Shown piece after piece: positions 1-64,000 of a stretch of 64,000 nucleotides of DNA (positions are counted from its first letter, which is position 1; each line of letters starts with the position of its first letter). The DNA lies in the NCBI GenBank assembly GCA_018676675.1, contig JABHEG010000064.1, positions 26,211-90,210 of the forward strand, read 5' to 3'. The notes under the pieces were generated by a model. That model had not been told where the DNA came from, did no database searches, and saw nothing but the letters and a program-made list of their open reading frames with translations. The position numbers and the translations under genes were made by a program. This DNA comes from Lentisphaerota bacterium. Lineage in GTDB: Bacteria; Verrucomicrobiota; Lentisphaeria; Oligosphaerales; JABHEG01.

Positions 1-2889
1 GCCGATATGCGAAAGCCGTCCCCTTCCACCTGGTCGCCGACGATGTTCCCACCCGTGATGGCCCTGTCCCAGACACCCGCCACAGTCTCCCCGATCGGGA
101 CTGCGCAGTCCGAGAAGCTGTTGTCCCGACACACAAGAAGCCCTTTCCGGTTGAGCGGGTCCGGTGACACCACAAGGGCCGGTACGGCAGAATCGGAGAA
201 GCCGGCAAACTGGTTGTCACAGATCCGGAACAGGCCACCTACCCACACGCCTGCTTCGCCTCCGGTGACTTGGCCGCGGGCAAGGATGTTATCGGCGAAT
301 ACCGCGGTTGGGCCTCCGAAAACATCCAGGTCAACCAGTTTGGTGCAGCTCTCGATGACATTGTGATGGATACTCCAGTGAAAGCCCTGCGGCGCCAGAA
401 GCATGAACCGAGAGCCCTCAGTAAGGTCCGCATCCGCCACGAGTCGGAAGACACCTTCGTCAGGATCGAAGGCCTCTACTTCTGGTCCGATGTCCGGATC
501 CGGTCGGCCGCGGTGCACCCACACAACCCGGTAGCCCCGGTAGGCGTGGGACCGTCGCCGTGGCCAGGTCATGCCACGGTCACATCGGAACGAACGTTTG
601 TCCAGGACCTCCGTGATTCGCCCTGTTTTCTTCCCCGCCGACAGCCCAACCGCACAGCCACGCACCGTGTTGTCGTGCACAACCATATTGCGCCCGGGTT
701 CCGTGAGTATGATGCCCTTTACCATCGGATCCGGTTCTCCCCGGACAATGATCTGGTTGTCGCTGACGGTGGCGTCATCTGCGTCCATCCGGATACCAAA
801 GCGGGGCTTCGAGCGGTCCCGAACGCAGGTGAGGTCTATGGCATTGCCCGTGACAATCGTGTTAGCGGACGGCAGGTGACGGTCGTCCCCATAGCTGCTC
901 GCCTCGATCGCCGACGTGTTGAAGTTCACGAAGATGTTGTTGCTGATGATCACCGGGGTCGCTCCGCCTGACGTCCGAACAGCGCATCCACCGTAGACCA
1001 TCTCTTGTTCGAACGTGTTGTGAGCCACGATGTGCTGGCCGATGGGCAGCACATCGTACGCCTCATGGCGTGATCGCGTGTTGCCAATGGCGACTGTTCC
1101 CGCGTTACGGATGTAGTTCCCCACGATTTTCACGAACCGCGACGCCCCTTCCCAACTGCACCCTCCGACGTCCTGGATTCGGCAATACAGCACCGCCGTG
1201 TTCTCGGCGTGGTCGTTGTTGTTGAACGCATTACGGGCACAGTCCACAACCGTGCAGTTGCGGTAGACGATCGACTTGGTGTACCGCTCGGGATCGGTAT
1301 TCCCGCGACGACTTCGACTTGACGAGTAGAAACACTCTGCCGACATGCCGGTCGCATGGCAATTCTCCACGAGAACGCGTTCCGGCGTGCGAATGCCAAC
1401 CGCATTGCAGTGCTTGGCAAAGAACCCCCACATGTGTGGGTAGCCCTGGGTCCGCATCGAGCCCATCTGTCGCCGTTCCGCAAACCCGCTGAAGCCCCGG
1501 AAACGGAGATTCCTCAGGGTGACCGACGTTCCGCCAACAATGGAAATGCATGCCCCGGTCCCGTTGCCGATGTCGAGAACAGTCGTTTCTTCATTCGCCC
1601 CTTCGACCTGAATGCCATCCGCGTTCCGCAGAGTCAACCCACGGGTCAGCCGGTAACGGCCGGGAGGAATGAAGACGTTGCGCCCTTGGCTGACGGCTCG
1701 GTCAAAGGCAAGCTGGAGCGGCCGGCTGTCTGTGTGCTGTACCGTGCACCCCTCAACGCCCAAAGGCGTGGCGTCTGCAAGCGTGAGCTGATCACCCTTG
1801 ACCTCTGTGATCGTACTGATCAGTTGGTCACGGCCTCCGAAACTGATCACCGTGGGGATGCGCCAAAACGCAGGAGTAGGGAACCGCACCTCAACGCCGC
1901 CGCTCAATGCCTGCCAATCCTCCGTCGCTGCGGTGCCCTCTCCCTGCCAGGTCAGGCCGAGATCGTCGCTCCAACGGAATGTCGGGGGATTCGCGCCGGG
2001 GAAGTCCAGGAGATAGACCGTCCAGCTGCCCAGACTCCCGTCGTATCCCCGGGCCTGTAGCTGCTCCTTTACATCAGCAGTGCCCAGACGCCGGGCGATA
2101 CTCCAGGCTTTGATGTCCGCGATGTGTGGGTTGCATCTGGAGATTGCGACCTCCTGTCCGACCTCGAAATCACCTGCCTCGGCGAGAGCGACGGTCCTGG
2201 CTCCCGGTGTGGTGCTGGCCAAGGTCTCAAACTCCGAACCACTGGCCCCGAAATCGCGCACGTTCAGGAACCCTTCCGCCTGTTCAATCTCCTCAAGAGA
2301 AACGGCGTCCACATCGGCTTCGGCTCCGGCCGGCACAGTGACCGCGAGGGTCGCCTTGCTCATCCCCTGCGGCAGTCGATAGGCACCTCGCACCGTCCCC
2401 CAACCCCCGGTTCGTGCTGGCGTCGGCTCACCGCGAGCGAATGCCCGGTCAGTTTTCAGGCTCCCCTTGGCGTCGTACTCATAGACCTTCAGCTCAACCG
2501 GACCGCCTCGGTACCGGAGAACGACCTCATACGTCAGGCCCCGGCGCAAACCAGGACAAAGCTGGATCAAGTGCGACGCGCGCTTCTTCTGAGCTGTAAC
2601 ACGCAGAAAACGACCCCCTGAGGCCGCGTCGCCCTCGACCACCGTCAGTTCACCTGGATACGCAGAGGAGAGACCCCAGTGAGCGGGAGCCTGAAGGTCA
2701 GTCTTCAGGTCCCATTTCCCCACCGCGTTCCCGACGGGGGCGGCCTTCAGCACAACCAAGTCCTCAAAGCTGCCGTTCTGAAGAGAGACGGGGGCGGTCA
2801 ACGCTGGTGCTCCGGACAGGCCGAAGACCGCCAGACCGGACAGGCATTGGACGAGCTTCAGCAGCGATCCGGAAGTGGCAGTATTCATG
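1..2889 (-). CDS. Secreted right-handed parallel beta-helix protein (pectate-lyase-fold, polysaccharide lyase/hydrolase-like) with N-terminal CBM4/9-like domain. 5'-partial in the window, because the gene continues past position 1.
   Basis: Hand translation of the minus strand from ATG (complement of 2887-2889) gives MNTATSGSLLKLVQCLSGLAVFGLSGAPALTAP (signal peptide). Next comes an NGSFED... beta-sandwich CBM-like domain. After that are beta-helix repeat motifs (IVGNYIRNAGTVAIGN, ISNNIFVNFNTSAIE, VVHDNTVRGCAVGL). I saw no in-frame stop down to position 1. The gene is absent from the ORF track because it lacks a stop inside the window. Weak GAGGA-like RBS upstream. Confidence 0.55.
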
Positions 2890-2910
2890 GTACTATCCTC
2901 TGGATGTTCG

Positions 2911-4245
2911 TTACTCTTGCTCGGGTCCCGCAGCACCGTCCTCTGGCGGGACAGGAGCAGCTTTCCTCCGCGCTGCTCCCGAAGAGATCAGAAGTGCGGC
3001 CTGAAAGACAAGCAGCACAATGACGAAGACCCCGGCCGGCATGTAAGGAGCCCGGAGCCCGTGATTCTTCGCCAACCAGCCGCCGCCAAGCGACCCCAGG
3101 AGGATTCCCAGCAACAGCGTGGCTTCGTGCAGACCACTCTTGAGGCCACGAGACCCCGCTCCTTCGAGGCTCTTGTAGAGTCCTCGGTAGTAGTTGATGC
3201 CAACCGCCAGCCCGACCGCCAGATAGACCAATGCAAGCCAGATCCGTGAATGTGTTCGCCCGACACTCGCCACCATGAGACCGGCGAAGATCTGCGCCGG
3301 CATGGCTAGACGCCAATCATGGAGGCGCTGGCTCCAGAATAGCCCGAGAAAGAACACGACGCTGCGCCCCAGGGCGAGGCCGGCCATGAGGAACCCGAAG
3401 ACAGCGGCGTTGACCCCGAGCGTCATCCCAAGCTCGGGAAATACGCCACTCATCAGGCCCAGCAACGAACAGACCGCCATGTTGCTGAGCCACACTGAAA
3501 CCAACTCCCGCTTGACCCCCACAACCGGAGCAGTGCGCACAACTGCCTCCGGTCGACCGTGGCCACATCGAAATCGCAGCATCAGAGCACAGGCCAGACC
3601 AGCCGGCAGGACCGCACAGAGGAAAGGGAGCGGCTTGGACAGACCGAACAGCCACCCGGAAACCAGCCCGCCAAGCATCCCCCCGACGCTCCAGGACAGG
3701 TTCACCGCTCCGGTGGCAACACCCAACTGTTCCTTGGAATGCGAGTCTCCCACCCAGGAAAAGAGAGCGGGCCACATCGGCGAAATCACCAGCGCCCAAA
3801 AGACCGTCAGGACGCAAAGCTGCGAGAACTCCGACGTGAACGCCGTAGCCAGGAACGCCAGACAGATCCCGACTGTGCTGAAGGCGATGAGCGCCTTGCG
3901 GTTGAGGCGATCTGACAACATAGACGCGGGCACGCACGCGAGGATGTAGGCCGCACCGCGCAAGGCCGTGAGAATACCCAGCCGCATGGAATCGGCGCCG
4001 AAAGCCAACCCCAGGTAAGGCAACGCAACGAAAAACATGCCGTTGGCGAGATCAAGCCCGAAGGCCCCCCCGCAGAAACGTCCGGTGTGACGCCAGTCAA
4101 TCTGTGCACGACCGCTGTTCTGATCGGTCACGTCATGGCTCCCTGTGTCCTGTGGTCCCAGACTGACGGTCCCGGAGCACCGGCTGGAAAGGGTTGATGC
4201 GTTGTTGGTTGTACGCTGTACGTTACGTGCCCAAAGGGGGGCCAC
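2911..4245 (-). CDS. MFS-type transporter (12-TM-like polytopic membrane protein). The true start is probably downstream of the longest-ORF start, e.g. a GTG near 4100.
   Basis: 444-aa ORF with many hydrophobic helices (GLMVASVGRTHSRIWLALVYLAVGLAVG..., LGILLGSLGGGWLAKNHG) and an MFS-like loop 2-3 basic motif (SDRLNRKALIAF). The ~50-aa N-terminal extension is not hydrophobic. Confidence 0.6.
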   Translation of the reverse strand: MAPLWARNVQRTTNNASTLSSRCSGTVSLGPQDTGSHDVTDQNSGRAQIDWRHTGRFCGGAFGLDLANGMFFVALPYLGLAFGADSMRLGILTALRGAAYILACVPASMLSDRLNRKALIAFSTVGICLAFLATAFTSEFSQLCVLTVFWALVISPMWPALFSWVGDSHSKEQLGVATGAVNLSWSVGGMLGGLVSGWLFGLSKPLPFLCAVLPAGLACALMLRFRCGHGRPEAVVRTAPVVGVKRELVSVWLSNMAVCSLLGLMSGVFPELGMTLGVNAAVFGFLMAGLALGRSVVFFLGLFWSQRLHDWRLAMPAQIFAGLMVASVGRTHSRIWLALVYLAVGLAVGINYYRGLYKSLEGAGSRGLKSGLHEATLLLGILLGSLGGGWLAKNHGLRAPYMPAGVFVIVLLVFQAALLISSGAARRKAAPVPPEDGAAGPEQE

Positions 4246-4366
4246 AACCCGTGATGGACCGCGACACCAGCGAATGAACAGTTGCGGGCCAACACTCGAG
4301 GCCGCATGGTAACATCTCTATCGCCGCTGCCCCGCCTCCCGTGCCCATGAACAGGATGGATCGAAC

Positions 4367-6262
4367 ATGCGTCGCGCACTGACCGTCATTCCAATGACTC
4401 TGACTGTCCTGTCCGCTTGCTGTCACGCCCAGACTCCCCTCAAGACGGCCGACACATTGCTCCTGTGGCACTGCGAATCGGAGGCGACCGTCGACTATGC
4501 AACTGGCGATCCCCGTGTGGCGTTGACCGGGGGAAGCATCACAGTCGGCAAGCATGGCAACGGTCTGCATTTGGCGAAAGACCAATTCGTCACGGTTGCC
4601 TCGAAAGGAAATGTCCTGGCCAGGCAAGGCACAGTCATGTTCTGGTTCAGACCAGACTGGTCCACGAAGGACAAAACGTCCTCCCATTCTCTGCTCTCCT
4701 GGCGGTGGGCCGATGGACGCTGGGCAGACGCGACCCTGGGAGACGGGTACTGCGTACTCAGTGATGGCTGGTGGGAAAGTGGGGGTGGGGCAGATCGCCT
4801 CTATCTCGTGTTCGAAAACCAGCTCTATGCACACACATCCCGTCCCCAGGAGTTTGTGGTTGGTCGCTGGATTCACGTCGCCTTCACGTGGGAATTCACC
4901 GACCACCCGATCGCCTCGCTGTTCATCAACGGCGAACGCAGCGGAACAGCCAACGGCAAGCCCTGCTCCGAGATTCCTCGTATCAGCTCGGCGATTCACT
5001 TAGGCACGGACCGCGGCGCGGATGGTGGCGGAGAACGGTCCGCGGAAGGCACGTTTGACAGCATCGCGATCCTCTCCAGGGCTCTTTCCTCCAACGAGAT
5101 ACGGGAGGCATTTCGCAATCAGGAGCCAGAATGGGCGGCCATTGAGGCAGAGAAGTTCCAGTGGCTGCGTGACGGGCTTGCCAAGCCCTACACGCCAAGA
5201 CGCACTCCTGAGGGGCAAATTCTCGAGAGCCGCGCCCTGCTCGACGAGGGGAATGGTTGGATCACTCCAGAAGGGGCACAGACGCGAATAGAGAGGCTCA
5301 AGCAGGCCGGCTTCAACGTCTACATTCCCTGCATCTGGCACGGACGGGGGACCACTTGGCCAAGCGAGTTGGCCCCCCAGGATGCGGGGACTGCCAAACT
5401 CCTCAACGAAACGCCGACATATGATCCGCTCCACAATCTGATCGCGTCCGCTCACGCGGCAGGTATTGAGGTGCATCCCTGGTTTTGCGTCATGTACCGC
5501 GATGAGCGCTGGCCACACATGGCCGAGTTCGCGGAAGAGGGGACGCCGAAAGGAGCCTTCGAAGCACACAGCCTTGCCTTCCGGAAGCGCATCATAGAAC
5601 TGATGCTCGAGGTGATTGAGCGTTACGATGTGGATGGCATCAACCTGGACTACATCCGGACCAAGGGGACCTCCAAGAGTGCGACCGCACGGCAGAGCTT
5701 TCGGGAACAGTTCGGCCTGGAACTCGAGGAAGCGCTCAAACAAAAGCAGGCCAACGGCTGGGGCAACGCGGATGTTCTGGCCTGGCAGGCGAGAGCGATC
5801 GACGAGATAGTGGAGACCATTTCCACGCGTGGAAGAGCATTGAAGCCGTCTCTCATTGTGAGTATCGACGGCCATCCCCCGAAACCCGGTGAGATGCGGA
5901 GTCCGCAAGGGCGGAACGGGGTGGAGTGGGTGGCAAAGGGCTGGATCGATGTGCTCTACACGATGGACTACAACAAGCATCTCTCATGGAAAAAGGCCGA
6001 CTTACTGCGGGCCGCCTTTCCTTCCCCATCGGCCTTGGTGACGATCGCAGGAAACTATGATCGCATGCCTGACCGTAAGGTGGTTCCCCGAGACGCAACG
6101 CTGGTCGCGGACCTCGTTGGTTTCCTCCAACGCCGGAACCACGGCAATGGCTTGGCCCTCTACCTCTACAGCATGCTGGACGATGCCCAGATCACAGCCC
6201 TGCGCAAAGGCCCTTTCCGGCAAGACGCAATACCGGCCTGGACCAGCAGTCAACGCCGGTAG
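4367..6262 (+). CDS. Secreted protein with N-terminal LamG/concanavalin-like domain and C-terminal GHL10-type (glycoside-hydrolase-like family 10, DUF187/YngK-like) TIM-barrel domain
   Basis: Signal peptide MRRALTVIPMTLTVLSACCHAQ. The LamG-like core (GTVMFWFRPDW...) is paralogous to the N-terminus of the 24192 gene. C-terminal motifs NVYIPCIWHGRG and DGINLDYIR match the GHL10 family signature. Confidence 0.5.
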   Translation: MRRALTVIPMTLTVLSACCHAQTPLKTADTLLLWHCESEATVDYATGDPRVALTGGSITVGKHGNGLHLAKDQFVTVASKGNVLARQGTVMFWFRPDWSTKDKTSSHSLLSWRWADGRWADATLGDGYCVLSDGWWESGGGADRLYLVFENQLYAHTSRPQEFVVGRWIHVAFTWEFTDHPIASLFINGERSGTANGKPCSEIPRISSAIHLGTDRGADGGGERSAEGTFDSIAILSRALSSNEIREAFRNQEPEWAAIEAEKFQWLRDGLAKPYTPRRTPEGQILESRALLDEGNGWITPEGAQTRIERLKQAGFNVYIPCIWHGRGTTWPSELAPQDAGTAKLLNETPTYDPLHNLIASAHAAGIEVHPWFCVMYRDERWPHMAEFAEEGTPKGAFEAHSLAFRKRIIELMLEVIERYDVDGINLDYIRTKGTSKSATARQSFREQFGLELEEALKQKQANGWGNADVLAWQARAIDEIVETISTRGRALKPSLIVSIDGHPPKPGEMRSPQGRNGVEWVAKGWIDVLYTMDYNKHLSWKKADLLRAAFPSPSALVTIAGNYDRMPDRKVVPRDATLVADLVGFLQRRNHGNGLALYLYSMLDDAQITALRKGPFRQDAIPAWTSSQRR

Positions 6263-6409
6263 CACCACATCAGAACACCCGCTGGGAACCACACCGAGGG
6301 AAATGGGTCATACATGGTATGTTGACCAGTGTGGTCATGTATCACTTCGAGACCAAAGAAGGATCGGGGCAAGGCAACTTAGGACAGTGTGAACAGATAG
6401 GAGGATTGA

Positions 6410-6892
6410 GTGATGAGAAAGCAATTGTTGATGAGTATCGGGGCGTTGCTGGCGGTGCAGATAGCGGTTGTGGCGCAATGCCCGTTCAGTGCGGCCAAGA
6501 GCAAGAGCCCGTGTGGAACGGCGGCCGGGTGTGCTGCCCCGGTGGATGCAGCGGCGGTTGAGGCAACGATCAGTACAGATGCTCTGGCAGCCATCCTGAG
6601 GTCCGGAGTGTCGGTTGCGGTACTCGACGCGCGAACAGGGAAGTACGATGATGGGCGGCGCATCCCGGGGGCAAAGTCCCTGGCTTCCAACGCAACTGCC
6701 GACCAGGTGAAGGCGGCGGCGGGGGAGAAGAAGGATGGCCTGATCGTTGCCTACTGCTCGAACCTCAAATGCCCGGCAAGCAAACGGCTCGCAACATCCC
6801 TGAAGAAGCTGGGCTACACGAACGTGCTGGAGTACCCCGAAGGTATAGATGGTTGGGCAAAAGCCGGAAAAACCGTGGCAAAGGCCAACTAA
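6410..6892 (+). CDS. Single-domain rhodanese-like sulfurtransferase with signal peptide
   Basis: MMRKQLLMSIGALLAVQIAVVA signal peptide. Rhodanese fold: VAVLDAR...RIPGAKSL...LIVAYCSNLKCPASKRL (active-site Cys loop) ...GIDGW. Confidence 0.65.
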   Translation: MMRKQLLMSIGALLAVQIAVVAQCPFSAAKSKSPCGTAAGCAAPVDAAAVEATISTDALAAILRSGVSVAVLDARTGKYDDGRRIPGAKSLASNATADQVKAAAGEKKDGLIVAYCSNLKCPASKRLATSLKKLGYTNVLEYPEGIDGWAKAGKTVAKAN

Positions 6893-6930
6893 CCAGGGAC
6901 GACAGCAAGATCGACTGAAGACAAGACGGC

Positions 6931-6980
6931 GGCATACGTTTCAGGTTGGACCTGAACGGATGCCGACCGTCTTTCTCGTC
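6931..6980 (+). terminator. Imperfect hairpin followed by a T-rich stretch downstream of the rhodanese gene (candidate intrinsic terminator)
   Basis: gcatacgtttcagg-ttgga-cctgaacggatgc stem-loop, then cgaccgtctttctcg. Confidence 0.3.
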
Positions 6981-7109
6981 CCTACCCACCCTCGTTTCCG
7001 CCCGGCAAATCTCACGCTCTTTGAGGAACGCCCGAAAGCGGGTTATAGTCTTTCTTAGCGTTCGGTGCATCGAAGGGTATTGCCCGAACGAACGGGGTAG
7101 GAGAACAGG

Positions 7110-8063
7110 ATGATTGCAGCACTCACGCCGGCCCATTATGCTGACATGGCGGATCTCATCCGCCGAAACCCGTGGCGAGCATTCAGGAACGGGATATTTG
7201 TACCGTGTTCGGTGCTCACTGACCATGACGTCCTGCAGGCCTTTGACGTTGACACGGAGCCGGATGCCGACCTGAGTCTCGGCGCCTATGACGGGAAGAA
7301 GCTCCTCGGCTTCGTACGCGCGCTCGATGAACCTGACAGGAACCGGATACGTATCCCGTTGGTCGATGCACGACGGGGCAAGGCATTCGCCGAGACGATC
7401 ACGGAGCTCCTCTCCCGCATCCTGGACGAAGCTGAACAGCGGGGACGCGCCGAAATCGTGATCCAACCCATGCCCCCCCTGGCCAGCACCTTCGACCTGC
7501 GCGATGACGAGGCCCTGGATGTCCTGTTCAGCCTGGGGTTCTGGAAGGATCCTATCATCGCCGCTGAGATGCGCCGCAGCCTTAAAGGGTACACGATCTC
7601 TGAACGCGATCAGGAGCGAATCCGGTTTCTGGCCAGTGAGGGAATAACTATCCGACACGCGGTTCAGGATGATGAGGTCCTCCTGGACACCTATTTCGAG
7701 GGCAACCTGACGACCGGGTGGCCTGGAATGACCTTTGCGACATTTGTCCGCGATGGGCCGGAGTTCGTCGTCCTGGCTCTGCGTGGCGAAGACGTCATTG
7801 GTTACGCGACGTTCTTCTCCAGCACGGTGTTCACAGAACTGCCCGAGTTCGGGCCTGTCTTTGTCGAGCCCGAGTACCGCGGGAATGGGCTTTCGAGCGT
7901 TCTGCACGCGGTGGCGTTGGCACAGATCGCCAGGCTGGGGCGAGCCAAGGAAATACAACTGAGCTGTTTCCCCGACAAGTTCCCGATCTATACCCACCAG
8001 GGGTATATGTTCAGGAACAAGTACCTCTTCCGAGCAACGCTTCCGGTCGGACACCTGATCTGA
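7110..8063 (+). CDS. GNAT family N-acetyltransferase (two-domain)
   Basis: C-terminal GNAT motif A: VEPEYRGNGLSSVLHAVALAQIARLGRAKEI. Same-strand ORF with a plausible gap after the rhodanese gene. Confidence 0.55.
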   Translation: MIAALTPAHYADMADLIRRNPWRAFRNGIFVPCSVLTDHDVLQAFDVDTEPDADLSLGAYDGKKLLGFVRALDEPDRNRIRIPLVDARRGKAFAETITELLSRILDEAEQRGRAEIVIQPMPPLASTFDLRDDEALDVLFSLGFWKDPIIAAEMRRSLKGYTISERDQERIRFLASEGITIRHAVQDDEVLLDTYFEGNLTTGWPGMTFATFVRDGPEFVVLALRGEDVIGYATFFSSTVFTELPEFGPVFVEPEYRGNGLSSVLHAVALAQIARLGRAKEIQLSCFPDKFPIYTHQGYMFRNKYLFRATLPVGHLI

Positions 8064-8076
8064 TTCTCCCCCGCCG

Positions 8077-8109
8077 CACTCTCCGTGGTGGCACCCACCA
8101 CGGAGAGTG
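8077..8109 (+). terminator. Perfect 15-bp stem hairpin immediately after the GNAT gene stop
   Basis: cactctccgtggtgg-cac-ccaccacggagagtg. No strong U-tract follows (tcatattcccc). Confidence 0.3.
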
Positions 8110-8265
8110 TCATATTCCCCCTAGACGATGCTGACTGAGCCCTATCAGTTGGCCCCGGAGCGCTGACACGTCGTGTGGTCAATGCCGCGTGGCGATGGTC
8201 GGGGCCTGCCCTGACATGGGTGTCTCCCAAGCAGTGCCCCCTCCCTGCATTTCCACCAAACAGCG

Positions 8266-10833
8266 ATGGTACAGATGAACACTCGTTACGCGACAGTCGT
8301 CGTTCTGGCCGCATGTGTGACCAGCGTGGCTCAAGTGCCGGCTCCCAACAGAGACGACTGGCAGATCCACAGCTGGAATTCGGGTGCCTGGACGAAGTCT
8401 GATCGCTTGCCGGAGGCGGCAGGTAACGCCATTCTGTTCGCCCGCAACGGGAAGCGCGAGTGCATTGCAAGGACGTTTGAGGTCGACCTGGACAAGACCC
8501 CCGTCCTCGAGATTGTTGCCGGAGCAGGCAACTGCCACTGGCGACTCAGCGCCGGTATTGAGGGCCAGGAAGAACTCCTGATCGCGGACCACCAAGTGGT
8601 CGGAACCTGTCGCAGGAACGTGTCGCAACGGCTCGCTGCAACGGCTCGCCAACGAGTATGCGTTCGCCTGACCATGTGGGGTTGGGGGGGCTCGGACAAG
8701 CAGCAATTGCTTCTGCAGCGCGCAGCGTTCATCGTTGCTGGCGCTGACGTGGACGCCACTGGGCTTGGCGGCGTCATGATCGAACGCCACGCCGCCGTCC
8801 TCAGGCGCGCGGAGACCATCGCATGCGTCAGACATGCCCACCCTTCGCTGCGTTACCGTCAGGAACAAAAACGGGACCTGATCCGGAAGGCCCGTTCCAC
8901 TCACGCTCTGTTCGCTAGGAGTGTGGTCAAGGTCCTTGACAGTCTGGCCGCGGAAAAGGTGAAGCCCACCTACAGGCTTGAAGGGGAGCTCCTTACCAAG
9001 ACATCACACGCCTGGCGCGAGGGCCTGCTTCAGCTTCACCCCCCCGAGCCACCTGAACTCGGGCCTGGTCAGGGAGGACGGATCTTTGGCGATGCACGCC
9101 CGGAGAGTACCTGGCGCGTGCTCTGCTGGCATGACTTTTCCCGCTGGGTAATTGGCTCGGCACTCACGGATGACCCGGCCTTTTCAGAACAGGCCAAACG
9201 CTGGATCCTCGCCATGGCACGCTGGCGATTCTGGCAACACCCCGAGTACGTCTACTTCGACTTCGCGACCGCGTATGCACTTCAGAATTTTGCCTCCGGA
9301 TATGATATCGCGAATGCCGTCATGAACGAGGCCGAACGCTCGGAAGTCCGGGCGGCGATTGCTCAGATGGCCAAGGGGCTCTACCTGAGCACACTCACAG
9401 GCCACGGAACGATCTACAACGATCTGCGGGGGAACCACACGGCTGTGACCATGTGCGGCCTGGGCCTCGCGGGCCTCGTATTGCTGGAGGAACACCCCGA
9501 GGCCGGGCAATGGGCCGCTCTCGCCGAACAGTTCATGATTGACTGCTTCGAGGAGCACACCAGCGGGGCCTGGACGGAATCCCCCAGCTACGGGCAGTAC
9601 GGGATCGATGAGTGGCTCAAACTCGCCGAAGCGCTGCGCAATGTCACTGGACGAGACCACATGAAACACCCCTTCTTCACCCGATACGCCGATTTCAGCC
9701 TGATGATCCACGACTGGGAAGGCCGAAATCTGGGCTACAACGGGGGGGGCTGGGCCTCGCGCTGGAACCACTGGATCTTCCTCCGTATCGCCGATGAACT
9801 ACAACGCTCTGACGTTCAATGGCTCGCCAACTTCTGTCTGGAAAGTATGGAGCAGATGCACGGCTATGGAGATGCGTTCTGGTGGGCCAACCCCGCGCTT
9901 GACGCGCGCCGACCGACTGCGAGCCGAGTCGGGAACTTGTACGACGACATCGGCCTGAGCGTATGGCGGAGCGGCTGGGAAGACAGTGCCACAATTCTCC
10001 TTCACCACTGCGGACGCAAGGGACAGCACAAAGAGGAGAATATGAATCATGTCACGCTGTACGCGAAAGGCAGGAGGATGCTCCCTGACGGGGTGGGGGG
10101 AAGGACAGCGGACCATAATGTGCCGATGATCGGCGGCCGCAAGCAGAATAAATGGGGCCCGGGGAGAACGCTGGCGTTCCACTCGGATGAACGCAGCGGC
10201 TACTCTCTGGGAGATGCAACGCGGGCGTATGGCCCCAGGACGCTGAGGCATGTCCTCTATCTCCGGTCCGGGGTCCTGGTCCTCGTGGACGATATCAAGA
10301 CGTCCGGCCGTCGCCCGGTTGAGATATCCGCTGCACTCCATCCGCAAGGCGACACAGCCCTCGCCGGAGAGGGGTTCCGGGTAGACAACAACGGCGTGCA
10401 AATGATCGGAGCGTTCAGCGATGGCCTCGGACAGGTCCTGTCCCCGGTGATCACACCGCGCACGAAAGCGAAAATCGCGACGCATGATGTGAGCGTCACA
10501 CAGACCGCCGGGGACGGTGTCCGAACGATCAGCTGTCTGAGATTCGACACTGAGGACGCCCTGCCGGGAAACACCATGACAGTCAGCGCGCGCGATGGTG
10601 CCATCGACTTCCACGTGGGCTCGGAAGTGGTGCGAGTAGGAACAGCCGCTGGGATGATCGAGGGCCAAATCAGCACCACGGGCGCCTTGTGGGTTGCCCG
10701 GCTGGTGAATGGACAGGCCACGGACATCCTGGCCGTGGCTTCCGAACCCCTGCAAGAAGCTGAGATTCGTGAACAGGGCAAACGCATACAAGGAAGGGGC
10801 TGCGTGAGCTGGAGTAACGTGCTGGAGCCATGA
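8266..10833 (+). CDS. Secreted heparinase II/III-like (alginate-lyase/heparinase superfamily) polysaccharide lyase-like protein
   Basis: Signal peptide MVQMNTRYATVVVLAACVTSVAQVPA. (alpha/alpha)6-toroid-like motifs WRFWQHPEYVYFDFATAYAL and DLRGNHTAVTMCGLGLAGL. C-terminal Hepar_II_III-like HxH...D motif: HHCGRKGQHKEENMNHVTLYAKGRRMLPDGVGG. Confidence 0.5.
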   Translation: MVQMNTRYATVVVLAACVTSVAQVPAPNRDDWQIHSWNSGAWTKSDRLPEAAGNAILFARNGKRECIARTFEVDLDKTPVLEIVAGAGNCHWRLSAGIEGQEELLIADHQVVGTCRRNVSQRLAATARQRVCVRLTMWGWGGSDKQQLLLQRAAFIVAGADVDATGLGGVMIERHAAVLRRAETIACVRHAHPSLRYRQEQKRDLIRKARSTHALFARSVVKVLDSLAAEKVKPTYRLEGELLTKTSHAWREGLLQLHPPEPPELGPGQGGRIFGDARPESTWRVLCWHDFSRWVIGSALTDDPAFSEQAKRWILAMARWRFWQHPEYVYFDFATAYALQNFASGYDIANAVMNEAERSEVRAAIAQMAKGLYLSTLTGHGTIYNDLRGNHTAVTMCGLGLAGLVLLEEHPEAGQWAALAEQFMIDCFEEHTSGAWTESPSYGQYGIDEWLKLAEALRNVTGRDHMKHPFFTRYADFSLMIHDWEGRNLGYNGGGWASRWNHWIFLRIADELQRSDVQWLANFCLESMEQMHGYGDAFWWANPALDARRPTASRVGNLYDDIGLSVWRSGWEDSATILLHHCGRKGQHKEENMNHVTLYAKGRRMLPDGVGGRTADHNVPMIGGRKQNKWGPGRTLAFHSDERSGYSLGDATRAYGPRTLRHVLYLRSGVLVLVDDIKTSGRRPVEISAALHPQGDTALAGEGFRVDNNGVQMIGAFSDGLGQVLSPVITPRTKAKIATHDVSVTQTAGDGVRTISCLRFDTEDALPGNTMTVSARDGAIDFHVGSEVVRVGTAAGMIEGQISTTGALWVARLVNGQATDILAVASEPLQEAEIREQGKRIQGRGCVSWSNVLEP

Positions 10834-11110
10834 TTGGCCTCGAGGCAGATCGCGTCCGCCGGTAGTGAGGCTAACCAGGGGTGAATGGCGCCGAGAAGAG
10901 ACCCCAGCGACGTTGGCTTTGGTCAATGAGACTGCGGCGACGGGGGGGGATGGGTGGAAAAGCCACTCTCAAGAGAGTCCTCTCCGGCTCCACCGGCACA
11001 AGCCGTTGGGGGCCGAAATGCCACACACCCGTTGCCACGCCATGGGCTCGCGAGGCCGCGGGTACGGCAGAGCCGAGGGAGACGGGCTTCACGGCTTCCG
11101 TAGGAGGGGG

Positions 11111-12718
11111 TCACAAATTCCCGTGGAAGAAAGCCAGCTTCAGGCTCAGTCGCAGCACGACAATCTGAACCAGTATCGTCCCGACGATCGCGATGGAACA
11201 AATTCGGGCTTTGCGGTCGTCAACTCTCTCAACCAGTGTCTGAATGCAGGGGACGAAGAGGACGGGGGTGAAGAGGAGCGAGAGCCGGGCGATCTCGCCC
11301 CGGCAATAGGGGTGGATCAGGAGATACACAAGAAACACCCCCGCCGCCCATCTGAACAACGTTGCGCCGTCGACCTCAAATAGGGAGCGGATGCTGCTAC
11401 CTCGATACCAGGAAGGTAGCACCAGCAACCATGGAATACCGAAGAATACAGCGAACTCGATGGGATTGACAAGAATCCAGCGCCAACTCCGTGACGTATC
11501 GAGGTAGAACTCTGTGTTATTGCGCATGCAGGCGAAGCAGATCTCGATGATCCGCACGCCGGCACCGTAACAGAGCAGCACGATCAGGCCCCCGCCTGCG
11601 TAGAAGGCCAGGAGCGCCAGCCAGCTTCTCCGATGCCGAACGCCGTGGGTCAACAGAATCACAGTGGTCATTGCGATCAACACGCCGTACCCCAAGGTGA
11701 TCACGACACCGACTCCGGCCAACAGTCCGGCCACACACATCGCCGCCAACCGCCGCCTTTCCTCCGTGGCCGTCAGGCCCACAACCAGCACGAGCGTCCA
11801 CAGGCTCGAGAGGGTAAAGAGCAGCACATCATAGTGCCCAAGGAACAGGATGGGTGCGGGAGCGGCCAGCGTGGCCAGCCCGGCAAGCCCCAAGCGGTCA
11901 TCGCGCCGGCTCAGCCGGCTCACCGCCGCCATGCAGCATATGCGCGTCACGGTCATCCCGGCCAGGAAGAGGAGAACAACCAGACAGGCAGCCCGGTAGA
12001 CGGCGTCGTCATCAAGCAGGTCCTCGAAATAGCGAAATGTCTTTGCCTGAGACAATCCCACGTGGGCGTCTTTGGAGAGGCGGCTCGCCAGCGCTTGAGT
12101 CGCCCTGGGGAACCGGCGGCATGCACGCAGAATCAGGTGCGAGAAGAGGACATTCCCGGGAGGATGGACATCCAGGTGATGCACCGCGCCGTTGACCTTC
12201 GAGCGCAGATTGTGGAAATCCCGGAAGTACGTCCCCCCGTCCTCTATGCGTGCGGCCTCCGAGAGGTACCCCGTCGTGTGGCGATCGAGGATGGCATAAA
12301 TGTTCTCGGTCAGGCCGATTTTCCCCGCCAACAGCACGTGGACATCGATCCAGGCAAGCGCCACAAGAAGCCCCAGAAGAGCAATGCCACGGATCCGTCT
12401 GTCCCCGCGAGCCGCGTCCGCAATGTGGGCACAGAAACAGGCAAAGCCAAATCCCAGAACGATGGCCGTACACTCGATCCACGGGAAGTCGATTTGCGCG
12501 TAACGGCGCCAGCCCCACTCACCGGGAATGCCCAGATGCAGGGATGTGCAGACGACCAGGAGAGCGACCAGGCCAACCGCGGAAGCAGCCAAGACGAGCA
12601 CCAAGGTCAGGGGCACGCCTGACGGCCTGGCCGCCTTGACGGCTCCGGTATCGGGGTCTGTTTGGGAAGAGTCGGTCACCGGAAACTCCTGGACTCCTTC
12701 GCCCCACAATGCCGGCAT
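11111..12718 (-). CDS. Polytopic integral membrane protein, possible GT-C-type (PMT/ArnT/GT87-like) polyprenol-phosphate-sugar-dependent glycosyltransferase
   Basis: 535 aa with more than 10 predicted TM helices (LVLVLAASAVGLVALLVVCTSL, VLLFLAGMTVTRICCMAAV, LLAFYAGGGLIVLLCYGAGV, ...). Divergently paired with a GT2 polyprenol-P-mannose synthase. No catalytic motif confidently seen. Confidence 0.55.
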   Translation of the reverse strand: MPALWGEGVQEFPVTDSSQTDPDTGAVKAARPSGVPLTLVLVLAASAVGLVALLVVCTSLHLGIPGEWGWRRYAQIDFPWIECTAIVLGFGFACFCAHIADAARGDRRIRGIALLGLLVALAWIDVHVLLAGKIGLTENIYAILDRHTTGYLSEAARIEDGGTYFRDFHNLRSKVNGAVHHLDVHPPGNVLFSHLILRACRRFPRATQALASRLSKDAHVGLSQAKTFRYFEDLLDDDAVYRAACLVVLLFLAGMTVTRICCMAAVSRLSRRDDRLGLAGLATLAAPAPILFLGHYDVLLFTLSSLWTLVLVVGLTATEERRRLAAMCVAGLLAGVGVVITLGYGVLIAMTTVILLTHGVRHRRSWLALLAFYAGGGLIVLLCYGAGVRIIEICFACMRNNTEFYLDTSRSWRWILVNPIEFAVFFGIPWLLVLPSWYRGSSIRSLFEVDGATLFRWAAGVFLVYLLIHPYCRGEIARLSLLFTPVLFVPCIQTLVERVDDRKARICSIAIVGTILVQIVVLRLSLKLAFFHGNL

Positions 12719-12971
12719 GGCGACGGAAAAAAGCGGATCGGCGGCTATCTTAGCATCTGGTCAGAAGTCCCGTCAGATGGGTCGCCCTTCCGCGAACAGA
12801 CTCGGTTCTCAGAGCGGAGAGCATGCCCCGAGTGGAGGCTTCTGTAACGGCTCTATTTTACTGTAGGAACTCTCTCTCTACCACGCGGACGGGACGGTCA
12901 TTGCCGGGTGTACTGAGGTCGGACGACACAGACTCACGTTCCGCAAGAGCCACTTCCCCATTGAGGCGCAC

Positions 12972-13700
12972 ATGGCCGCGAAGCCCAATACCGCAGTTGT
13001 CATCCCTACCTACAATGAACGGGACACAATCACAACCATTCTGGACGCTGTCCGGAACCGGCTGCCGGCTGCCGACATTCTGGTCGTTGACGATTCATCC
13101 CCGGATGGGACAGCCGGGATAGTGACGGACCGCGGACGGGAAGACAGCCACATCGGGTTACTTCTGCGCGAGACCAAGGAGGGGCTGGGCGCCGCCTATG
13201 TCGCCGGCTTCCGACAGCTCATGAGTGCAGGTTACGAACGTATCGTGCAGATGGACGCCGATTTCTCCCACGACCCGGCCTACCTGTTACCCATGCTGGC
13301 CGAACTGGACGGCGGCGCGGATCTGGTCATTGGATCACGCTACGTCAGAGGCGGCGGGACTCAGAACTGGCCTCTGTTACGGCGTCTGACGAGCCGAGGA
13401 GGGTCGCTCTATGCAGCCTTGGTTCTGGGGCTCCCCATTCGTGACGTGACTGGTGGCTTCAAGGCATGGTCGACCGCGCTCCTTCGTGGCGTGATCAAGC
13501 ACGACCTGGCCTTGGCGGGCTTCGGGTTCCAAATCGAGATGAACTACCGGGCGCACCTGCTGGGGGCTCAGATCAAAGAGGTACCGATCATCTTCCCTGA
13601 CCGTACCGAAGGTCAATCCAAGATGAGTGGCGGCATCTTCGCCGAGGCGTTCTTGGGGGTCCTTCGACTCCGACGTGCAGGGCAGCGACTAGTGGAGTAA
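12972..13700 (+). CDS. Polyprenol/dolichol-phosphate mannose synthase (GT2, DPM1/Ppm1-like)
   Basis: TAVVIPTYNERDTIT...ADILVVDDSSPDGTAGIV...VQMDADFSHDP...GSRYVRGGG...GGFKAW are canonical DPM1-family GT2 motifs. Confidence 0.75.
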   Translation: MAAKPNTAVVIPTYNERDTITTILDAVRNRLPAADILVVDDSSPDGTAGIVTDRGREDSHIGLLLRETKEGLGAAYVAGFRQLMSAGYERIVQMDADFSHDPAYLLPMLAELDGGADLVIGSRYVRGGGTQNWPLLRRLTSRGGSLYAALVLGLPIRDVTGGFKAWSTALLRGVIKHDLALAGFGFQIEMNYRAHLLGAQIKEVPIIFPDRTEGQSKMSGGIFAEAFLGVLRLRRAGQRLVE

Positions 13701-13721
13701 GCTTAACAACAACCCATCTAC

Positions 13722-15008
13722 GTGAGCAGTGAACAAGTGAAGTCGAATCTGCCTCTCAAATCCATCTGCATTCCAGCTGCCCCGCCGGTCAACGTGAGCG
13801 ACTATGTTCCGCTGATTGACCACCCTCTCTTTCAGCGGCTCCGTCTGCGCAAGCAGCTTGGCGTGAACTACCTGGTCTTTCCGGGGGCCGTGCACACCCG
13901 TTTTGAGCATGCGATCGGTTCGCTCGCTCTGACCCAGCGGCTCTGCCACATCCAGCGCATCCCGGCCGATGATGCCCGCTGCCTCTGCGCCTTCGCTCTG
14001 CTCCATGACATCGGGCACGGACCGTTCTCTCATCAGATCGAGCCCATTATCGGCGACAGCCACAAGGACCATGGTCTTGAATGCCTCGAAGCGTTCACGA
14101 CAGAGCTGGACGAGTGCGGCATCGATCGGGACAGGCTGGCAGCCTATTTTCGCGGTGAAGATCCCTTGGCTCAGTTCGTCAGTGACCGGAACCTCGGCAC
14201 TGACAAACTCGACTATCTCACCCGTGATGCGCTCCATATCGGGTTCACCGGCATGCCCGATGTGGAGAAGATCCAGTACTACACCGCGATCCTCGAAGAA
14301 GGCGGCCTGGCCATTGAGGAGAAATTTCTTGAGGACATCAAACGCGTCCAGAAATTCTACTCCTACCTTCACCAGCACGGGTACCTGAACAAGACAGCCC
14401 TTTCCGTACAGCGGATCTTCCAGCGGGCCGTCCAGGAAGAACTGGCCGAGAGTCACGTCGAACGAACCGACCTGTGGGACATGACCGACGAGGGGCTTAG
14501 CCAGTGGCTGCGAACGGGGAAGAGCAGCCTCGCACGCAGCTTGATCGCCCTCCTGGACACACGGGCTTTCCATCGCAGTGCATTCGTGATCAAGCCAAAC
14601 GGATTCGGCTATGTCGAACGCCGCGCCGGCAAAGATGTGCAGACGTGCGAGTGGTCGAGACAGAAAATCCGGCGATTCAGCGAGACTTTCTCATGCTGCG
14701 ACCGCCTGACCGCTCTGGAGAATGCCCTGGCAGAGGAGCTGGAAATGCCCCCCGGCGATGTGCTGTTCGCAGCAATGCCGTTCTTCGATAAACTCGTGCC
14801 GCGTGATGTGCGCGTCTTTTCCGCTCGGACCGGACGCGGGTTCTGGCTTTTCACGAAAGACCGGGACCACTGCCAGTCCCTGCAGGGAGATTATTCCAGA
14901 ACGTTCGCGATCCGGGTAATCGTGCCCCCGGATAAGCGAGCTGCCGTGCGCCGACAATCCGACACCATCCAACGCTTTCTGGAGCAGAGCGTCAAGAACG
15001 TTTCCTGA
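13722..15008 (+). CDS. HD-domain phosphohydrolase, dGTP triphosphohydrolase-like (Dgt/SAMHD1-like)
   Basis: VHTRFEHAIGSLALTQRL...ALLHDIGHGPFSHQIE is the HD motif (H...HD...H) typical of dGTPase-like enzymes. Confidence 0.6.
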   Translation: MSSEQVKSNLPLKSICIPAAPPVNVSDYVPLIDHPLFQRLRLRKQLGVNYLVFPGAVHTRFEHAIGSLALTQRLCHIQRIPADDARCLCAFALLHDIGHGPFSHQIEPIIGDSHKDHGLECLEAFTTELDECGIDRDRLAAYFRGEDPLAQFVSDRNLGTDKLDYLTRDALHIGFTGMPDVEKIQYYTAILEEGGLAIEEKFLEDIKRVQKFYSYLHQHGYLNKTALSVQRIFQRAVQEELAESHVERTDLWDMTDEGLSQWLRTGKSSLARSLIALLDTRAFHRSAFVIKPNGFGYVERRAGKDVQTCEWSRQKIRRFSETFSCCDRLTALENALAEELEMPPGDVLFAAMPFFDKLVPRDVRVFSARTGRGFWLFTKDRDHCQSLQGDYSRTFAIRVIVPPDKRAAVRRQSDTIQRFLEQSVKNVS

Positions 15009-15118
15009 CTCCCCGGACACGGGCCGGACGGCCCTGCTCCTGCGCCCCCGCTCTGCCCTCCGACAGCCGATCTTCTGTTGCATCCCTTCTCTGCCACCGT
15101 GGCTTTGGCTTTCCAGCT

Positions 15119-16057
15119 TTGGCTGAGTACCTTAGGATGTTCTACACCATGCTCACTATTGGCTGGCTGCCGCCTGGCAGCGGCCGCTGGAATCGCCATC
15201 TCGTGAAATACCTCCGCAACACTGCCGCGTATCTCATCCGCCCCTGGACAGCCTGCATCGTCTGCGTTGGCCTTCTTCTGGGAACAGCCGCCGCACAGGA
15301 CGCACCTTCAGCTGCCACCCATGCGCAGCCCCTCGTGTGGATATTCACCGGGCTTCCGGGCGATGTGGAACACCTGATGCGATTCTCGGAAACAGCGGAT
15401 CTCATCCACCAAACGCTTCAAACCCGTTTCGGCATCACCAAGAATGACCTCCGCATGCTGTTTGGAGAAGGCGACTGGGGAGGACACGAGCCATGTACAC
15501 GCGCCAATTTTGACGACGAGATCGGGCGCATCGTGGAAGCAACCAGGTCACCGGATGCACGCCCAATCTGGGTTTTCTTTGTCGGTCACGCCAACTCCAA
15601 CGATCGTGATGCGTTCTTCAATATTGGAGGCCCTGACCCAAGCGCTCGGGCCTTGGGCAAGGCGTTGCGCAAGACCCGGACCACCGTTCCTTTGGTGCTC
15701 TGGCTGACAACGGCTGCCAGCGGCAAGTTTGTGAAGCACCTGACTGGCCCCGGACGGGTCGTCGTCGCGGCATGTGCCGACGATGTGGAGGACAACGAGA
15801 CAGAGTTCCCGCACGTCCTGGCCCAGGCGATGGCGGCTCCGGGAACAGACGCGAACGCAGACGGATTCGTCTCAGTCCTCGAGCTTTTTGTGGCAGTGAA
15901 GGCTGGACTCAAGGAGAGCTACGAGAACGAGGACCTCATTCAGACAGAACGCCCGTTGCTCGACGGCGACGGGGATGGACAGGCCACGGCCACACCCGCA
16001 CAGACGGATGCGGCCCCAGCCGGGAACGTTCGGCTCACCATCACGCCAAACCAATAG
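15119..16057 (+). CDS. Caspase-like (clan CD, legumain/C13- or C11-like) cysteine peptidase, membrane-anchored or secreted. The start position is uncertain.
   Basis: N-terminal hydrophobic segment (TACIVCVGLLLGTAAA). Putative His-Cys dyad context: IWVFFVGHANSND ... GRVVVAACADDVEDNE. Immediately upstream of the MoxR operon. Confidence 0.4.
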   Translation: MAEYLRMFYTMLTIGWLPPGSGRWNRHLVKYLRNTAAYLIRPWTACIVCVGLLLGTAAAQDAPSAATHAQPLVWIFTGLPGDVEHLMRFSETADLIHQTLQTRFGITKNDLRMLFGEGDWGGHEPCTRANFDDEIGRIVEATRSPDARPIWVFFVGHANSNDRDAFFNIGGPDPSARALGKALRKTRTTVPLVLWLTTAASGKFVKHLTGPGRVVVAACADDVEDNETEFPHVLAQAMAAPGTDANADGFVSVLELFVAVKAGLKESYENEDLIQTERPLLDGDGDGQATATPAQTDAAPAGNVRLTITPNQ

Positions 16058-16070
16058 CGAGTAACTCACC

Positions 16071-17078
16071 ATGACCGAACCAAATTCTCCCTCCGAAGTC
16101 GCCTTGGTCGAACGCCTCGTGGCCGCCCATGACACCCTGATGAACGAGATCAGCAAGGCCGTCTACGGACAGCACGAAGCGTTGGAGCTAATCCTTGTAA
16201 GCCTCCTCTGCCGAGGGCACTCACTGCTCCTGGGGCTACCCGGGCTGGGCAAGACGCTCATGGCCAGCACAGTCGCCCGGAGTCTCGACCTCGAATTCTG
16301 TCGCATTCAGTTCACCCCGGACCTCATGCCCGCGGATATCACCGGTACAGATGTGATTGATGAAGACCCAGACAGCGGGCGCCGCTTCCGGGAGTTCCTC
16401 CCCGGCCCTATTTTCGCCAACCTCGTGCTGGCGGACGAGATCAATCGGACGCCCCCAAAGACCCAGGCCGCGCTGCTCCAGGCCATGCAGGAGCATGAGG
16501 TCTCGGTAGGGCGGACAACCTACGACCTGAAGCCTCCTTTCATGGTACTGGCAACTCAGAATCCCATTGAACTTGAGGGGACGTACGTACTCCCCGAAGC
16601 CCAGTTGGACCGGTTCATGTTCTGCATCCGCGTCACCTACCCTTCCCAGGCGGAGGAAGTCGAAATCGTGAAAGGAACAACGAGCACGTACGTGCCCGAC
16701 ATCCATAAGGTCATGACCTCCGACGAGGTGATTCAGCTGCAGGACCTCGTGCGCGGTGTCCCGGTCGCCGATGACGTGGTGGACTACGCCGTCCGCCTGG
16801 TCGCCGCAAGCCGCCCGGACGACAGCAGCGCCACGGAAAGCGTGGCTCAGTACGTGAGCTACGGGGCAAGCCCACGGGCCTCGCAATATCTCGTTCTGGG
16901 AGCGAAGGCCAGAGCCCTGCTCCAGAGCCGATACCACGTGAATTTCGCGGATGTCCAGGCGATCGCGAAGCCTGTCCTGCGGCATCGCCTGGTGCTCAAC
17001 TTCCGCAGTCGCGCGGACAAGGTCGAGTCAGACCACATCGTGGACCAGATTCTGGAAGCCGTCCCGGAAGAAAAGTAG
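16071..17078 (+). CDS. MoxR-family AAA+ ATPase
   Basis: Walker A LLGLPGLGKTLMA. MoxR-specific FCRIQFTPDLMPADITG, Walker B LVLADEINR, sensor VLATQNP. Confidence 0.85.
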   Translation: MTEPNSPSEVALVERLVAAHDTLMNEISKAVYGQHEALELILVSLLCRGHSLLLGLPGLGKTLMASTVARSLDLEFCRIQFTPDLMPADITGTDVIDEDPDSGRRFREFLPGPIFANLVLADEINRTPPKTQAALLQAMQEHEVSVGRTTYDLKPPFMVLATQNPIELEGTYVLPEAQLDRFMFCIRVTYPSQAEEVEIVKGTTSTYVPDIHKVMTSDEVIQLQDLVRGVPVADDVVDYAVRLVAASRPDDSSATESVAQYVSYGASPRASQYLVLGAKARALLQSRYHVNFADVQAIAKPVLRHRLVLNFRSRADKVESDHIVDQILEAVPEEK

Positions 17079-17105
17079 CGAGCAGCGGGAAGCAGGTAGC
17101 GATCA

Positions 17106-18011
17106 GTGGCAGTAGCTGAGCAACCAACCAAATGGCTTGAGGATCCGGACCTCTTCATGTCCATGGAGGATCTTGAGCTGGTGGCATACGGGGTCGTCGA
17201 GGGCGCCCTGCATGGCCTGCACCGCAGCCCGTATATCGGCTTCAGTGTCGAGTTTGACGCTCACCGCGAATACCAGTTCGGGGACGATCTCCGCTACGTC
17301 AACTGGAATCTCTGGGGACGAACAGACCGCCTCTACATCAAACAGTTCAAAGCCGACACGAACCTCAACCTTTACTTGCTGTTGGACACAAGCGGGTCCA
17401 TGCTCACCGACCATGGACCAACCGCAAAATGGCGCTACGGGGCCAGGGCCATCGCAGCGCTGTCATTCCTCTCGCTCCGTACGCGCGACGCAACCGGGCT
17501 CTTCCTCCTTCAGGACCACGTGCGTGGCCATGTTCCGCCGCGTGTCCGGCCAGGCCAGTTCCATGAGATTCTGGCAGCGTTGACAGAAACCGAACCGACA
17601 GGCTCAACCGACATTGCCCGTGCCCTCGAGGAAACACTTGAGCTCTGCCGCCGCCGCGGGATTGTCCTGCTTGTTTCCGATCTCTTCGACAACGAAGACG
17701 ACATCCTGCGCAGCCTGTCAGCCCTGCGTTACTACGGGCATGAAGTGATCGTCCTCCACCTGCTTGACCCATGGGAGCACACCCTTCCGACCCGCGGCCA
17801 GTACGAGTTCCGGGATCTGGAAACGGGAGAGACTGTCCGCGCCCACGCCGGTTCGCTACGGGAATCCTATGGGCAGGTCGTGCAGGACTGGCGAGAAGGC
17901 CTCAGGAAGCGCTGCGAAGATGCCGGTATTGACTGGCTGGCGTGCGATACAGACACCCCGTTGCGCGAGCTTCTGATCGATTATCTACTAAAGAGAGCGA
18001 CGTTGCACTGA
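17106..18011 (+). CDS. DUF58-family protein (vWA-like MoxR partner)
   Basis: GDDLRYVNWNLWGRTDRLYIKQF ... LYLLLDTSGSM (MIDAS-like DxSxS). Canonical position after MoxR. Confidence 0.75.
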   Translation: MAVAEQPTKWLEDPDLFMSMEDLELVAYGVVEGALHGLHRSPYIGFSVEFDAHREYQFGDDLRYVNWNLWGRTDRLYIKQFKADTNLNLYLLLDTSGSMLTDHGPTAKWRYGARAIAALSFLSLRTRDATGLFLLQDHVRGHVPPRVRPGQFHEILAALTETEPTGSTDIARALEETLELCRRRGIVLLVSDLFDNEDDILRSLSALRYYGHEVIVLHLLDPWEHTLPTRGQYEFRDLETGETVRAHAGSLRESYGQVVQDWREGLRKRCEDAGIDWLACDTDTPLRELLIDYLLKRATLH

Positions 18012-19867
18012 TGGGGCTGATCAACGCAGGCATTTTGGCAGGATTGGCGACACTGGCGATACCAGTGGCGATTCACCTGCTGCGCAGCCGTCAGTACCAG
18101 CCCGCCATCATGGGCAGCCTTCGCTTCCTCCAGCAGGCTCTTCAGCAAAACGTGCGGTGGCGGCGCCTGCAGAACCTACTTCTCCTCCTCCTCCGACTGC
18201 TGATCGTGGCCCTCCTGACATTGCTCTTCGCCCGCCCTTTTTTGGAGAAGCCCAACCCGGAAGCTGACGACGAACTGCATGTTCTCGTGCTCCTGGATAC
18301 CTCCGCAAGCATGTCCGGGGTCGCGTTCGGAACGGCAAACCTTGAGTTGGCTCAAGAGACCGCGCAGCGCGTCCTCACGGAGATGCCGGAGAAGGCGCGA
18401 GTCACCTTGGCCACCTTCGCGGAGGAAGCCCGGGAGGTGGAGACCTTCGAGGACGTCGACGTGGAGCCAGTCGGGCACACCGATTACGGAGCCGCGCTTT
18501 TGTGGGGTGCAACCCGCCTTCAGCGCTCCGAGCGAGCCCGGAAACGCATCATTCTGATCACGGATCTGCAGGAGACGGGAGTGCCGGTCGAGCCTATGAA
18601 GGAGTGGCATCTGGACACCCAGGTCGTCATCGAGTCTGTGCCACAGGCCGGGACGTGGAACGCGGGAATCGATCGCGTCAAGCAGCCCACTCCGTACGCC
18701 CGAAAGGACGCGTTGCTGGAGGTGAATATCGCCGTGTTCGGCAGCCCGCCGGAGGCGGAGGTCGAAGATGACGTAGACGTCCTGATGGAAATCGAGGATC
18801 GGGAACCAGCCAAACACAGCGGCCCACTCTCCACCCGCACGATGGCGATCCCGTGGCACCCAACCGGCCCCGGCCGGTACACCGGCACGGTGCGAATGGA
18901 GACCGGCGATGCCTACGCATGGGACGACGTCCGCCCATTCAGCATCGACGTGAAGGAGCCGATGGTCGTCCACCTCGTCAACGGAGAGCCCGGCCAGACG
19001 CGTTTCGCTGATGAAACCTACTTTCTGCGCCAGGCGTTGGCGGTTCCCGTCACCGATGCACAGCAAGTCGCCTTCGAGACGCGCGAAAGCCAGGAACTTG
19101 GGGATTTGAGCAATACAGCGGTCGTAGCCCTCTGCAACGTGCCATTCTTGCAGCAGGCGGAAATCACGCGTTTGCGGACGTTCGTTCAGGGCGGCGGGGG
19201 CCTGGCCGTGTTTCTGGGCGATGCGGTTGAGCCTGATGACTATGAGCCCCTCCTCCGAGCCAAACTCATCCCTGGAACGCTGAAACGCGGAAAGGTCGCC
19301 GTCCCGAGACGTCTGATGACGTGGGATGCCGCCCATCCAGCGCTGGCGTTGTTCAGCAAGCGTGAATCCGGAGACCTCTCTCGCATCGTGTTCCGCGACG
19401 TGTTCGACGTGCAGCCAAACGAGAAGGCAGTCGTCCTGGCCCAATTGGACAACGACCGGCCCGCACTGATCGGCGGCCGGCTCGGGAAAGGGAGAATTCT
19501 CCTTGTGACCAATCCGTGTGACCGTGAATGGAGCGACTGGCCGGCGGAACGGGCGTTCCTGCCCCTCATGCGTGAACTGTTCGCCTTCCTGAGCAGGGGG
19601 TCAGGCGTCCCCGGCGAGCCGGCCGCTGCTCTGGGCTTGAACGCACCCGACAGCGCTCGGGAGACGGACATCCGCGCCCTGCCCGAAGAGGAGTTCAGGG
19701 CGCGCCTGGGAATCGGGGCAGCTCCCGTAGAGGAACTCGTGCAGCAGGACCCTCAGGAAGGACCGGAAGCGCGGGCGCGGGAGGATGAGATCTGGCCGTA
19801 CCTGGCCCTGGGGCTTCTGGCCGCTTTGATGCTGGAGAACACCCTCGCAGATCGAGGTCGATCATGA
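18011..19867 (+). CDS. BatA-like N-terminal-TM + von Willebrand factor A domain protein. Start codon overlaps the DUF58 stop (TGATG).
   Basis: MGLINAGILAGLATLAIPVAIHLLR N-terminal TM helices (BatA-type). vWA MIDAS VLVLLDTSASMSG. Confidence 0.7.
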   Translation: MGLINAGILAGLATLAIPVAIHLLRSRQYQPAIMGSLRFLQQALQQNVRWRRLQNLLLLLLRLLIVALLTLLFARPFLEKPNPEADDELHVLVLLDTSASMSGVAFGTANLELAQETAQRVLTEMPEKARVTLATFAEEAREVETFEDVDVEPVGHTDYGAALLWGATRLQRSERARKRIILITDLQETGVPVEPMKEWHLDTQVVIESVPQAGTWNAGIDRVKQPTPYARKDALLEVNIAVFGSPPEAEVEDDVDVLMEIEDREPAKHSGPLSTRTMAIPWHPTGPGRYTGTVRMETGDAYAWDDVRPFSIDVKEPMVVHLVNGEPGQTRFADETYFLRQALAVPVTDAQQVAFETRESQELGDLSNTAVVALCNVPFLQQAEITRLRTFVQGGGGLAVFLGDAVEPDDYEPLLRAKLIPGTLKRGKVAVPRRLMTWDAAHPALALFSKRESGDLSRIVFRDVFDVQPNEKAVVLAQLDNDRPALIGGRLGKGRILLVTNPCDREWSDWPAERAFLPLMRELFAFLSRGSGVPGEPAAALGLNAPDSARETDIRALPEEEFRARLGIGAAPVEELVQQDPQEGPEARAREDEIWPYLALGLLAALMLENTLADRGRS

Positions 19868-22800
19868 CAAAACAACCGACGTCCCTGACGCAGCGGCTGA
19901 GCCGCCTCGTCCGGCAGAAGCACTTGTTCTTCGCCGGACAGGCTCTCACACTCATCGGTCTGCTCGCCTTCATCCTTGCGGGAGCAGTCATTGCCGCCGA
20001 CGTCCTGTTCGGTCTGCAGGCCTGGGTCCGCTGGGCAGCCTTCTTCGTGCTTCTTACCGTCAGCATTGGGGGCCTCCTCCGACGGTTCCTCTTCCCCTCC
20101 CTCCACTACCACAATCCGGAAGCCGTCCGAGAAGTGGAACACCGTTTCGAAGACATGGGGCAGATGCTCCGCACGACAGCTCAGATCGGCGATCCCGAAA
20201 CCGCCCGGGAGGCGGGGTTCTCGCCCGGCCTGGTCAAGGCACTTCAAGACCAGGCAGAAGAACGGGTAGCCGAGACGGATCTGGCCGTGCTCGTGCCGTG
20301 GGGAATCGTGCGTAGGCGGGCCACCGAGCTGGCGCTTGTGCTCCTGGTCTTCGTAGCCGCCCTCTTCCTGTGGAAGGACTTCCGGCGCGGCGCTCAGCGC
20401 CTGCTTCTGCCGGCTGCCGAACTCCCCTTCACGGGTGTGGAAGCCACCGCGTCGACCCCGACCTTCGAACGAGGCGACACGGTCGTTCTGACAGCGCGAA
20501 CGAGCGGACGCCTCACCGACTGTGCCGACCTCCATATCCGTGAAGAAGAGGGTGAATGGAACATCTTCCGGATGGATCCGTTACCCGGTCGCCAATTCAG
20601 CCTCCCCCTCGGAGGGCGCAACGCAAGTTTCGAATTCTACGTCAGCTCAGGTGACGGACGAACCGCAATCTCCCCCGTGCGCTTCATCGATCCCCCAGTC
20701 GTGTTGACTGTCACAGCAAGCCTGACCTACCCCGTCTATACCGGACTTCCCGCGGAAGACGTTGAGGGCGAACAGGTCCTGGCGGTTGAGGGTACGCGAG
20801 CTCGCGTGACGTTCAAACTCAACCACGGGCTGGCGACCGCAGACGCACGATGGCAGGAGCAGGACGTCGCCCTGGAATTCGGCGAGGACACGGTCGTATG
20901 TGAGCTGGAGATCGTGGTCGGGAAACACGTCCTTGAGCTCACGGGGGAAGATGACGATGACTTGCCGTTGGCCCCCTTCCGGTTCACGATCACCGGTCTC
21001 CCGGACCGCCTGCCGAAGATCGAGATCCTGGAACCGACGGAAAACCCCACGGTGACGAAACTGACTGAGGTCCCCGCCCTGATCCGGGCGCGAGATGACT
21101 TCGGGTTGGCGGAGCTCGGACTCGTCCTGAGCGTCAATGGGCAAGAGAGCGTGCTTGACGCCCGGACATTCACGGAGCAGGACTCGATGTTCGCGTCACG
21201 GTTGTCACACGCGATTTTGTTGGAAAGACACGCCCTCGACTTCCGCTCAAACGTCCGCTTGTATGCCTTTGCACGAGACCACAAGCCGCGGGAGGGGGCC
21301 CGGGCAGTGAGTGACCTCGTCGCGATCGACATCCGCCCCTTCAGGATCCTCTACCGCATGAAGCCTCCTGAGGAACCCTCGATGAGCGAGGCCGAGATGG
21401 AGGAACAGGCCGACAACATCGAAGAACTTGAGAAGGCCATCACAGCTCAGCGTCGAGCGCTTTCGCAGACATTCCGGATGCGCGAACAGCAGACGACGGA
21501 CCCCCAGAGCGCAGAGGCCCTCGCCCGGACGGAGGAAGCGTTGGCGGAAAAGGTCAGCGAAATCAGTGAAATCGCAGCCCCACTGACCGAACCGCAGAAT
21601 CAGAGCCTCCTTCCCGAGGCCGCCCAGGCCATGCTTAAGGCAGCCGAGGAGCTCCGCGAGCCTGATGCGGCCGAGGCGTTCACTGCCGAAGACACGGCGC
21701 TCGCGAACATGCTGAAAATGCGTGAAGAACTCATACACGAGCTTCGCGAGCAGCAACAGAACTCACCCCCCAAGCCATCCTCAAAGAAGCAGCAGAAGCC
21801 CAAGCCGCAGCAACCTCTCGATACGTTGGCAGCCGAGGCAGAACGCCTTGCCAGGGAAGAGGAAGCGATCGCGCAGCAGCTGGAAGACAGGCCGCCGGAG
21901 GAAGAGAACGCGCAGCCTCCGTCGCGGCCGCCGCCGCAGGCCCCCCAGCAGAGCGAGGCGGCGGCGGAACGCCAGCAGGCTGATGCCGAAGCCACAGAGC
22001 AGCCTCAGCAGAGCCCCGAAGCACAGGCCGCCGCACAGGATGAACAGGCCGCCGCACAGCAGCAGCCCCAACAGGCCGCCGAGCAGGATGAACAGGCCGG
22101 CGCGCAACAGCAAACTCAACAAGCTACCGAGCAGGATGAACAGGCCGCTGCACAGCAGCAGCCCCAACAAGCTGCCGAGCAGGAGACCGCCCAAGAGCAG
22201 TCTCCCGAAGCGCCGCCCGAGGGTCCCGAAACAACTGAGGAGCAGGCGGCCACACAGCCTGGGCAGGAGCAACCTGAAACACAGATGCCTGAAGCGGACT
22301 CGGGTGAGCAGCCGGAAACCCAGGCAGAAGCCGAGGATGCTGACCAGCCTGAGGAGACCGCCGCGCAGGAGACCGCGCAGGGAGAGGCCGAGTCCAGCTC
22401 CGCCGCCGAACAACCCGCCGCCGAGCAACAACCGGAGCAGGCCGCCTCATCGGAAGGCGCTCCAGATGAGGAACAGGCCCAGGAGTCCAGCCCTCAGGAC
22501 ACTCAGAGCCCAGCCGAACAGGCGGTCACCGAGGCGGCCGAACGACAGGCGAGGGCGGTCGCCGCCGCTAATGCGCTGCAGGACCAGCTTGACGACCATG
22601 CAGAGACGACCGAGCTGGCCATGGAACGAATGAACGAGGTCGCCCAGGCGATGAATCAGGCCGCGGAGGCGTTGGCCGAAGCAAGGCCCGAAGCCGCGCA
22701 GCCTTCCCTTGACGACGCGGCTGAACGGCTGGAACAGCTCGCCGAACACCTGCGGGGGCTGGACCAGAAGAACTTGGCTGACATGCTCACTCAGGCTCAA

Positions 22801-24186
22801 GAGAAGGCGGAACAGGCCGCTCAGCAACTTGAGAACCCGCCCGAACCCAGTTCTGCAGCTGCGCCCCCGCCTGAAGGTGAGGAACAGCCTCAGGCCAACG
22901 CCCCCGCCTCCCCCCAATCGCCGCAGCAGGCCCAGAGCCAGCCAGAGGAGAACGAGCCCCAGGAAGCGCAGCCTTCCCAGAGCCAGCCGCAACAGGCTCA
23001 ACCTCAGGAAGCACAGGCAGCCCAGGGACAACCGCAGCAACCCCAACCCCAGGAAGCGCAGGCAGCCCAGGGGCAGCCACAACAGGGCGAACCCCAGGAA
23101 TCACAACCTTCCCAGAGCCAACCACCCGAACAAGGCCAGCCTCAGGAAGCGCAGGCAGCCCAAGGACAGCCACAGCAATCTCAGCCTCAAGAATCACAAC
23201 CCTCCCAGACCCCGTCGCAATCGCCCTCCCAACAGCAGCAGGCTCAGCAACAGGACGCAAGCAATCCGTCGGAAGAGGCGGAGCAGCGCCCAACTGAGGA
23301 TGCCACGGCTCAGCGCGAAGCCACCGCTCAGGATGCGGAAACAGTCGCGGACTGGCTGCGCCAGGCGTCCGAAAGGGAAGCTGATGGCCTCGAGGCGATG
23401 CAGGAACGGCTGGCCGAAGCGAGGGAGAAGCTCGCGGTGGATGAACTCGGGGATGACATCCGCCAGGCCCAGGAACAGCGCGAGCAGCAACAGGGTGCCG
23501 AGGCGTCACGCATGGAGGCCAGTGCAGCCGAACGGTTCCGCGAACTCGCCGATACCCTGGCCAAGGAGAAGCAGCGCCTTGTGCAGGCCCACTTGGAACG
23601 CCTGGCTGAAGCTGAAGCCGAAGCAACGGAACTCAAACGGACCGCAGAAGCCGAACAGCAAGCCGCAGAAGCCGAGGCACAGGCGCAGAGCGAGAGTCAA
23701 TCTGAGTCTGAAGCACAAGCACAAGCGCAGAGCGAGAGTCAATCTGAGTCTGAAGCACAGGCGCCGAGCCAGTCACCATCTGAATCACAGGCAAAGAGCG
23801 AGGCGCAAGCTGAAGCGCAATCACAGGCCGAAGCGAAAGGCGAATCGGGGAAGGCGAGCCCCCTCAAACCCGACACGACTGAGAGACTGACGGAACTCGC
23901 TGAGGAACTGAAGGACCTGAAGGATGAGGAACTGGACGAGTTGGGCGATCAGTTGCTTGAGCAGGTCGGAGCGCAAAACGTGAGCGGTGGGCACCGGACG
24001 GCCCAGGTGGCCCCAAAAGATATTGCCGAGACGACGCTGGAGCCGACCGTTGAACGCCTGCGCACACTGATCAATGAGATTGTGCAGAAGGAGTTCCTGC
24101 TCAATCGAGACGACCGCGTCCCGGACCGTTACACCCGCCTCGTTGAGCGTTACTTTAAGGCCCTTTCCGACGACTTGGCCGAATAG
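19864..24186 (+). CDS. 1440-aa membrane-anchored, highly acidic Q/E/A/P-rich low-complexity protein (DUF4175-like position after BatA). Overlaps the upstream gene by 4 bp.
   Basis: Two N-terminal TM helices (LTLIGLLAFILAGAVIAADVLFGL, AAFFVLLTVSIGGLL), a structured ~500-aa region, then ~800 aa of EQ/AQ/PQ repeats. Single uninterrupted frame. Confidence 0.7.
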   Translation: MTKQPTSLTQRLSRLVRQKHLFFAGQALTLIGLLAFILAGAVIAADVLFGLQAWVRWAAFFVLLTVSIGGLLRRFLFPSLHYHNPEAVREVEHRFEDMGQMLRTTAQIGDPETAREAGFSPGLVKALQDQAEERVAETDLAVLVPWGIVRRRATELALVLLVFVAALFLWKDFRRGAQRLLLPAAELPFTGVEATASTPTFERGDTVVLTARTSGRLTDCADLHIREEEGEWNIFRMDPLPGRQFSLPLGGRNASFEFYVSSGDGRTAISPVRFIDPPVVLTVTASLTYPVYTGLPAEDVEGEQVLAVEGTRARVTFKLNHGLATADARWQEQDVALEFGEDTVVCELEIVVGKHVLELTGEDDDDLPLAPFRFTITGLPDRLPKIEILEPTENPTVTKLTEVPALIRARDDFGLAELGLVLSVNGQESVLDARTFTEQDSMFASRLSHAILLERHALDFRSNVRLYAFARDHKPREGARAVSDLVAIDIRPFRILYRMKPPEEPSMSEAEMEEQADNIEELEKAITAQRRALSQTFRMREQQTTDPQSAEALARTEEALAEKVSEISEIAAPLTEPQNQSLLPEAAQAMLKAAEELREPDAAEAFTAEDTALANMLKMREELIHELREQQQNSPPKPSSKKQQKPKPQQPLDTLAAEAERLAREEEAIAQQLEDRPPEEENAQPPSRPPPQAPQQSEAAAERQQADAEATEQPQQSPEAQAAAQDEQAAAQQQPQQAAEQDEQAGAQQQTQQATEQDEQAAAQQQPQQAAEQETAQEQSPEAPPEGPETTEEQAATQPGQEQPETQMPEADSGEQPETQAEAEDADQPEETAAQETAQGEAESSSAAEQPAAEQQPEQAASSEGAPDEEQAQESSPQDTQSPAEQAVTEAAERQARAVAAANALQDQLDDHAETTELAMERMNEVAQAMNQAAEALAEARPEAAQPSLDDAAERLEQLAEHLRGLDQKNLADMLTQAQEKAEQAAQQLENPPEPSSAAAPPPEGEEQPQANAPASPQSPQQAQSQPEENEPQEAQPSQSQPQQAQPQEAQAAQGQPQQPQPQEAQAAQGQPQQGEPQESQPSQSQPPEQGQPQEAQAAQGQPQQSQPQESQPSQTPSQSPSQQQQAQQQDASNPSEEAEQRPTEDATAQREATAQDAETVADWLRQASEREADGLEAMQERLAEAREKLAVDELGDDIRQAQEQREQQQGAEASRMEASAAERFRELADTLAKEKQRLVQAHLERLAEAEAEATELKRTAEAEQQAAEAEAQAQSESQSESEAQAQAQSESQSESEAQAPSQSPSESQAKSEAQAEAQSQAEAKGESGKASPLKPDTTERLTELAEELKDLKDEELDELGDQLLEQVGAQNVSGGHRTAQVAPKDIAETTLEPTVERLRTLINEIVQKEFLLNRDDRVPDRYTRLVERYFKALSDDLAE
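22035..22186 (+). repeat. Tandem 48-bp repeat x ~3 inside the 19864 CDS (encodes EQDEQAAAQQQPQQAA units)
   Basis: gagcaggatgaacaggccgccgcacagcagcagccccaacaggccgcc is repeated with a few substitutions. Confidence 0.7.
22960..23215 (+). repeat. Degenerate tandem ~39-42-bp repeats inside the 19864 CDS (QPQEAQAAQGQPQQ units)
   Basis: cctcaggaagcgcaggcagcccagggacagccgcagcaa-like units recur ~6 times. Confidence 0.6.
23684..23767 (+). repeat. Near-perfect 42-bp direct duplication inside the 19864 CDS (AQSESQSESEAQAQ)
   Basis: gcgcagagcgagagtcaatctgagtctgaagcaca occurs twice back-to-back. Confidence 0.75.
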
Positions 24187-24191
24187 GGGCG

Positions 24192-26507
24192 ATGATGCAT
24201 CGTCTGGTTTACAGCCTTGCGGCTCTTGTCATCGGGCTTTCCACTTTCGCCACTGCCGGCATCGTCGCCGAAGACATCACGCTCTACCACGCGTTCAACG
24301 GGGCAACAGCGGCCAACTTTGCCCGGGGCTCAGATGCCAATGCCTTCCAGGGCCGAATGGCGTTTGCCCCCGGCAAGCGCGGGCTTGGGGTCGACGTTGG
24401 GGAGAACACCTCGCAGACCGGGTTTGCCGCCCGGCTGCCGGGGCACGTGACGAACGAGGGGGGCACGGTGGCGTTCTGGGTCAACCCGGGCTGGCTTGCG
24501 AAGACATCGGACTGGGTATGCCTCACGCGTGTCGGGAGTGAAGGGGGATCCGGCATGCAGTTGTTGGTCCGTCCCGACGGTACCCGTGGCCTGTTCATGA
24601 CCTCATCGAAGCAGAACGGTGTCTGGCGCTGGGAGTACCTGGAGACCGGCCCCATCGCCTGGAACGCCGATGCGTTCAACCATGTGGCTCTGCGCTGGGG
24701 GAACGGGCGGAAGGAGTTGGTCGTCAACGGCGTTGTGGGCGCGACCACGACGGCACTGCTCAATCAGTCATGGGGAACAGACGGTTACTTGGCGCTCGGG
24801 CAGGCAAAGCAAGCCCAGACCCCGATGAACGCGCCGGGGACCTATGATGAACTCGTCGTACTCAAACGACCCGCCAGCGATGTGGAGGTAGCAGCTCTGC
24901 TTGCCGGGGAACACGATCCTCTGCTCGACTCCCTCCGCACGGTTGAGGCCCCACCGCGCCACCTGCGCATCCAGCGCCTTTCCTTCTGTGATCCCAGCCG
25001 AATTATCTTCGAGGATGAACGCGCAACCGGCACGCTCACGCTGGCGAGCGACTTCCCCGCCGAGACGGAGATCACGATCACACTCACGCTCCGAGACTAC
25101 TATCTGGAGGCCCTTCAGACGTCCTCACACACCGTGCGCGTAGGAGGAGGCACGACGGCTGAGTTGCCATTCTCCTGGCAACCGACCAAACGAGGAATCT
25201 TCAAGACGGTAGTGACGTGGGCGAAGGATACGGATAACCATGCGGAGACCCACGACGGGATCGTGTTTGGGGTGGTCAGCCGGACGATGCATGACTCGGG
25301 GCCTAAGCCGGAGTCATTCTTCGGCAACCACTTCGAGTTACGCGACATGGCATTTGCCCGGAAGATCGGCTCCAAGTGGGTTCGCCTCCACGACTTTGCC
25401 AACTGGCAGACATGCTGGTGTTGGGTCGAGGCCGAGGAGGGCCGTTTCCGCTGGGGCGATGATCGGGTCAAGCCATTTGTGGAGAATGGGTTCACCGTTC
25501 TGGGATCACTTCACCGAACGCCGAGCTGGGCCAGTGACACCGGTCGCCGGCAGGCTGTTCCCCGAGATTGGGAGCAGTTCCGGACCTATGTCTACCGAAC
25601 GGTGAGACACTACAAGCCGTGGATCCGGCACTGGGAAATCTGGAATGAGCCGCACTACGGGGGCTTCTGGGGCGGTTCACCTGAGGAGTATGCGACCCTG
25701 TTGTCGACCGCTCACGATGCGGCCAAGAAGGCCAATCCGACCGCGGTGATCCTCGGCATGGGAGGCGTGTCTCTCTTTCACTGGGACTGGATCGACCGTG
25801 TCCTGGCCAAAACGAGCTTTGCTCCGATGGATGTCTTTGCCATCCATGGCTACGTGACCGGAGTGCGCCCGGTGTCGGAGCAGGATCTCGCGCATCAACT
25901 CAAGGCGCTGGATGCGCGGATGAAGTCCGCAGGGACATCGCGCCCGGTGTGGAATACCGAGTGCGGTGTTCGCGGCGAGCCGTTCAAGGCTGACATACAG
26001 GATGCTTCCCTGCCTCCCCTGCACCTGCGCGACGCCGTCCCGAACTACTGTGCCGGGGCGAATGCTCTGGTGCGCATCGCCGTCAGTCAGCGACAGGCGG
26101 GGATCAGACGCTGGATGTACTACTGGACTAAGCGCCCCCCTGTCGATCGTGCCCTCTCGCACGGCAGTCTCATGCATCCGGACGGCAGCCCCATGCCCAC
26201 CGCTCTGGCATACGCGACCTGTGCGTTCCTCCTGGAAGATACCGATGCGGTCGGGACAGGAATCGTTGCCGATGGTGCGTCGGTCGCTCTCTTTAGACGC
26301 CCCGACACGAGTACCGTTGCCGTCCTCTGGGCTGAGAAGCCCACAGCGGTATCAGTTGCAGAGGAGGCGGGACAGTTCACCATCATCGATATCATGTCCA
26401 ACGTGAGAGCCTCGGCAGGCAGGAAAGTCACGGCCGAACCTGAGCCGGTCTTCCTGGAGTTCTCGCACCCAGTCGACGCGACTGCCTTCCACGCTACTCG
26501 CCCGTGA
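24192..26507 (+). CDS. Secreted LamG-domain + clan GH-A (TIM-barrel, GH5/GH30/GH39-like) glycoside hydrolase
   Basis: Signal peptide MMHRLVYSLAALVIGLSTFATAG. The LamG core GTVAFWVNPGW is paralogous to the 4367 gene. Catalytic-acid-type motif WEIWNEPHYGGFWGG in a TIM-barrel context. Confidence 0.55.
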   Translation: MMHRLVYSLAALVIGLSTFATAGIVAEDITLYHAFNGATAANFARGSDANAFQGRMAFAPGKRGLGVDVGENTSQTGFAARLPGHVTNEGGTVAFWVNPGWLAKTSDWVCLTRVGSEGGSGMQLLVRPDGTRGLFMTSSKQNGVWRWEYLETGPIAWNADAFNHVALRWGNGRKELVVNGVVGATTTALLNQSWGTDGYLALGQAKQAQTPMNAPGTYDELVVLKRPASDVEVAALLAGEHDPLLDSLRTVEAPPRHLRIQRLSFCDPSRIIFEDERATGTLTLASDFPAETEITITLTLRDYYLEALQTSSHTVRVGGGTTAELPFSWQPTKRGIFKTVVTWAKDTDNHAETHDGIVFGVVSRTMHDSGPKPESFFGNHFELRDMAFARKIGSKWVRLHDFANWQTCWCWVEAEEGRFRWGDDRVKPFVENGFTVLGSLHRTPSWASDTGRRQAVPRDWEQFRTYVYRTVRHYKPWIRHWEIWNEPHYGGFWGGSPEEYATLLSTAHDAAKKANPTAVILGMGGVSLFHWDWIDRVLAKTSFAPMDVFAIHGYVTGVRPVSEQDLAHQLKALDARMKSAGTSRPVWNTECGVRGEPFKADIQDASLPPLHLRDAVPNYCAGANALVRIAVSQRQAGIRRWMYYWTKRPPVDRALSHGSLMHPDGSPMPTALAYATCAFLLEDTDAVGTGIVADGASVALFRRPDTSTVAVLWAEKPTAVSVAEEAGQFTIIDIMSNVRASAGRKVTAEPEPVFLEFSHPVDATAFHATRP

Positions 26508-26533
26508 TGCCAGCACCGGAGGGGAACGTTCGC

Positions 26534-27016
26534 TCAGAAGAACACCAGGCGTATCTTGGGAATGGCGCCGCAGTGGATTTCGAGTTCTCGGAAGGCGAGG
26601 GATCCAACCCGGACAGCCCGACGCAGAGGAGCGGTCTTCAGGACGGCAATCAGGATCAGGTGAGCCAGCCGATGCTCTTTGGATTCGGCGAGAACAGCGT
26701 CCTTTGTTGCCTCGTCAATCTCTTCGCGCACGGTGAATCTGGGGACAACTTTCGGCGGCATGCCGATGTCGACCGACAGTGAGTCGAGCACATAGCCGGC
26801 CTTCTCGAGGTAGGGCACGGCGTCGTGTAGTTCGTCGGTGATCTGCTTGATCTTGCGGTGGCTGAAGTCCCGCAAAGGTGCAGGCGGCTCCTCGGGCGGC
26901 ACGAGTTCCTGCGGGACAGGCGGCGGGCCATGCCCTCCGGGAAGTGCGTGCTTTACCTCATCAACCACGCCTCCCGCAGTACGAATTGCGCCATCCATCA
27001 GTGAGAGTTTTGCCAT
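26534..27016 (-). CDS. Hypothetical protein (160 aa), divergent from the pspA operon
   Basis: ORF convergent with the 24192 gene and divergent from pspA. No recognisable domain. Contains a proline-rich linker PPPVPQELVPPEEPPAP. Confidence 0.35.
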   Translation of the reverse strand: MAKLSLMDGAIRTAGGVVDEVKHALPGGHGPPPVPQELVPPEEPPAPLRDFSHRKIKQITDELHDAVPYLEKAGYVLDSLSVDIGMPPKVVPRFTVREEIDEATKDAVLAESKEHRLAHLILIAVLKTAPLRRAVRVGSLAFRELEIHCGAIPKIRLVFF

Positions 27017-27113
27017 TGATCAGTCCCTCCTCCATTGTGGTCAAGGGTCCCGGACGCGACAGGGCGAACAGGGAAGAGTCACCTGCTATCAGGATATTCG
27101 CCTGCGCGCAAAC

Positions 27114-27142
27114 TTGCAATCGTTCCGCGTTCACTCTATTAT
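27114..27142 (+). promoter_or_regulatory. Near-consensus sigma70-type promoter (TTGCAA-17 bp-TATTAT) upstream of pspA, with a 7-bp-stem hairpin in the predicted 5' UTR
   Basis: ttgcaa at 27114-27119, 17-nt spacer, tattat at 27137-27142. The AT-rich hexamers stand out in a 62% GC background. UTR hairpin tcgcgga-caacggca-tccgcga at ~27146-27167. RBS ggagg 8 nt before the ATG at 27199. Confidence 0.4.
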
Positions 27143-27198
27143 CGTAATCGCGGACAACGGCATCCGCGACTTGCCCACGTTAGGAGGAGAAGTGTATT

Positions 27199-27972
27199 AT
27201 GGGGATCTTTCGTTCTATATATCGGTATGTCGTGACTCTGGGAGGTCTGATCGAGAGTGACATCAGCGGCAAGACCGATGACATGCTCTCTACGCCCTCC
27301 GGGATCAAAGCCACGTTTTCCAAGACCCGCGGCCAATGGACTCGGCAGTACGGGGAAGTGCGGGAAGCCGTAGCTCAACTCATGATGGTCCTTGATCAGA
27401 AGAGTCGCCGAGTCGCCCAGTTGCGAGAGGAAGCAGAGGCCACTCAGGCGAAGCTCAAGGGTGCTGTCGCCAAGTTCAAGGAGACCGACGAGCCCCACTA
27501 CCGCCAGGCTTTCACGGAGCTCTTTGAGCGAGACAAAGCAATCACTGCCGAACAGCAAGGGCTTAGCGATGAGATCGTCGAGCTGCGCAACAAGGTGGAG
27601 AGCTACAAGACAAAACTGCGTGAAATGCAGACGCGCATTTCCGGCTTGAAGAAGCAGGAATCCGAAGCGATCGCCGACATCGTCAGCAGTCAGCAGATCA
27701 TCAAGCTCAACGACAGCTTGAACGAGTTGACAACCGATCTCGACGACCAGAACGTTCGAGCAATCGAGGACCGGCGGCTGAAGCTCCTGAGCCAGGCCAA
27801 ACTCTCCGGCGAACTCACGGAGGGCGAATTGAAGCCGGATCTGGATAAGGAACTCCTGGAGGCAGGCCGGAAGTCAGAAGTCGACGACGTCTTCGCCGCG
27901 ATGTTGGCGGAAACGGAGGCCAGCGCTCCTGAAGCCGAGGAAGAGGAAGGCGAGCGGCAACGTGAAATCTGA
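27199..27972 (+). CDS. pspA: PspA/IM30/Vipp1/LiaH-family protein (bacterial ESCRT-III-like membrane-remodelling protein)
   Basis: N-terminus MGIFRSIYRYV, then a long heptad coiled-coil (RVAQLREEAEATQAKLKGAVAKFKE...). Size and pattern are typical of the PspA/IM30 family. Confidence 0.75.
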   Translation: MGIFRSIYRYVVTLGGLIESDISGKTDDMLSTPSGIKATFSKTRGQWTRQYGEVREAVAQLMMVLDQKSRRVAQLREEAEATQAKLKGAVAKFKETDEPHYRQAFTELFERDKAITAEQQGLSDEIVELRNKVESYKTKLREMQTRISGLKKQESEAIADIVSSQQIIKLNDSLNELTTDLDDQNVRAIEDRRLKLLSQAKLSGELTEGELKPDLDKELLEAGRKSEVDDVFAAMLAETEASAPEAEEEEGERQREI

Positions 27973-27996
27973 CGTCGGCAGTGAAGGGGAGGCAGT

Positions 27997-29775
27997 GTGG
28001 TGGGTAAGACCCAGTTAGATCTGGGGTTCATGGAGCAAATCCGGGACTGGTTCCTCTCTCAGCAGTCGAATCAGTTCCTGGTGACAGGCAACGTTCTCGA
28101 CGTCCTGCGCTGTCCATGGCTGTCTCGGGAAGAACAGCTGTCCGACGCGAACTACGTGTCTCTCCCCGACTATTTGACCACGCGCCTCTCCATGAAGCAG
28201 CGGGTGATCATCACCTTCAACATTGCTCGTGGACTGACCTTCGCAGACGACGCGTCCCATGACATAGCCCGGCGCATCTATCTGTCCCGCTTCGAGCCGG
28301 AGGACGTAGAAGACGCGGAGGAGCGATTCAACGACGTGGTCGCACGCAGCGCAAGCTGGACGTTCCCCGCCCTGGTCCTGTTGCGCAAGCTCTGCGAAGC
28401 TTCCTCGCAACCCCCGCGCCCCAAAGGGGCATCCATCGCCGTGATCATCGAACATGCAGAGAGTCTGCTCCCAAACCTCCCCATTGCCCGCATGGGCGAC
28501 ACCGACCGGCAGCGACTCGTCTTCTTCAAGGAATGGCTGACAGAACGCGGATTCGTGATGTCAGACCACCTGCTGGTGCTCGTGTCCGAGACGGCCAGTG
28601 CGGTCAATGAATCGCTCAGATCCCTCCCTCATCTCGTGACCATCAATATTCCCCTTCCTGAGGAGGACGAACGTCGACGTTTCATTCAGTGGTGCCTGCG
28701 GCGCAATCCCGGGCTTCAGTTGGTCGGCACGCAGAAGGAGTTCGCCCGAATCAGCGCAGGAATGACACTGATGGGCATTGAGCAGACGATTCGGCTGGCC
28801 CAGTACAGACGCGGGAAACTGACCCGCGCGGACTTTGTTGCCTGCCTCAAACGGCTCCTGGTAAGCCGGATCGGTGACCACGTTGAGCTGGTCGAGCCCC
28901 AACATACGCTCGCAGACGTCCTGGGGAACGCCGCTCTGAAGAGCCAGCTCAAGCGCATCACAACGGCCTTGGACCAAGGAGATCCAGGCACCGCTCCGGT
29001 CGGGATCCTGATGACCGGACCGAACGGCGTAGGAAAGACCTTTATCGCTCTTGCCTGGGCCCGGGAAAGTGGACGAACAGCCCTGATACTGCGGAATCTG
29101 CGCAGTTCCTTCTTCGGGGAGACCGATCAGATTTTCGAGAAGATCCGTCAAGTGCTTGAGGTCCTGGGCAATGTGATGATCCTGGTAGACGAAGCGGATA
29201 CGGTATTTGCCCGGCCGGGAGCCAACGTGCATGAGACCGAGCAGCGTCTCTTCGGTAACGTGATCCAGATGATGGGCGATCCTCAGAACCGGTCACGCAT
29301 CCTCTGGGTGCTGATGACGGCCCGCCCGGACAACCTGGCCCCGGACCTGAAACGCAGCGGGCGCTGTGGTCTCCACCTGCCGGTTTTCGATCCGGAGGAT
29401 TCGGATCGACGCCAGTTCGTGGAGGATCTCCTGGCACGGAACGGTGCCAGCATTGACGAAATGCCCACTGAGGGCCTGACAGAGTTCGAAGACCGGACAC
29501 GCGATTACAGCGCAGCAGACTTCCGCGAACTGGCGGCTGAGCTCAAAACCGAGGAGCTGGCTCTAGGGCATCCATTGGCGCCCGACGAGATCCTTGGTGT
29601 TGTGCGCGACATGCTGCCGGCCGAAGGTGGGCCTGAACGCCGAATGCAGACCCTTCAGGCGTTCATGCACTGCTCACGGAAATCACTCGTCCCGAAAAGC
29701 CTGCGCCATCTGGATCGCGAGACCGTAGCGCGTCAAGTTGCGACTATGCAGGGACACACCGACGACGGAGGATAG
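27997..29775 (+). CDS. Classic-clade AAA ATPase (Vps4/FtsH/CbbX/SpoVK-like single active module) with ~330-aa N-terminal domain of unknown function (possibly a degenerate AAA-like module)
   Basis: Walker A GILMTGPNGVGKTF, Walker B VMILVDEADTVF, sensor-1 VLMTARPDNLAPDL, arginine-finger-region RSGRCGLHL. 24 bp after pspA, with a GGAGG-like RBS. Confidence 0.7.
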   Translation: MVGKTQLDLGFMEQIRDWFLSQQSNQFLVTGNVLDVLRCPWLSREEQLSDANYVSLPDYLTTRLSMKQRVIITFNIARGLTFADDASHDIARRIYLSRFEPEDVEDAEERFNDVVARSASWTFPALVLLRKLCEASSQPPRPKGASIAVIIEHAESLLPNLPIARMGDTDRQRLVFFKEWLTERGFVMSDHLLVLVSETASAVNESLRSLPHLVTINIPLPEEDERRRFIQWCLRRNPGLQLVGTQKEFARISAGMTLMGIEQTIRLAQYRRGKLTRADFVACLKRLLVSRIGDHVELVEPQHTLADVLGNAALKSQLKRITTALDQGDPGTAPVGILMTGPNGVGKTFIALAWARESGRTALILRNLRSSFFGETDQIFEKIRQVLEVLGNVMILVDEADTVFARPGANVHETEQRLFGNVIQMMGDPQNRSRILWVLMTARPDNLAPDLKRSGRCGLHLPVFDPEDSDRRQFVEDLLARNGASIDEMPTEGLTEFEDRTRDYSAADFRELAAELKTEELALGHPLAPDEILGVVRDMLPAEGGPERRMQTLQAFMHCSRKSLVPKSLRHLDRETVARQVATMQGHTDDGG

Positions 29776-29780
29776 AACCA

Positions 29781-30181
29781 TGGAACTTGCCGATCCCAAA
29801 GTCATCTACGCCGACATCCTCATCGCGCTCGCCAATGCGGATGACATCGTTGACCCGCGAGAACGAGAGATGCTGGACGGAATTTTCACCCAAATGGGAT
29901 TGGGCGAAGAGACGGTCGCCAAGCTCTGGCTCACGCCGCGAACCCTCGATGTGGCCGAGGCGCTCCTTAAGGACATCACGGATGCTCGCTTCAAACGCTG
30001 TCTCCTGAAAGACTGCTACCTGCTTGCCTATGCCGATGAGGACATCGAGCCGGGCGAAAGCAAATTTATCAAGGCCATGCAGGGAGCGTCCGGTCTCGAT
30101 GATGACGTCGTGGATGCCATCGGGGAATGGGTGGAAACCGCGGTAGCGCAACAGCGCAAAGCCGCCGAACTTTTCGAATAG
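29781..30181 (+). CDS. TerB-like (tellurite-resistance TerB / DjlA-N fold) small protein
   Basis: MELADPKVIYADILIALANADDIVDPREREMLDGIFTQMGL...CYLLAYADEDIEPGESKFIKAM is a paired-helix TerB-like pattern. GGAGGA RBS 7 nt upstream. Starts 6 nt after the AAA gene stop. Confidence 0.5.
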
Positions 30182-30234
30182 ACGCACGTCCGTCAATCGC
30201 TCCGAGGACGCGCTACTGCGAAAGGACATGAAAC

Positions 30235-30903
30235 GTGGAGCTCTTCCAGACAATCACCAGTTCAGGGATGTTCCCCTACACGGTCCTGCTAGGCCTGATG
30301 GTGCTCTATTGGGTCGTGGTCATCATCGGGGCTATCGATATCGGCATTCTCGACTTCTTTGATTTCGGAGACCTGGGCGAGGCGGCCGAGGGAGCAGCGG
30401 AAGGTGTCGAGGCAGCGGGTGAAGCGGCCGAGGGCATGGACGGGGTATTCTCAGCAATCCTTGGCTTCCTGAGCTTGGGACAGGTACCGGTGACCGTGGT
30501 GCTGTCACTGTTGATCTTGAAGCTATGGTTCCTGGCGCTCCTCATGACGCTCTACCTACCGGCATCGCTGCGTGATGTCGTTCCGCCTCTCTTCCTGGGT
30601 GCGGCCGGCTTTGTCTTCGCGTTCATCGTGAGTGTGATGCTCACAGGCTTGACAGCTCGCCCGCTGCGGCGCGTGTTCAAGCGGAACCCGGTGCGAGGCC
30701 ATGCGCACCTGGTGGGCCAGATCTGCAAGGTCAAGAGTTCGCGTGTGACCGAGAAGTTCGGGCAAGCCGAACTGCGGGTGCGCAATTCATTCCTTCTCAT
30801 CGAAGTGAGGTCCAAAGAGGAAGAGGAACTCGAACGCGGACAGGAAGCGGTTATCGTGAGCTATGACCACGATCGCGATGTGTATCACGTTAGGGGGGTG
30901 TAA
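30235..30903 (+). CDS. NfeD-like (YuaF/YqiJ-like) membrane protein with C-terminal OB-fold, partner of SPFH proteins
   Basis: N-terminal TM helices (YTVLLGLMVLYWVVVIIGAI, VTVVLSLLILKLWFLALLMTL) and a C-terminal beta-rich domain (GQICKVKSSRVTEKFGQAELRVRNSFLLIEVRS...EAVIVSYDHDRDVYHVRGV). Directly upstream of a flotillin. Confidence 0.55.
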   Translation: MELFQTITSSGMFPYTVLLGLMVLYWVVVIIGAIDIGILDFFDFGDLGEAAEGAAEGVEAAGEAAEGMDGVFSAILGFLSLGQVPVTVVLSLLILKLWFLALLMTLYLPASLRDVVPPLFLGAAGFVFAFIVSVMLTGLTARPLRRVFKRNPVRGHAHLVGQICKVKSSRVTEKFGQAELRVRNSFLLIEVRSKEEEELERGQEAVIVSYDHDRDVYHVRGV

Positions 30904-30989
30904 TCGCGCAGTCCTGCGCAGGACTGCCGCAGACGTAATGAACCACAAGTTATCTGAGTAACTGGAAACGGAAAAGGAGAGATGGGGCA

Positions 30990-33011
30990 ATGAATGGAAT
31001 TGTGTTCGCAGGGATTCTCGGGCAGAGCATCGGCATGATGATTTTGGGAGGCGCACTAATTTTCGTGGGCTTGATGGTGCTGATCATGAAGTTCTACCGC
31101 AAGGTGGAACAGGGCAAAGCACTGATTGTCAACTGCTGGGGTGACAAGGTCACGGTTACGTTCACCGGTGGGGTGGTCTACCCAATCATTAACAAAGCCG
31201 AGGTCATGGATATCTCGGTGAAAGCGATGGAGATCGAGCGTGAAGGCAAGAACGGTCTGATTTGCGAGGACAACATCCGAGCAGACATCCGTGTGACCTT
31301 CTATGTGCGGGTGAACAAGACCGAGGACGATGTGCTGAAGGTCGCCCAGGCTGTGGGCTGTGCTCGAGCCTCGGCCCGAGAAACACTCGAAGAGCTCTTC
31401 CAAGCCAAATTCTCGGAAGCTCTGAAGACCGTCGGTAAACAGATGGGGTTCATCACTCTGTTCACCGAACGCGAGAGCTTCAAAGAACAGATCATCATGG
31501 TCATTGGGGAAGACCTGAACGGCTACAAGCTGGAAGATGTCGCTATCGACTACCTCGAACAGACCCCGCTGAGCTCGCTTGAGCCGGACAACATCCTGGA
31601 CTCCCAGGGCATCCGTAAGATCGTCGACCTCACCTCGACTGAGGCCATGGCCACGAACGAATTCCGACGGAACAAAGAGCGGGTGATCAAGCAACAGGAC
31701 GTTGAGACGCGAGAGAAGATCCTCGAGCTCGAGCGGCAGGAAGCCGACGCTGAAGCCAAGCAGCACCGTGAGATTGCAACCGTTCAGGCGCGGGAAACGG
31801 CGGAAGCAGAGAAGGTTCAGGCCGAGGAACGTCTCAAGGCTGAGCGAGCTCAGATCCAGACGGCCGAGGAATTGGCGGTCGCGGAACAGAACAAGGACCG
31901 CCAGGTCGAGGTCGCGGCCAAGGCCAAAGAACGCACGATCGCGGTTGAGACCGAGCGGGTCATTCGGGACCGCGAGCTGGAGGAGGTCGAGCGTGAACGC
32001 CTGGTGGCGCTGAAGTCGATCGAGAAGGAGAAAGCGGTCGAGATCGAGAAGAAGCAGATCCAGGATGTCATCCGTGAGCGGGTTATGGTCGAGCGGACCG
32101 TGGCTGAAGAACAAGAGAAGATCAAGGACACGGTTGAGATTGCGGGAGCTGAGCGTGAACGGAAAACACGCGTAATTGCCGCAGAGCGGGATGCCCAGGA
32201 GCTCGTGGTCAAAGAGGTGAAGGCAGCCGAAGCGAAAGAGGAAGCCGCGAAGAGCCTCTACGAAGAGCAGGTGACGATGGCGGAAGCTAGTCGCATCAAG
32301 GCTGAAAAGGAAGGCGAAGCGAAGAAGACACTCGCGGCAGGAACGGTGGCTGAGAAGTCGGCGGAAGGACTGGCCGACGTGCGGGTGCAGGAAGCGGAAG
32401 CAAACGCCATTGAGCTGCGCGGCAAGGCAGAAGCCGTAGCCCAGATCGAGGGCCACAAGGCCACGGCGTTCGGGACCGAGACGACCGGTGAAGCCAAAGC
32501 CAAGGCTATGACGCTGGAGTACCAGGCCGAGGCCACGGGCATCAACCAGAAGGCCGACGCCATGAAGCGGCTGGATGAGGTCGGACGTGACCACGAGGAG
32601 TTCAAACTCGAACTCACCAAGGAAGAGCGCGTCGAGCTGGCCACCATCGACGTCAACCGCCAGATCGCCGAGGCTCAGGCCACGGTGTTGGCAGAAGCCA
32701 TGAAGACCGCCAAGATCGATATCGTGGGCGGGGACGGCGAATTCCTCAAGAACTTCCTCCGCTCCGTCAGTCTGGCTAAGTCGGTCGATGAATTCGTGAG
32801 TAAGAGTGACGAAGCCCAGAAGCTGCTGGACGGAGATGACGGGAACATCGCGTCGCGGATGGCGGATGTCCTGTCCTCCGCGGGCATTGGCTCCGATGAC
32901 GTCCGCAACTTGAGTCTGGCCAACTTGATGGCCAAACTCGGCGAAACCAAAGGCGGTCCCCAGGCGATTGAAGGGCTGCGGGAAATGATGGTCGGCTGGC
33001 TCGAGAAGTAG
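30990..33011 (+). CDS. floT: Flotillin-like SPFH/band-7 protein (FloT/YuaG/YqiK-type) with long coiled-coil region
   Basis: N-terminal TM (FAGILGQSIGMMILGGALIFVGLMVLIMKF). SPFH domain (ALIVNCWGDKVTVTFTGGVVYPIINKAEVMDISVKAM...). Then ~350 aa EA-rich heptads typical of flotillins. Confidence 0.8.
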   Translation: MNGIVFAGILGQSIGMMILGGALIFVGLMVLIMKFYRKVEQGKALIVNCWGDKVTVTFTGGVVYPIINKAEVMDISVKAMEIEREGKNGLICEDNIRADIRVTFYVRVNKTEDDVLKVAQAVGCARASARETLEELFQAKFSEALKTVGKQMGFITLFTERESFKEQIIMVIGEDLNGYKLEDVAIDYLEQTPLSSLEPDNILDSQGIRKIVDLTSTEAMATNEFRRNKERVIKQQDVETREKILELERQEADAEAKQHREIATVQARETAEAEKVQAEERLKAERAQIQTAEELAVAEQNKDRQVEVAAKAKERTIAVETERVIRDRELEEVERERLVALKSIEKEKAVEIEKKQIQDVIRERVMVERTVAEEQEKIKDTVEIAGAERERKTRVIAAERDAQELVVKEVKAAEAKEEAAKSLYEEQVTMAEASRIKAEKEGEAKKTLAAGTVAEKSAEGLADVRVQEAEANAIELRGKAEAVAQIEGHKATAFGTETTGEAKAKAMTLEYQAEATGINQKADAMKRLDEVGRDHEEFKLELTKEERVELATIDVNRQIAEAQATVLAEAMKTAKIDIVGGDGEFLKNFLRSVSLAKSVDEFVSKSDEAQKLLDGDDGNIASRMADVLSSAGIGSDDVRNLSLANLMAKLGETKGGPQAIEGLREMMVGWLEK

Positions 33012-33022
33012 GACGATTGAAG

Positions 33023-36000
33023 ATGGCTGACGAAGAAACCAGACAGGACGTGGCCCAAAACCGGCAGGAAGAGGCAGCCGAGCAGCAGTCTCTCGAAGGC
33101 GGAGCATATGAGGTCCTCCGAAAACGCCTGGAGGCGTTGGACGGGGACCTATGCTCACGCCTCGAGAAACTCAACGTTGCCCGGAAGGAGGTGTTCGGGG
33201 GTAAGGAGTCCCAGGTCATTGGGAATGACAGGATCCCGACTGACAACAACTGTGTGCCACGGGACATCACAGGTGTCGGCGACTATGTCATCTTTGGTTA
33301 CAACGTCTTCATCGGTCTGCGGACCCAGACCAAGATTGGTGATGTGCTCAGCGTACACTTGCTGGAGGACACACACTTCCGTCACGTAGACAACGAGGTG
33401 CTGTCCGACCCGAGATTCGTCAAGGACTTCACCGAACTCTACACCTACTACAAGCATGCCCGCTTCCTTCAGTTTGTCCGGAAGACGGGGTCGCTCCTGA
33501 TCATCTTCCAGACCGGCGCAAGCCTGGACGACGTCTGCATATTCCGGTTCCAGGTCAACAAGGACGACACGGTTGAGTACATCGACAATCGGGGTGATAT
33601 CCACTACAAACTGCCGGCCCAGCATGAGTTTGAGTGGGTTAGTACGACCCGGGACAACCAGGTCCAGGGCATGCACCCCCACATCAGCGTTGACGACAGG
33701 GTGTTTGTCGAGTGCACGGAAGGTGACCTGACCATCAAGGTCGAGAACAACACCGAGACGGGCGAAGGCGTCTACTCAGAGCCGGTAGACAACAAGGACC
33801 AGACGCTGGACGATGCGGACATTCGGTACGCGATCGTCGGCGACCTGATTCTGTTCAGGATTCGGCCCTACCGTGAAGACCGCGACCGCCATCTTGTGTT
33901 CAACCAGAAGCGGCAGACTGCCGTCCGCATGGATTCCATCGCTCAAGCATGCATCCAGTTGCCTGAAGACCACGGCATCATTACCCCAAAGGGCTACTAC
34001 CTCCAGGATGGACGGCAGCGGGAATTCGATGAAAACGTCGAGGGGATGGGCTATCTCGAGTGCATCAAATCCCCCAACGGCGAGGACTTCCTTTACATCT
34101 TCTACCACGTCGCCCAGGGACGACACGTCCTGATCCAGTACAACCTCATCTCCAAAGAGCTGAGCACGCCGATCTTCTGTCACGGTTACTCCCTGTACGG
34201 CGATGGCCGGATGGTGCTCTTCAGTGCCCCGGACGAAGAGCCCAAGCGCATCCACCCAATGCAGGTTTGGCAGACTCCCTTCTACGCTGATACGCACGAG
34301 GTAACTCAGGACGCAGATTCGTTCCTGGGCAAGATCGGCAACCGGGCGTTGGTTCGCGGCATCTCCGAAGGGTACGCAATCAGTCGGCTCATCACGAGCA
34401 GCCACATCACTCTGGAGACATACCACGACTCGATCAGAGCCACCACGCACATGCTGGACGGCTACCATTGGCTGGGGCATGAGGACGTCTTCGATCTGCA
34501 AGGCGTGGTGCAGCAGGTGAAGGCAGCGGCCGTAGCCGCGGTAGACGAGTACGAGAAGGTCGTCACCATCAGGGAGAGCACGGAACAGCAGTTGCGCGAG
34601 AATGATGCCGCGGTCCGTGATTGTCTACTGACGTTCAGCATCGACCGCATGGAGTCCATCGATGATTATGTCAATGGACTGGCCGGGATCCGTTCGCGGC
34701 GTGGTCACATCATTTCTCTGCGAGAACTCCGCTACGTTGATCTAGAGCTGATTGATCGGCTCGATGGGAGGCTTGAGGAACGCAGCGGGGAGCTCGCCCT
34801 GTCATGCGTGGATTTCCTGCTCAGGCCGGACGCGCTGAAGCCCTACACCGCAGTGAACACCGAACTGGATGCCAAGCTGGAAGAGGTCGGCAAGATCGCC
34901 GATCTCAAACCCATTATCGAATCTCTCGAAGACTTGGCCGGCCGACTCGACCTGTTGACCGATATTGTCAATAATCTGGAGATCGACGACGCGACCAAGA
35001 CAACCCGGATTGTCGACAGCATCACCGACGTATACGCGGGGGTGAACCGCACGCGAGCCATGGCGCGGACACTGCGCCAGGACATTGGCAAGGTCGAAGC
35101 CAAAGCCGAATTCGCCGCCCAGTTCAAGCTGGTCAGCCAAAGCATCACCAACTACATCGGCATGTGCGACACGCCGGAGAAGTGTGACGAACTGCTGACC
35201 AAAGTGATGGTGACGGTTGAGGAACTCGAGGGACGCTTCGCTGACTACGAGGAATACGTCACACAGCTAGCCGAGAAACGTGAAGAGGCCTACACCGCCT
35301 TCTCCAGCCGAAAACAGGTACTGGATGAGGAAAGGAAGCGCCGCGTTTCCTCTCTCGTGTCATCGGCGGAACGCATCTTGAAAGGCGTGGTCAACCGAGC
35401 CGAGACATTCGAGAGCATTGATGAGGTGAATGCGTACTTCGCATCCGACCTCATGGTCTCGAAGGTGCGCGACGCCATCACCCGCCTCCATGAGATTGGG
35501 GACTCCGTCAAGGCCGATGACTTGACCGGCCGGCTGCGAAGCTCCAAAGATGAGCTTATCCGCCACCTCAGGGACAAGATCGACCTGTTCCAGGGCGGCG
35601 ACAACATCATCTCCTTCGGCGACTACCGATTCACCGTCAATACCCAGCCCCTCGAACTGACCACGGTGTATCGCGACGATGAGATGGTCTTCCATCTGAC
35701 CGGGACGGACTTCTACGAAGCCATCGAGGATCCTGAATTCCTGGCCACTCGCGACCTATGGCAGCAGCAACTCGTCAGCGAGAGCAGGGATGTGTACCGC
35801 GGGGAGTTCCTGGCCTACCAGATGCTGACTGCAGCCATCAATGGACAGTCAGGACTCTCAACCGGCCTGCTGACAGAAAAAGCTGAAGCAGAGGAATTGT
35901 TGCCGTTGGTGAGGGAGTTTTCCGCCGCTCTGTATGACGAAGGCTACGAGCGGGGTGTCCATGACCACGATGCTGGACTCATCCTTACCGCGATCATCCA

Positions 36001-38284
36001 GCTCTACAACACCTGCGAACTTTTGCGCTACGACTCCACCTCCCGTGGGCATGCGATCCTCTTCTGGTGCTTCTACGAGGGCGAGGACGTCAAGACCATG
36101 CTGCGCACACGCATGCGGAGTGTGGGGACGTTGCCCCGGATCTTCGGCCATGATGAACCCAATCTCGAGTACATTGAGGAAATCCGGAAGCGTGTCGAGG
36201 AGTTCCACCGTACCTTGGATCTGGACCTCGACGCCGCCACGCTGGCCCACTCGGCCGAGTATCTCTACTACGAGCTCCAGGATACACACGAACTGGAGTT
36301 CACCGTCAACGCACTGGCTCATCAGCTCCACCAGCGCTTCATCGGTGTGCTGCGCGGACGCAAGGCGTTGAAGCAGTTCGAGGAAGACATTGCAGCCGTT
36401 GACGAGGTCGCCAGACGCATCGATCTGATTGCCGACTGGGTGTCTGCCTTCATCCGCAAGGAGGAGCCTGAAGACAGCGCCCATTTCCTCTGGGAAGTGG
36501 TAGCACTCATTGCGGCCGGAGAAGTCATCAGCCGCGACACGACCGAAGTGACGACCTTTGCCGCGGTTAAGGGGGTTCTTGGCCAGCACCCGCTGATCCA
36601 TGACAAGACGCTTGACCTTCACTTTGATCGTTTCCTGATCAAGATGAAGCAGTTCGCCGAGTCCCGTGTGCCGACGTTCCGTACGTACGTGCATCTCCGG
36701 GCCGAACTCACCGAGAAGCGTCGGCGAGAGATGCGGCTGTCGGAGTTCCAGTCCAAGGTCATGGGCTCCTTCGTCCGCAACAAGTTGATTAACGATGTCT
36801 ATCTCAATCTGGTGGGTGCGAACTTCGCAAAGCAGATGGGTGTGGCCGGCGAAGCGAAGCGGACGGATTTGATGGGATTGCTGCTACTCGTCTCCCCGCC
36901 GGGGTATGGAAAAACGACCCTCATGGAATACGTGGCCAACCGACTGGGCCTGACCTTCATGAAAGTCAACGGCCCGGCAATCGGACACCAGGTGACCTCA
37001 CTGGATCCGGTCGAGGCCCCCAACGCGACCGCACGCGAAGAGCTTGGGAAACTGAATCTTGCCTTCGAGATGGGCAATAACATCATGATCTATCTCGATG
37101 ACATACAGCACCTGAACCCCGAACTCCTTCAGAAATTTATCTCCCTCTGTGACGCTCAGCGGAAGATCGAAGGCGTGTACCGCGGAGTCACGCGGACGTA
37201 CGATCTGCGTGGCAAGAAGGTCGCCGTGGTGATGGCCGGAAATCCATACACAGAGAGTGGCGAGAAGTTCAGGATCCCGGACATGTTGGCTAACCGGGCC
37301 GACACCTACAACCTCGGAGATATCAGCAGTACAGCCGCGGATGCGTTCGCGTTGAGTTTCGTCGAGAACGCCATGACCTCCAATCCCGTCCTCTCGAAAA
37401 TCGCTTCCCATGGGCATGAGGACATCTATCGTTTCATGGATGTCGTGCGGAAGGGGTCGCAGGAAGGCATCGAGTTCGACTACAGCTACTCAGCCGCGGA
37501 AGCCAAGGAGATCACCGATGTTCTCGCTAAGCTCTGCACGGTACGCGATGTCGTTCTTCGAGTTAACAGCCAGTACATCGCCTCTGCGGCTCAGGAGGAT
37601 GACTACCGCACGGAGCCGCCTTTCAGGCTTCAGGGCTCCTACCGGAACATGAATCGAATGGCGGAGAAGGTTTTCCCGGTCATGACCGACGAGGAAGTCA
37701 TTCAGGTCGTCTTCGACCATTACTACAATGAGGCTCAGACGCTCACGACCGGAGCCGAAAGCAATATCCTCAAGTTCAAGGAGATGATGCAGGCTCTGAC
37801 CGACGATGAGCAGGCTCGGTGGCAGGAGATCAGGACCGAGTTCGGTCGACGCCAAGTGCTGTCGGGAGTTGACGATACGGATGACCTGGGCAAGATTCTA
37901 GCCCAGCTCTCGGGCTTCAACGCAGGGATGGGGCGCATTCGGGACACGCTGAACAGCGGCCTTGGATCAGGTATGAAAGCCCTCACCGAGGCCGTTCAGA
38001 AGACGACCGAGAAGGGCCCTGATGAGGGACCGTCCATCGACCTGGCTCCCGTGGTCGAGGCTCTGCAGCAACTCCGGGACGCGCCAAAGCAGGACGCCCC
38101 TGCCACCCAGGCGCTGCCCGGCTACGACGAAGCGTTGGCAAAGCAAGTGTCACTGCTCGAGTGTCTCGTCCCCATGGTCGAGCACCTGGAGGAGCAGTCA
38201 ATCACGCACGTCCGCATCCGTGAGCTGATTGAGGGAATTCTCTCCGGAAACGTCGTCGTGGCCATGAACTCCGGCGGCCAGTAG
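33023..38284 (+). CDS. Giant (~1754 aa) protein: ~1250-aa N-terminal region with no recognisable domain + single C-terminal MoxR/AAA_5 (dynein-related)-type P-loop ATPase module
   Basis: Walker A LLLLVSPPGYGKTTLMEYVANRL, Walker B IMIYLDDIQHLNPE, sensor-1 VAVVMAGNPY, Arg MLANRADTYNLGD. Starts 11 nt after the flotillin stop, so it is probably translationally coupled. The longest-ORF TTG at 33017 was trimmed to the ATG at 33023. Confidence 0.7.
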   Translation: MADEETRQDVAQNRQEEAAEQQSLEGGAYEVLRKRLEALDGDLCSRLEKLNVARKEVFGGKESQVIGNDRIPTDNNCVPRDITGVGDYVIFGYNVFIGLRTQTKIGDVLSVHLLEDTHFRHVDNEVLSDPRFVKDFTELYTYYKHARFLQFVRKTGSLLIIFQTGASLDDVCIFRFQVNKDDTVEYIDNRGDIHYKLPAQHEFEWVSTTRDNQVQGMHPHISVDDRVFVECTEGDLTIKVENNTETGEGVYSEPVDNKDQTLDDADIRYAIVGDLILFRIRPYREDRDRHLVFNQKRQTAVRMDSIAQACIQLPEDHGIITPKGYYLQDGRQREFDENVEGMGYLECIKSPNGEDFLYIFYHVAQGRHVLIQYNLISKELSTPIFCHGYSLYGDGRMVLFSAPDEEPKRIHPMQVWQTPFYADTHEVTQDADSFLGKIGNRALVRGISEGYAISRLITSSHITLETYHDSIRATTHMLDGYHWLGHEDVFDLQGVVQQVKAAAVAAVDEYEKVVTIRESTEQQLRENDAAVRDCLLTFSIDRMESIDDYVNGLAGIRSRRGHIISLRELRYVDLELIDRLDGRLEERSGELALSCVDFLLRPDALKPYTAVNTELDAKLEEVGKIADLKPIIESLEDLAGRLDLLTDIVNNLEIDDATKTTRIVDSITDVYAGVNRTRAMARTLRQDIGKVEAKAEFAAQFKLVSQSITNYIGMCDTPEKCDELLTKVMVTVEELEGRFADYEEYVTQLAEKREEAYTAFSSRKQVLDEERKRRVSSLVSSAERILKGVVNRAETFESIDEVNAYFASDLMVSKVRDAITRLHEIGDSVKADDLTGRLRSSKDELIRHLRDKIDLFQGGDNIISFGDYRFTVNTQPLELTTVYRDDEMVFHLTGTDFYEAIEDPEFLATRDLWQQQLVSESRDVYRGEFLAYQMLTAAINGQSGLSTGLLTEKAEAEELLPLVREFSAALYDEGYERGVHDHDAGLILTAIIQLYNTCELLRYDSTSRGHAILFWCFYEGEDVKTMLRTRMRSVGTLPRIFGHDEPNLEYIEEIRKRVEEFHRTLDLDLDAATLAHSAEYLYYELQDTHELEFTVNALAHQLHQRFIGVLRGRKALKQFEEDIAAVDEVARRIDLIADWVSAFIRKEEPEDSAHFLWEVVALIAAGEVISRDTTEVTTFAAVKGVLGQHPLIHDKTLDLHFDRFLIKMKQFAESRVPTFRTYVHLRAELTEKRRREMRLSEFQSKVMGSFVRNKLINDVYLNLVGANFAKQMGVAGEAKRTDLMGLLLLVSPPGYGKTTLMEYVANRLGLTFMKVNGPAIGHQVTSLDPVEAPNATAREELGKLNLAFEMGNNIMIYLDDIQHLNPELLQKFISLCDAQRKIEGVYRGVTRTYDLRGKKVAVVMAGNPYTESGEKFRIPDMLANRADTYNLGDISSTAADAFALSFVENAMTSNPVLSKIASHGHEDIYRFMDVVRKGSQEGIEFDYSYSAAEAKEITDVLAKLCTVRDVVLRVNSQYIASAAQEDDYRTEPPFRLQGSYRNMNRMAEKVFPVMTDEEVIQVVFDHYYNEAQTLTTGAESNILKFKEMMQALTDDEQARWQEIRTEFGRRQVLSGVDDTDDLGKILAQLSGFNAGMGRIRDTLNSGLGSGMKALTEAVQKTTEKGPDEGPSIDLAPVVEALQQLRDAPKQDAPATQALPGYDEALAKQVSLLECLVPMVEHLEEQSITHVRIRELIEGILSGNVVVAMNSGGQ

Positions 38285-38310
38285 GGGAAACGACCGCTTA
38301 CATAGAAACC

Positions 38311-39441
38311 ATGGACACTGCTATGCCCCTGATCAGCCCCTTCCCCGCCAGCCGCTTCTTCGACTTGCACCGCCTGCTGGCCTTGACGCCGGGGCCGTCC
38401 AACCACGAGGGACCGCGACGCCTCGTCCTTGAGGAACACCTACACGCCTGCGATGTCCGCACCACGACAGATCCGGCGGATAATCTGTGGGTGCATATGG
38501 GATCCGGACCATGGGAAGATACGATCGTTTTCGACGCCCACGTGGACGTTGTGGAGCGTGGGTATGCAAGGGAGGTGATCCACGGCGCTGATACCCTTCA
38601 GGGGCTGGGAGTGGGGGACGACCTCGTGGCGGTGACGATGCTGGCTCTGCTGGCCGAACAGCTGGCCGACGAACGGGGCGCTCTTGAACGCCCCCTGTCC
38701 ATACTTTTCAGTGTGGGAGAAGAGGGCCTGGGCAATCTTCGCGGCGTAAGACAGGTTGTCGCAGACCATCAGACTGCCCCATGGGCATTCGTGTCCTTCG
38801 ACGGCTCATTGGACCGCTGTGCCAACGTGGGTCTGGGCTCGCTGCGCTACCGATTGCGTGTATCCTGTCCGGGGGGCCACAGCTGGGGCAACTACGGAGC
38901 CCCCAATGCCATCGACCAACTGACGGACGCCCTGGCCGTTCTCAGGGCGGCCCATCGGAAGGTGGCCGGCAGCGTCGACGCACCCGTTAGCTGGAACATG
39001 GGAACGATCAACGGGGGGCAGGGGATCAACTCCATTGCCCGCATGGCTGAAGCGACGTTCGAGTGTCGGAGTACATGTCCTCAGGCTCTGAGCCGCATCG
39101 ACCGCGCGTTCGCGGAGGCACTCCGGCCAATCCGCGCTCGGGAACATGTCAAAGTGATGCGTCGTGTCATCGGGCGAAGGCCCGCCGCGCAGGCTGTGCA
39201 TCCCGAACGCCTGGTACCAGTCGCAACGGCCGTTTTGAAGGAAACGGGCATCGAGCCGGAGTTCAAGCCAGCCAGCACAAACATCAACGCCCCGCTCGCC
39301 GCGGGCTGGCCGGCCCTCTGCATGGGCCTCTGCATCTGCGGGAATGCACATCGCGAGGATGAGTTCGTGCAGCTTGATTCACTGCCGAAGGGATGGCGGT
39401 GCCTCTCCCGGCTCCTCGAGGAGTTGGTCGTCAGGAAGTAG
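38311..39441 (+). CDS. M20-family metallopeptidase/deacylase (ArgE/DapE/PepT-like)
   Basis: IVFDAHVDVVERG...GVGDDLVAV...FSVGEEGLGNLRG...GGHSWG...NINAPLAAGWPALCMG match the M20 metal-ligand and dimerisation-domain patterns. Confidence 0.55.
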   Translation: MDTAMPLISPFPASRFFDLHRLLALTPGPSNHEGPRRLVLEEHLHACDVRTTTDPADNLWVHMGSGPWEDTIVFDAHVDVVERGYAREVIHGADTLQGLGVGDDLVAVTMLALLAEQLADERGALERPLSILFSVGEEGLGNLRGVRQVVADHQTAPWAFVSFDGSLDRCANVGLGSLRYRLRVSCPGGHSWGNYGAPNAIDQLTDALAVLRAAHRKVAGSVDAPVSWNMGTINGGQGINSIARMAEATFECRSTCPQALSRIDRAFAEALRPIRAREHVKVMRRVIGRRPAAQAVHPERLVPVATAVLKETGIEPEFKPASTNINAPLAAGWPALCMGLCICGNAHREDEFVQLDSLPKGWRCLSRLLEELVVRK

Positions 39442-39790
39442 AGGTGCCATCGTTAGCCGCAGGCGGGTGACGTGACAAAAGGCATCCGAATGAGGCGGAA
39501 CTCAAGGAGCTTGGGGCCACGAAACGGCTGCTCCAAGGTGGCACCGGGCATCCCCTGCCGGGTGATTCTGTGGGAGGCATCCGAATGCCCCGAAACTTAA
39601 GCACCTCGCTCCTGCGAGGCGGCTGCGTCAACGTGGGAGGCGGTGCCACCCGCCGATTGCTTAGTTTCTGGTCTGGAGACAAAGATCGGGGCGTGGCAGC
39701 CCCTCCCACCTTGAAAGGCTACTAAGTTCCGCCTCATCCGAAGGCATCCCTGCCACCGTTTCCACCCCCGCCTCTCACGAAACGGCCAGT
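39442..39790. repeat. Repeat-rich, highly self-complementary 350-bp intergenic region between convergent genes (candidate structured ncRNA or MITE remnant)
   Basis: ggcatccgaatg occurs at 39481 and 39577. atgaggcggaac (39490) has its reverse complement gttccgcctcat at 39726. cacgaaacggc is directly repeated at 39519 and 39776. ggtggcacc (39538) pairs with ggtgccacc (39641). gtgggaggc (39570, 39633) pairs with gcccctcccacc (39699). Confidence 0.45.
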
Positions 39791-40936
39791 TCACGCCTGG
39801 TCATTCGGGCCGTGCCAGACACCGTTATCCGGGTCTCGGCGCCAGCCGGGCTCGTCGACACTGAACGGATCGTGCTTCCAACCGCCGTCAAGGGCGGCGA
39901 CCGTCTCTTCCCAGGACTTGATGCCGCTCAGCGCGTCAGGCACCTGGACGTTGAAAGAACCAACGGCATTGGCGATACACCCGCACCGGGTGGGGAGTTC
40001 ATCCCGCAGCAAGGCGGCCAGGAATCCGGCGATTGTCGTATCCCCGGCACCGGTTGCCCCTACGACCTCATCGACCTCATAGACAGGGAACCACAACTCA
40101 CGATTGGCCCAGGCTTCGGGGCACGATGGCGCAGCTCCCCCGATTCCCGCAATTGCCTCGGCTGTTCCTGTACGCACGTAGATTCCCCGCGGGCCAAGCT
40201 TGATGGCTGAAATGGCCACTCCCATTTCCAGAAGCCGCTCGCTCAAGGGCGCCAGGTCCGACGCTGTCAGGTTGTCACCTTCACCGAACCGGTCGCGGTC
40301 GAGAGCGTAGAGGAGTTCGTCGCCACTGGGCATGAACACATCAACGTAGGGTAAGCTGCGCTCAAGAATGCGTTCCCAATCAGCGGCGCCGGCCGGGCCA
40401 TTCGGGTCCGGCATAGCGAGATCCACGGACGTGGTCAGACCGCACGCCTTCACCCGCCGACAGATCTCCACCAGCTGTTCCCCATCGTCGCTGTAAATCG
40501 ACGCCATCAGGGCCGGATAGCCAAAGTGGAACAGGGAAGCCCCATCGAGAGCGTCGTACTGAATGTCGTCGGCCAGGAAATCGGCATTGGCGCCCGGACA
40601 GTGCAGGAAAATCCGGTCCGACCCGGGGATGTTCACCACGACCGTGTAGGAGGTCACGACACCCGGCATCATCACCATGCCGTCCGCCAACGCATCGTCA
40701 TAAGTACGCAGAACGCCGAGGACTCCTTCGCCGAACGAGTCATCACCGATTTTCCCCATGAGTGTCGTTGGGATACCCAGAATGTGGAACGCCACACCGG
40801 TATTGGAGACAGCCCCGCCGGTGCCGATCAGGGGAGCGCCGACCTCGTAGAGGCGACCTGGAATGAGGTCGAAGGCATGGTCGATCCCGGGGATGATATC
40901 AAGGCAAATATGGCCGGCGACAACAGCGCGTTTCAT
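39791..40936 (-). CDS. PfkB-family carbohydrate kinase (ribokinase-like)
   Basis: PfkB C-terminal signature VVGATGAGDTTIAGFLAAL. N-terminal MKRAVVAGHICLDIIP. Confidence 0.75.
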   Translation of the reverse strand: MKRAVVAGHICLDIIPGIDHAFDLIPGRLYEVGAPLIGTGGAVSNTGVAFHILGIPTTLMGKIGDDSFGEGVLGVLRTYDDALADGMVMMPGVVTSYTVVVNIPGSDRIFLHCPGANADFLADDIQYDALDGASLFHFGYPALMASIYSDDGEQLVEICRRVKACGLTTSVDLAMPDPNGPAGAADWERILERSLPYVDVFMPSGDELLYALDRDRFGEGDNLTASDLAPLSERLLEMGVAISAIKLGPRGIYVRTGTAEAIAGIGGAAPSCPEAWANRELWFPVYEVDEVVGATGAGDTTIAGFLAALLRDELPTRCGCIANAVGSFNVQVPDALSGIKSWEETVAALDGGWKHDPFSVDEPGWRRDPDNGVWHGPNDQA

Positions 40937-41297
40937 GGTCTGGGGCCTCCCTCGTCGGTGCTCACTGAACGGCTCATCTGAGCTGCTCGCTCACTGTAGA
41001 CGGCGCCCCTCTGATTGCAACTGACAAGCCGCGGGCCCCGCTCAGAATGGTGCAGTCCCTTCTGGAGTCCAGCTGGCTGGAAGGGGGTCAGTCGGGGCAT
41101 GGCGCCCCCCCTCACGCTGAGGCCGGCCAACCCAATGTGGGAGCGGGTGCCATCTCGCGATTGAGTTCCACCCAAGCGTGGCAAAGCTGTGCGCCACGAC
41201 CGACCGTGAGTTGACGGTCCGCCTCCGCAACGGTAGACTCACAAACTGGGCCGCGAGAGCGGGTGCTTTGCAGACATCCTACGCAAGGAGGAAGAAG

Positions 41298-44200
41298 ATG
41301 TCGAGTCGACTCATCACCGTCGGAGTTCTGTGCATGTGCTGCTGGTCGGTCGCGCAGCAGGTCGATGTTCCTAACGCAACATTTGAGTCCGGCGCCAACA
41401 CACCGGCCGCCTGGACGCTGTCCGGCGGAAGCGGAACATGGCTGCCCGCAGGAACGGCTGGCGAGAGTCGAGCCATCGCCGTCACCGGAACGGGATCTGA
41501 CACGAACTACTGGCGTTCCGGGAACCTGCCGCTGCTGCCCGCACGCGTGTACCGGCTGTCCTTCCGGGCCAGAAGTCTCGGAGGCAGTGGAGGGACGCCG
41601 GTCACCGGCCCCATTTTCTGCAATCGTGACCTCGGCTCAGTCCCCGATGAGTGGAAGACATTTCAGTCCATTTTCGCCACCCCCCCCCTCATCGACCCGG
41701 AGAGTGCGTGGCTCAGGTTCGGCCAGTGGCACATCTCCGGCCAAATTGCCTTCGATGACATCGCCTTGACCGAGGTCGAGCCGGTACACAGGCGGCAGGC
41801 CAACCTGGAATTGGGGGCGGGGGAGAGTCTTGAGGGCAGGGCCTACACGTTCCAGGCCCCGCTTAACGGCACGTCCCGAAATTACTCCCGGGCGCTGAGT
41901 TCATTCGCCTGTGGGTTCAACAGCAACCGTTGGGTTTTCGGGGCCAATCGCGAGGTGGTATACCGACACCAAGTCGGGAATCGTCAGCAAACCGAAGCCC
42001 GTATTGAAACGGGTATCCGATGGCATGCCGGTGGCGAGCTAGCCGTCGACGTCAGCGCGGATGGCGAACGATGGACCACGATCGGCACGAAGGCTGAAGT
42101 GGGGGATGTCGCCCTCGCCATTCCGAAGGCCCTCCTCCCCGCACGCGAAATTTGGGTACGGCTGCGAGCTCAAGCACGGAAGCAGGTCGGCACGGAATCG
42201 GACCCCGGGTCGTTCCAGATCGGCCAATACAGCTACACGGCCACCGTTGACGGGCCGCCTGTCGAGCTGCGGGGAGACACCCAGTTCCTGTCCGTCAAGA
42301 CCTGTTCACCGACGCTGGGTGTGAACATCCTGAGTCTGGGCGACGGACTTCCCGGTGCAAACAACGTCGTCGAAGCCGAACTGACCAACCGGGGGACGGT
42401 AGCTCTGCCGATCTCTCCCAGGGTCCGCATGTCCTGGGACGGGGGAAACCGGGACTACACCGGGACACCAACTGAATTACCTGCCGGGGCGACCAAGACG
42501 ATCCGCTCCCCCTATGATGTTCCCGTAACCGGCGAGGTCACCCTCGCGTTTACGCTCGGCAAAGCTGCGGAATTCCATGGTCGCGTGGAGCTCTACGTCC
42601 CGGAGTTCTTTGACATGTCATACGGTGAACTCGTCCCCGGGACGACCGAAGGCACGCAGCTGTGGTGGACACACTCAGGATGGAAAGTGCCGCAGACACG
42701 CCCGGCACCAGTTGCCCGAGGGAAGGCGGTCCGGATAAGTGCTGCCAGGAACGAGACAGATGCCGCCCAGTTGATCGTGAGGCCAGCCCGTCGGCTCACG
42801 GGATTGACGGCCACTGCGTCCGCTCTCCGGGGGGCCAACGGAGCCCAGATCCCGGCCGCCTCCGTCGAGGTCCTTCGGGTGGGCTACGTACCGGTCACAC
42901 GAACGACCGATCATACCGGTGTGATCGGCCCCTGGCCGGATCCACTGCCCCCGTTCAAAGGGCCGATTGACGTCGCGGCAGGAGACAACCAGCCGCTATG
43001 GGTTCGCGTCCACGTTCCGCGCAACGTTCCGAGCGGCACGTATGAGGGTCGAGTCTGCCTCCGAGCTCAGAACATGAACGCAGACGTACCGCTTCAGGTT
43101 CGCGTATACGACTTTGACCTGCCGGACCGCATGACCTGCACGACTGCCTTCGGTTTCAGCGCACCAACAGTCTGGCGTTACCAGAAGATCCCTGGCCCTG
43201 CTCAACGACGCGATGTCCTGGCCAAGTACTTCGCCAACTACAGCGCTCACCACATCTCTCCCTACAATCTCGCCCCGCTCGACCCATTCCGTGTCTCATG
43301 GCCCAACGCCAGTGCCTGGAAGGGAGGCGCGAGAGACCGGAACGTCAAGTATGCCGGCAGCGGCTCGATCCGTCTGCAGGACGACAGCTTGACCGGTAAT
43401 GTGTCAACCCAATTCGCGGAGCCGATCACTATCCCCAAAGGCGGCTTGCGACTGACGTTCCGCTATCGGACCGCCAAACCGGGGCACGCGTTCATCGTGA
43501 CCTTCAACCACAGCGACAGCAATAGGCAATGGATGTCCGGCAGGAACAACGACATGCGGATAACCGGCGATGGAACGTGGCAGCTCTTCGACCGTACCGT
43601 CACCCGATTCCCCAGCGGAGCACAGTCACTGATCTTGACCCTGTGGGCCACAACCTACCGCGAAGACGGCGCACTGACAGGAACAGTCTGGTGCGACGAC
43701 GTGTCCCTGACTGATGCCACCACGGGGAAAGGCCTGGTGACAGGGGGAGAGTTCGAGCCGGTGGAGGCCGACTCGCTGACTCCGCTCTTCGACTGGTCTG
43801 CGTGGGATCGAGCCATGACCGAGGCGATCGAGACCTACCACTTCAACTCGTTCCGGTTCCCCATACAGGGGCTGGGTGGCGGGACGTTCCATGCTAGGCG
43901 CGACCCAGACCTTCTCGGCTACACCGAGGACACCCCCGAGTACCAGCACGCATTCAGAGCATTTTGCTCCGCGGTCGAGAGCCATCTCCAGGAGAAGGGG
44001 TGGTTGGACGAAGCCTATGTCTACTGGTTTGATGAGCCCGATCCGAAAGACTACGGGTTCGTCATGAACGGGTTCCACAAGCTCAAGAAGGAGGCTCCCG
44101 GACTCCGTCGCATGCTGACCGAACAGGTTGAGGACGGCCTGGTCGGAGGACCGAATCTCTGGTGCCCCATATCCAACCACTTCGACCTCGAAGACGCCGA

Positions 44201-44810
44201 GGAGCGACGCGCCGAGGGTGACCAGTTCTGGTGGTACGTCTGCACGGGCCCGAAAGCCCCCTATTGCACGCTCTTTATCGACCACCCGGGCACCGAAATG
44301 CGCGTCTGGCTATGGCAAACCTGGCAGCGCAAGATTGAGGGCATTCTCGTGTGGGCCACCAACTACTGGACCAGCGGATGCGCCTACCCGGACTACGCAC
44401 ATCCTCAGAATCCCTATGAGGACCCCATGGGGTGGGTCTCCGGGTACAGCACCGAGGCCGGCACGAAGCGTCCCTGGGGCAATGGCGATGGGCGGTTCAT
44501 CTACCCGCCCGAGGCAGCTGCGGACGCCCAGCAGGAGGGACCTGTCCTCGAAGGGCCGGTAGACAGCATTCGCTGGGAGATGCTGCGTGACGGCATTGAG
44601 GACTATGAGTATCACGCAATCCTCAAGCGTCTCATTGAGGAGAAGAAGGGACAACTTTCCGCTCAGCGGACTCAGCAACTGAAAGCCCTGTTGGATGTCC
44701 CGGAAGCCATCACCGCGGACGCAACAACGTTCACCAAAGACCCGGCTCTCATTGAGGCGCGACGAGACCAGATCGCCACGGCCATCGAGGCGCTGTCCGT
44801 CAGGAAGTAG
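41298..44810 (+). CDS. Large secreted protein: N-terminal CBM4/9-like beta-sandwich + putative glycoside-hydrolase-like (DUF4091-like) catalytic region
   Basis: AAGGAGG RBS, then ATG at 41298 (the track ORF began at an upstream GTG, 41178). Signal peptide MSSRLITVGVLCMCCWSVAQQ. NATFESG...W CBM-like motif. C-terminal WWYVCTGPKAPYCTLFIDHPGTEMRVWLWQTW...NGDGRFIYPP. Confidence 0.6.
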   Translation: MSSRLITVGVLCMCCWSVAQQVDVPNATFESGANTPAAWTLSGGSGTWLPAGTAGESRAIAVTGTGSDTNYWRSGNLPLLPARVYRLSFRARSLGGSGGTPVTGPIFCNRDLGSVPDEWKTFQSIFATPPLIDPESAWLRFGQWHISGQIAFDDIALTEVEPVHRRQANLELGAGESLEGRAYTFQAPLNGTSRNYSRALSSFACGFNSNRWVFGANREVVYRHQVGNRQQTEARIETGIRWHAGGELAVDVSADGERWTTIGTKAEVGDVALAIPKALLPAREIWVRLRAQARKQVGTESDPGSFQIGQYSYTATVDGPPVELRGDTQFLSVKTCSPTLGVNILSLGDGLPGANNVVEAELTNRGTVALPISPRVRMSWDGGNRDYTGTPTELPAGATKTIRSPYDVPVTGEVTLAFTLGKAAEFHGRVELYVPEFFDMSYGELVPGTTEGTQLWWTHSGWKVPQTRPAPVARGKAVRISAARNETDAAQLIVRPARRLTGLTATASALRGANGAQIPAASVEVLRVGYVPVTRTTDHTGVIGPWPDPLPPFKGPIDVAAGDNQPLWVRVHVPRNVPSGTYEGRVCLRAQNMNADVPLQVRVYDFDLPDRMTCTTAFGFSAPTVWRYQKIPGPAQRRDVLAKYFANYSAHHISPYNLAPLDPFRVSWPNASAWKGGARDRNVKYAGSGSIRLQDDSLTGNVSTQFAEPITIPKGGLRLTFRYRTAKPGHAFIVTFNHSDSNRQWMSGRNNDMRITGDGTWQLFDRTVTRFPSGAQSLILTLWATTYREDGALTGTVWCDDVSLTDATTGKGLVTGGEFEPVEADSLTPLFDWSAWDRAMTEAIETYHFNSFRFPIQGLGGGTFHARRDPDLLGYTEDTPEYQHAFRAFCSAVESHLQEKGWLDEAYVYWFDEPDPKDYGFVMNGFHKLKKEAPGLRRMLTEQVEDGLVGGPNLWCPISNHFDLEDAEERRAEGDQFWWYVCTGPKAPYCTLFIDHPGTEMRVWLWQTWQRKIEGILVWATNYWTSGCAYPDYAHPQNPYEDPMGWVSGYSTEAGTKRPWGNGDGRFIYPPEAAADAQQEGPVLEGPVDSIRWEMLRDGIEDYEYHAILKRLIEEKKGQLSAQRTQQLKALLDVPEAITADATTFTKDPALIEARRDQIATAIEALSVRK

Positions 44811-44817
44811 GCAGCCC

Positions 44818-47415
44818 ATGCACACGTATGTCACGTTTCTGCTCGCCGGCCTGCTCGCGGGTGCCTGTTCCGTTCACGGACAGAACCTGCTTCCCGACGG
44901 TGGTTTCGAGGATGGGGAGTTGGCCCCGTGGGGATACCACCAGGAGAAGAATGCCAGGGCAAACGGCGCAGTTGAGACTGTTCCCGGTGCAGCGGGTACG
45001 AGAGCATTACGCATCAGCGTCACGGCCGCTCAACAGTCGAACCACGTCCAGGTAACCTGCCCGTTTGCGGCCTCCGCACTTGTCGAGGGGGAGGTCTATG
45101 AACTCACCTTCCAGGTCCGGGCCGTTCCTCCCCGGACCTTTTCCGCGCATCTCATCGGCAATGCCCGGCCCTGGACTAACGCGGGGCTGCGTGAGACCCT
45201 CCAGACACGTGAAGCATGGGAGCGGAAACGCTTCCTCTTCCGCGCTGTACGACCAGCTCAGGAGAGGGTCAAGGTCGACTTCTTCCTAGGCGACCAGACG
45301 GGAGATGTCTGGTTCGACGACGTCGCCCTGATTCGCTATGTTCCTCCGCCTCCCACACCCGACACTGGGGGCCCCGTTCTCACCAACGGCCGTTGCGAGA
45401 TCGCCTTTGGGAACGATGGCACGATCGCCAGGATTCGGGACACGAAAACGGATCGCATCCTCGTCGGAGGGATGACCCGGCCCCCGGCCTTCTCGTGCGA
45501 ACTCCGCACCGGCGACCAGGTAATCGGCCGATCGAGCGCGGATGCCGAGAGCGTGGAGCTCAAGGAGACGGGGAACGGTCTGACGTGGGCATATGTCTAC
45601 CCGGATATGACCGTGACCACAGCCGTCCTGCCAGTCCCGTCGACCTCCCTGTTCCGGTGCGCCGTCGCCATTGAGAACCGCGGCAGGAATGCCATCACAG
45701 CCGTCAGGTATCCTGTCCTGCGGGCGCCGGCCAAACTGGGTGAGGGTTCTGCGGACGATGTGTTCCTCTACCCGCGCTGCGATGGCGGAATCGTTGAGGA
45801 CCCCGCGCGGCAATTCCGCGGGAAGGTCCTCGACGACACATACCCGGGGCCGCTGTCCTGCCAGCTGATGGCGCTCTACGACGACACGGCCGGCCTGTAC
45901 GTCGCGACGCACGATCCGGACGGCTTCCCGAAACGTTTCACGGCCAAGCTCAAACTCGACCTAACGGTTGACATCGCGCATCTGTTGCCCATCACTCCGG
46001 GCGCCAATGTCCGGCTGAGCTACCCGGTTGTCCTCGGGACGTTCGCAGGTGACTGGTACGATGCCGCGGAGATCTACCGAGCGTGGGCATGGGAGCAATC
46101 GTGGTGCGCCAAAACGCTCCTTCAGCGCGAAGACACACCCGCCTGGATCCGCAAGGGCGGCGTGGTGACCTGCTACAACCCTCGGGCGCGGACCAAGGAT
46201 GGCAAGATGCGTTTCGAAGACGCTGGGCTGCGCGCTTTCTGTGAACAGTTCACGAAAGACTTCGGCGTACCGGCCATCCCCAACAACCGCGGCTGGGAGC
46301 GCTACGGGGAATGGTGCGGTCAGGAGTACTTCCCTCCATTCCCGGATCAACCGACGTTTGAGAGGCAGGCCCAGGTCATTCGCGACGCCGGTGGTCTTGG
46401 GATGATCATGTTCTCTGGCTGGCGCTGGACGATCGACAAACCACAGCATGGCGGAGAAGTCCACAGCAACCAGGCCCTCTTCGATCGTGAAATCTGCAAG
46501 CACGCGACCTGCGAGGCAGACGGCGTTACCCCACGGGTCAAGATATCGGAGAAGAAGAAGGACTGGCATGGTACCAAGTATGCGAGGCTCTGCCCGGCGA
46601 CGGCCTTTGCCCAGGATACCGTCGTCGACGCGGCCAGAGCCTGCGTCAGAGCAGGTTACCCGATCGTCCACTTCGATCAGGAAGTCAGCGGTCCCGCTGC
46701 GACCAGTTTCTGCGGCTCACAGGCCCACGGTCACCAGCCTGGCTACGGCCGCTGGATGCACGAAGCCATGGCAGACATGTACGAGCGACTGCGTGCGGAG
46801 TGCGCACCGTTGAGTGCTGACTTCGCCTTGTCCATGGAAGAGCCCAACGAGTTGTACCTCCCCTGGCTCAACGTCTGTCAATCGCGCCCGAACGGGCTCA
46901 CCAGCACGTTCCCCATGAAGCCCCCGCTGACCCGTGTCGTGCCGTTGTTCTCTTTCCTCTACCACGAGCATATGGTTGGCTGGATCGCCTTCTACCCGTG
47001 GCGAAGCGTGGGACACCATGCGGTGACCGTTGCTCAAGGCTTTGCTGCCGGCATGATGCCGGGCGTTCATGTCGAGAGTACGTATCGCTGGGAGCCGGAC
47101 GTTCGGGAAGCCTTCAAGACGATGGTCCGGAACGGCTCCCGCCTGTGCTTCAACGAAGGGATCGACGCCCTCATCTTCGGACGCATGCTGAAGCCACTGA
47201 CGCTGGACATCCCGGTGCGCACACTCAAGACCAACAAGAATGGCAAAACGATCTGTGTGCCTGCTGTCTACCACAGCGTGTGGCAGACGGCAGATGGTGG
47301 ACGTTGCGTGACCCTCTTCAATCCGGAACGGCAGGATCACATCGTGCAGATCCCACAACTCGCCAAGCCGGTGACAGTCCCCGCTCTCGATGCTATCCTC
47401 GTCTCCCTGCCCTGA
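44818..47415 (+). CDS. Large secreted protein with N-terminal CBM4/9-like domain and unassigned (probably glycoside-hydrolase-like) C-terminal region
   Basis: ATG at 44818 (MHTYVTFLLAGLLAGACSVHG signal peptide). The upstream in-frame part of track ORF 44695 overlaps the preceding gene. LLPDGGFEDGELAPWGY CBM-like motif. Confidence 0.55.
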   Translation: MHTYVTFLLAGLLAGACSVHGQNLLPDGGFEDGELAPWGYHQEKNARANGAVETVPGAAGTRALRISVTAAQQSNHVQVTCPFAASALVEGEVYELTFQVRAVPPRTFSAHLIGNARPWTNAGLRETLQTREAWERKRFLFRAVRPAQERVKVDFFLGDQTGDVWFDDVALIRYVPPPPTPDTGGPVLTNGRCEIAFGNDGTIARIRDTKTDRILVGGMTRPPAFSCELRTGDQVIGRSSADAESVELKETGNGLTWAYVYPDMTVTTAVLPVPSTSLFRCAVAIENRGRNAITAVRYPVLRAPAKLGEGSADDVFLYPRCDGGIVEDPARQFRGKVLDDTYPGPLSCQLMALYDDTAGLYVATHDPDGFPKRFTAKLKLDLTVDIAHLLPITPGANVRLSYPVVLGTFAGDWYDAAEIYRAWAWEQSWCAKTLLQREDTPAWIRKGGVVTCYNPRARTKDGKMRFEDAGLRAFCEQFTKDFGVPAIPNNRGWERYGEWCGQEYFPPFPDQPTFERQAQVIRDAGGLGMIMFSGWRWTIDKPQHGGEVHSNQALFDREICKHATCEADGVTPRVKISEKKKDWHGTKYARLCPATAFAQDTVVDAARACVRAGYPIVHFDQEVSGPAATSFCGSQAHGHQPGYGRWMHEAMADMYERLRAECAPLSADFALSMEEPNELYLPWLNVCQSRPNGLTSTFPMKPPLTRVVPLFSFLYHEHMVGWIAFYPWRSVGHHAVTVAQGFAAGMMPGVHVESTYRWEPDVREAFKTMVRNGSRLCFNEGIDALIFGRMLKPLTLDIPVRTLKTNKNGKTICVPAVYHSVWQTADGGRCVTLFNPERQDHIVQIPQLAKPVTVPALDAILVSLP

Positions 47416-47525
47416 AGTCCACACCCATGTCCGGAGCGAGGCCTCTTTGGAGGGGCGATGTCCCCAGCGCCCGTGCCTCAGGCCCGAAAGCTGGAACACG
47501 GCGACCGGCGCCTGGGGCCCAACCC

Positions 47526-48281
47526 CTACCGGTAGGGATTGAAGTCAGCTCTGAACTCAAGGCCCAGGACCTCACGAGCCCGATCGCAGTTGCAGAACTC
47601 AGACGCCTCCGGCATGCCTGTGATATGCAGGATCTCGAGACCGATTCCGGGTGTCTCCAGGGCCAACCGACAGGCCTCAGCGAAGTCGTGTCGGCAGACC
47701 GTTCCGGGTCGTAGGCTCTGCCCGTTGCCCAGTGGTCGTCGGGCATATCCAATCCCGAGCTTGGCATCGACAATCCCATCGGGACGCAGCACGACGATGC
47801 TCATCCCGTGAGCATCGTGGAACTGCCTGCACATCTCCTCTTGCAGGCGCTTGCACACGGCGTACCTCGTCGCGTCAGGGCGCCGGATCTCTGCGCTGAA
47901 AAAGACACCCTCGGGGTGGACGGTCTGGCATGACCCGACGTGCACGACTCGCTTGATTCCATGCTTCCGAGCTGTTTCCAGGACGTTCCACATCCCTTTC
48001 ACGTTCACCAGAAAGGGGGTATCGGCGTTGTCGTCGCCGCCGCTGAGGTGCGCGGCAACGTGGATAACTCCGTCCATTCCCTCCATTGCGCGATCGACTG
48101 CATGGTAGTCCGTCATGTCGCCGTACATGATCTCCCCGTCATCCCACGGCCCGTCCAAGTCGGAGTAGGCATCCCATGAATGGGCATTCCGCGCAAAGGC
48201 CCTGATCGCGTGCTTCCCCGCCAGGTTCGCCAACACTGCTCTGCCCGTCCAACCAGCTGCCCCTAACACAACAACGTTCAT
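47526..48281 (-). CDS. NAD(P)-dependent epimerase/dehydratase-family (SDR-like Rossmann) protein
   Basis: MNVVVLGAAGWTGRAVLANL glycine-rich NAD-binding motif. 4-bp overlap with the upstream radical SAM gene. Confidence 0.6.
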   Translation of the reverse strand: MNVVVLGAAGWTGRAVLANLAGKHAIRAFARNAHSWDAYSDLDGPWDDGEIMYGDMTDYHAVDRAMEGMDGVIHVAAHLSGGDDNADTPFLVNVKGMWNVLETARKHGIKRVVHVGSCQTVHPEGVFFSAEIRRPDATRYAVCKRLQEEMCRQFHDAHGMSIVVLRPDGIVDAKLGIGYARRPLGNGQSLRPGTVCRHDFAEACRLALETPGIGLEILHITGMPEASEFCNCDRAREVLGLEFRADFNPYR

Positions 48282-49618
48282 TCTGAATTCCTCTCGATGC
48301 CGTTTTGCGGCTCTGTGACGACGAACGGCTTGAAGTCTTCGGCATAGCCCATGGAACAGGCCGGCAGATGGGGAATGCAGGCGGGGCCGCAGTTGCAGAT
48401 GAAGTTCCCCGGGGTCTGCCCCAGAAGAGGAATCATCTTCTTCCAGACCGCATGTGACTCTGAACAGAGCGAGAGCGGCGTCTCCGGGCTGAGTCTCTGG
48501 ACTTCTCTGGCATAATACTCGTAGACCTCTACCCGGAAATCCGGAGGGATCACTTTGTAGGGGTCGGCCATGCCTCCAGCAGCCTCGTGTTCCTTCATCA
48601 TCTGCACGAACTCCGGCTCGAACAGCGCCATGTCGAACATCGTTGTCAGCTCCTCAACACTCCTGAAGAAGAGCATCTCCATGCTGAGATTATCCGGTTT
48701 CACGGCGTCAAAGAGCAGCTCGAGTGTCCGGGTTGCCTCCTCCCGCCACCCCCGGATTGGGACGATCGGCTTGAACTTGAAGCGGACGGGGTACCCGGCT
48801 TCCTGACACTTCCGAGCGGCTTCGATACGTTGTTCCGTGGTGGCGGTGTCGACCTCAATGGCCCGACTGACCGTGGGAGTGGACAGCGTCCACAGCATGA
48901 TAGTGTGTCCGCAGTGGTCGAGATCCAGAAGGAAGTCGACGTTGTCACTCTTGCTGAAGAGGATGATGTAGCGGTCTTCCTTCGTGGCAAAGTGGTTCAC
49001 GAGGTCCGCACAAGCCCCGTACTCCGGCTCAAGAACGAGGCAGTCACACTCCGTGTCGAACCGAATGACCTTCTGCCAGGGGTTCGCGTCGAGGAGCCCG
49101 TCGACCCGTTCAAGCCACTCCTCCACATTCAGCATTACGGTCGCGACACGCCCCCGTGAGCAGTATTGGCACTTGTGGAAACAGCCCCAACCGGTGTGCA
49201 AGTCGTGCAGCGACCAACAGCAGTCATCCCTGATCTGGCGCTTCCGGTTCCCGTCCTCAAAGTGCTGGAAGGTTGGGTAACCGTAGAGAGCGTGAAGCAA
49301 GCTCGAAGCGAAGCCTTGACCTTCGCCCAGGATCGGGAGCCGTTCACGCAGGGCCGCCTGTCCGGCGGAACCGTGCCAGCGGAAGGAGTTGAACACCAGG
49401 TCTGGATCGCCGACTCCGCTGACCGTCCCCTGGCGACGCCAGACATCCAACCAGTTCTTACGCCGAATGAGTCCGTCGAGGTCGGCCTCTTCGATCACCT
49501 GGAGATCGGCCGTGCTCTTGCCGAAGCCGGCCAGTAGGCGGAGGATGCGCTCACGGCAACGGGGATCATCCCACGTCCAACTCGTGGCAAAGAACTCCTG
49601 CGGCTTGAATGGCTTCAT
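48278..49618 (-). CDS. Radical SAM protein, SplB/DNA-photolyase-like (COG1533-type)
   Basis: CxxxCxxC cluster motif GWGCFHKCQYCSRG. 446 aa. Confidence 0.55.
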   Translation of the reverse strand: MKPFKPQEFFATSWTWDDPRCRERILRLLAGFGKSTADLQVIEEADLDGLIRRKNWLDVWRRQGTVSGVGDPDLVFNSFRWHGSAGQAALRERLPILGEGQGFASSLLHALYGYPTFQHFEDGNRKRQIRDDCCWSLHDLHTGWGCFHKCQYCSRGRVATVMLNVEEWLERVDGLLDANPWQKVIRFDTECDCLVLEPEYGACADLVNHFATKEDRYIILFSKSDNVDFLLDLDHCGHTIMLWTLSTPTVSRAIEVDTATTEQRIEAARKCQEAGYPVRFKFKPIVPIRGWREEATRTLELLFDAVKPDNLSMEMLFFRSVEELTTMFDMALFEPEFVQMMKEHEAAGGMADPYKVIPPDFRVEVYEYYAREVQRLSPETPLSLCSESHAVWKKMIPLLGQTPGNFICNCGPACIPHLPACSMGYAEDFKPFVVTEPQNGIERNSE

Positions 49619-49869
49619 AGTCGACGCCTGATTGAGTGGAGAGAAGCGGGAATGGCAAGGTGTCCCCGTACGTGCGTCACAATCTCTGCTGGGGTTTGCC
49701 CTTTCGCAAGGTCTTCACGACACAAAGGGAGGGAGAATTCGCGGTCGAGGGGATCGAGACGGCGGCATCCGGAACACCTGTTGAACACCACAGGCATGGC
49801 GCTATAGTTGAGCGCTAAGCACTACCATGAACCATAATCATATGCCTTTGTCTTTCCAGGAGGTCTCTG

Positions 49870-50922
49870 ATGCAGCAACTCACGGCTCGACAGCCTCTCG
49901 GCCAGACCGGCCTCGACATACCCCCGATTGTCTTCGGCTCCAGCTGTCTGGGAAACCTGTATCAGGCAATCCCGTATGAAACGAAACTCGCGATCGCTCG
50001 GGAGTGGGTCTCATGCGTGCAGCAACCGGTAATCGATTCGGCTGGCAAGTACGGTGCCGGGCTGGCACTGGAGGCGATCGGCGCGTGCCTGCGTGACCTC
50101 GGAGTCCGCCCCGGCGACGTGATGATCAGTAACAAACTGGCGTGGAAACGAATCCCTCTGACAACGCCTGAACCGACTTTCGAGCCGGGGGCGTGGATCG
50201 GCCTCGAACACGATGCCGAACAAGACATCAGCTACAGTGGGATCCTCGAGTGCTATGAGCAGGGCTGCGACCTGCTTGGTGACTACGCCCCCGAGGTCGT
50301 CTCCGTCCATGATCCGGATGAGTACCTGGCCCAGGCGGAGACGGATGACGAGCGCAAAGCGCGATTCGATGATGTCCTCGGGGCCTATCAGGCGCTTGGC
50401 GAACTCAAAGCCAAAGGGCACGTCAAGGCCGTCGGCGTCGGCTCGAAAGACTGGGCCGTGATCCGCGAACTGGCAGACGCAACAGAGCTGGACTGGGCGA
50501 TGTTCGCTTGCAGTCTCACGATCATGAAACACCCTCTTGAGCTGCTGACATTCATGGCGGACCTCGAGCAACGCGGCATCGCGATGATCAACTCGGCCGT
50601 CTTCAATGCCGGCTTCCTTACCGGTGGGGCCTATTTCGACTACCGGGTTGTGGATGAAGACGACGAGAAAGACCAGCCCCTCTTCCGGTGGCGTGAGGAG
50701 TTCTTTGCGATCTGTAAGCGGCATAGCGTCTCCGCCGCGGAAGCCTGTGTTCAGTTTGGGCTCTCCGTGCCGGGCGTTCTGAGTGTGGCCCTCAACACCG
50801 GCAAGCCGAGACGGGTCTCACAGAACGTGACCGCCGTGCAGGCGCAAATCCCAACCGAGTTCTGGGCCGAGATGAAAGAGACCAAACTGATCGCAGCTGA
50901 TTACCCATACCTGGGGTGTTGA
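49870..50922 (+). CDS. Aldo/keto reductase family oxidoreductase (candidate L-fucose/aldose 1-dehydrogenase)
   Basis: AKR-like (beta/alpha)8 motifs: IPPIVFGSSCLGN, IDSAGKYGAGLALEAIG. Function inferred from the neighbouring FucU and lactonase genes. Confidence 0.55.
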   Translation: MQQLTARQPLGQTGLDIPPIVFGSSCLGNLYQAIPYETKLAIAREWVSCVQQPVIDSAGKYGAGLALEAIGACLRDLGVRPGDVMISNKLAWKRIPLTTPEPTFEPGAWIGLEHDAEQDISYSGILECYEQGCDLLGDYAPEVVSVHDPDEYLAQAETDDERKARFDDVLGAYQALGELKAKGHVKAVGVGSKDWAVIRELADATELDWAMFACSLTIMKHPLELLTFMADLEQRGIAMINSAVFNAGFLTGGAYFDYRVVDEDDEKDQPLFRWREEFFAICKRHSVSAAEACVQFGLSVPGVLSVALNTGKPRRVSQNVTAVQAQIPTEFWAEMKETKLIAADYPYLGC

Positions 50923-50945
50923 CACCCTAACATGAGAGAACGACC

Positions 50946-51338
50946 ATGATCAAGGCAGGAATACTGAATCCCGACATCCTCTCCCTGCTGGCCCGCGTCC
51001 GGCACACGAACACGATCGTGATCGCGGATCGTGGCTTCCCGTTTTGGCCGATGATCGAGACAATCGACATATCCGTGGTGGACGATCTCCCCACGGTCCT
51101 CCAGGTGCTCCGGGCCGCCGTGCCGGCGTGCAACTTTGGCGCTGCGTTCATGGCCGAGGAGTTCCTGCAGGAGAACGACGATGCCGTGCTGACAGCCTAT
51201 AAGGAGGTCCTCGGCGACATTCCCCTGACGTTTGAGCACCATGAAGCCATCTTCAAGAAGCGAGTGCCGCACGCCATTGGGCTCATCCGGACAGGCGACA
51301 CGACACAGTATGGGAACATCATTCTGGAGTCGGCGTGA
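50946..51338 (+). CDS. fucU: RbsD/FucU-family sugar mutarotase (L-fucose mutarotase-like)
   Basis: [33 protein letters not shown] is the RbsD_FucU N-terminal signature. 130 aa. Confidence 0.65.
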
Positions 51339-52174
51339 TGCAGATCGATTCACACCACCACTACTGGCACTATGACCCCGTCGAGTATGACTGGATTGAT
51401 GACGCTATGGCATCGATCCGGCGCGATTTCCTCCCGTCGGACCTGGCCGAGACAATCGCCCCAACCGGCATCGAGGGGGTCGTGAGTGTCCAGGCCCGCC
51501 AGTCTCTCGAAGAAACCAATTGGCTTCTCTCCCTGGCTGCCGACAACGAGTTCATGCTCGGAGTTGTCGGCTGGGTCCCCCTCGCCGATCCTGACATCCG
51601 CGCGACGCTGGCCACGCTGGCAAACCACCGGAAACTCAAGGCTATCCGCCACGTCGTCCAAGGAGAGCCGGATCCTGAGTTCATCCTCGGGGACGCGTTC
51701 AACCGCGGGGTGAGCACCCTGGCGGAGTTCGATCTGACTTACGACATCCTGATCACTGAGGGCCAACTCAGACCGAGCATTCGCTTCGTGGACCGCCATC
51801 CCGAACAGCGTTTCGTCCTCGACCACATCGCCAAGCCTGTGATCCGTGACAATCTGGTGGACCCGTGGCAAAACAACATCCGCGAGCTTGCCCGGCGAGA
51901 GAATGTCTGGTGCAAACTATCGGGAATGGTCACGGAAGCCGATTACTCGAGCTGGACAGTCGACCAGTTGCGGCCTTACGCCGAAACCGTCCTCGAGGCA
52001 TTCGGCCCTGAACGCGTGATGTTCGGGTCGGACTGGCCGGTCTGCCTCGTGGCGTGTGCCTATGGACGCTGGTATGACATCGTCCAAGAGTTCATCTCGA
52101 GCCTGTCGGCGTCCGAACAGGAGAGAATCATGGGTCACAATGCCGCCACTGTGTACCGGCTGGAGGTCGGCTAG
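51335..52174 (+). CDS. Amidohydrolase_2-family lactonase (L-fucono-1,5-lactonase-like, COG3618)
   Basis: [15 protein letters not shown] is the N-terminal HxH metal motif typical of COG3618 sugar lactonases. 4-bp overlap with fucU. Confidence 0.6.
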
Positions 52175-52343
52175 CCTGGATCATTCATACGAATGTCCAG
52201 GATACTGAGATGCTGGAATTGACGCGTCGCTGCCGTCTGGAGGACGGCCTGTCTCATCGCTTCGCCCTTCGGCTGAGGGATGCTGGAATCGACAGCGAGG
52301 AAATCGGTTGCGAATCGAGGAGTCCATTGCCGTACCGCTTCGG

Positions 52344-52407
52344 CATCCCAGCATCCCAGCATTCCAACATCCCAGCATTCCAACATCCCAGCATCCCAAC
52401 ATTCCAA
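52344..52407 (+). repeat. Tandem 8-bp repeat (CATYCCAR x 8) in the 5' untranslated region of the MDR dehydrogenase gene
   Basis: catcccag catcccag cattccaa catcccag cattccaa catcccag catcccaa cattccaa, ending 10 nt before the AAGGAGAGG RBS. Confidence 0.8.
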
Positions 52408-52417
52408 CCCAAGGAGA

Positions 52418-53438
52418 GGTCATGCGAGCATTCTACATCACTGCCCAGGGCAAGACCGAGATCCGCGAGGTCGCGGAGCCGACGATAGGACCGGGCGACG
52501 TCCTGTTGCGGATGCAGTACGTCGGGTACTGCGGTTCCGACCTGAATACGTACCGAGGCCTGAACCCGATGGTCGCTCTACCACGGATACCGGGACATGA
52601 GATCAGCGCCGTGATTGAGGCAGTAGGTGATGATGTGCCCGAGTCGTGGCAACCCGGGACGGCGGTCACGCTCTCGCCCTACACAAGCTGTGGCGTCTGC
52701 CCCTCCTGTCGCTCAGGACGGGTGAACTGCTGTCGCGATAACCAGACCCTGGGTGTGCAACGAGACGGCGCCCTGACAGAACTCCTCAGCGTGCCTCACG
52801 AGAAGCTCTTCTCCTCGAGCACACTCAGTGCCCGGGAACTGGCTCTGGTCGAGCCGCTCACGGTTGGCGGACATGCCGTGGACCGAGGCGAAGTGACCGA
52901 AGATGACACAGTCGCTGTGTTGGGGTGTGGAGCCATCGGTCTGGGGGGTATCGCGGGTGCTGCCTTCCGCGGGGCACGCGTCATCGCCATTGACATTGAC
53001 GCAGACAAACTTGAGCTCGCCCGCAGAGCGGGAGCCGGCCACACGATCAACTCTCAGGTGTGTGATTTGCATGAGGGGCTCGGTGAGCTCACGGATGGGG
53101 ACGGTCCCGATGTCATCATCGAGGCGATCGGACTCCCGATGACGTTCCAGGCCGCGGTGGCAGAGGTCGCCTTCGCCGGCCGAGTCGTCTATATCGGCTA
53201 CTCGAAACATCCAGTCGAGTACGAAACCAAGTACTTCGTTCAGAAGGAACTCGACATCCGCGGCTCCCGCAACGCCCTGCCGGGCAACTTTGAGACCGTG
53301 ATCCGCCTGCTCGAAGAAGGCAGCTTCCCCGTTGACGACGTCGTGACTCGCATCTACCCATTCGGGGATGCGGGTCAGGCCCTGATCGACTGGGATGCCA
53401 ACCCGGCCGCGTTCGCCAAGATCCTGATCGAGATCTGA
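52418..53438 (+). CDS. Zinc-dependent medium-chain dehydrogenase/reductase (sorbitol/threonine-DH-like)
   Basis: ATG at 52418 after the AAGGAGAGG RBS. Catalytic Zn motif [15 protein letters not shown]. Structural Zn Cys cluster [18 protein letters not shown]-binding [13 protein letters not shown]. Confidence 0.7.
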
Positions 53439-53445
53439 GCGCCAC

Positions 53446-54537
53446 ATGTCCGCGAGACGTGACACCCCTCAGCCTCTGTACCGGCGTGTGTTCGAGGCGC
53501 TGCTTGCGCGGCTCGAGTCAGACGAATTCCGTCCCGGAGATCGCTTCCCCCCTGAGCGCCGATTGGCCCAGGAGATGGGCACATCGCATCTCACGGTCCG
53601 CAAAGCGTTGGCACTCCTGGTCGAAGCCCATTGGATCCGGCGTGAGCCGGGGATAGGAACCGTAGTCACCAGCCCACGCGGAGGAGTCTGCGCCACATGT
53701 GCACCGTTGACTCGGCTGGCATTGCTCCTCGAGGAGGCCGACGATTACTTCGCTCGAATCGCCAACCTCCTCGAAGCCGAGTGTCGACGGCGGGACATTG
53801 CCCTCGAACTCTACTGTCACCACCGGGACACGACGCTTCTTCGGGACCAGTTCGCCAGAGCATCACGCGACGAGGGGGCAGTGGTCGCCATGGTCCCGGT
53901 GGAAAGCGAGTGTCGCTGGCTTGAGGTACACGCTGCGACGCGGCGGACCATCATTCTCGATGGGACGGTCCCGGGAGCGCCCGCCCCTCAACTCGTCTCA
54001 GACGATGCCAGCGGGGTCTTTGGACTGGTCCGCTACCTCGTCGATATGGGACATCGCGTGATCGCCCACGTCGGAGCCGAGTGCAAGAGCTCGGGCCGAG
54101 CCAGGAAGCAGGCCTACACGGAAGCTCTCAGAGCCGTAGGACTCCAGCCTGACCCCACGCTCTACGGAAACGGTGACTTCCTGGTCGAGCCCAGCTCACA
54201 GGCGTTCTGCCGAATCATCGAGCAACACCCCGAATGCACGGCCTGCGTCTGCGCGAACGACTACGCCGCCTTTGGGGTCGTCCAAGAGCTGAATCGACGA
54301 GGACTCGCCGCGGGACGGGACGTGTCGGTGGCAGGATATGGGAACTACGACATCAGCGAGGCGATCGGGTTGACGTCTGTGGATCAGCAACCGGGACGCA
54401 TCCGTGACCAGGTCGTGCACCTCATGGACGAGTATGCCCGCCATGGCTGCATGCCTGCCGAGGTCCTGACCATCCCCGTCGAGCTTCGGATACGGCGTTC
54501 GTGTGCCCCAGTCAGAACGAGAGGCCCTGAAGAATGA
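53446..54537 (+). CDS. GntR-family HTH transcriptional regulator fused to a periplasmic-binding-protein-type (LacI-like) sugar-binding domain
   Basis: PLYRRVFEALLARLESDEFRPGDRFPPERRLAQEMGTSHLTVRKAL is a GntR wHTH. The C-terminal region is PBP1-like. Confidence 0.65.
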   Translation: MSARRDTPQPLYRRVFEALLARLESDEFRPGDRFPPERRLAQEMGTSHLTVRKALALLVEAHWIRREPGIGTVVTSPRGGVCATCAPLTRLALLLEEADDYFARIANLLEAECRRRDIALELYCHHRDTTLLRDQFARASRDEGAVVAMVPVESECRWLEVHAATRRTIILDGTVPGAPAPQLVSDDASGVFGLVRYLVDMGHRVIAHVGAECKSSGRARKQAYTEALRAVGLQPDPTLYGNGDFLVEPSSQAFCRIIEQHPECTACVCANDYAAFGVVQELNRRGLAAGRDVSVAGYGNYDISEAIGLTSVDQQPGRIRDQVVHLMDEYARHGCMPAEVLTIPVELRIRRSCAPVRTRGPEE

Positions 54538-55040
54538 CCGATGTTAGCATCCGCCTCGCAAGGACGGACGACTTGGCCGAGATCGTGACGATCTACAACC
54601 AGGCCATCCTGCTCAAATCGGCCACGGCAGACACCTCGCCCGTCAGCGTGCAGTCACGGGAGCAGTGGCTCGCTGACCATCGTCCCGAGACATACCCCGT
54701 CTACGTGTCCACGCAGGACGAGGCGGTAACGGGTTGGTGCAGCCTCAGTCCCTACAGGCCGGGCCGCGAAGCGCTGCGATTCACGGCCGAGGTCAGCTAC
54801 TACGTGCATGAGGTTTGGCGCCGACAGGGAATCGGGCGGGCGCTCCTGCAGCATGCCGTCGACGAGTGCCCCCGCCTCGGGCTCAAGACCCTCTTCGCAC
54901 TTCTCCTGGAAATCAATACCCCAAGTGTCGCACTTCTGGAATCTCTCGGTTTCGGCCGCTGGGGTTTCATGCCCGGGGTCGCAGATTTTGACGGATCCGA
55001 GTGCGGACACCTAGTCTACGGACGTCGCGTGGTCGAGTAG
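54534..55040 (+). CDS. GNAT-family N-acetyltransferase (phosphinothricin-acetyltransferase-like)
   Basis: IRLARTDDLAEIVTIYNQAI ... HEVWRRQGIGRALLQHAVDECPRLGLKTL is GNAT motif A. Confidence 0.65.
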   Translation: MTDVSIRLARTDDLAEIVTIYNQAILLKSATADTSPVSVQSREQWLADHRPETYPVYVSTQDEAVTGWCSLSPYRPGREALRFTAEVSYYVHEVWRRQGIGRALLQHAVDECPRLGLKTLFALLLEINTPSVALLESLGFGRWGFMPGVADFDGSECGHLVYGRRVVE

Positions 55041-55111
55041 TGGGCTAAGAAAAGGCGCGCCCTCCCGCTCGGGGAAGACGCGCCCTTGATAGAATCCGTG
55101 CGCCGGTCTGC

Positions 55112-57802
55112 CTAGATCGCCGCCTGAGCTGCCGCCAGGCGAGCCACGGGCACGCGGTACGGAGAGCAACTGACGTAGTTCAAGCCGACTTTGTGGCAGA
55201 ACGTCACCGACTTGGGCTCACCACCGTGCTCGCCGCAGATCCCAAGCTTGATGTCCGGACGCGTCTGCCGACCCAGCTTGCAGGCCATCTCGACGAGCTT
55301 TCCGACACCATTCTGGTCCAGAACCGCAAACGGGTCGTACTCGAAAACGCCCTTCTCTTCGACGTAGGGCTGCAGGAATCGGGCCGAATCGTCCCGGCTG
55401 AAGCCACAGGCCATCTGGGTCAGATCGTTCGTGCCGAAACTGAAGAACTCAGCCTGTTCGGCGACTTCATCTGCCGTGAGAGCAGCACGGGGGACCTCGA
55501 TCATCGTCCCAATCTTGTGGTTGACCGTCGTTCCCGTCTCCTCGAAGACAGCCGAAATTACGGCCTCGCACTCCTGCCGGCAGAGCGTCAGCTCGTTCAC
55601 GTGGCCGACGAGTGGGATCATGATCTCGGGGTGTACCTCAATGCCACGCTTCTGAACGGCAACCGCCGCCTGCATCACCGCGCGAACCTGCATCCGCAGA
55701 ATCTCGGGATAGACAACCGCCAGACGGCAGCCGCGGAACCCAAGCATCGGGTTGAACTCGTGCAGACCCTCAACCGCGGCCTTGACCTCTGCCGCTGTGA
55801 GTCCCAGTTGCTGAGCGACCTCTTCCTGGCCCTTGTCATCGTGGGGCAGGAACTCATGGAGAGGCGGATCCAGAAGGCGGATGGTGGCCGGCAGCCCGGC
55901 GAGAGCCTCGAAGATACCTTCGAAGTCTTCCTGCTGCATGGGGAGCAGCTTGCTCAGAGCTTTCTCACGATCTTCGAGCGTCTTGGCGAGAATCATCTCG
56001 CGGACGGCGATGATCCGGTCACCTTCGAAGAACATGTGCTCGGTACGGCACAGGCCGATACCTTCAGCGCCAAACTTGACAGCCACTTCCGCGTCATGCG
56101 GCGTATCCGCGTTGGTACGCACGCCCATGGTCCGGAACTCATCCACGTAGCCCATGAAGGCCGCGTAGTCTTTGTACAACAGAGAAGCGTCAGCCTCCAG
56201 CGTGCCATCCAGCACCTGGACAATCTCAGACGGCTTGACTGGGACGGTCGCGTTGTAGACCACACCGGTGAAACCATCGATAGCGATCGTGTCGCCCTGC
56301 TTGATCACGGCATCGCCAATGGCCATGGTCTTCGCCGCATAGTCGATCAGCACATCACCGGCGCCGGCCACACAGGGGCAGCCCATGCCGCGGGCCACCA
56401 CAGCGGCGTGGCTGGTCATTCCGCCACGAGCCGTCAAGATGCCCTGAGACACATTCATCCCGCCGATGTCCTCGGGACTTGTCTCAATGCGAACCAGGAT
56501 GACCTTCTTGCCGGCTTCGGCCATGGCCTCTGCCTCATCTGCCGTGAAGACGACTTCGCCACAAGCCCCGCCGGGGCTGGCGTTCAATCCCCTGGTGACC
56601 GCCTCGATACCGTTCGAATCGATGTAATCCTGATCCAGCACGGGAGCGAAGAGCTTGCCGAATTCGCCAACCGGCACGCGACGGACGGCCTCGGCTTTGT
56701 CAATGAGCCCTTCCTCGACCATCTCCACCTGTGTACGGAGCCAGCTGAACACCGTCCGTTTGCCGGTCCGTGTCTGGAGGATGTAGAGCACGCCTTCCTG
56801 GATGGTGAATTCCAGATCCTGCATATCTTTGTAGTGGGTTTCGAGAATCCCACGAATGTCGACGAGTTGGTCGTAGAGTTCCTGATTGACCTGGGCAAGC
56901 GTGTCAATCGTCTGCGGGGTACGGATCCCGGCTACGACATCCTCGCCCTGGGCGTTCATCAGATACTCGCCGTAAAAGCTGTTCTCACCGGTGGATGGGT
57001 CACGCGTAAACGCAACGCCTGTACCGGAGTCATCACCCATGTTCCCGAAGACCATTGCCTGGACATTCACTGCCGTCCCCAGGAGGCCGCGGATGTCGTT
57101 CATCTGGCGGTACTTGATTGCACGCTCGTTGTTCCAGGAGCCGAAGACAGCCTCGATCGAGAGGAAGAGCTGCTCTACCGGATCCGTTGGGAAGTCAGAG
57201 CCGATGTGCTTCTTGTAGACCGCCCGGTAGCGATCCACTACCACCTGCAGGTCGGCGGCGCTCAGGTCTGTGTCCAACGACACGCCCTTCTCATCCTTGA
57301 CGCTCTGCAGCGCATGCTCGAACTCATGATGGGGAACGTTCATCACGACATCGCCGAACATCTGCATGAAGCGACGGTAGCTGTCCCACGCAAAGCGCTC
57401 GTTACCGGTCTTCCTGATCAAGCCATCGACGGCTACTGGGCTCAAGCCAAGGTTCAGGACAGTATCCATCATCCCAGGCATGGACTGAGCCGCTCCAGAG
57501 CGGACGGAAACGAGAAGCGGATTCTCGGCGTCGCCGAGCTTGGCTCCCATCGTGTCCTCAAGCTTGGCCAAGTGTTCGAGGACCTCGTCACGCATCGTCG
57601 CGGGGTAGGTGTCGTTGTTGGCTGCGAAGTACGCACAAGCCTCGGTGGTAATCGTGAAACCGGGAGGAACGGGCAACCCGATGCTGGTCATCTCGGCGAG
57701 ATTCGCGCCTTTGCCCCCAAGAAGCTCTTTCATGGTCGCTTCGCCCTCGGCGTCGCCACCCCCGAAGAAGTATACGTATTTCGAGTCAGACATGGTGTGC
57801 AC
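55112..57802 (-). CDS. ppdK: Pyruvate, phosphate dikinase
   Basis: N-terminus YVYFFGGGDAEGEATMKELLGGKGANLAEMTSIGLPVPPGFTITTEAC, catalytic His region GGMTSHAAVVARGMG, C-terminal PEP-utilising TIM barrel. 896 aa. Confidence 0.9.
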   Translation of the reverse strand: MHTMSDSKYVYFFGGGDAEGEATMKELLGGKGANLAEMTSIGLPVPPGFTITTEACAYFAANNDTYPATMRDEVLEHLAKLEDTMGAKLGDAENPLLVSVRSGAAQSMPGMMDTVLNLGLSPVAVDGLIRKTGNERFAWDSYRRFMQMFGDVVMNVPHHEFEHALQSVKDEKGVSLDTDLSAADLQVVVDRYRAVYKKHIGSDFPTDPVEQLFLSIEAVFGSWNNERAIKYRQMNDIRGLLGTAVNVQAMVFGNMGDDSGTGVAFTRDPSTGENSFYGEYLMNAQGEDVVAGIRTPQTIDTLAQVNQELYDQLVDIRGILETHYKDMQDLEFTIQEGVLYILQTRTGKRTVFSWLRTQVEMVEEGLIDKAEAVRRVPVGEFGKLFAPVLDQDYIDSNGIEAVTRGLNASPGGACGEVVFTADEAEAMAEAGKKVILVRIETSPEDIGGMNVSQGILTARGGMTSHAAVVARGMGCPCVAGAGDVLIDYAAKTMAIGDAVIKQGDTIAIDGFTGVVYNATVPVKPSEIVQVLDGTLEADASLLYKDYAAFMGYVDEFRTMGVRTNADTPHDAEVAVKFGAEGIGLCRTEHMFFEGDRIIAVREMILAKTLEDREKALSKLLPMQQEDFEGIFEALAGLPATIRLLDPPLHEFLPHDDKGQEEVAQQLGLTAAEVKAAVEGLHEFNPMLGFRGCRLAVVYPEILRMQVRAVMQAAVAVQKRGIEVHPEIMIPLVGHVNELTLCRQECEAVISAVFEETGTTVNHKIGTMIEVPRAALTADEVAEQAEFFSFGTNDLTQMACGFSRDDSARFLQPYVEEKGVFEYDPFAVLDQNGVGKLVEMACKLGRQTRPDIKLGICGEHGGEPKSVTFCHKVGLNYVSCSPYRVPVARLAAAQAAI

Positions 57803-58074
57803 TTCCTTATTTTCTAGAAGAGAGGAGTCATCATCCGGAACTGGGCGGCGCGGGCTCCCGCTTATACCCCACGATGGCGTTGAGAGCAGCCGTTACCCGG
57901 ACTGCTCTTCGGCTTCCCGACCCAAGGCCCGGGAGCCAGGAATTGAGGGCGCAATCGCCCTGGAGGCGACGCCACGTCGCTCAGCCACCCGCGGATCGAT
58001 ATGGCCCCAGCCGGGAGGCCGTCAGTCGGTCGTTCCTGGCCTCAACACCGTTCCCCGACCGCGCAGAAGCCGCC

Positions 58075-58173
58075 CTACTTTCGTCCGATCTTCGCCCGGA
58101 CGCGGGCCTTGATGCGGGCCAGATAGCGCTTACGGCGTCCCCGTTTCACGAGTTTGTTTGTCTGCTTTCCCAC
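58075..58173 (-). CDS. 32-aa highly basic small protein (bS22/THX-like ribosomal-protein-like peptide?)
   Basis: AAGGAGG RBS 6 nt upstream of a GTG. Encodes MGKQTNKLVKRGRRKRYLARIKARVRAKIGRK, which is 44% K/R. Not in the ORF track (<60 aa). Confidence 0.35.
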   Translation of the reverse strand: MGKQTNKLVKRGRRKRYLARIKARVRAKIGRK

Positions 58174-58399
58174 GCTCAACCTCCTTGGTACGGTAGGACT
58201 GATTCGCCCTCAATGGGCAAGGCTCGACCCGTAAACGGGCCAGTAGTTCTTTGACAAGCGGGTCAATATACCGTTGTCTTCCCCCCTTGTCGAGGGTGCT
58301 CCGAACAGCTGAACGGCCCTCTTCCAGGCAACTTGTCGGCGCAACCGAACGTGGTAGGGTTAGCGGACGTAAGTGACCTACCCCTGAAGTACGAGGAAT

Positions 58400-59059
58400 A
58401 TGCCCATGCAACGCGCTGTAATCTTCGATATGGATGGCGTTCTGACCGATTCTGAGCCGGTCATAAACGCAGCCGCAATCGCAGGACTTAAGGAGTTCGG
58501 CGTTGATGCCAAACCAGCCGATTTTCTGCCGTTCGTAGGAGCAGGCGAAGACCGGTACATCGGCGGCGTGGCCGCCCTGTACGGCAAGGAGTACGTCACG
58601 GAAATGAAGGACCGCGTCTACGAGATTTACCTTGAGATGCTGCCCAGCCGGATTCAGACGTTCGCCGGTGTGCATGACTTGCTCACAGCCCTCCGCAACA
58701 ACGCAACACCACTGGCGGTCGCGTCGAGCGCGGACCGGATAAAGGTGGTGGCGAACCTTGAGGCGATCGGGGTGGACCTCTCCTGGTTTGCCATAATCGT
58801 CACCGGTGAGGACGTCGAGCACAAGAAGCCTGCCCCGGACATCTACCTGTACACGGCCCGGAAGATGGCTTTGGATCCCGCCGCCTGCACCGTCGTCGAG
58901 GACGCGCTCCACGGCGTCCAGGCCGCGAAGGCCGCCGGGATGCGCTGCGTGGCCGTGGCCCACAGCTTCGAGGCACACGAGCTTGGGAAAGCGGGAGCCG
59001 ATGTGGTTCACACGACGATCGCTGACGTCTCCCTCACCGATCTACAGGTGGCGAGCTGA
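58400..59059 (+). CDS. HAD-superfamily hydrolase, subfamily IA (beta-phosphoglucomutase/phosphatase-like)
   Basis: Motif I AVIFDMDGVLTDSE, motif II LAVASSA, motif III/IV KKPAPDIY ... VVEDALHGVQAAKAAGM. Confidence 0.7.
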   Translation: MPMQRAVIFDMDGVLTDSEPVINAAAIAGLKEFGVDAKPADFLPFVGAGEDRYIGGVAALYGKEYVTEMKDRVYEIYLEMLPSRIQTFAGVHDLLTALRNNATPLAVASSADRIKVVANLEAIGVDLSWFAIIVTGEDVEHKKPAPDIYLYTARKMALDPAACTVVEDALHGVQAAKAAGMRCVAVAHSFEAHELGKAGADVVHTTIADVSLTDLQVAS

Positions 59060-59061
59060 GC

Positions 59062-59763
59062 TCAGCGTCCCTGCCTATACCTTCTGGGTCTGGCCTTCTC
59101 CAGAGCGTTGACGGTCAGCCTGTCCCACCCGGGGAACGTGAGCAGCGTCTCGAAAATAAAGGCGCAGGCCACGGCGTCGAAGAGCGCGTCATGCCAAACC
59201 CGGCCCGGACAGACCTCGATCGTCCTGTCGATGACATCCGCGCGCAGGGCCACCGTTTCTAGTTTGTGATCCACGAGGTCCGGCCAGGCGATCCGGGCGA
59301 GCTTGAGTGTGTCAAGCCAGGGGCCGAACGTGTGCAGGGGGAACGCGTCCTGAATGACCTTTCGTTCGGTAGCCACATTGTGAGCAGCCAGAGGTCTCCC
59401 GCAGAGGCGGTCACACAGCTCCGGCCAGATCTCAGGAAGGGTTGGGGCAGCAGCGATCTCCTCCGCAAGCTCAGCGTGCCGCCCCGGAGCAAAACGGTTG
59501 AACGGACGGTCTCCCGTGCGAAGCAAGCTGGTAAGTAAGGTCTCCGGCCTAACCCGACCGCCTTCGAGGCTTACCATACCGACTTGCCAGGGGACATCCG
59601 GGTGACCGGAAACGACCCCGGTCGTCTCGAAATCCACCACCACTATTGGGGCTTCGTTTGCCAACATCAGCGTTGCCTCAATCGTCCATCTCTGCACCGG
59701 CGGCTCAGGGCCCCGGCAGGAACGGGGTACAGTGACCGAGCCCACGTACGGAATCAAGGGCAC
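59062..59763 (-). CDS. DnaQ-like DEDDh 3'-5' exonuclease domain protein
   Basis: Exo I motif IVVVDFETTG, Exo II AHNVATERKVI, Exo III HDALFDAVA-like region. Confidence 0.6.
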   Translation of the reverse strand: MPLIPYVGSVTVPRSCRGPEPPVQRWTIEATLMLANEAPIVVVDFETTGVVSGHPDVPWQVGMVSLEGGRVRPETLLTSLLRTGDRPFNRFAPGRHAELAEEIAAAPTLPEIWPELCDRLCGRPLAAHNVATERKVIQDAFPLHTFGPWLDTLKLARIAWPDLVDHKLETVALRADVIDRTIEVCPGRVWHDALFDAVACAFIFETLLTFPGWDRLTVNALEKARPRRYRQGR

Positions 59764-60087
59764 CCCTTAGGGTTGGCGGGGAGATAGCTTCACATTTTGC
59801 TGCTGGTCATTTTGGTTTCTGGCCAGGCGCGAGCGAGCGGGCATATCTTGATATGTCCCGAGTGAAGCAACGAAGCCAGAGAGCAAAAGGGACGCAGCCC
59901 TACGGGGCGGGGCGGAGCACGGCCATTCGCGGCGTTTGACGCTTCGCTGCAGCCCAGCAGGCTGCCCGTCTCGCTACGCTCGGCTGTCGTCGCACACATA
60001 CCTCGGTATGCGTTGCTCCTCCTGCCTTCCGACTGACCATCCTGCGCTCCCGCCAAAATGCAAAGCCATTTCCCCGCCAACCCTTAG
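59764..60087. repeat. ~320-bp non-coding segment bounded by a 14-bp perfect inverted repeat (agggttggcgggga / tccccgccaaccct). Candidate MITE-like element or structured RNA.
   Basis: ccttagggttggcggggagatagc at 59766-59789. Its reverse complement gccatttccccgccaacccttagtg is at ~60062-60086. No sizeable ORF with a domain between them. Confidence 0.35.
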
Positions 60088-60210
60088 TGTGAGCGAAGAG
60101 ATCCCCGGCGAGAACCCCCTCACGACCTTGCTCTGGAGCGCCTGAAGGGCTAGAATTGTGGGCCACTGTGAGCGGTGCCCGACGGAGGCGTTGGGACCTG
60201 AAGAGAATGG

Positions 60211-61527
60211 ATGGAGACGCGCATGGCGAACGGCATCACCCGTCGAGGCTTCCTTACCCACTACGCCGCGGTTGCGGCAGGCGCCCTTGCCGCCCCCACA
60301 GTTCTCCCCTCGGCCGTCTTCGGAGCCGACGGTGACGTGGCTCCGAGTGATCGGATCACGCTGGGGATCATCGGGATGGGGAAGATGTGTAACGGCCATC
60401 TTGGCGGACTGATCGGCAAGAGGAGCGTCCAGATTGTCGCGCTTTGCGACGTCGAGTCAATCCGTCTGGAGCGCTGCAAGGAACGGGTCAACAAGGCCTA
60501 CTCGGAGCGTTTGGGGAAGGGCTACAAAGGCTGTGATACCTACGAGGATTTTCGCGATCTGCTGGCCCGCCCGGATATTGATGCCGTCTTCATTGCGACA
60601 CCGACCAATTGGCATGCCGTCATGTCAATCGAGGCCTGCAAGGCAGGGAAAGATGTCTACTGCGAGAAGCCACTGTCGCTGAGCATCCGCGAAGGCCGCG
60701 CCGTTGTGGAGGCAGCCAGGCGGTACAACCGTGTCTTCCAGACAGGCAGCCAGCAGCGTTCAGATTACGCGTTCCGTTTTGCCAGCGAACTGGTCCGCAA
60801 CGGGATGATCGGAGACGTCGAGTCCATCCATATCAATGTTGGCGGTCCTCCGGGTCCGTGCTACCTGCCGGCAGAGCCCACGCCCAAGACTCTCAACTGG
60901 GACCTGTGGGTGGGGCCCGCCCCGATGCGCCCGTACAACAAAGCTCTCTGCCCCCTCGATGACTACAAATCGTGGCCACGCTGGCGTTACTATCGCGGCT
61001 ACGGCGGAGGAGGAATGACCGACTGGGGGGCTCATCACTTTGACATCGCCCAGTGGGCCATGGGCATGGATGAGGCCGGACCAGTCGAGATCCTCCCACC
61101 TGAATGCAGTGAACAGAAGCGCTTGACCTACATCTATCCGAATGGAGCGCGGATGTACCACGGGGGTGCCAAAGGGGGAGCGGGAGTCGAGCTCTTCGGC
61201 ACCAAAGGCCGGATCGGCGTCAACCGCGGCGGCTTCCTGGAGACCGACCCCGGCGAGCTCAAACGGATCAAGTGGGGGCCCGATGATGTGCGCCTCTACG
61301 AGAGCCGGAATCACATCGAGAACTGGCTTTCCTGTATCCGGACCCGCCGTCAACCCATCTGTCACGCCGAGGTGGGCTGCCGTTCCATCACAGTGTGCCA
61401 CCTCGGGAATATGGCCTACCACTTGAAGCGCCCGCTGAAATGGGATCCCGGAGCAGAACGCTTCGTCGACGACCTGGCAGCCGACCGCTTCATCGGCCGT
61501 CCCATGCGAGCCCCATGGCGCGTCTAA
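60211..61527 (+). CDS. Gfo/Idh/MocA-family NAD(P)-dependent oxidoreductase with twin-arginine (TAT) signal peptide
   Basis: TRRGFLTHYAAVAAGALAAP TAT motif. Rossmann motif ITLGIIGMGKMCNGH. Gfo/Idh/MocA core DAVFIATPTNWHA...EKP. Confidence 0.8.
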   Translation: METRMANGITRRGFLTHYAAVAAGALAAPTVLPSAVFGADGDVAPSDRITLGIIGMGKMCNGHLGGLIGKRSVQIVALCDVESIRLERCKERVNKAYSERLGKGYKGCDTYEDFRDLLARPDIDAVFIATPTNWHAVMSIEACKAGKDVYCEKPLSLSIREGRAVVEAARRYNRVFQTGSQQRSDYAFRFASELVRNGMIGDVESIHINVGGPPGPCYLPAEPTPKTLNWDLWVGPAPMRPYNKALCPLDDYKSWPRWRYYRGYGGGGMTDWGAHHFDIAQWAMGMDEAGPVEILPPECSEQKRLTYIYPNGARMYHGGAKGGAGVELFGTKGRIGVNRGGFLETDPGELKRIKWGPDDVRLYESRNHIENWLSCIRTRRQPICHAEVGCRSITVCHLGNMAYHLKRPLKWDPGAERFVDDLAADRFIGRPMRAPWRV

Positions 61528-61589
61528 CCAGCGCCCAAACCAGCAAAGCCTTCTCAGGAACAGAACGCGAAACGCCCCGGGAACCGACC

Positions 61590-64000
61590 ATGAAAAGACG
61601 CTGCCGTTACTCACTTTGCCTGCTGGCCACAGTCGCACTGATGGGCTTCATTCCCCTCCGCTCCAACGCCGCTGAACCCCAATCCGTCCCTGCTGAAGAT
61701 ATCGAGAAGATGCAAAAGGCGTTACCGGACGCCTCGCCGACGGTCCCGGCGTCCCCGCGACGCGTTCTCGTGTTCGGCAAGTGCCGGGGGTTCTTCCACG
61801 GATCCATCCCGTGGGGGGCAGAATCGTTTGCTATTCTCGGTCGAAAAACCGGCGTGTTCGAAGCTGTCGTTGCGGATGACGAGAGCGTTTTCGAGGCCGA
61901 TTCTCTCGCCCGGTTCGACGCAATCCTGTTCAACAACGCCACCGGCGAGCTCTTCCACCCGGGTGACCTGAGCAAGCTGCCTGAATCCGAACAGAAGCAG
62001 GCAGTCGAGCGCGAAGCCCGTCGTAAGAAGAACGTCCTCGAGTTCGTCCGCGGCGGAAAAGGCATCATTGGTGTGCACGCCGCCACCGATTGCTCCTACA
62101 AGTGGGAAGACTACGGCAAGCTGATCGGTGGGTACTTCTCAGGGCACCCCTGGCACGAGGATGTCACCGTCAAAGTCGACGATCCGGCCCATCCCCTCTG
62201 CGCCGCCTTCAAAGGCCAGTCGTTCGTCATCAAGGACGAGATCTACCAGTTCCGCGATCCCTACTCACGCGACACGCTCCGCGTCCTGCTCAGCCTGGAC
62301 ACCGGGCGCACGAACATGAACAAAGGCAACAAGATCAAGCGCAAGGATGATGACTTCGCAGTCGCCTGGATCCAGGAAATCGGGAAGGGGCGCGTCTTCT
62401 ATTGCTCGCTTGGACACCGCAATGAGATCTTCTGGAATCGCCCTGTCATGCAGTTCTACCTGGCCGGCATTCAGTACGCCCTCGGCGATCTCACGGCCGA
62501 TGCCACCCCCAGTTCAAGGCTCAGTGCATCGTATGTCAGGAAGTCCAGGGAGCAGGGCAGGGAGGCCGGGCTTGACGCCATGTTCAAGGACATCCTGGTC
62601 TATGAAATGGGGGTCGACGACTCCAGTGCAAAACTCATCACTGCACAGGTCATTGCCGCACAGAAAACGAAGGACAAGACAGCTTGTGAAGAGCTGGCCA
62701 GACGCCTTTCCGGGGTCTTGGATGACGACGCGTCAGACGACTGCAAGCGGTTTGCCTGCAGACAGCTGGCCATCGTGGGCAACAAGGCCAGCGTTCCGGC
62801 TCTGGCCCGGCTCCTTCTGGATGATGAACTCGCCCACATGGCGCGCCATGCGTTGGAGCGCATTCCGGGCAGGAACGTGGACATTGCCCTGCGGGAAGCT
62901 GCTGTGAAAGCAAGCGGCCGAACGCAGGAGGGGATCATCAACTCTCTTGGTGCCCGGGGCAGCACGCGAGCAGTCCCCACGCTCATCCCCCTGCTTAGCC
63001 TGTCAGACACGGCAAGCGCGTCCGCCGCCGCGGCAGCCCTGGGCAAGATCGGAGGGAGCGACGCCCTGAAAGCGTTGCAGGACAGTCGCAGCAGAGCTCA
63101 CAGGGCAGTCATCCCCGCCATCGACAGAGCGCTGCTTCAATGCGCCGATGTGCTCCGCGGCAAGCGGGGATTTATCGGTACAGCCAAACGCAAAGCCCGT
63201 GGAACGTATGACCTGCTCCTCAGCCAAAGCAAAGACGACGGAGTCAAGGCGGCGGCCTTCTACGGAGCAACCATGCTTGCCGGGGCAGAGGGGGTCCGCA
63301 GCGTCATCGCAGTCCTGGCAGAAGAGGGCGGCGACATGCAGCGAGCCGCGGCCCGTCTGGTCCGCGATCTCCCGGGGAAGGACACCGCCATCCAGTTCGG
63401 CGCCTACTTCGCGAGTATTGCCGGCGCCAATCGGCCTACGGTCCTGGACGCTCTAGCAGAGCGTGGTGACAGCATTGTCCTGCCGGTCGTCCTTAAGGAG
63501 ATTGGCAGTGAGGACGACATCACTCGACTGGCAGCTCTCAGGGCCCTGCAGTTCCTGGGCAACTACTCGGCCGTGATGCCCCTTGCCTTGACGGCCGCAG
63601 CAGCCGAAGACAAGAGCGCAGTCCGAAACACGGCCAGACGTAGCCTGGATCGCATGACATCGCTGGACATTGACCCAACCATTGCCGCGGCGGTTTCCGA
63701 CACGACTGGGTCGGTGCAGATCGAGCTGATCAGGGCCCTGGGAGCGCGTAAGACAGTGGCCGCCGTCCCCGCGCTGCTTAAACAGGCACGATCAGAAGAT
63801 CGCGACGTCCGCAAGGAGTCGCTGAAAGCCCTGGGGTTGCTGGCGAGCACCACCGACCGTCCTGCGCTGGTGAAACTCCTGATCGAGACCAAGAGCGGAA
63901 CCAACCGCTCAGAACTGCAGAACATCGTCACCGCAATCAACCGCCGGATGAAAGACCAGGATGCCCGTGGAGAGGTCATTCTGGCCTCCCTGGTCACTCC
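61590..64000 (+). CDS. Secreted ThuA-like (class-I glutamine-amidotransferase-like) domain + HEAT/PBS-lyase-repeat protein. 3'-partial in the window, because the gene runs off the right edge.
   Basis: ATG at 61590 (MKRRCRYSLCLLATVALMGFIPLRSNA signal peptide). ThuA-like motifs FDAILFNNATGE, GGKGIIGVHAATD, GRVFYCSLGH. Then repeated ...ALGKIGGSDALKAL.../...ALGARKTVAAVPALL... HEAT-like units. Not in the ORF track because it lacks a stop in the window. Confidence 0.7.
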   Translation, partial: MKRRCRYSLCLLATVALMGFIPLRSNAAEPQSVPAEDIEKMQKALPDASPTVPASPRRVLVFGKCRGFFHGSIPWGAESFAILGRKTGVFEAVVADDESVFEADSLARFDAILFNNATGELFHPGDLSKLPESEQKQAVEREARRKKNVLEFVRGGKGIIGVHAATDCSYKWEDYGKLIGGYFSGHPWHEDVTVKVDDPAHPLCAAFKGQSFVIKDEIYQFRDPYSRDTLRVLLSLDTGRTNMNKGNKIKRKDDDFAVAWIQEIGKGRVFYCSLGHRNEIFWNRPVMQFYLAGIQYALGDLTADATPSSRLSASYVRKSREQGREAGLDAMFKDILVYEMGVDDSSAKLITAQVIAAQKTKDKTACEELARRLSGVLDDDASDDCKRFACRQLAIVGNKASVPALARLLLDDELAHMARHALERIPGRNVDIALREAAVKASGRTQEGIINSLGARGSTRAVPTLIPLLSLSDTASASAAAAALGKIGGSDALKALQDSRSRAHRAVIPAIDRALLQCADVLRGKRGFIGTAKRKARGTYDLLLSQSKDDGVKAAAFYGATMLAGAEGVRSVIAVLAEEGGDMQRAAARLVRDLPGKDTAIQFGAYFASIAGANRPTVLDALAERGDSIVLPVVLKEIGSEDDITRLAALRALQFLGNYSAVMPLALTAAAAEDKSAVRNTARRSLDRMTSLDIDPTIAAAVSDTTGSVQIELIRALGARKTVAAVPALLKQARSEDRDVRKESLKALGLLASTTDRPALVKLLIETKSGTNRSELQNIVTAINRRMKDQDARGEVILASLVT

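What the first reader, a model, noticed from the sequence alone, without database searches (positions are those of the whole stretch)
27114..39441. 12-kb operon linking PspA (ESCRT-III-like), a classic AAA ATPase, TerB, NfeD, flotillin and a giant AAA_5 protein
Seven genes on one strand with 6-90-bp gaps: pspA, AAA ATPase, TerB-like, NfeD-like, flotillin, a 1754-aa MoxR/AAA_5-type giant protein, and an M20 peptidase. A single strong sigma70-like promoter sits in front. PspA/IM30 with an NfeD and an SPFH protein is known from B. subtilis pspA-ydjGHI, and the NfeD-flotillin pair is the widespread yuaF-floT/yqiJK module. The two ATPases are different: (i) a Vps4/FtsH-clade classic AAA immediately after the ESCRT-III-like PspA, which mirrors the ESCRT-III/Vps4 and CdvB/CdvC logic, and (ii) a giant single-module AAA_5 protein translationally coupled to the flotillin. 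To my knowledge the combination as a whole is not a described system. It reads as a composite membrane-remodelling, envelope-stress or possibly phage-response machine.
Basis: partly seen in the sequence, partly recalled or inferred. Interest (0 to 1): 0.85.

Follow-up and report, generated by a model that had tools for sequence, protein, structure and literature searches.

The report
PspA–AAA module joined to flotillin–ATPase module
Six same-strand genes in a Lentisphaerae genome join two modules already predicted to act in membrane maintenance (a PspA polymer with its own AAA unfoldase, and an NfeD–flotillin pair with a giant ATPase), so this is a clade-specific variant of known systems, not a new kind of machine.

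Summary
The genes are real and the order is conserved. PspA–tandem AAA–TerB–NfeD/YqiJ–flotillin–DUF3686 ATPase recurs in four other PVC-type loci at 44–91% protein identity. The M20 peptidase is absent from the four arrays that can be read downstream, so it is a neighbour.

The array is two older modules placed side by side.
- PspA plus a tandem classic AAA (dead D1, active D2 with a pore loop) is linked in 56 of 73 informative loci across many phyla.
- NfeD–flotillin–DUF3686 is linked in about 95% of informative DUF3686 loci.

Ravi et al. 2024 predicted both modules. The P. aeruginosa bacABCDEF operon appears to be a studied version of the second.

Three things seem new: the fusion of the two modules, the TerB gene, and a 160-aa divergent gene that also flanks the flotillin module in four other loci.

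The AAA is Cdc48/Rix7-like. It has no MIT domain, so it is a Vps4 analogue, not a Vps4. The giant ATPase cannot be placed in MoxR/AAA_5. The promoter match is no better than chance. I found no support for a phage or defence role.

The most likely function is membrane repair or remodelling, with one ATP-driven remodeller per scaffold. That is inferred, not shown.

The parts
26534..27016 (-). 160-aa protein of unknown family, transcribed divergently from pspA. Candidate accessory of the flotillin/DUF3686 module.
   Evidence: No Pfam, NCBIfam, PADLOC or PDB match. Homologues at 18-32% identity directly flank the NfeD-flotillin-DUF3686 triad in L164, L165, L161 (two copies) and L107. It is absent from the other four six-gene arrays.
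27114..27200 (+). Two sigma-70-like matches (TTGCAA-17-TATTAT and TTGCCC-18-TATTAT) and an AGGAGGAG ribosome-binding site ahead of pspA.
   Evidence: Each match is 9/12, and the number of such sites in the region equals the shuffle expectation, so function is not shown.
27199..27972 (+). Divergent PspA/IM30 (ESCRT-III superfamily) protein of the AAA-linked subfamily, 'PspA(a)', 257 aa.
   Evidence: PF04012 E=5.8e-4 over 37-217/220. 13 of 26 family members hit PF04012, best E=5.5e-9. The family profile's top PDB hits are Vipp1/PspA, E=4e-4. Profile-profile match to the flotillin-linked PspA(b): 95% probability, E=2e-8. It has an N-terminal amphipathic helix and a conserved C-terminal tail motif.
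27997..29775 (+). Tandem (type II) classic AAA ATPase, 592 aa, with a degenerate D1 and a catalytically complete D2.
   Evidence: PF00004 at 337-461. PDB sequence hits are VAT, p97 and Cdc48. The AF2 model has pLDDT 88, and Foldseek aligns 460-640 columns to Rix7, NVL, AFG2 and Cdc48. D2 carries GPNGVGKT, pore loop S-F/Y-F-G, VDEAD and KRSGR. D1 has TGNVLD at the P-loop position.
29780..30181 (+). TerB-domain protein, 133 aa, starting 4 bp after the AAA stop codon.
   Evidence: PF05099 30.1 bits, above the cut-off. PDB 2ou3 E=0.0026. The subfamily is narrow, with 36 hits. The next two, at 53-54%, sit in unrelated contexts.
30235..30903 (+). YqiJ/YuaF-type short NfeD membrane protein, 222 aa.
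   Evidence: The window protein hits YqiJ_N only at E=0.037. 7 of 22 family members hit YqiJ_N. The family profile's only PDB hit is B. subtilis YuaF 2k14, E=1e-3. This gene lies upstream of flotillin in 49 of 51 informative loci.
30990..33011 (+). Flotillin-like SPFH protein, 673 aa: N-terminal membrane segment, Band 7 domain, long E/A/K-rich coiled coil.
   Evidence: Residues 1-250 hit PF01145 at E=9e-13, 49 bits. The full-length protein gives no hit. It lies directly upstream of DUF3686 in 57 of 60 informative loci.
33023..38284 (+). Giant DUF3686 AAA+ ATPase, 1753 aa: N-terminal helix, beta-rich domain, helical bundles (DUF7902), one divergent AAA+ module, conserved C-terminal region.
   Evidence: PF12458 E=8e-184, PF25472 E=2e-24, PF00004 E=4e-8. 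More than 6400 relatives at about 45% identity across phyla. The AF2 model of residues 1-580 has pLDDT 86. Walker A is SPPGYGKTT and Walker B is the invariant YLDDIQH.

Best explanation
A six-gene membrane-maintenance locus, possibly seven genes with the divergent 160-aa gene, built from two modules that usually occur apart.

Module 1 is PspA(a)-AAA-TerB.
- PspA(a) is an ESCRT-III-fold protein that polymerises on stressed inner membrane through its N-terminal amphipathic helix.
- The tandem AAA forms a Cdc48-like hexamer. Its active D2 ring, with a conserved aromatic pore loop, threads PspA(a) subunits, probably from the conserved C-terminal tail. This disassembles or recycles the polymer.
- It therefore does the job that Vps4 does for ESCRT-III, without being a Vps4 homologue.
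- TerB is a clade-specific adaptor or sensor for this module.

Module 2 is NfeD-flotillin-DUF3686.
- Flotillin and its NfeD partner form an SPFH cage or microdomain on the membrane.
- The giant DUF3686 AAA+ protein is its dedicated ATP-driven partner and remodels the cage or its clients.

Putting the two modules in one array couples a PspA polymer to a flotillin platform, as YdjI does for PspA in B. subtilis.

Shown: the domain identities, intact catalytic motifs, the two conserved linkages and the conserved six-gene order. Inferred: every protein-protein contact, the substrates, co-transcription and the physiological role.
For: - PspA(a) lies upstream of the AAA on the same strand in 56 of 73 informative loci: 39 directly, 14 within 4.5 kb and 3 at about 5.5 kb behind ABC-transporter genes. 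These span Acidobacteriota, Poribacteria, Desulfomonilaceae, Sumerlaeota, Nitrospinota and PVC.
- The AAA has a complete D2 and a conserved pore loop, and its predicted fold is Cdc48/Rix7-like.
- PspA(a) has a conserved C-terminal helix followed by an R-[ED]-[LI] or DDRP-x-I end. The one PspA(b) representative read lacks this end.
- Flotillin lies directly upstream of DUF3686 in 57 of 60 loci, and NfeD upstream of flotillin in 49 of 51.
- The full six-gene order recurs in L002, L081, L082 and L170 at 44-91% identity.
- Four different PspA-bearing modules sit in front of the triad in different lineages:
  - PspA(a)-AAA-TerB (this locus);
  - DUF2170 or CesT_Tir_1 with PspA(b), in 10 of 43 informative loci;
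  - a 189-aa protein with a PF04012 PspA in L165;
  - PspA with a glutathionylspermidine-synthase operon on plasmid pQBR103.
- Literature:
  - Ravi et al. 2024 predict both modules.
  - B. subtilis PspA needs the SPFH protein YdjI to reach the membrane (PMC8581546, title and abstract).
  - The P. aeruginosa bac operon is one transcript and has biofilm and virulence phenotypes.
Against: - No experiment exists for any protein of this locus or for the tandem-AAA family.
- The two modules are apart in most genomes. None of the 80 sampled DUF3686 metagenome loci carries the AAA or TerB.
- Only the window and four other loci have the fusion.
- In those relatives the TerB-NfeD gap is 97-461 bp in three loci, though the genes overlap in L081. 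Other internal gaps reach about 620 bp. Separate promoters are therefore likely there.
- The window PspA is below Pfam's cut-off.
- Sensor-1 Asn is Ala throughout the AAA family. DUF3686 has DD instead of DE in Walker B. ATPase kinetics may therefore be unusual.
- TerB relatives at 53-54% identity occur in unrelated contexts.
Confidence: 0.55

Rival explanations
1. Two independent operons sit side by side by accident of synteny in one PVC clade. PspA-AAA-TerB and NfeD-flotillin-DUF3686 each work alone, with no functional coupling.
For: - The modules are separate in most genomes.
- L001 has PspA-AAA-TerB only, L003 has the dyad only, and L164 has the triad only.
- The TerB-NfeD gap is 97-461 bp in three of the four related arrays.
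Against: - The order is kept at 44-66% protein identity in three loci, while the flanking genes differ completely.
- The gap is only 53 bp here and the genes overlap in L081.
- Three other, unrelated PspA modules have independently landed in the same position in front of the triad.
Confidence: 0.25
2. An anti-phage or abortive-infection defence system, a 'phage shock' machine in the literal sense.
For: - Weak PADLOC similarities: IetA/TRIP13 to the AAA and BnzA to TerB.
- Large ATPases next to membrane proteins are common in defence islands (general knowledge).
Against: - The PADLOC hits are generic AAA or TerB-domain matches at E=1e-5 to 1e-6 with no system-specific partner.
- DUF3686 has no relative on 2.9 million viral contigs or in 50,697 phage records.
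- The neighbours are housekeeping or glycan-degradation genes, not defence or mobile genes.
- DUF3686 is about 45% identical across phyla, which is unlike fast-evolving defence genes.
Confidence: 0.05
3. The giant protein is a DNA-repair ATPase, as Pfam and NCBI name it, and the locus links membrane stress to DNA processing.
For: - The database names are 'ATPase involved in DNA repair' and 'DNA repair ATPase'.
- There is a weak RuvB_N match to the P-loop region.
Against: - No nuclease, helicase or DNA-binding domain was detected.
- The RuvB and Cdc48 matches cover only about 35-70 residues around Walker A.
- Its near-obligate neighbours are flotillin and NfeD membrane proteins.
- No paper in the library mentions DUF3686.
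Confidence: 0.05
4. The AAA is a protein-quality-control unfoldase for membrane proteins, Cdc48- or FtsH-like, and PspA is only co-regulated with it rather than being its substrate.
For: - The Cdc48/AFG2/Rix7-like fold.
- In many phyla the dyad is embedded in an ABC-transporter operon.
Against: - No protease or adaptor gene is consistently linked.
- PspA(a) is a dedicated subfamily with a conserved tail and is seen only next to this AAA in the loci examined.
Confidence: 0.1

Closest known systems
PspA + 'inactive classical AAA + classical AAA' dyad (Ravi et al. 2024, mSystems, PMC11237479; examples Clostridium AEY64320/1 and Handelsmanbacteria OGG56892)
   Same: Same domain architecture: a dead N-terminal AAA and a live C-terminal classic AAA next to a PspA. 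My class I loci reproduce their PspA-PBP/OmpA-permease-ABC ATPase-AAA operon.
   Different: Here the dyad is followed by TerB and by the flotillin module. TerB appears nowhere in that paper or its supplement. The dyad has not been tested experimentally.
P. aeruginosa bacABCDEF (PA3732-PA3727) and the CesT/Tir-PspA-YqiJ-flotillin-AAA+(-PLD) operons of Ravi et al. 2024
   Same: NfeD/YqiJ, flotillin and a large ATPase in the same order, preceded by a PspA. The bac operon is one transcript by RT-PCR. I infer that BacE/PA3728 ('ATPase') is a DUF3686 protein from the matching six-gene order in L110. I did not test this directly.
   Different: - No DUF2170 or CesT chaperone and no PLD here.
- The PspA is of another subfamily (no cross-hit by HMM).
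- A tandem AAA and TerB are added.
- The candidate promoter is sigma-70-like, not sigma-54.
ESCRT-III/Vps4 and CdvB/CdvC
   Same: An ESCRT-III-fold polymer gene lies next to a classic-clade AAA with an aromatic pore loop. The PspA has a conserved C-terminal tail that could play the role of a MIM.
   Different: No MIT domain, two AAA cassettes instead of one, and the best structural matches are Rix7/Cdc48/AFG2. This is an analogue, not a homologue. A 2025 review still states that a Vps4-like ATPase 'appears absent in bacteria' (PMC7619361).
B. subtilis pspA-ydjGHI and yuaF-floT; E. coli yqiJK
   Same: A PspA linked to an SPFH protein, and the NfeD-flotillin gene pair (the family profile hits YuaF).
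   Different: Those loci encode no ATPase at all. YdjI is a soluble SPFH protein recruited by YdjG/H.
HflK/C-FtsH
   Same: A working model only: an SPFH cage paired with a dedicated AAA+ machine.
   Different: DUF3686 has no protease domain and no detectable relation to FtsH beyond the P-loop. Any contact with flotillin is inferred from gene linkage.

Membership tests
PspA/IM30 (ESCRT-III superfamily) | Match to PF04012 above the gathering score | tested here: inconclusive
   The window protein scores 20 bits against a cut-off of 33.9, but the match is collinear over 37-217/220. 13 of 26 family members match, best E=5.5e-9.
PspA/IM30 (ESCRT-III superfamily) | Profile similarity to solved PspA/Vipp1 structures, and an N-terminal amphipathic helix | tested here: met
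   The top four PDB hits of the family profile are Vipp1/sll0617, E=4e-4 to 3.5e-3, collinear over 53-233. The N-terminus MGIFRSIYRYVVTLGG is conserved. No structure was predicted for this protein.
Vps4/CdvC | N-terminal MIT domain and a single AAA cassette | tested here: not met
   The model shows an AAA-like alpha/beta domain plus lid at residues 10-300, followed by a second AAA. Foldseek aligns both cassettes to tandem AAA proteins.
Vps4/CdvC | Classic-clade AAA with pore loop 1, Walker A/B and arginine fingers, encoded next to an ESCRT-III-like gene | tested here: met
   The motifs are conserved in 34 sequences. CdvC NF041006 E=3.6e-7, far below its cut-off. Adjacency holds in 56 of 73 loci.
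Cdc48/p97/Rix7 type II AAA | Tandem D1-D2 AAA cassettes | tested here: met
   Foldseek E=1e-18 to 1e-16, TM 0.34-0.56, over 460-640 columns to Rix7, NVL, AFG2 and Cdc48.
Cdc48/p97/Rix7 type II AAA | Substrate- or adaptor-binding N domain, and a nucleotide-binding D1 | tested here: not met
   The protein starts directly with D1. D1 has TGNVLD in place of GxxGxGKT and IIEHAE in place of hhhhDE. CDC48 TIGR01243 scores 64 bits against a cut-off of 803.
   No CbbX or SpoVK model or structure appears among the NCBIfam matches or the top PDB hits shown. The JGI label 'SpoVK/Ycf46/Vps4 family' is a generic COG name. The PspA linkage is strong.
TerB | PF05099 above the gathering score | tested here: met
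   30.1 bits against 24.4. PDB 2ou3 'tellurite resistance protein of COG3793', E=0.0026 over 8-126.
NfeD (YqiJ/YuaF short form) | Multi-pass N-terminal membrane region (YqiJ_N), C-terminal NfeD OB-fold domain, and a gene upstream of an SPFH gene | tested here: inconclusive
   Window protein: YqiJ_N E=0.037. Family level: 7 of 22 members hit YqiJ_N, 1 of 22 hits NfeD, and the profile hits YuaF 2k14 at E=1e-3. The position upstream of flotillin is met.
Flotillin / SPFH | Band 7 (PF01145) domain | tested here: met
   49.1 bits against 23.6 on residues 1-250.
Flotillin / SPFH | C-terminal flotillin-specific domain | tested here: not met
   No Pfam family was found on residues 454-673 at E<=10, nor on the full protein. 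No PDB sequence hit. 'Flotillin-like' rests on the architecture (membrane segment, SPFH, long coiled coil) and on Ravi et al.
DUF3686 'DNA repair ATPase' | PF12458 + PF25472 + one AAA+ module | tested here: met
   E=8e-184, 2e-24 and 4e-8. The DNA-repair role implied by the name has no support.
MoxR / AAA_5 | The AAA+ module is best explained by the AAA_5/MoxR models | tested here: inconclusive
   AAA_5 scores 25.3 bits (cut-off 22), but PF00004 scores 34.3. The family profile matches solved AAA+ proteins only around Walker A.
bacABCDEF-type operon | DUF2170 or CesT_Tir chaperone first, YjfJ-like PspA second, PLD last | tested here: not met
   No DUF2170, CesT or PLD was detected in the seven + strand genes or the divergent 160-aa gene. 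The window PspA is not hit by the PspA(b) HMM. The NfeD-flotillin-DUF3686 core is shared.
Known anti-phage defence systems (PADLOC) | A system-specific protein set | tested here: not met
   Only generic AAA or TerB-domain hits. Nothing on viral contigs or in phage records.

The most novel reading that the evidence does not exclude
The PspA(a)/tandem-AAA pair is the missing bacterial counterpart of ESCRT-III/Vps4. In this reading an ATP-driven unfoldase recognises a conserved C-terminal tail on PspA and recycles the polymer. In this PVC clade the pair would be physically wired, through TerB and perhaps the 160-aa protein, to a flotillin cage that has its own giant AAA+ remodeller. The result would be a two-engine membrane repair or vesiculation machine.
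Probability: 0.25. Interest if true: 0.8.

Novelty: new variant of a known kind. Interest (0 to 1): 0.48.

Why it matters
How bacterial ESCRT-III polymers (PspA, Vipp1) are taken apart is an open question. A 2025 review says a Vps4-like ATPase appears to be missing in bacteria (PMC7619361). The PspA(a)/tandem-AAA dyad is a concrete and widespread candidate. It has intact motor motifs and a conserved tail on its presumed substrate, so it can be tested in vitro.

The DUF3686 protein is among the most conserved large bacterial proteins without a function, at about 45% identity across phyla and more than 6400 relatives. Its database name, 'DNA repair ATPase', is probably misleading. Its near-obligate linkage to flotillin and NfeD suggests where to look instead.

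Several different PspA modules have been placed in front of the flotillin module in different lineages. That argues that PspA polymers and SPFH cages work together widely, not only in Bacillus.

Tried and rejected
- Full-length flotillin against Pfam, NCBIfam, PADLOC and PDB gave nothing. Only the N-terminal 250 residues gave Band_7, and even that fragment had no PDB sequence hit.
- A literature search for 'DUF3686' returned no papers. No listed paper links TerB with PspA, ESCRT-III or SPFH.
- A profile of the DUF3686 AAA+ module against PDB matched only the P-loop, so no clade could be assigned.
- The 160-aa protein shows no relation to DUF2170 or CesT_Tir_1 by hhalign, and has no Pfam or PDB match.
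- Rfam and tRNA scans of the whole window found nothing.
- The intrinsic-terminator scan found nothing above chance inside the array.
- Rejected readings: M20 as a member (not conserved), the defence-system reading, and the CbbX/SpoVK reading.
Full report
**1. Observation**

The window has about 60% G+C. Its giant protein is 100% identical to a protein that NCBI lists from a Lentisphaerae MAG.

I corrected two starts:
- TerB begins at the ATG at 29780 (133 aa, matching P0385). A GGAGGA lies inside the end of the AAA gene.
- The giant protein begins at the ATG at 33023 (1753 aa, matching P0121).

The gaps are 24, 4, 53, 86, 11 and 26 bp.

The promoter-like site at 27114 is real but ordinary. 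It matches 9 of 12 positions, a second 9/12 site lies at 27171, and the region holds 3 such sites against 3.3 expected from shuffles. No + strand terminator-like site stands out. Rfam and tRNA scans are empty.

The flanking genes look like ordinary chromosomal neighbours:
- a BatA/VWA protein;
- a 1440-aa low-complexity protein;
- a LamG protein;
- a PfkB kinase;
- GH123 enzymes.

**2. What each gene is**

*PspA.* The window protein matches PF04012 only weakly (E=5.8e-4). An alignment of 26 orthologues settles the assignment:
- 13 members hit PF04012.
- The profile's best PDB hits are Vipp1/PspA, aligned collinearly.

*The AAA.* It is a classic-clade enzyme. Sequence hits are VAT, p97, Cdc48, PAN, FtsH and CdvC.
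- Its AlphaFold model (pLDDT 88) aligns over both halves to the tandem AAA proteins Rix7, NVL, AFG2 and Cdc48.
- D1 has lost its P-loop and Walker B.
- D2 keeps GPNGVGKT, an S-(F/Y)-F-G pore loop, VDEAD and the KRSGR arginines. The sensor-1 Asn is Ala in the whole family.
- There is no MIT domain.
- The D1 domain defines a family of about 520 clusters at 50% identity.

*TerB.* It passes Pfam's cut-off and hits PDB 2ou3.

*The 222-aa membrane protein.* It is a YqiJ/YuaF-type NfeD at family level only.

*The 673-aa protein.* It has a Band 7 domain that is visible once the coiled coil is removed.

*The giant protein.* It is a DUF3686/DUF7902 protein with a single, very divergent AAA+ module.
- Its first 580 residues are predicted with confidence as a helix, a beta-rich domain and helical bundles.
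- No solved structure resembles the whole region.

*The last gene.* It is an ArgE/DapE-like M20 peptidase.

**3. Conservation of the AAA module**

I fetched 80 genome loci that encode relatives of the AAA. I mapped the window proteins onto them and clustered all ORFs.

Of the 73 loci with at least 1 kb of upstream sequence, 56 (77%) have a PspA(a) gene upstream on the same strand:

| Position of PspA(a) relative to the AAA | Loci |
|---|---|
| directly upstream | 39 |
| within 4.5 kb | 14 |
| about 5.5 kb away, separated by ABC-transporter genes | 3 |

Three contexts appear:
- *Class I* (Acidobacteriota, Poribacteria, Nitrospinota and others). The dyad sits in an operon with PBP/OmpA proteins, a permease and an ABC ATPase. 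This is the Handelsmanbacteria operon listed by Ravi et al..
- *Class II* (Desulfomonilaceae). PspA-AAA is followed by genes I read, from their sequence only, as TsaD and Hpt.
- *Class III* (PVC). PspA-AAA-TerB.

TerB and the flotillin module occur only in class III.

**4. Conservation of the flotillin module**

The giant protein has more than 6400 relatives. They are typically 45-48% identical across Planctomycetota, Myxococcota, Acidobacteriota, Desulfobacterota and others.

In 80 metagenome loci the linkage is near-obligate:

| Linkage | Informative loci with it |
|---|---|
| flotillin directly upstream of DUF3686 | 57 of 60 |
| NfeD upstream of flotillin | 49 of 51 |
| a DUF2170 or CesT_Tir_1 protein plus a good PF04012 PspA further upstream | 10 of 43 |

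A PLD or a TelA gene follows in some loci. None of these 80 loci carries the tandem AAA or TerB. There are no relatives on viral contigs or in phage genomes, and only 13 plasmid or chromid records carry one.

**5. The fusion**

The complete order PspA-AAA-TerB-NfeD-flotillin-DUF3686 recurs in four other loci:
- L002, a Verrucomicrobia MAG (44-66% identity per protein);
- L081 and L082, from ENA metagenomes (about 56-64% for the AAA and DUF3686);
- L170 (81-91%).

The flanking genes differ in every case.

The M20 gene is absent from L081, L082 and L170. No M20 was found in the about 0.5 kb that remains after DUF3686 in L002. I therefore treat M20 as a neighbour.

Close relatives show intermediate states:
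- L001 has PspA-AAA-TerB only.
- L003 has the dyad only.
- L164 has the triad only.
- L166 and L167 have DUF3686 alone.

Internal gaps in the relatives reach 300-620 bp, so internal promoters are plausible there.

The window PspA belongs to the AAA-linked subfamily. It is not the flotillin-linked YjfJ-like subfamily. The HMMs do not cross-hit, although profile-profile comparison shows they are related. The array therefore arose by placing module 1 in front of module 2, not by inserting an AAA into a bac-type operon.

Other PspA modules occupy the same position elsewhere:
- a Lentisphaeria MAG has a 189-aa protein plus a PF04012 PspA;
- plasmid pQBR103 has a PspA, rhomboid and glutathionylspermidine-synthase operon.

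Repeated, independent joining of this kind argues for a functional link.

**6. Extra components**

The 160-aa ORF that diverges from pspA (26534-27016, − strand) matches no known family. Its homologues directly flank the triad in L164, L165, L161 (two copies) and L107. It is a candidate accessory of module 2. It is not universal, because the other four six-gene arrays lack it.

The PspA(a) alignment shows a conserved C-terminal helix (F..ML), then a charged linker, then a conserved end of the form R-[ED]-[LI] or DDRP-x-I. I read this tail as a candidate recognition element for the AAA. That is inference only.

**7. Mechanism**

The best-supported reading is a membrane-maintenance system with two scaffolds, each with its own ATPase.
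- PspA(a) polymer is recycled by the tandem AAA. This is Vps4-like in logic and Cdc48-like in ancestry.
- A flotillin/NfeD cage is served by DUF3686.
- TerB is a clade-specific adaptor.

The domain identities, the intact motor motifs and the linkage statistics are shown. Contacts, substrates, co-transcription and physiology are inferred.

Experimental anchors from the literature:
- B. subtilis YdjI recruits PspA to the membrane (PMC8581546).
- The P. aeruginosa bac operon is one transcript, is thought to be sigma-54 dependent, and affects biofilm, rhamnolipid production and virulence (PMC2587700, PMC10948618).
- PaFlo3 (PA14_16180) is paired with the short NfeD PA14_16160 (PMC13086221).

**8. 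Comparison and novelty**

Both modules were predicted by Ravi et al. 2024. What appears new here is:
- their fusion in a PVC clade;
- the TerB member;
- the 160-aa accessory;
- the tail motif on PspA(a).

The field still regards a bacterial Vps4 equivalent as missing, so the dyad deserves an experiment. The idea itself is not new, however.

Verdict: a new variant of a known kind, of moderate interest.

Noticed in passing
window 26534-27016 (-): A 160-aa ORF divergent from pspA. It matches no known family, but its homologues directly flank the NfeD-flotillin-DUF3686 triad in four other loci (L164, L165, L161 twice, L107).
   Followed up: yes
L145 15328-17189; L146, L147, L151 downstream of DUF3686; L155 1590-2735 upstream of NfeD: A TelA (PF05816, E=3e-77) gene flanks the flotillin-DUF3686 triad in five metagenome loci, in four of them next to an unknown protein of about 240 aa. 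This is a second Ter-family protein, besides TerB, tied to this module.
   Followed up: partly
L171 (P. fluorescens SBW25 plasmid pQBR103, 85.1-97.6 kb): A same-strand run: PspA/IM30, rhomboid, DUF2491, DUF350, DUF1190, glutathionylspermidine synthase, hypothetical (NfeD-like), SPFH, 'DNA repair ATPase'. This is another PspA operon fused to the triad, here on a megaplasmid.
   Followed up: partly
window 27199-27972, C-terminus; alignment A3: AAA-linked PspA proteins share a C-terminal F..ML helix, a charged linker and a conserved last few residues (R-[ED]-[LI] or DDRP-x-I). The one flotillin-linked PspA(b) sequence read lacks this end.
   Followed up: partly
window 37091-37105 (DUF3686 residues 1357-1361); window 29320 (AAA residue 442): DUF3686 has an invariant Walker B YLDDIQH, with DD instead of DE. 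The tandem AAA has Ala in place of the sensor-1 Asn (TARPD) throughout the family. Both suggest unusual ATPase kinetics.
   Followed up: no
window 17942-24186 (+): A BatA/VWA gene is followed by a 1440-aa membrane-anchored protein with very long Q/E/A/P-rich low-complexity repeats and no Pfam match. This explains the extreme AT skew (0.53) at 22001-24000.
   Followed up: partly
L004, L010, L055-L078 (class I loci), about 5 kb upstream of the AAA: In many phyla the PspA-AAA dyad is split by PBP/OmpA, permease and ABC-ATPase genes. It is preceded by a coiled-coil protein of about 310 aa with no Pfam hit, which may be the TM+Snf7 protein of Ravi et al.
   Followed up: partly
literature: PA3728 (P. 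aeruginosa): PA3728 is listed as 'ATPase' and lies next to the flotillin PA3729. It appears among genes recurrently mutated in cystic-fibrosis isolates in three studies (PMC8190622). I did not verify that it is a DUF3686 protein.
   Followed up: no

Follow-up and report, generated by a model that had tools for sequence, protein, structure and literature searches.

Known pairings of PspA-like proteins with AAA ATPases

The closest described counterpart of the locus considered here is a dyad reported by Ravi et al. 2024 (mSystems, PMC11237479) in which PspA is accompanied by an 'Inactive-Classical-AAA+Classical-AAA' protein. ATP-dependent remodelling is proposed there, analogous to that of Snf7–Vps4, with AEY64320.1/AEY64321.1 of Clostridium sp. 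BNL1100 and the context of OGG56892.1 as examples. The core idea, i.e., of a PspA-remodelling AAA partner, is already published as a comparative-genomics prediction, and is not new here. In the window, that is, the whole 64,000-nucleotide stretch of DNA that was analysed, the layout described there is seen again, with a dead N-terminal classic AAA domain and then an apparently active one, encoded beside PspA. Longer operons that include an ABC ATPase, a permease, and a periplasmic binding protein, also described there, likewise occur among relatives of the window locus. The two differ in that gene order is PspA then AAA in the window whereas it is AAA then PspA in the Clostridium example, and in that the window dyad is joined to a module of TerB, YqiJ-like, flotillin, and DUF3686 genes. 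From architecture and context we infer that the window ATPase belongs to this PspA-associated, inactive-plus-active AAA class.

An ESCRT-III-superfamily gene beside a classic-clade AAA gene is seen as well with ESCRT-III/Vps4 of eukaryotes and Asgard archaea, and with CdvB/CdvC of TACK archaea. Vps4/CdvC and the window ATPase have in common an aromatic pore loop along with second-region-of-homology (SRH) arginines, and the C-terminal motif of the window partner, found behind a flexible linker, follows a logic comparable to that of ESCRT-III MIM motifs. Vps4/CdvC nevertheless possess an MIT domain, a Vps4 beta-domain, a C-terminal-helix signature, and a single cassette, whereas the window ATPase has none of these and instead has two cassettes. 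The polymer-forming protein, too, is in the window of PspA type, while ESCRT-III is of Snf7 type.

PspF is an NtrC-type enhancer-binding protein, that is, of an AAA+ clade other than the classic one. In E. coli this HTH-containing, divergently transcribed AAA+ protein is inhibited by PspA, so that there, too, a PspA-family protein is coupled to an AAA+ ATPase of the same locus, but PspF does not act on PspA polymers, unlike what is proposed here for the window ATPase (PMC7619361). With the archaeal 'Halo_adaptin' system (Makarova et al. 2024, PMC10936438), an MIT-less ATPase is encoded directly downstream of a weakly PspA-similar protein, much as is the case in the window. The Halo_adaptin ATPase, however, is placed within the Vps4 tree and has an N-domain of the VAT-like double-psi barrel type, neither of which holds for the window ATPase, and Halo_adaptin loci encode wH and adaptin-like proteins, which the window locus does not (PMC10936438).

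What we lean toward is a dedicated pairing of a PspA with a dead-D1/active-D2 AAA protein, with the ATPase remodelling or disassembling PspA polymers, a reading which we regard as somewhat favored. The pair would then be, by analogy, a functional counterpart of ESCRT-III/Vps4.

The locus

The genes are listed in Table 1, with the dyad constituting the first two of six co-directional genes in this Lentisphaerae metagenome-assembled genome (MAG) and in a related Verrucomicrobia MAG. A sequence-only reading of the window had placed the two dyad genes 24 bp apart. ORF coordinates as well as independent gene calls (the same 257- and 592-aa genes on four public contigs with identical protein) agree with those positions, the gap being exactly 24 bp. 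That reading also had the two genes sharing a promoter, which could not be shown: a promoter scan of the region before pspA gave no more candidate sites than shuffled sequence does. A terminator scan found no terminator-like site in the gap. As both scans gave counts no higher than those for shuffled sequence, the argument for co-transcription of pspA and the AAA gene is one of gene spacing only. The divergent ORF was set aside as a part of the system on the grounds given in the table.

Table 1. Coordinates, within the window, of the dyad and its neighbours
Feature	Position	Strand	Remarks
Divergent ORF	26534-27016	-	160 aa; no family match; no homologue in related loci
PspA/IM30-like gene	27199..27972	+	257 aa; ATG start; AGGAGG Shine-Dalgarno ~10 nt upstream
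Classic-clade AAA ATPase gene	27997..29775	+	592 aa; GTG start; GGGGAGG upstream
D1* (ATPase residues 1-330)	27997..28986	+	Degenerate, nucleotide-dead first AAA domain
D2 (ATPase residues 331-592)	28987..29775	+	Apparently active classic-clade AAA, lid, and C-terminal helix
TerB-domain protein gene	29780..30181	+	133 aa; PF05099 30.5 bits (gathering score 24.4)
Multi-pass membrane protein gene	30235..30903	+	222 aa; soluble C-terminal domain; provisionally YqiJ/YuaF(NfeD)-like
Flotillin-like SPFH/Band-7 protein gene	30990..33011	+	673 aa; PF01145 Band_7 49.1 bits with residues 1-250 alone
Giant AAA+ protein gene	33017..38284	+	1755 aa; DUF3686, DUF7902, C-terminal AAA

The PspA-like partner and its tail

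The upstream gene product consists of a conserved N-terminal segment (MGIF..Y.Y..TLGG), a long helical hairpin, a variable acidic linker, and a C-terminal R-E-I. Against the PspA/IM30 profile, PF04012, it scores 20 bits (E 5.8e-4), i.e., below the gathering score of 33.9. Among 26 close homologues, 23 match that profile (best E 2.1e-7), and a Desulfomonile-type partner, L018, does so above the gathering score (36.4 bits, profile positions 3-218 of 220). A partner-family sequence profile, when searched against the PDB, left PspA/Vipp1 chains unmatched and returned coiled-coil noise only, so that comparison of folds was needed for the assignment. The AF2 model (pLDDT 74 overall; helices 33-96 and 99-207 at 82-93) displays the ESCRT-III-like helical hairpin fold, and the nine best Foldseek matches in the PDB are all Vipp1 or PspA (200-218 columns, although at E-values of only 2.5e-3 to 4e-2). 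The N-terminal segment is conserved, yet it is modelled at pLDDT below 50. The upstream gene is a divergent member of the PspA/IM30 family and thereby of the ESCRT-III superfamily. The sequence-only call of PspA stands as to family, that is, given the matches of homologues to PF04012 and those of the fold to Vipp1 and PspA, but the profile score of the window protein itself is weaker than that call implied.

These partner PspAs form a subfamily of their own, with a specific tail. R-x-[ILM] is the extreme C-terminus in all 38 of the 38 window-clade partners, while Desulfomonile-type partners terminate in K-E-R-D-L-G (R, L, and G each at 100%) and ABC-type partners in D-R-P-x-I. The pattern R-x(1,2)-[ILM](G)-COOH fits 84 of 92 distinct partners, whereas the approximately 15 positions preceding the tail are merely 18-45% conserved. 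A conserved R-x-[I/L/M] tail behind a variable linker may plausibly be viewed as a docking or threading tag. In the literature covered here, including the portion of Ravi et al. 2024 that was consulted (PMC11237479), no mention of this tail is found.

A tandem ATPase with a dead first domain

Pfam's AAA profile (PF00004) matches ATPase residues 337-461 at 61.9 bits, i.e., within D2. The ATPase motifs quoted in the sequence-only reading all are present and family-invariant, and the downstream gene is indeed a classic-clade AAA: Walker A is GPNGVGKT (340-348), Walker B is ILVDEAD (395-401), and TARPDNLAPDLKRSGR occupies residues 441-456. An aromatic pore-loop-1, F-F-G, is found at about residue 372. 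As scored over 27 family members of 30-57% identity, D2 invariants include G341, N343-G344, G346-K347-T348, D398-E399, R443, and R456, along with pore-loop G374 and T376. A C-terminal helix is conserved as well and carries QRR.QTL.A..HCS. With Walker A, Walker B, aromatic pore loop, and arginine finger/SRH arginines all kept, D2 appears from its motifs to be the active domain. The canonical sensor-1 Asn, however, is Ala in the window (TARPD versus ATNRPD), and Ala or Ser across the whole family, so that ATPase competence of D2 is an assumption.

What precedes D2 had been described in the sequence-only reading as a novel N-terminal domain lacking an MIT-like signature, either a PspA-recognition module or a degenerate first AAA domain. 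The region indeed gives no match to MIT (PF04212) in Pfam, and when D1* is scanned alone there is no Pfam match at all. Structure prediction, one of the checks that reading had proposed, nevertheless yields an AAA-like fold (AF2, pLDDT 87.7 for the ATPase), with Foldseek aligning the protein full-length, over 600+ columns, to the tandem D1-D2 AAA proteins Rix7, NVL, and p97. In the model the beta-strand at approximately residues 26-31 leads into GNVLD rather than into the expected P-loop, GxxGxGK[ST], and IAVIIEHAE occupies the place of the Walker B hhhhDE. The P-loop Lys/Thr and Walker B Asp-Glu are absent from D1* in 27 of 27 aligned members. It is the second of the two options, a degenerate first AAA domain, that proves correct. 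The domain is not novel, as inactive-plus-active classic AAA proteins beside PspA are described already in Ravi et al. 2024 (PMC11237479). As the AAA-like fold begins at about residue 10, there is no room for a separate substrate-binding N-domain.

D1* defines 625 clusters at 50% identity (E<=1e-3), nearly all of proteins of 550-620 aa. Among the best 150 relatives of this domain no PspA–AAA fusion is found. Three longer relatives (P0164, P0174, P0202) were considered as such fusions, but their extra part is a second, degenerate D1* copy.

Conservation of the pairing

The ATPase family has 166 matches in a one-genome-per-species collection, from which 80 loci were taken, with 73 being evaluable, i.e., having upstream sequence of 1.2 kb or more. 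A PspA-like gene lies immediately upstream and on the same strand in 38 of these 73 (gaps of -29 to 318 bp, median 50), and 2.5-6 kb upstream of the AAA gene in a further 17. The sequence-only reading had suggested such co-occurrence as a check, and what emerges is a conserved dyad, with a PspA-like gene upstream in 55 of 73 loci, a count which is inflated in that many of the 55 are from related Desulfomonilaceae MAGs and hence are not independent events. Carriers span many phyla, including Lentisphaerae, Verrucomicrobia, Sumerlaeota, Desulfomonilia, Acidobacteriota, Poribacteria, Nitrospinota, Clostridia, and Obscuribacterales, with Acanthopleuribacter pedis being a cultured carrier.

Adjacency of pspA and the AAA gene is far beyond chance. 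That the two might be without functional link, their adjacency being simply inherited gene order, would draw upon the just-noted inflation by related MAGs. That view is very improbable indeed, as adjacency is kept across distant phyla with ATPases at 30-57% identity, survives insertion of a transporter cassette, involves gaps that are short or even overlapping, and is accompanied by a PspA subfamily with its own tail.

No PspA-like gene is found nearby in 17 of the 73 evaluable loci, ten of which have at least 7 kb of upstream sequence, and neighbours in loci without PspA include Ser/Thr kinases, helicases, and glycosidases. As this is about one quarter of evaluable loci, the ATPase may have other clients.

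Affiliation of the ATPase

The sequence-only reading had described the ATPase as Vps4-clade-like. Affiliation was assessed by comparing scores against four verified reference domains from VAT, Vps4, and an FtsH-like protein, the Vps4 fragment being identical to 6bmf_A. D2 of the window scores 63 bits with VAT D1, 49 with VAT D2, 32 with the FtsH-like domain, and 28 with yeast Vps4; for the family HMM the corresponding values are 84, 67, 47, and 51. D2 is at the same time very divergent, its highest score against the four being 63 bits, while these references score 88-203 bits among themselves. NCBIfam models rank as CDC48 (64 bits), PAN (40), FtsH (33), and CdvC (29), with the CDC48 score, more precisely 64.5, to be read against that model's cut-off of 802. 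Best PDB sequence matches of D2 are VAT, p97, and Cdc48. Vps4 membership was rejected, that is, MIT is absent, as is Vps4_C (no Pfam match to PF09336), there are two cassettes rather than one, and Vps4 is the lowest of the four reference scores for D2. Firm clustering with CbbX/SpoVK-type or proteasomal ATPases, together with occurrence mostly without pspA, would have spoken against the sequence-only reading. Neither is supported: no CbbX or SpoVK model is matched in NCBIfam at E<=0.01, and PAN scores below CDC48.

Taking sequence and structure matches together, Cdc48/p97/VAT and Rix7/NVL are the best, with the tandem D1-D2 layout in common over the full length. Cdc48/p97/VAT, however, have a double-psi-barrel N-domain and two nucleotide-binding cassettes, while the window ATPase is without that N-domain and has lost its D1 motifs. 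As judged from these comparisons, the ATPase derives from a lineage of Cdc48/VAT-like type, and orthology to Vps4 is rejected.

This resemblance invites a different perspective, one in which the PspA-like protein serves the ATPase as adaptor or regulator, inhibiting it in unstressed cells or instead recruiting it to damaged membrane, with the ATPase extracting or unfolding other clients, e.g., mislocalised or damaged membrane proteins, as Cdc48-, Msp1-, or FtsH-like quality control. We consider this unlikely, if worth keeping in mind. The proximity of D2 to Cdc48/VAT unfoldases fits, as do the loci that are without a nearby PspA, and in one relative, P0218, D1* is joined to an FtsH-like AAA that bears an M41 protease, a combination suggestive of protein quality control. 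PspA is, as well, an established AAA+ regulator in the PspA–PspF system (PMC7619361). The window ATPase, though, has neither a DNA-binding, a protease, nor a substrate-recognition N-domain, and PspA is its sole widely conserved neighbour. PspF, moreover, represents a different AAA+ clade, and a tail behind a flexible linker resembles a substrate or docking tag more than it does an inhibitory surface. Remodelling of PspA polymers by the ATPase remains the reading that we prefer.

The downstream module

Following the dyad is a TerB gene that starts 4 bp past the AAA stop codon, with its Shine-Dalgarno (GGAGGA) falling within the last nucleotides of the AAA gene; an independent gene call likewise gives 133 aa. 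TerB is found downstream of the AAA gene only in the window and two related loci, L001 and L002. The 222-aa membrane protein next encoded has no match in Pfam, NCBIfam, or a PDB sequence search, and its YqiJ/NfeD label therefore rests on hydrophobic segments and on its place before flotillin. In the flotillin-like protein a Band_7 domain is accompanied by a TM segment at the N-terminus and by a long coiled coil rich in E, A, and K; at full length the protein has no Pfam or PDB match, Band_7 becoming visible once the coiled coil is removed. The giant AAA+ protein scores 611.7 bits with PF12458, 86 bits with PF25472, and 34 bits with PF00004 (residues 1289-1409). Orthologues of the membrane and flotillin-like proteins are found at the same place in L002, which also has one of the giant AAA+ protein.

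The downstream half of the cluster, with its Band_7 flotillin, the provisionally YqiJ/NfeD-like multi-pass membrane protein before it, and the DUF3686 AAA+ protein, recalls a flotillin (YqiK)/YqiJ-YuaF/beta-propeller AAA+ operon in Ravi et al. 2024 (PMC11237479). That operon has a CesT/Tir-PspA, whereas in the window no CesT/Tir gene was detected, the PspA is one of the subfamily of AAA partners, and a TerB gene stands in between. The six-gene cluster, i.e., the dyad plus TerB, YqiJ-like, flotillin, and DUF3686 AAA+ genes, suggests a combined membrane-damage response unit.

Such neighbours could also be taken to mean that the ATPase acts as a chaperone in assembling or maintaining a co-encoded envelope complex (ABC transporter, OmpA/VWA proteins, or lipoproteins in most lineages; flotillin/NfeD/DUF3686 here), with PspA merely a co-regulated stress protein. 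In sampled loci among the 17 with a more distant PspA, genes for SBP, permease, and ABC ATPase stand between PspA and AAA as an operon; OmpA and VWA proteins are encoded upstream in L079; and in the window the AAA gene leads into the four genes just described. A chaperone-like role in assembly of membrane complexes is suggested also by Ravi et al. (PMC11237479). This nonetheless is quite improbable: companion genes vary by clade, leaving PspA as the common denominator; 38 loci have a bare dyad, with neither transporter nor flotillin genes; and TerB, flotillin, and DUF3686 occur beside the AAA gene only in the window, L002, and, in part, L001. It is PspA itself that we continue to view as the better candidate for what the ATPase acts upon.

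Proposed action on PspA polymers and what it would mean

As a remodelling factor, the ATPase would form a double-ring hexamer, with the dead D1* ring serving as scaffold or docking platform. It would bind to polymerised PspA at the C-terminal tail, which would be exposed, with ATP use by D2 then pulling PspA subunits through the pore of the ATPase. PspA assemblies on stressed membrane, whether rods, rings, or carpets, might thereby be disassembled, recycled, or remodelled. PspA polymers may, however, remodel via their own nucleotide binding (PMC11746142), which may be counted against ATPase-driven disassembly. No experimental work on the ATPase family was found in literature searches.

More broadly, and held tentatively, there possibly exists in many bacteria an independently evolved equivalent of ESCRT-III/Vps4, in which a dedicated PspA paralogue with an R-x-[I/L/M] tag at its C-terminus is recognised by that tag and threaded by a dead-D1/active-D2 double ring, giving PspA polymers an ATP-driven turnover, and which in Lentisphaerae and Verrucomicrobia is wired to a membrane-damage module of flotillin, NfeD-like, TerB, and DUF3686 proteins. 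As the main proposal has already been published, the value of the window locus is as a clean, compact test case rather than as a discovery, and the conserved tail of the partner PspAs is a specific target for mutation at little cost. This ATPase family, widespread as its 625 clusters are and with one or more cultured carriers, is on genomic grounds the best candidate for a factor that takes apart or remodels the ESCRT-III-like polymers of bacteria (PspA, Vipp1). A 2025 review states that a Vps4-like ATPase appears to be absent in bacteria (PMC7619361), and an independent ESCRT-III/Vps4 equivalent, if true, would contradict that statement.

Conservation of the PspA-ATPase pairing

A dedicated PspA paralogue and a classic AAA ATPase made up of two domains, here D1* (residues 1-330) and D2 (residues 331-592), form a conserved gene pair. 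In the window the two genes lie on the same strand separated by 24 bp, as the sequence-only reading had claimed, with the subsequent spacings along a six-gene cluster being 4, 53, 86 and 5 bp. The motifs which that reading picked out in the ATPase, i.e., GPNGVGKT, ILVDEAD and TARPDNLAPDLKRSGR, are all present as well, and are invariant across the ATPase family. With gene pair, spacing and motifs all found, that observation is thus confirmed. Shine-Dalgarno-like sites precede pspA (AGGAGG) and the AAA gene (GGGGAGG), with that of terB (GGAGGA) falling within the 3' end of the AAA gene. The same genes are called on four public contigs bearing an identical ATPase, and a protein identical to the window PspA is recorded as HN742_07935 (Lentisphaerae bacterium).

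Features of the window and of selected loci (positions are those of the window unless a locus is named)
Feature	Positions	Strand	Basis or remark
MoxR (AAA_3)-DUF58-BatA/VWA operon, then 1440-aa protein	16071-24186	+	AT skew 0.53 at 22001-24000
160-aa ORF, divergent from pspA	26534-27016	-	Called as gene on 4/4 public contigs
Six-gene cluster, all co-directional	27199-38284	+	ORF reading of window
PspA-like protein, 257 aa	27199-27972	+	PF04012 below gathering score; family; fold
AAA ATPase, 592 aa	27997-29775	+	PF00004, residues 337-461
TerB-domain protein, 133 aa	29780-30181	+	PF05099, 30.5 bits
Multi-pass membrane protein, 222 aa	30235-30903	+	No family match (Pfam, NCBIfam, PDB sequences)
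Flotillin-like protein, 673 aa	30990-33011	+	Whole, no Pfam match; E/A/K-rich coiled coil cut away, Band_7, 49 bits
DUF3686/DUF7902/AAA giant, 1755 aa	33017-38284	+	PF12458, 612 bits
M20 peptidase, PfkB kinase (-), GH123-like glycosidase (1210 aa), DUF6259/CBM_4_9 protein	38311-47415		M20 27 bp past DUF3686 gene, same strand
TPR + Ser/Thr protein kinase, ~760 aa	L019:7638-9905; L046:7285-9585		Adjoins ATPase on upstream side
Conserved protein, ~305-315 aa	L079:5116-6030; L010:5178-6104; L055:5338-6285; L066:4975-5916		Directly upstream of PspA gene

Co-occurrence with pspA, which the sequence-only reading had proposed checking, extends to other genomes. A one-genome-per-species scan yielded 166 relatives of the ATPase, with 80 loci (L001 to L080) analysed by six-frame ORFs and iterated profiles, and 73 of these evaluable, that is, possessing at least 1.2 kb of upstream sequence. 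A PspA-like gene is found on the same strand directly upstream in 38 of the 73 (gaps ranging from -29 to 318 bp, the median being 50) and 2.5-6 kb upstream in another 17, counts which exceed the number of independent events since numerous positive loci are from related Desulfomonilaceae. Positive loci include those of Lentisphaerae, Verrucomicrobia, Sumerlaeota, Desulfomonilia/Thermodesulfobacteriota, Acidobacteriota, Poribacteria, Nitrospinota, Obscuribacterales, Clostridia and the cultured Acanthopleuribacter pedis. It is highly improbable that this adjacency is without meaning.

A single locus has its PspA-like gene on the opposite strand, and 17 have none within the available sequence, their neighbours including Ser/Thr kinases, glycosidases and a helicase of DEAD/DUF3516 type. 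These PspA-less loci favour a different relationship, in which PspA regulates or recruits an ATPase that acts on other clients, as in PspA-PspF-like or Cdc48/FtsH-like quality control. So too does P0218, a 721-aa protein in which D1* is fused to an FtsH-like AAA domain plus M41 peptidase, without TM segments. We regard that relationship as possible, if rather doubtful. Two of the loci lacking a PspA neighbour, both Desulfomonilales-type, carry the TPR-kinase listed in the table.

Downstream of the ATPase, the succession of TerB, YqiJ-like, flotillin and DUF3686 genes is seen only in the window and L002 among the 80 loci, with TerB alone of these following the ATPase in L001. PspA is recurrent and the flotillin module confined to these two loci, PspA being therefore the core partner of the ATPase and the module an addition specific to a lineage. 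In the sampled loci with 2.5-6 kb separations, what lies between PspA and AAA is a permease and an ABC ATPase, together with a binding protein of NMT1 type. That the ATPase instead serves as a chaperone of such co-encoded envelope complexes is unlikely. The missing of Band_7 in the full-length flotillin scan looks like a bias-filter effect, one relevant to automated annotation.

In transporter-type operons a conserved protein of ~305-315 aa precedes the PspA gene; its L079 copy, the one scanned, has no Pfam match, and it may be the 'SIG+TM+Snf7' protein of Ravi et al. Further upstream in L079 are SBP+OmpA, VWA and OmpA proteins. L079 (scaffold 6) and L080 (scaffold 2), both of A. pedis KCTC 12899, each have the PspA-transporter-AAA operon with identical coordinates and scores, reflecting either recent duplication or assembly redundancy.

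As to other genes of the window, the C-terminal two-thirds of the 1440-aa protein is an extreme Q/E/A/P-rich low-complexity repeat, its first 379 aa having no Pfam match. The 160-aa ORF has no Pfam or NCBIfam match and no homologue in the 80 loci. Genes following the six-gene cluster look unrelated.

Identity of the PspA-like protein

From the window protein alone the PspA call is marginal, at 20 bits to PF04012 (gathering score 33.9), and a PspA-family profile returned only coiled-coil noise from PDB sequences. Across the partner family, PF04012 is the sole consistent match, shared by 23 of 26 close homologues with E down to 2.1e-7, and a Desulfomonile-type orthologous partner reaches 36.4 bits over almost the whole profile. 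The AF2 model of the window protein is a long helical hairpin (pLDDT 82-93) whose best nine Foldseek matches in the PDB are all Vipp1/PspA polymers, their E-values being weak. Because of these family matches, the Desulfomonile-type score and the predicted fold, the upstream gene is accepted as probably encoding a divergent PspA/IM30 member.

Affinity and architecture of the ATPase

The solved structures nearest by sequence are VAT, p97, Cdc48, AFG2 and NVL, not Vps4, and NCBIfam models rank CDC48 (64 bits), PAN (40), FtsH (33) and CdvC (29), with no match to CbbX or SpoVK models. D2 was compared by score with four reference domains, of which the yeast Vps4 AAA fragment was checked against the PDB and has 100% identity with residues 69-263 of 6bmf_A.

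Scores of D2 to reference AAA domains (bits)
Reference	Window D2	Family D2 profile
VAT D1	63	84
VAT D2	49	67
FtsH-like	32	47
Yeast Vps4	28	51

The description 'Vps4-clade-like' is thus not supported, given the much lower scores to yeast Vps4 than to VAT D1, and to CdvC than to CDC48. As the references score 88-203 bits among themselves and window D2 at most 63, D2 appears to be a long, divergent classic-clade branch, Cdc48/VAT-like in its leaning. D2 retains Walker A, Walker B, an FFG pore loop (aromatic-hydrophobic-Gly) and the SRH arginines. It is equipped in the manner of a substrate-threading motor, with the caveat that the sensor-1 Asn of classic AAA domains (ATNRPD) is replaced, by Ala in the window (TARPD, residues 441-445) and by Ala or Ser family-wide; in one subclade the first of the SRH arginines is missing too (DVK--SRSP).

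D1* is conserved end to end within the family and, scanned alone, has no Pfam match. The ATPase AF2 model (pLDDT 87.7) aligns, in more than 600 columns, to tandem D1-D2 AAA proteins, i.e., Rix7 without its N-domain, NVL and p97. After the strand expected to precede the P-loop comes G-N-V-x-D, Lys/Thr being absent, and at the Walker-B position IIEHAE or variants, with the classic '..I.IPLPd...R..FI' element kept. Lost residues and tandem-AAA alignment together argue that D1* is a first AAA domain which, as judged from its motifs, is nucleotide-dead, i.e., unable to bind nucleotide, with no further N-domain ahead of it. Of the two suggestions made earlier for this region, the second, a degenerate first AAA domain, thus stands. 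Its novelty is not supported: Ravi et al. (2024) have an 'Inactive-Classical-AAA+Classical-AAA' architecture which the window ATPase matches exactly.

A D1*-alone HMMER search over 1.84 billion representative sequences matched 625 clusters at E<=1e-3, of which 209 reach E<=1e-10; nearly all are 550-620 aa. Among the matches, P0164, P0174 and P0202 (818-856 aa) have two tandem dead D1*-like domains, then an active AAA.

The tail of partner PspAs

Partner PspAs end in a conserved extreme C-terminus following a poorly conserved charged, Ala-/Pro-rich linker. The window clade has R-x-[I/L/M]-COOH (38/38). In the Desulfomonile type the end is K-E-R-D-L-G, with 100% conservation of R, L and G, and in the transporter-operon type it is D-R-P-x-I, with R at 92% and both P and I at 100%. 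The form R-x(1,2)-[ILM](G)-COOH fits 84 of 92 distinct partners; over the ~15 positions before it the commonest residue is at only 18-45%. Comparable short terminal signals are the MIMs by which ESCRT-III proteins are recognised by Vps4 and the C-terminal tags of other AAA unfoldases. By that analogy, a short terminal motif on a flexible tail is as would be expected of a docking or threading tag, and we infer that it is the ATPase which reads it.

Relation to published systems and proposed mechanism

The pair belongs to an already published but uncharacterised kind. In Ravi et al. (bioRxiv 2020; mSystems 2024, PMC11237479) the PspA-AAA dyad and extended transporter operons are on record, the latter corresponding to the PspA/transporter/AAA loci sampled here, as is a flotillin, YqiJ, beta-propeller-AAA+ operon, with 'ATP-dependent membrane remodeling ... 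comparable to Snf7 and VPS4' proposed. From archaea, Makarova et al. (2024; PMC10936438) have a Vps4-like ATPase that lacks MIT and is encoded beside a PspA-like gene, and a 2025 review (PMC7619361) has Vps4-like ATPases as apparently absent from bacteria. No experimental work on this ATPase family was found in the literature. What is added here is modest: two published PspA-partner modules joined in one six-gene cluster, and the conserved tail of partner PspAs, of which no mention was found in the literature consulted.

An ESCRT-III/Vps4 analogy is plausible functionally, minus the Vps4 kinship and N-domain novelty with which it was first put forward. The ATPase would hexamerise, with the dead D1* ring as scaffold or docking surface, would engage the PspA tail, and would extract subunits from PspA assemblies with ATP. 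Taken whole, we consider this sequence of events somewhat probable. Its outcome would be that PspA assemblies on stressed membrane are recycled or remodelled, with A. pedis, as it is cultured, a possible experimental host.

Follow-up and report, generated by a model that had tools for sequence, protein, structure and literature searches.

An intact giant DUF3686 ATPase encoded beside a flotillin-like gene in a Lentisphaerota genome belongs to a widespread, previously described family

Introduction

The closest described relative of the locus reported here is an operon that was recognized by comparative genomics as part of the extended Psp envelope-stress repertoire (Ravi et al. 2024, mSystems; PMC11237479). 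In section 19 and the supplementary table of that article, a 'Betapropeller+Coiled-coil+AAA-ATPase' protein is given after 'YqiJ-YuaF' and 'Band-7+Coiled-coil+Flotillin'. A CesT/Tir-PspA dyad is found in the full operon and is missing from the 'abbreviated' ones (PMC11237479).

The window, which is the whole stretch of DNA analyzed here, comprises 64,000 nucleotides of a metagenome-assembled genome from a Lentisphaerota bacterium. The genes considered in it are as follows:

27199..27972, + strand: coiled-coil protein assigned by sequence to the PspA/IM30 family (ESCRT-III-like), 257 aa; opens the six-gene cluster
27997..29775, + strand: classical AAA ATPase, 592 aa; VCP/Cdc48-like domain at aa 333-517, N-terminal ~300 aa uncharacterized
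29780..30181, + strand: TerB-domain protein, 133 aa from the gene callers' start; Pfam TerB E 6e-7
30235..30903, + strand: YqiJ/YuaF-type protein, 222 aa; short NfeD, DUF1449-like, multi-pass membrane protein
30990..33011, + strand: SPFH/flotillin-like protein, 673 aa; TM segment, SPFH-like region and coiled coil
33023..38284, + strand: giant ATPase, 1753 aa; intact ORF with Pfam domains and AlphaFold models

As far as section 19 and the supplementary table describe it (Ravi et al. 2024; PMC11237479), the published operon shares with the window the domain order of the ATPase (propeller, coiled coil and AAA+), the gene order (YqiJ-like, SPFH/flotillin-like and ATPase) and the link to PspA. The window differs in that PspA is present but no CesT/Tir-like gene was recognized, and a classical AAA gene and a TerB gene sit between PspA and YqiJ. 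We found no description of the six-gene combination in these parts of the article. The initial annotation had allowed that the giant might turn out to be a member of a known family with a standard neighborhood, and this is largely what was found, given the in silico description by Ravi et al. (2024; PMC11237479). The giant belongs to the widespread DUF3686 family, which carries the NCBI name 'DNA repair ATPase'. The finding is real but not new, as Pfam models exist for the family and a description from comparative genomics has been published. A literature search returned no paper mentioning DUF3686 and nothing linking 'DNA repair ATPase' with flotillin, while flotillin together with MoxR gave only irrelevant papers. 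A 2026 paper on the SPFH proteins of P. aeruginosa makes no mention of this giant ATPase.

Two other systems resemble the locus in part. As with HflK/C and FtsH, the gene of an SPFH-family scaffold is linked to that of an AAA+ ATPase, and the scaffold has an NfeD-type companion, the YqiJ-like protein, as QmcA has YbbJ. In contrast to FtsH, the giant is soluble, has no protease domain and falls in the MoxR clade rather than the classical clade; in contrast to HflK/C, the SPFH protein resembles flotillins and has a single TM segment, at its N-terminus. ESCRT-III/PspA with Vps4 is similar in that a membrane-scaffold polymer is encoded beside an ATPase thought to remodel it, and the window has an ESCRT-III/Vps4-like pair of its own in the PspA-like and classical AAA genes (27199-29775). 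The giant itself differs from Vps4, since it is not a classical AAA protein, has no MIT domain and is partnered with an SPFH protein instead of ESCRT-III.

Results

The giant gene is intact

The giant ORF runs without interruption on the + strand from 33017 (TTG) or 33023 (ATG) to the stop codon at 38282-38284. The ORF of the initial annotation was confirmed, except that its length of 1754 aa included the stop codon; translation from the ATG gives 1753 aa. The same 1753-aa protein was called by independent gene callers on identical metagenome contigs, an identical product is encoded on 20 independently assembled contigs, and an NCBI protein is 100% identical to it. Homologues of the same architecture fall into more than 6700 clusters. 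Complete genomes of cultured bacteria encode full-length homologues (1600-2036 aa), and the folded domains all align without gaps across 86 homologues. The chance that the giant is a fused pseudogene or an assembly artifact is practically nil. Nothing was found in favor of this explanation other than the origin of the window in a metagenome-assembled genome, and it is refuted by the identical copies on independent contigs and the full-length homologues, with the gap-free alignment of every folded domain speaking against it as well. The giant is a cytoplasmic protein and has no TM segment. Its mass is roughly estimated at ~196 kDa.

Domain architecture of the giant

AlphaFold models of the two halves of the giant, each with a pLDDT of 85, predict a beta-propeller, then a helical stalk and a helical middle domain, and finally one MoxR-type AAA+ module. 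The regions of the protein, all on the + strand, are the following:

33146..34468, + strand: DUF3686 domain, aa 42-482 (Pfam, model and Foldseek)
34322..35587, + strand: helical bundle/coiled-coil stalk, aa 434-855 (model and Pfam DUF7902)
34829..35077, + strand: DUF7902 within the stalk, aa 603-685 (Pfam E 2e-24)
35600..36772, + strand: small beta domain, aa 860-900, followed by a mostly helical middle domain, aa 925-1250 (models)
36875..37942, + strand: MoxR-type AAA+ core, aa 1285-1450, with lid and helical C-domain to aa 1640
37943..38281, + strand: C-terminal tail, aa 1641-1753 (low conservation, low-confidence model)

The first 1250 aa had been described as free of any recognizable motif, which proved wrong, as this part matches DUF3686 and DUF7902 and is predicted to form propeller and helical folds. 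The DUF3686 match (PF12458) has an E-value of 8e-184 and 611 bits against a cut-off of 25, and it covers profile positions 1-448 of 448. This domain forms the N-terminus of proteins of 1600-2036 aa, which fall into 686 clusters (50% identity) at E <= 1e-3. In the model, a long N-terminal helix (aa 6-58) precedes an all-beta fold of ~27 strands (aa 64-417, from the secondary structure of the model), which is predicted to be a beta-propeller of six or seven blades. Among the 50 PDB matches listed by Foldseek for this region, almost all were propeller-based proteins with E-values from 3e-6 to 4e-4, including Nup, Elp1, IFT-A, Ski8, sialidase, prolyl oligopeptidase, WD40 and Kelch proteins. A propeller and a helical/coiled-coil stalk, both of which had been suggested as features to look for, are predicted by the AlphaFold model, with Foldseek matches for the propeller. 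The stalk (aa 434-855) was modeled with a pLDDT of about 80-90 and contains zero gaps across the 86 homologues.

Confidence was higher still over most of aa 880-1240 (pLDDT >90). The middle domain is the least conserved folded part of the giant, with a mean identity of 37% to the window protein. A degenerate AAA or VWA domain was considered for aa 925-1250 and rejected, since the predicted structure is almost purely helical and lacks a beta-alpha-beta pattern. What had been called a 300-aa helical tail is only in part a tail: the AAA+ lid and a conserved helical C-domain extend to ~aa 1640, and a weakly conserved tail of ~110 aa follows. This tail has a pLDDT of 40-66, a mean identity of 18% and frequent gaps, and tblastn matches in other genomes mostly stop near aa 1630-1650. 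A PDB sequence search with the giant gave matches confined to ~35-50 residues around Walker A, with no solved relative.

The AAA+ module

A single P-loop was found, as originally reported, with Walker A SPPGYGKTT at aa 1291-1299 (K1297) and no second GK[ST] motif in the giant. The Walker B and sensor-1 motifs that had been named were both present, as YLDDIQH and GNP (N1407), and the two Walker B aspartates (D1359-D1360) are invariant in the 86 homologues. R1425 is a candidate Arg finger and R1541 a candidate sensor 2. Homologues with an overall identity of 44-66% are 83% identical in the AAA core. Together with the invariant catalytic residues, this points to an enzyme under strong selection. 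Walker B has an invariant Asp-Asp instead of Asp-Glu, which suggests, from sequence, a slow or switch-like cycle and could also mean very weak ATPase activity.

The Pfam AAA_5 match lies just above its cut-off (25.3 bits against 22, E 1.7e-5) and is outscored by the generic AAA model PF00004 at 34.3 bits. The closest structural similarity of the module is to MoxR-family enzymes. The model contains a pre-sensor-1 beta-hairpin (strands at aa 1381-1386 and 1389-1394), and the position of the helix-2 insert that is typical of the MoxR clade is taken in the model by a conserved loop (aa 1316-1335) and not by a hairpin. The conserved loop of the module reads IGH-x-VTSLDP.

Free-standing MoxR enzymes act with a separate VWA adaptor (CbbO or NorD). 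No VWA/MIDAS domain was matched by Pfam in the giant or in any protein of the operon, and a VWA partner gene is also missing from the annotated plasmid operons of Hymenobacter and pQBR103. Therefore, the mode of substrate engagement is not transferable from CbbQO/NorQD. The giant differs from the CbbQ/NorQ type of MoxR ATPase, with its VWA/MIDAS partner, in having ~1250 fused residues as a putative adaptor, a RuvB-like or classical Walker A (PPGxGKTT) and a Walker B of DD rather than DE, and the sequence identity is only 13-15%.

Synteny across genomes

In each of the 73 evaluable loci, which come from at least seven phyla, the giant is directly preceded by an SPFH gene in the same orientation, which supports the functional link to the flotillin-like gene that had been proposed. 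With tblastn, a YqiJ-like homologue was found in 64 of the 73 loci whose upstream DNA was long enough, and this gene often overlaps the SPFH start by 1-4 nt. The giant is thus the third gene of a conserved cassette of YqiJ-like, SPFH/flotillin-like and giant ATPase genes. The ATG of the giant is indeed 11 nt past the upstream stop codon (TAG at 33009-33011). Stoichiometric co-expression had been deduced from this spacing and does not follow from it, since the window shares an 11-nt gap with its closest relative alone, and the family median is ~107 nt (range 26-1082). The spacing is usually ~100 nt and reaches 400 nt or more in some loci, so that co-transcription of the SPFH gene and the giant is likely but unproven.

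The cassette is very often accompanied by a pspA gene, which is directly upstream in 27 loci, and a rhomboid protease gene is directly downstream in 7 genome loci. On pQBR103, the cassette is joined to a polyamine-type Psp operon, and the rhomboid gene sits beside PspA upstream of the cassette. A Hymenobacter plasmid operon encodes a Tir chaperone, PspA, a DUF1449 protein, a hypothetical protein and a 'DNA repair ATPase', the last of which is 45% identical to the window giant over 92% of its length. Copies of the family were also found on large plasmids of Deinococcus and Streptomyces. The flanking genes are metabolic and differ between genomes. Complete E. coli genomes searched with the DNA of the Pragia orthologue gave no match, and no homologue was found in phage records.

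Partner genes in the window

The upstream neighbor was initially annotated as a flotillin, and this identification is supported by its homologues rather than by its own sequence. The 673-aa protein has a TM segment within aa 1-37 and, behind the SPFH-like region, a long coiled coil rich in E/A/K, but it gave no Pfam match even at E < 10, Band_7 included. Band_7 was matched by 4 of 22 homologues (42-67% identical), with a best E-value of 4e-15, and the pQBR103 orthologue is named 'SPFH domain-containing protein' by PGAP. A PDB search with the single sequence found nothing, and the profile of the 22 family members found only QmcA, weakly (E 2e-3). The 222-aa YqiJ-like protein has three hydrophobic stretches and a weak Pfam YqiJ_N match (E 0.037); its Hymenobacter orthologue is a 'DUF1449 family protein' according to PGAP.

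The Lentisphaerae cassette is extended upstream by the PspA-like, classical AAA and TerB genes to a six-gene unit (27199-38284). This combination recurs in at least two other genomes (L085 and L087), where the three upstream genes keep the same position and the flanks are different. The 257-aa protein matches Pfam PspA_IM30 nearly over its full length, at an E-value of 6e-4 that is under the cut-off. PF04012 was found in 17 of its 41 other homologues (~40%), mostly 55-68% identical, and several homologues are named 'phage shock protein A' by JGI. On sequence grounds, it is assigned to the PspA family as a divergent subfamily with only 42 homologue clusters. The 592-aa ATPase matches Pfam AAA (E 1e-16) and VAT/p97 in the PDB (E 1e-28), with partial NCBIfam matches to CDC48, PAN, FtsH and CdvC. 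Neither these two proteins nor TerB, the M20 peptidase or PfkB of the window were found in 80 genome loci by tblastn and phmmer. The three upstream genes are lineage-specific, and the downstream M20 peptidase is placed outside the system because of its absence from these loci. A promoter and terminator scan gave counts not above shuffled controls, and the two promoter-like sites that lie just upstream of 27199 are no more than suggestive.

Discussion

What bacterial flotillins and other SPFH scaffolds do is a matter of continuing debate, and we know of no dedicated ATP-driven partner that has been characterized for a flotillin-type cage. The DUF3686 giants are strong candidates for this role. 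The family is large, widespread (at least seven phyla) and strictly syntenic with the SPFH/NfeD pair, and its ATPase core is under very strong selection. We favor, as reasonably probable, the explanation that the giant is a remodeler of its cognate SPFH/YqiJ cage, built as a MoxR-type ring with a fused adaptor. The AAA+ module would probably form a hexameric ring, the hexamer being assumed from the fold, and by analogy with other MoxR ATPases this ring would be a chaperone-like remodeler rather than a processive unfoldase. The propeller and the long helical stalk would be the giant's own adaptor in place of a VWA protein. Judging from synteny, this adaptor may dock the ring onto the cage at the inner membrane, where the SPFH protein presumably faces the cytoplasm. 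With ATP binding and slow hydrolysis, the cage could then be assembled, opened or taken apart, or its clients handed over, during membrane stress. PspA and its own classical AAA protein might form a parallel module resembling ESCRT-III with Vps4.

Another possible explanation, to which we give clearly less weight, is that the cage regulates or corrals the giant, as HflK/C does with FtsH, and is not its substrate. The obligate synteny fits this equally well, and there is precedent in the SPFH cages that enclose or regulate AAA+ enzymes (HflK/C-FtsH and the prohibitin-m-AAA protease). The targets of the giant, inside the cage or at its rim, might then be damaged or unassembled membrane proteins or PspA polymers. 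The PspA gene upstream in 27 loci is in line with it, and the rhomboid protease gene, downstream in 7 loci and beside PspA upstream of the cassette on pQBR103, hints at membrane-protein quality control. However, the giant has neither a protease domain nor a TM anchor, and no third-party client was identified by any of the evidence. MoxR-type rings also do not carry the aromatic pore loops that unfoldases have; in the giant, the conserved loop is the IGH-x-VTSLDP given above.

The remaining explanations are far less probable. The initial annotation likened the giant to large ATPase effectors of conflict systems, and an effector or sensor of an anti-phage system, guarded by a membrane scaffold, would agree with the plasmid location of some copies and with a GC content over 30-38 kb that is slightly below that of the flanks. 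Weak PADLOC similarities were found to ZorA (E 5e-5, helical stretch) and IetA/TRIP13 (E 5e-4, P-loop). The defense reading was rejected because the PADLOC scan of the giant and seven neighbors gave only coiled-coil and P-loop fragments, with no system-level match. Pfam found no nuclease, toxin or other effector domain, phage homologues are absent from the records searched, the flanking genes are metabolic and variable, and the recurrent partners (PspA, polyamine genes and rhomboid) are envelope-stress themes, so that we consider this role very unlikely. The ZorA-like match, 130 helical residues at aa 672-804, was judged to be a similarity of helical composition and not homology. We attach even less probability to a RuvB- or SMC/Rad50-like DNA repair ATPase acting on DNA, even though many members are listed as 'DNA repair ATPase' or 'ATPase involved in DNA repair' in NCBI and UniRef. 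Walker A and its surroundings resemble RuvB, with weak RuvB_N/RuvB matches, and the best Foldseek E-values were obtained with such proteins, but the combination expected of such an enzyme, a full-length RuvB match with a DNA-binding winged-helix domain and repair-gene neighbors, was not seen. It is just as improbable that the giant is a midasin/dynein-like, force-generating motor whose long N-terminal part serves as a lever and binds cargo. The giant shares the AAA_5 clade and the very large size with midasin and dynein heavy chains, but these contain six AAA modules per chain with lever or MIDAS parts, and the analogy drawn initially fails on the single module and the lack of a MIDAS/VWA domain.

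Once it is shown what the giant does, the Psp/ESCRT-III and SPFH branches of membrane maintenance would be connected, and the misleading name 'DNA repair ATPase' would be corrected across thousands of annotations. A more speculative idea, which we consider rather unlikely, is that the whole six-gene unit is a self-contained machine for membrane remodeling or repair. It would consist of two pairs of scaffold and ATPase: an ESCRT-III-like polymer with a Vps4-like AAA protein, and a flotillin-like cage with the propeller-stalk-AAA+ giant, whose propeller and helical part might act as a coat-like adaptor coupling both. If true, this would be a prokaryotic analogue, in a member of the PVC superphylum, of the cooperation of coat, ESCRT and flotillin in eukaryotes. 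The family occurs in tractable bacteria, and members were found in Pseudomonas fluorescens SBW25 (plasmid pQBR103), Stenotrophomonas maltophilia, Proteus mirabilis and Vibrio campbellii.

Integrity and extent of the giant gene

The 1753-aa ATPase, referred to here as the giant, is encoded by one uninterrupted + strand frame with a start at 33017 (TTG) or 33023 (ATG) and a stop at 38282-38284; the length is counted from the ATG. The same product was called by gene callers on 20 identical contigs from other metagenomes, and the NCBI entry 'MAG: AAA family ATPase [Lentisphaerae bacterium]' is 100% identical to it. Because of these matches, a chance reading frame and a fused pseudogene were both ruled out, and the intact frame at 33023-38284 read in the initial annotation was confirmed. 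The spacer of 11 nt that it had reported after the flotillin-like gene is exact, with the upstream stop (TAG) at 33009-33011.

Domains and predicted fold

The first ~1250 aa had been described as free of motifs, which was wrong. Pfam DUF3686 ('ATPase involved in DNA repair') was matched over its full profile at aa 42-482 (E = 8e-184), and DUF7902 at aa 603-685 (E = 2e-24). The ATPase region matched AAA (34 bits) and AAA_5 (25 bits, cut-off 22). NCBIfam contained no family model for the giant and gave only sub-threshold RuvB matches of ~50 residues. A PDB sequence search found no related solved structure outside the Walker A region. The catalytic motifs had been read correctly: Walker A (SPPGYGKTT, aa 1291-1299) is the sole P-loop, with no second GK[ST] motif elsewhere in the protein, Walker B reads YLDDIQH (D1359-D1360), and GNP (N1407) forms sensor 1. 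All three are invariant across 86 homologues.

The structure was predicted as two overlapping halves using an 86-sequence alignment (mean pLDDT 85 each).

Parts of the giant in the predicted structure
aa 6-58: long helix
aa 64-417: all-beta domain, ~27 strands
aa 434-855: helical bundle
aa 860-900: small beta unit
aa 925-1250: middle domain, mostly helical, pLDDT above 90
aa 1285-1450: AAA+ core, with a pre-sensor-1 beta-hairpin at aa 1381-1394
to ~aa 1640: lid and conserved helical C-domain
beyond ~aa 1640: C-terminal tail, poorly conserved, low-confidence model

When the first half was searched against the PDB with Foldseek, almost all of the 50 listed matches were beta-propeller-containing proteins (nucleoporins, Elp1, IFT-A, Ski8, sialidases, prolyl-oligopeptidase, WD40 and Kelch proteins). 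The giant has no TM segment and is a soluble protein. Its conservation is very uneven, as mean identity of the homologues to the window copy was 83% in the AAA core, 37-62% in the other folded domains and 18% in the tail.

By its modelled structure, the ATPase module is MoxR-type, of the CbbQ/NorQ kind, and this fold and the AAA_5 score support the earlier label of MoxR/AAA_5-like. Compared to the MoxR clade, both Walker motifs are unusual: Walker A resembles that of RuvB or classical AAA proteins (PPGxGKTT), and Walker B has Asp-Asp. AAA+ enzymes usually have Asp-Glu where the giant has D1359-D1360. An Asp-Asp Walker B is known from DnaA-type switch ATPases and, by analogy, suggests slow, regulated hydrolysis in the giant.

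Conserved neighbourhood

In 73 loci the upstream DNA reached 2.3 kb or more, and synteny was counted in these. All 73 carry a homologue of the 673-aa protein immediately 5' of the giant on the same strand, making this synteny obligate, and in 64 of them that gene is itself preceded by a homologue of the 222-aa protein. Overlaps of 1-4 nt between the two smaller genes are common. Between the gene for the 673-aa protein and the giant, relatives have a median spacing of ~107 nt (range 26-1082), so the 11-nt spacing, common to the window and its 89%-identical relative, is an exception, and the stoichiometric co-expression once read from it is unjustified.

The 673-aa protein is membrane-anchored, with a single N-terminal TM segment followed by a long E/A/K-rich coiled coil. 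The window copy gave no Pfam match even at E < 10. Since 4 of 22 homologues match Band_7 (best E 4e-15) and QmcA is weakly matched by the family profile, it is putatively SPFH/flotillin-like by transitive homology. In the 222-aa protein, three stretches are hydrophobic and YqiJ_N is matched weakly. These two genes and the giant form a three-gene cassette, which in the window follows three co-directional genes spaced 4-86 nt.

Six-gene unit in the window
27199-27972, +: PspA-like coiled-coil protein, 257 aa
27997-29775, +: classical AAA ATPase, 592 aa (~590 aa in the unit generally; VAT/p97 match, E 1e-28)
29780-30181, +: TerB protein
30235-30903, +: YqiJ-like protein, 222 aa
30990-33011, +: SPFH-like protein (putative), 673 aa
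33023-38284, +: giant, 1753 aa

The Pfam PspA match of the 257-aa protein is below the cut-off, and PF04012 is found in ~40% of its close homologues; it is a divergent PspA family member. The co-directional unit (27199-33011 plus 33023-38284) recurs with other flanks in relatives whose giants are 89% and 64% identical, the latter on an 8.8-Mb contig, and was located at 1276-13265 of L085 and 1796-13256 of L087, two related loci in other genomes. Another 64%-identical relative has the three-gene core only. The unit comprises two scaffold-plus-ATPase pairs within one cluster. The downstream M20 peptidase gene is not conserved and was rejected as a member.

With a local PspA profile, PspA was found directly upstream of the cassette at 27 loci. 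A rhomboid intramembrane protease lies directly 3' of the giant at seven genome loci (L015, L016, L017, L018, L020, L028 and L038, ~14925-15800), with Pseudomonas, Pragia and Limnobaculum as hosts. On plasmid pQBR103 of Pseudomonas fluorescens (L083), the rhomboid gene (427-981) adjoins PspA upstream of the cassette, and the order before the cassette is PspA, rhomboid, DUF2491, DUF350, DUF1190 and glutathionylspermidine synthase. Rhomboid may be a further recurrent partner. L083 corresponds to NC_009444.1 85112-97641 of the SBW25 megaplasmid, where the cassette is joined to a polyamine-type Psp operon. pQBR103 in SBW25 can thus serve as a genetically tractable model of this family.

Distribution and published descriptions

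Among 8000 candidates scored, more than 6700 clusters at 90% identity were homologous to the giant (E <= 1e-10), and the best 120 clusters listed have its domain content. The N-terminal domain alone gave 686 clusters at 50% identity, with complete proteins of 1600-2036 aa. Scanning a single genome per species yielded 170 relatives, of which 80 loci were retained; these belong to Planctomycetota, Lentisphaerota, Verrucomicrobiota, Bacteroidota, Acidobacteriota, Myxococcota and many Gammaproteobacteria (Pseudomonas, Stenotrophomonas, Lysobacter and Pragia among them).

Section 19 of Ravi et al. (2024, mSystems, PMC11237479) describes an operon group that includes a CesT/Tir-PspA dyad and a YqiJ/YuaF-type 3TM protein, with abbreviated operons of only the last three genes more widely distributed. 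That paper also mentions PspA pairings with AAA+ ATPases, and its table gives 'Betapropeller+Coiled-coil+AAA-ATPase' for Dokdonia. An annotated Hymenobacter plasmid operon (Tir chaperone, PspA/IM30, DUF1449, hypothetical, 'DNA repair ATPase') matches the architecture in those passages, and its ATPase shares 45% identity with the giant over 92% of its length; on these grounds the giant belongs to the same family. The family is therefore known, through Pfam models, an NCBI name and this in silico description of its neighbourhood. Our literature search revealed no experiments on any of its members, no paper mentioning DUF3686, and nothing linking 'DNA repair ATPase' with flotillin. The six-gene combination does not appear in the cited passages of Ravi et al. 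(2024). This version (divergent PspA, classical AAA, TerB) and the CbbQ/NorQ-type assignment may be modestly new.

Possible functions

We consider it fairly probable that the giant is a ring ATPase docked on the SPFH/YqiJ assembly, remodelling the scaffold or passing clients under envelope stress. The AAA+ modules would form a ring by analogy with MoxR enzymes. Whereas CbbQO and NorQD use a separate VWA adaptor, the fused propeller and stalk would stand in for it and dock the ring at the cytoplasmic membrane face. ATP turnover would then remodel the SPFH scaffold or move clients to or from it. The main rival is an HflK/C-FtsH-like arrangement, in which the cage regulates the giant and the giant acts on other membrane proteins; the same neighbourhood could be read this way, and we regard it as possible, though rather unlikely.

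Other readings are very improbable. The database name 'DNA repair ATPase' is misleading, as none of the membership tests applied placed the giant there. The initial annotation's comparison to conflict-system effectors found no support from PADLOC or a phage search, and its likeness to midasin and dynein fails on a single AAA module with one Walker A. A docked ring ATPase remains the preferred reading, and experiments on this family would be a good way to learn how flotillin-type scaffolds work in bacteria.

Additional observations

Two Stenotrophomonas maltophilia SPFH genes (L057 7844-9052 and L064 7164-8861) appear truncated or frame-shifted, at 402 and 565 aa versus ~672 expected, so that ~0.9-1.1 kb separates them from the giant; either pseudogenisation or a sequencing error may be the cause. 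In the window, GC is 0.573-0.585 across 30001-38000 (SPFH gene and giant) versus 0.60-0.65 on either side, which may reflect coiled-coil gene composition or a different origin of the cassette. A 700-aa, low-complexity, L/R/F/D-rich ORF (31056-33158, -) antisense to nearly the whole SPFH gene is most likely a by-product of E/A/K-rich coiled-coil codons and no gene. Upstream of and divergent from the pspA-like gene is a 160-aa ORF (26534-27016, -), called as a gene on identical contigs, with no family match and no homologue in the related loci; L085 has an 82-aa minus-strand gene at the equivalent position. A 1440-aa protein (19864-24186, +) has N-terminal TM segments, very long Q/E/A/P/S-rich repeats and a weak DUF4175 match (E 0.01), and a spike in AT skew (0.53) lies over its gene at 22-24 kb.
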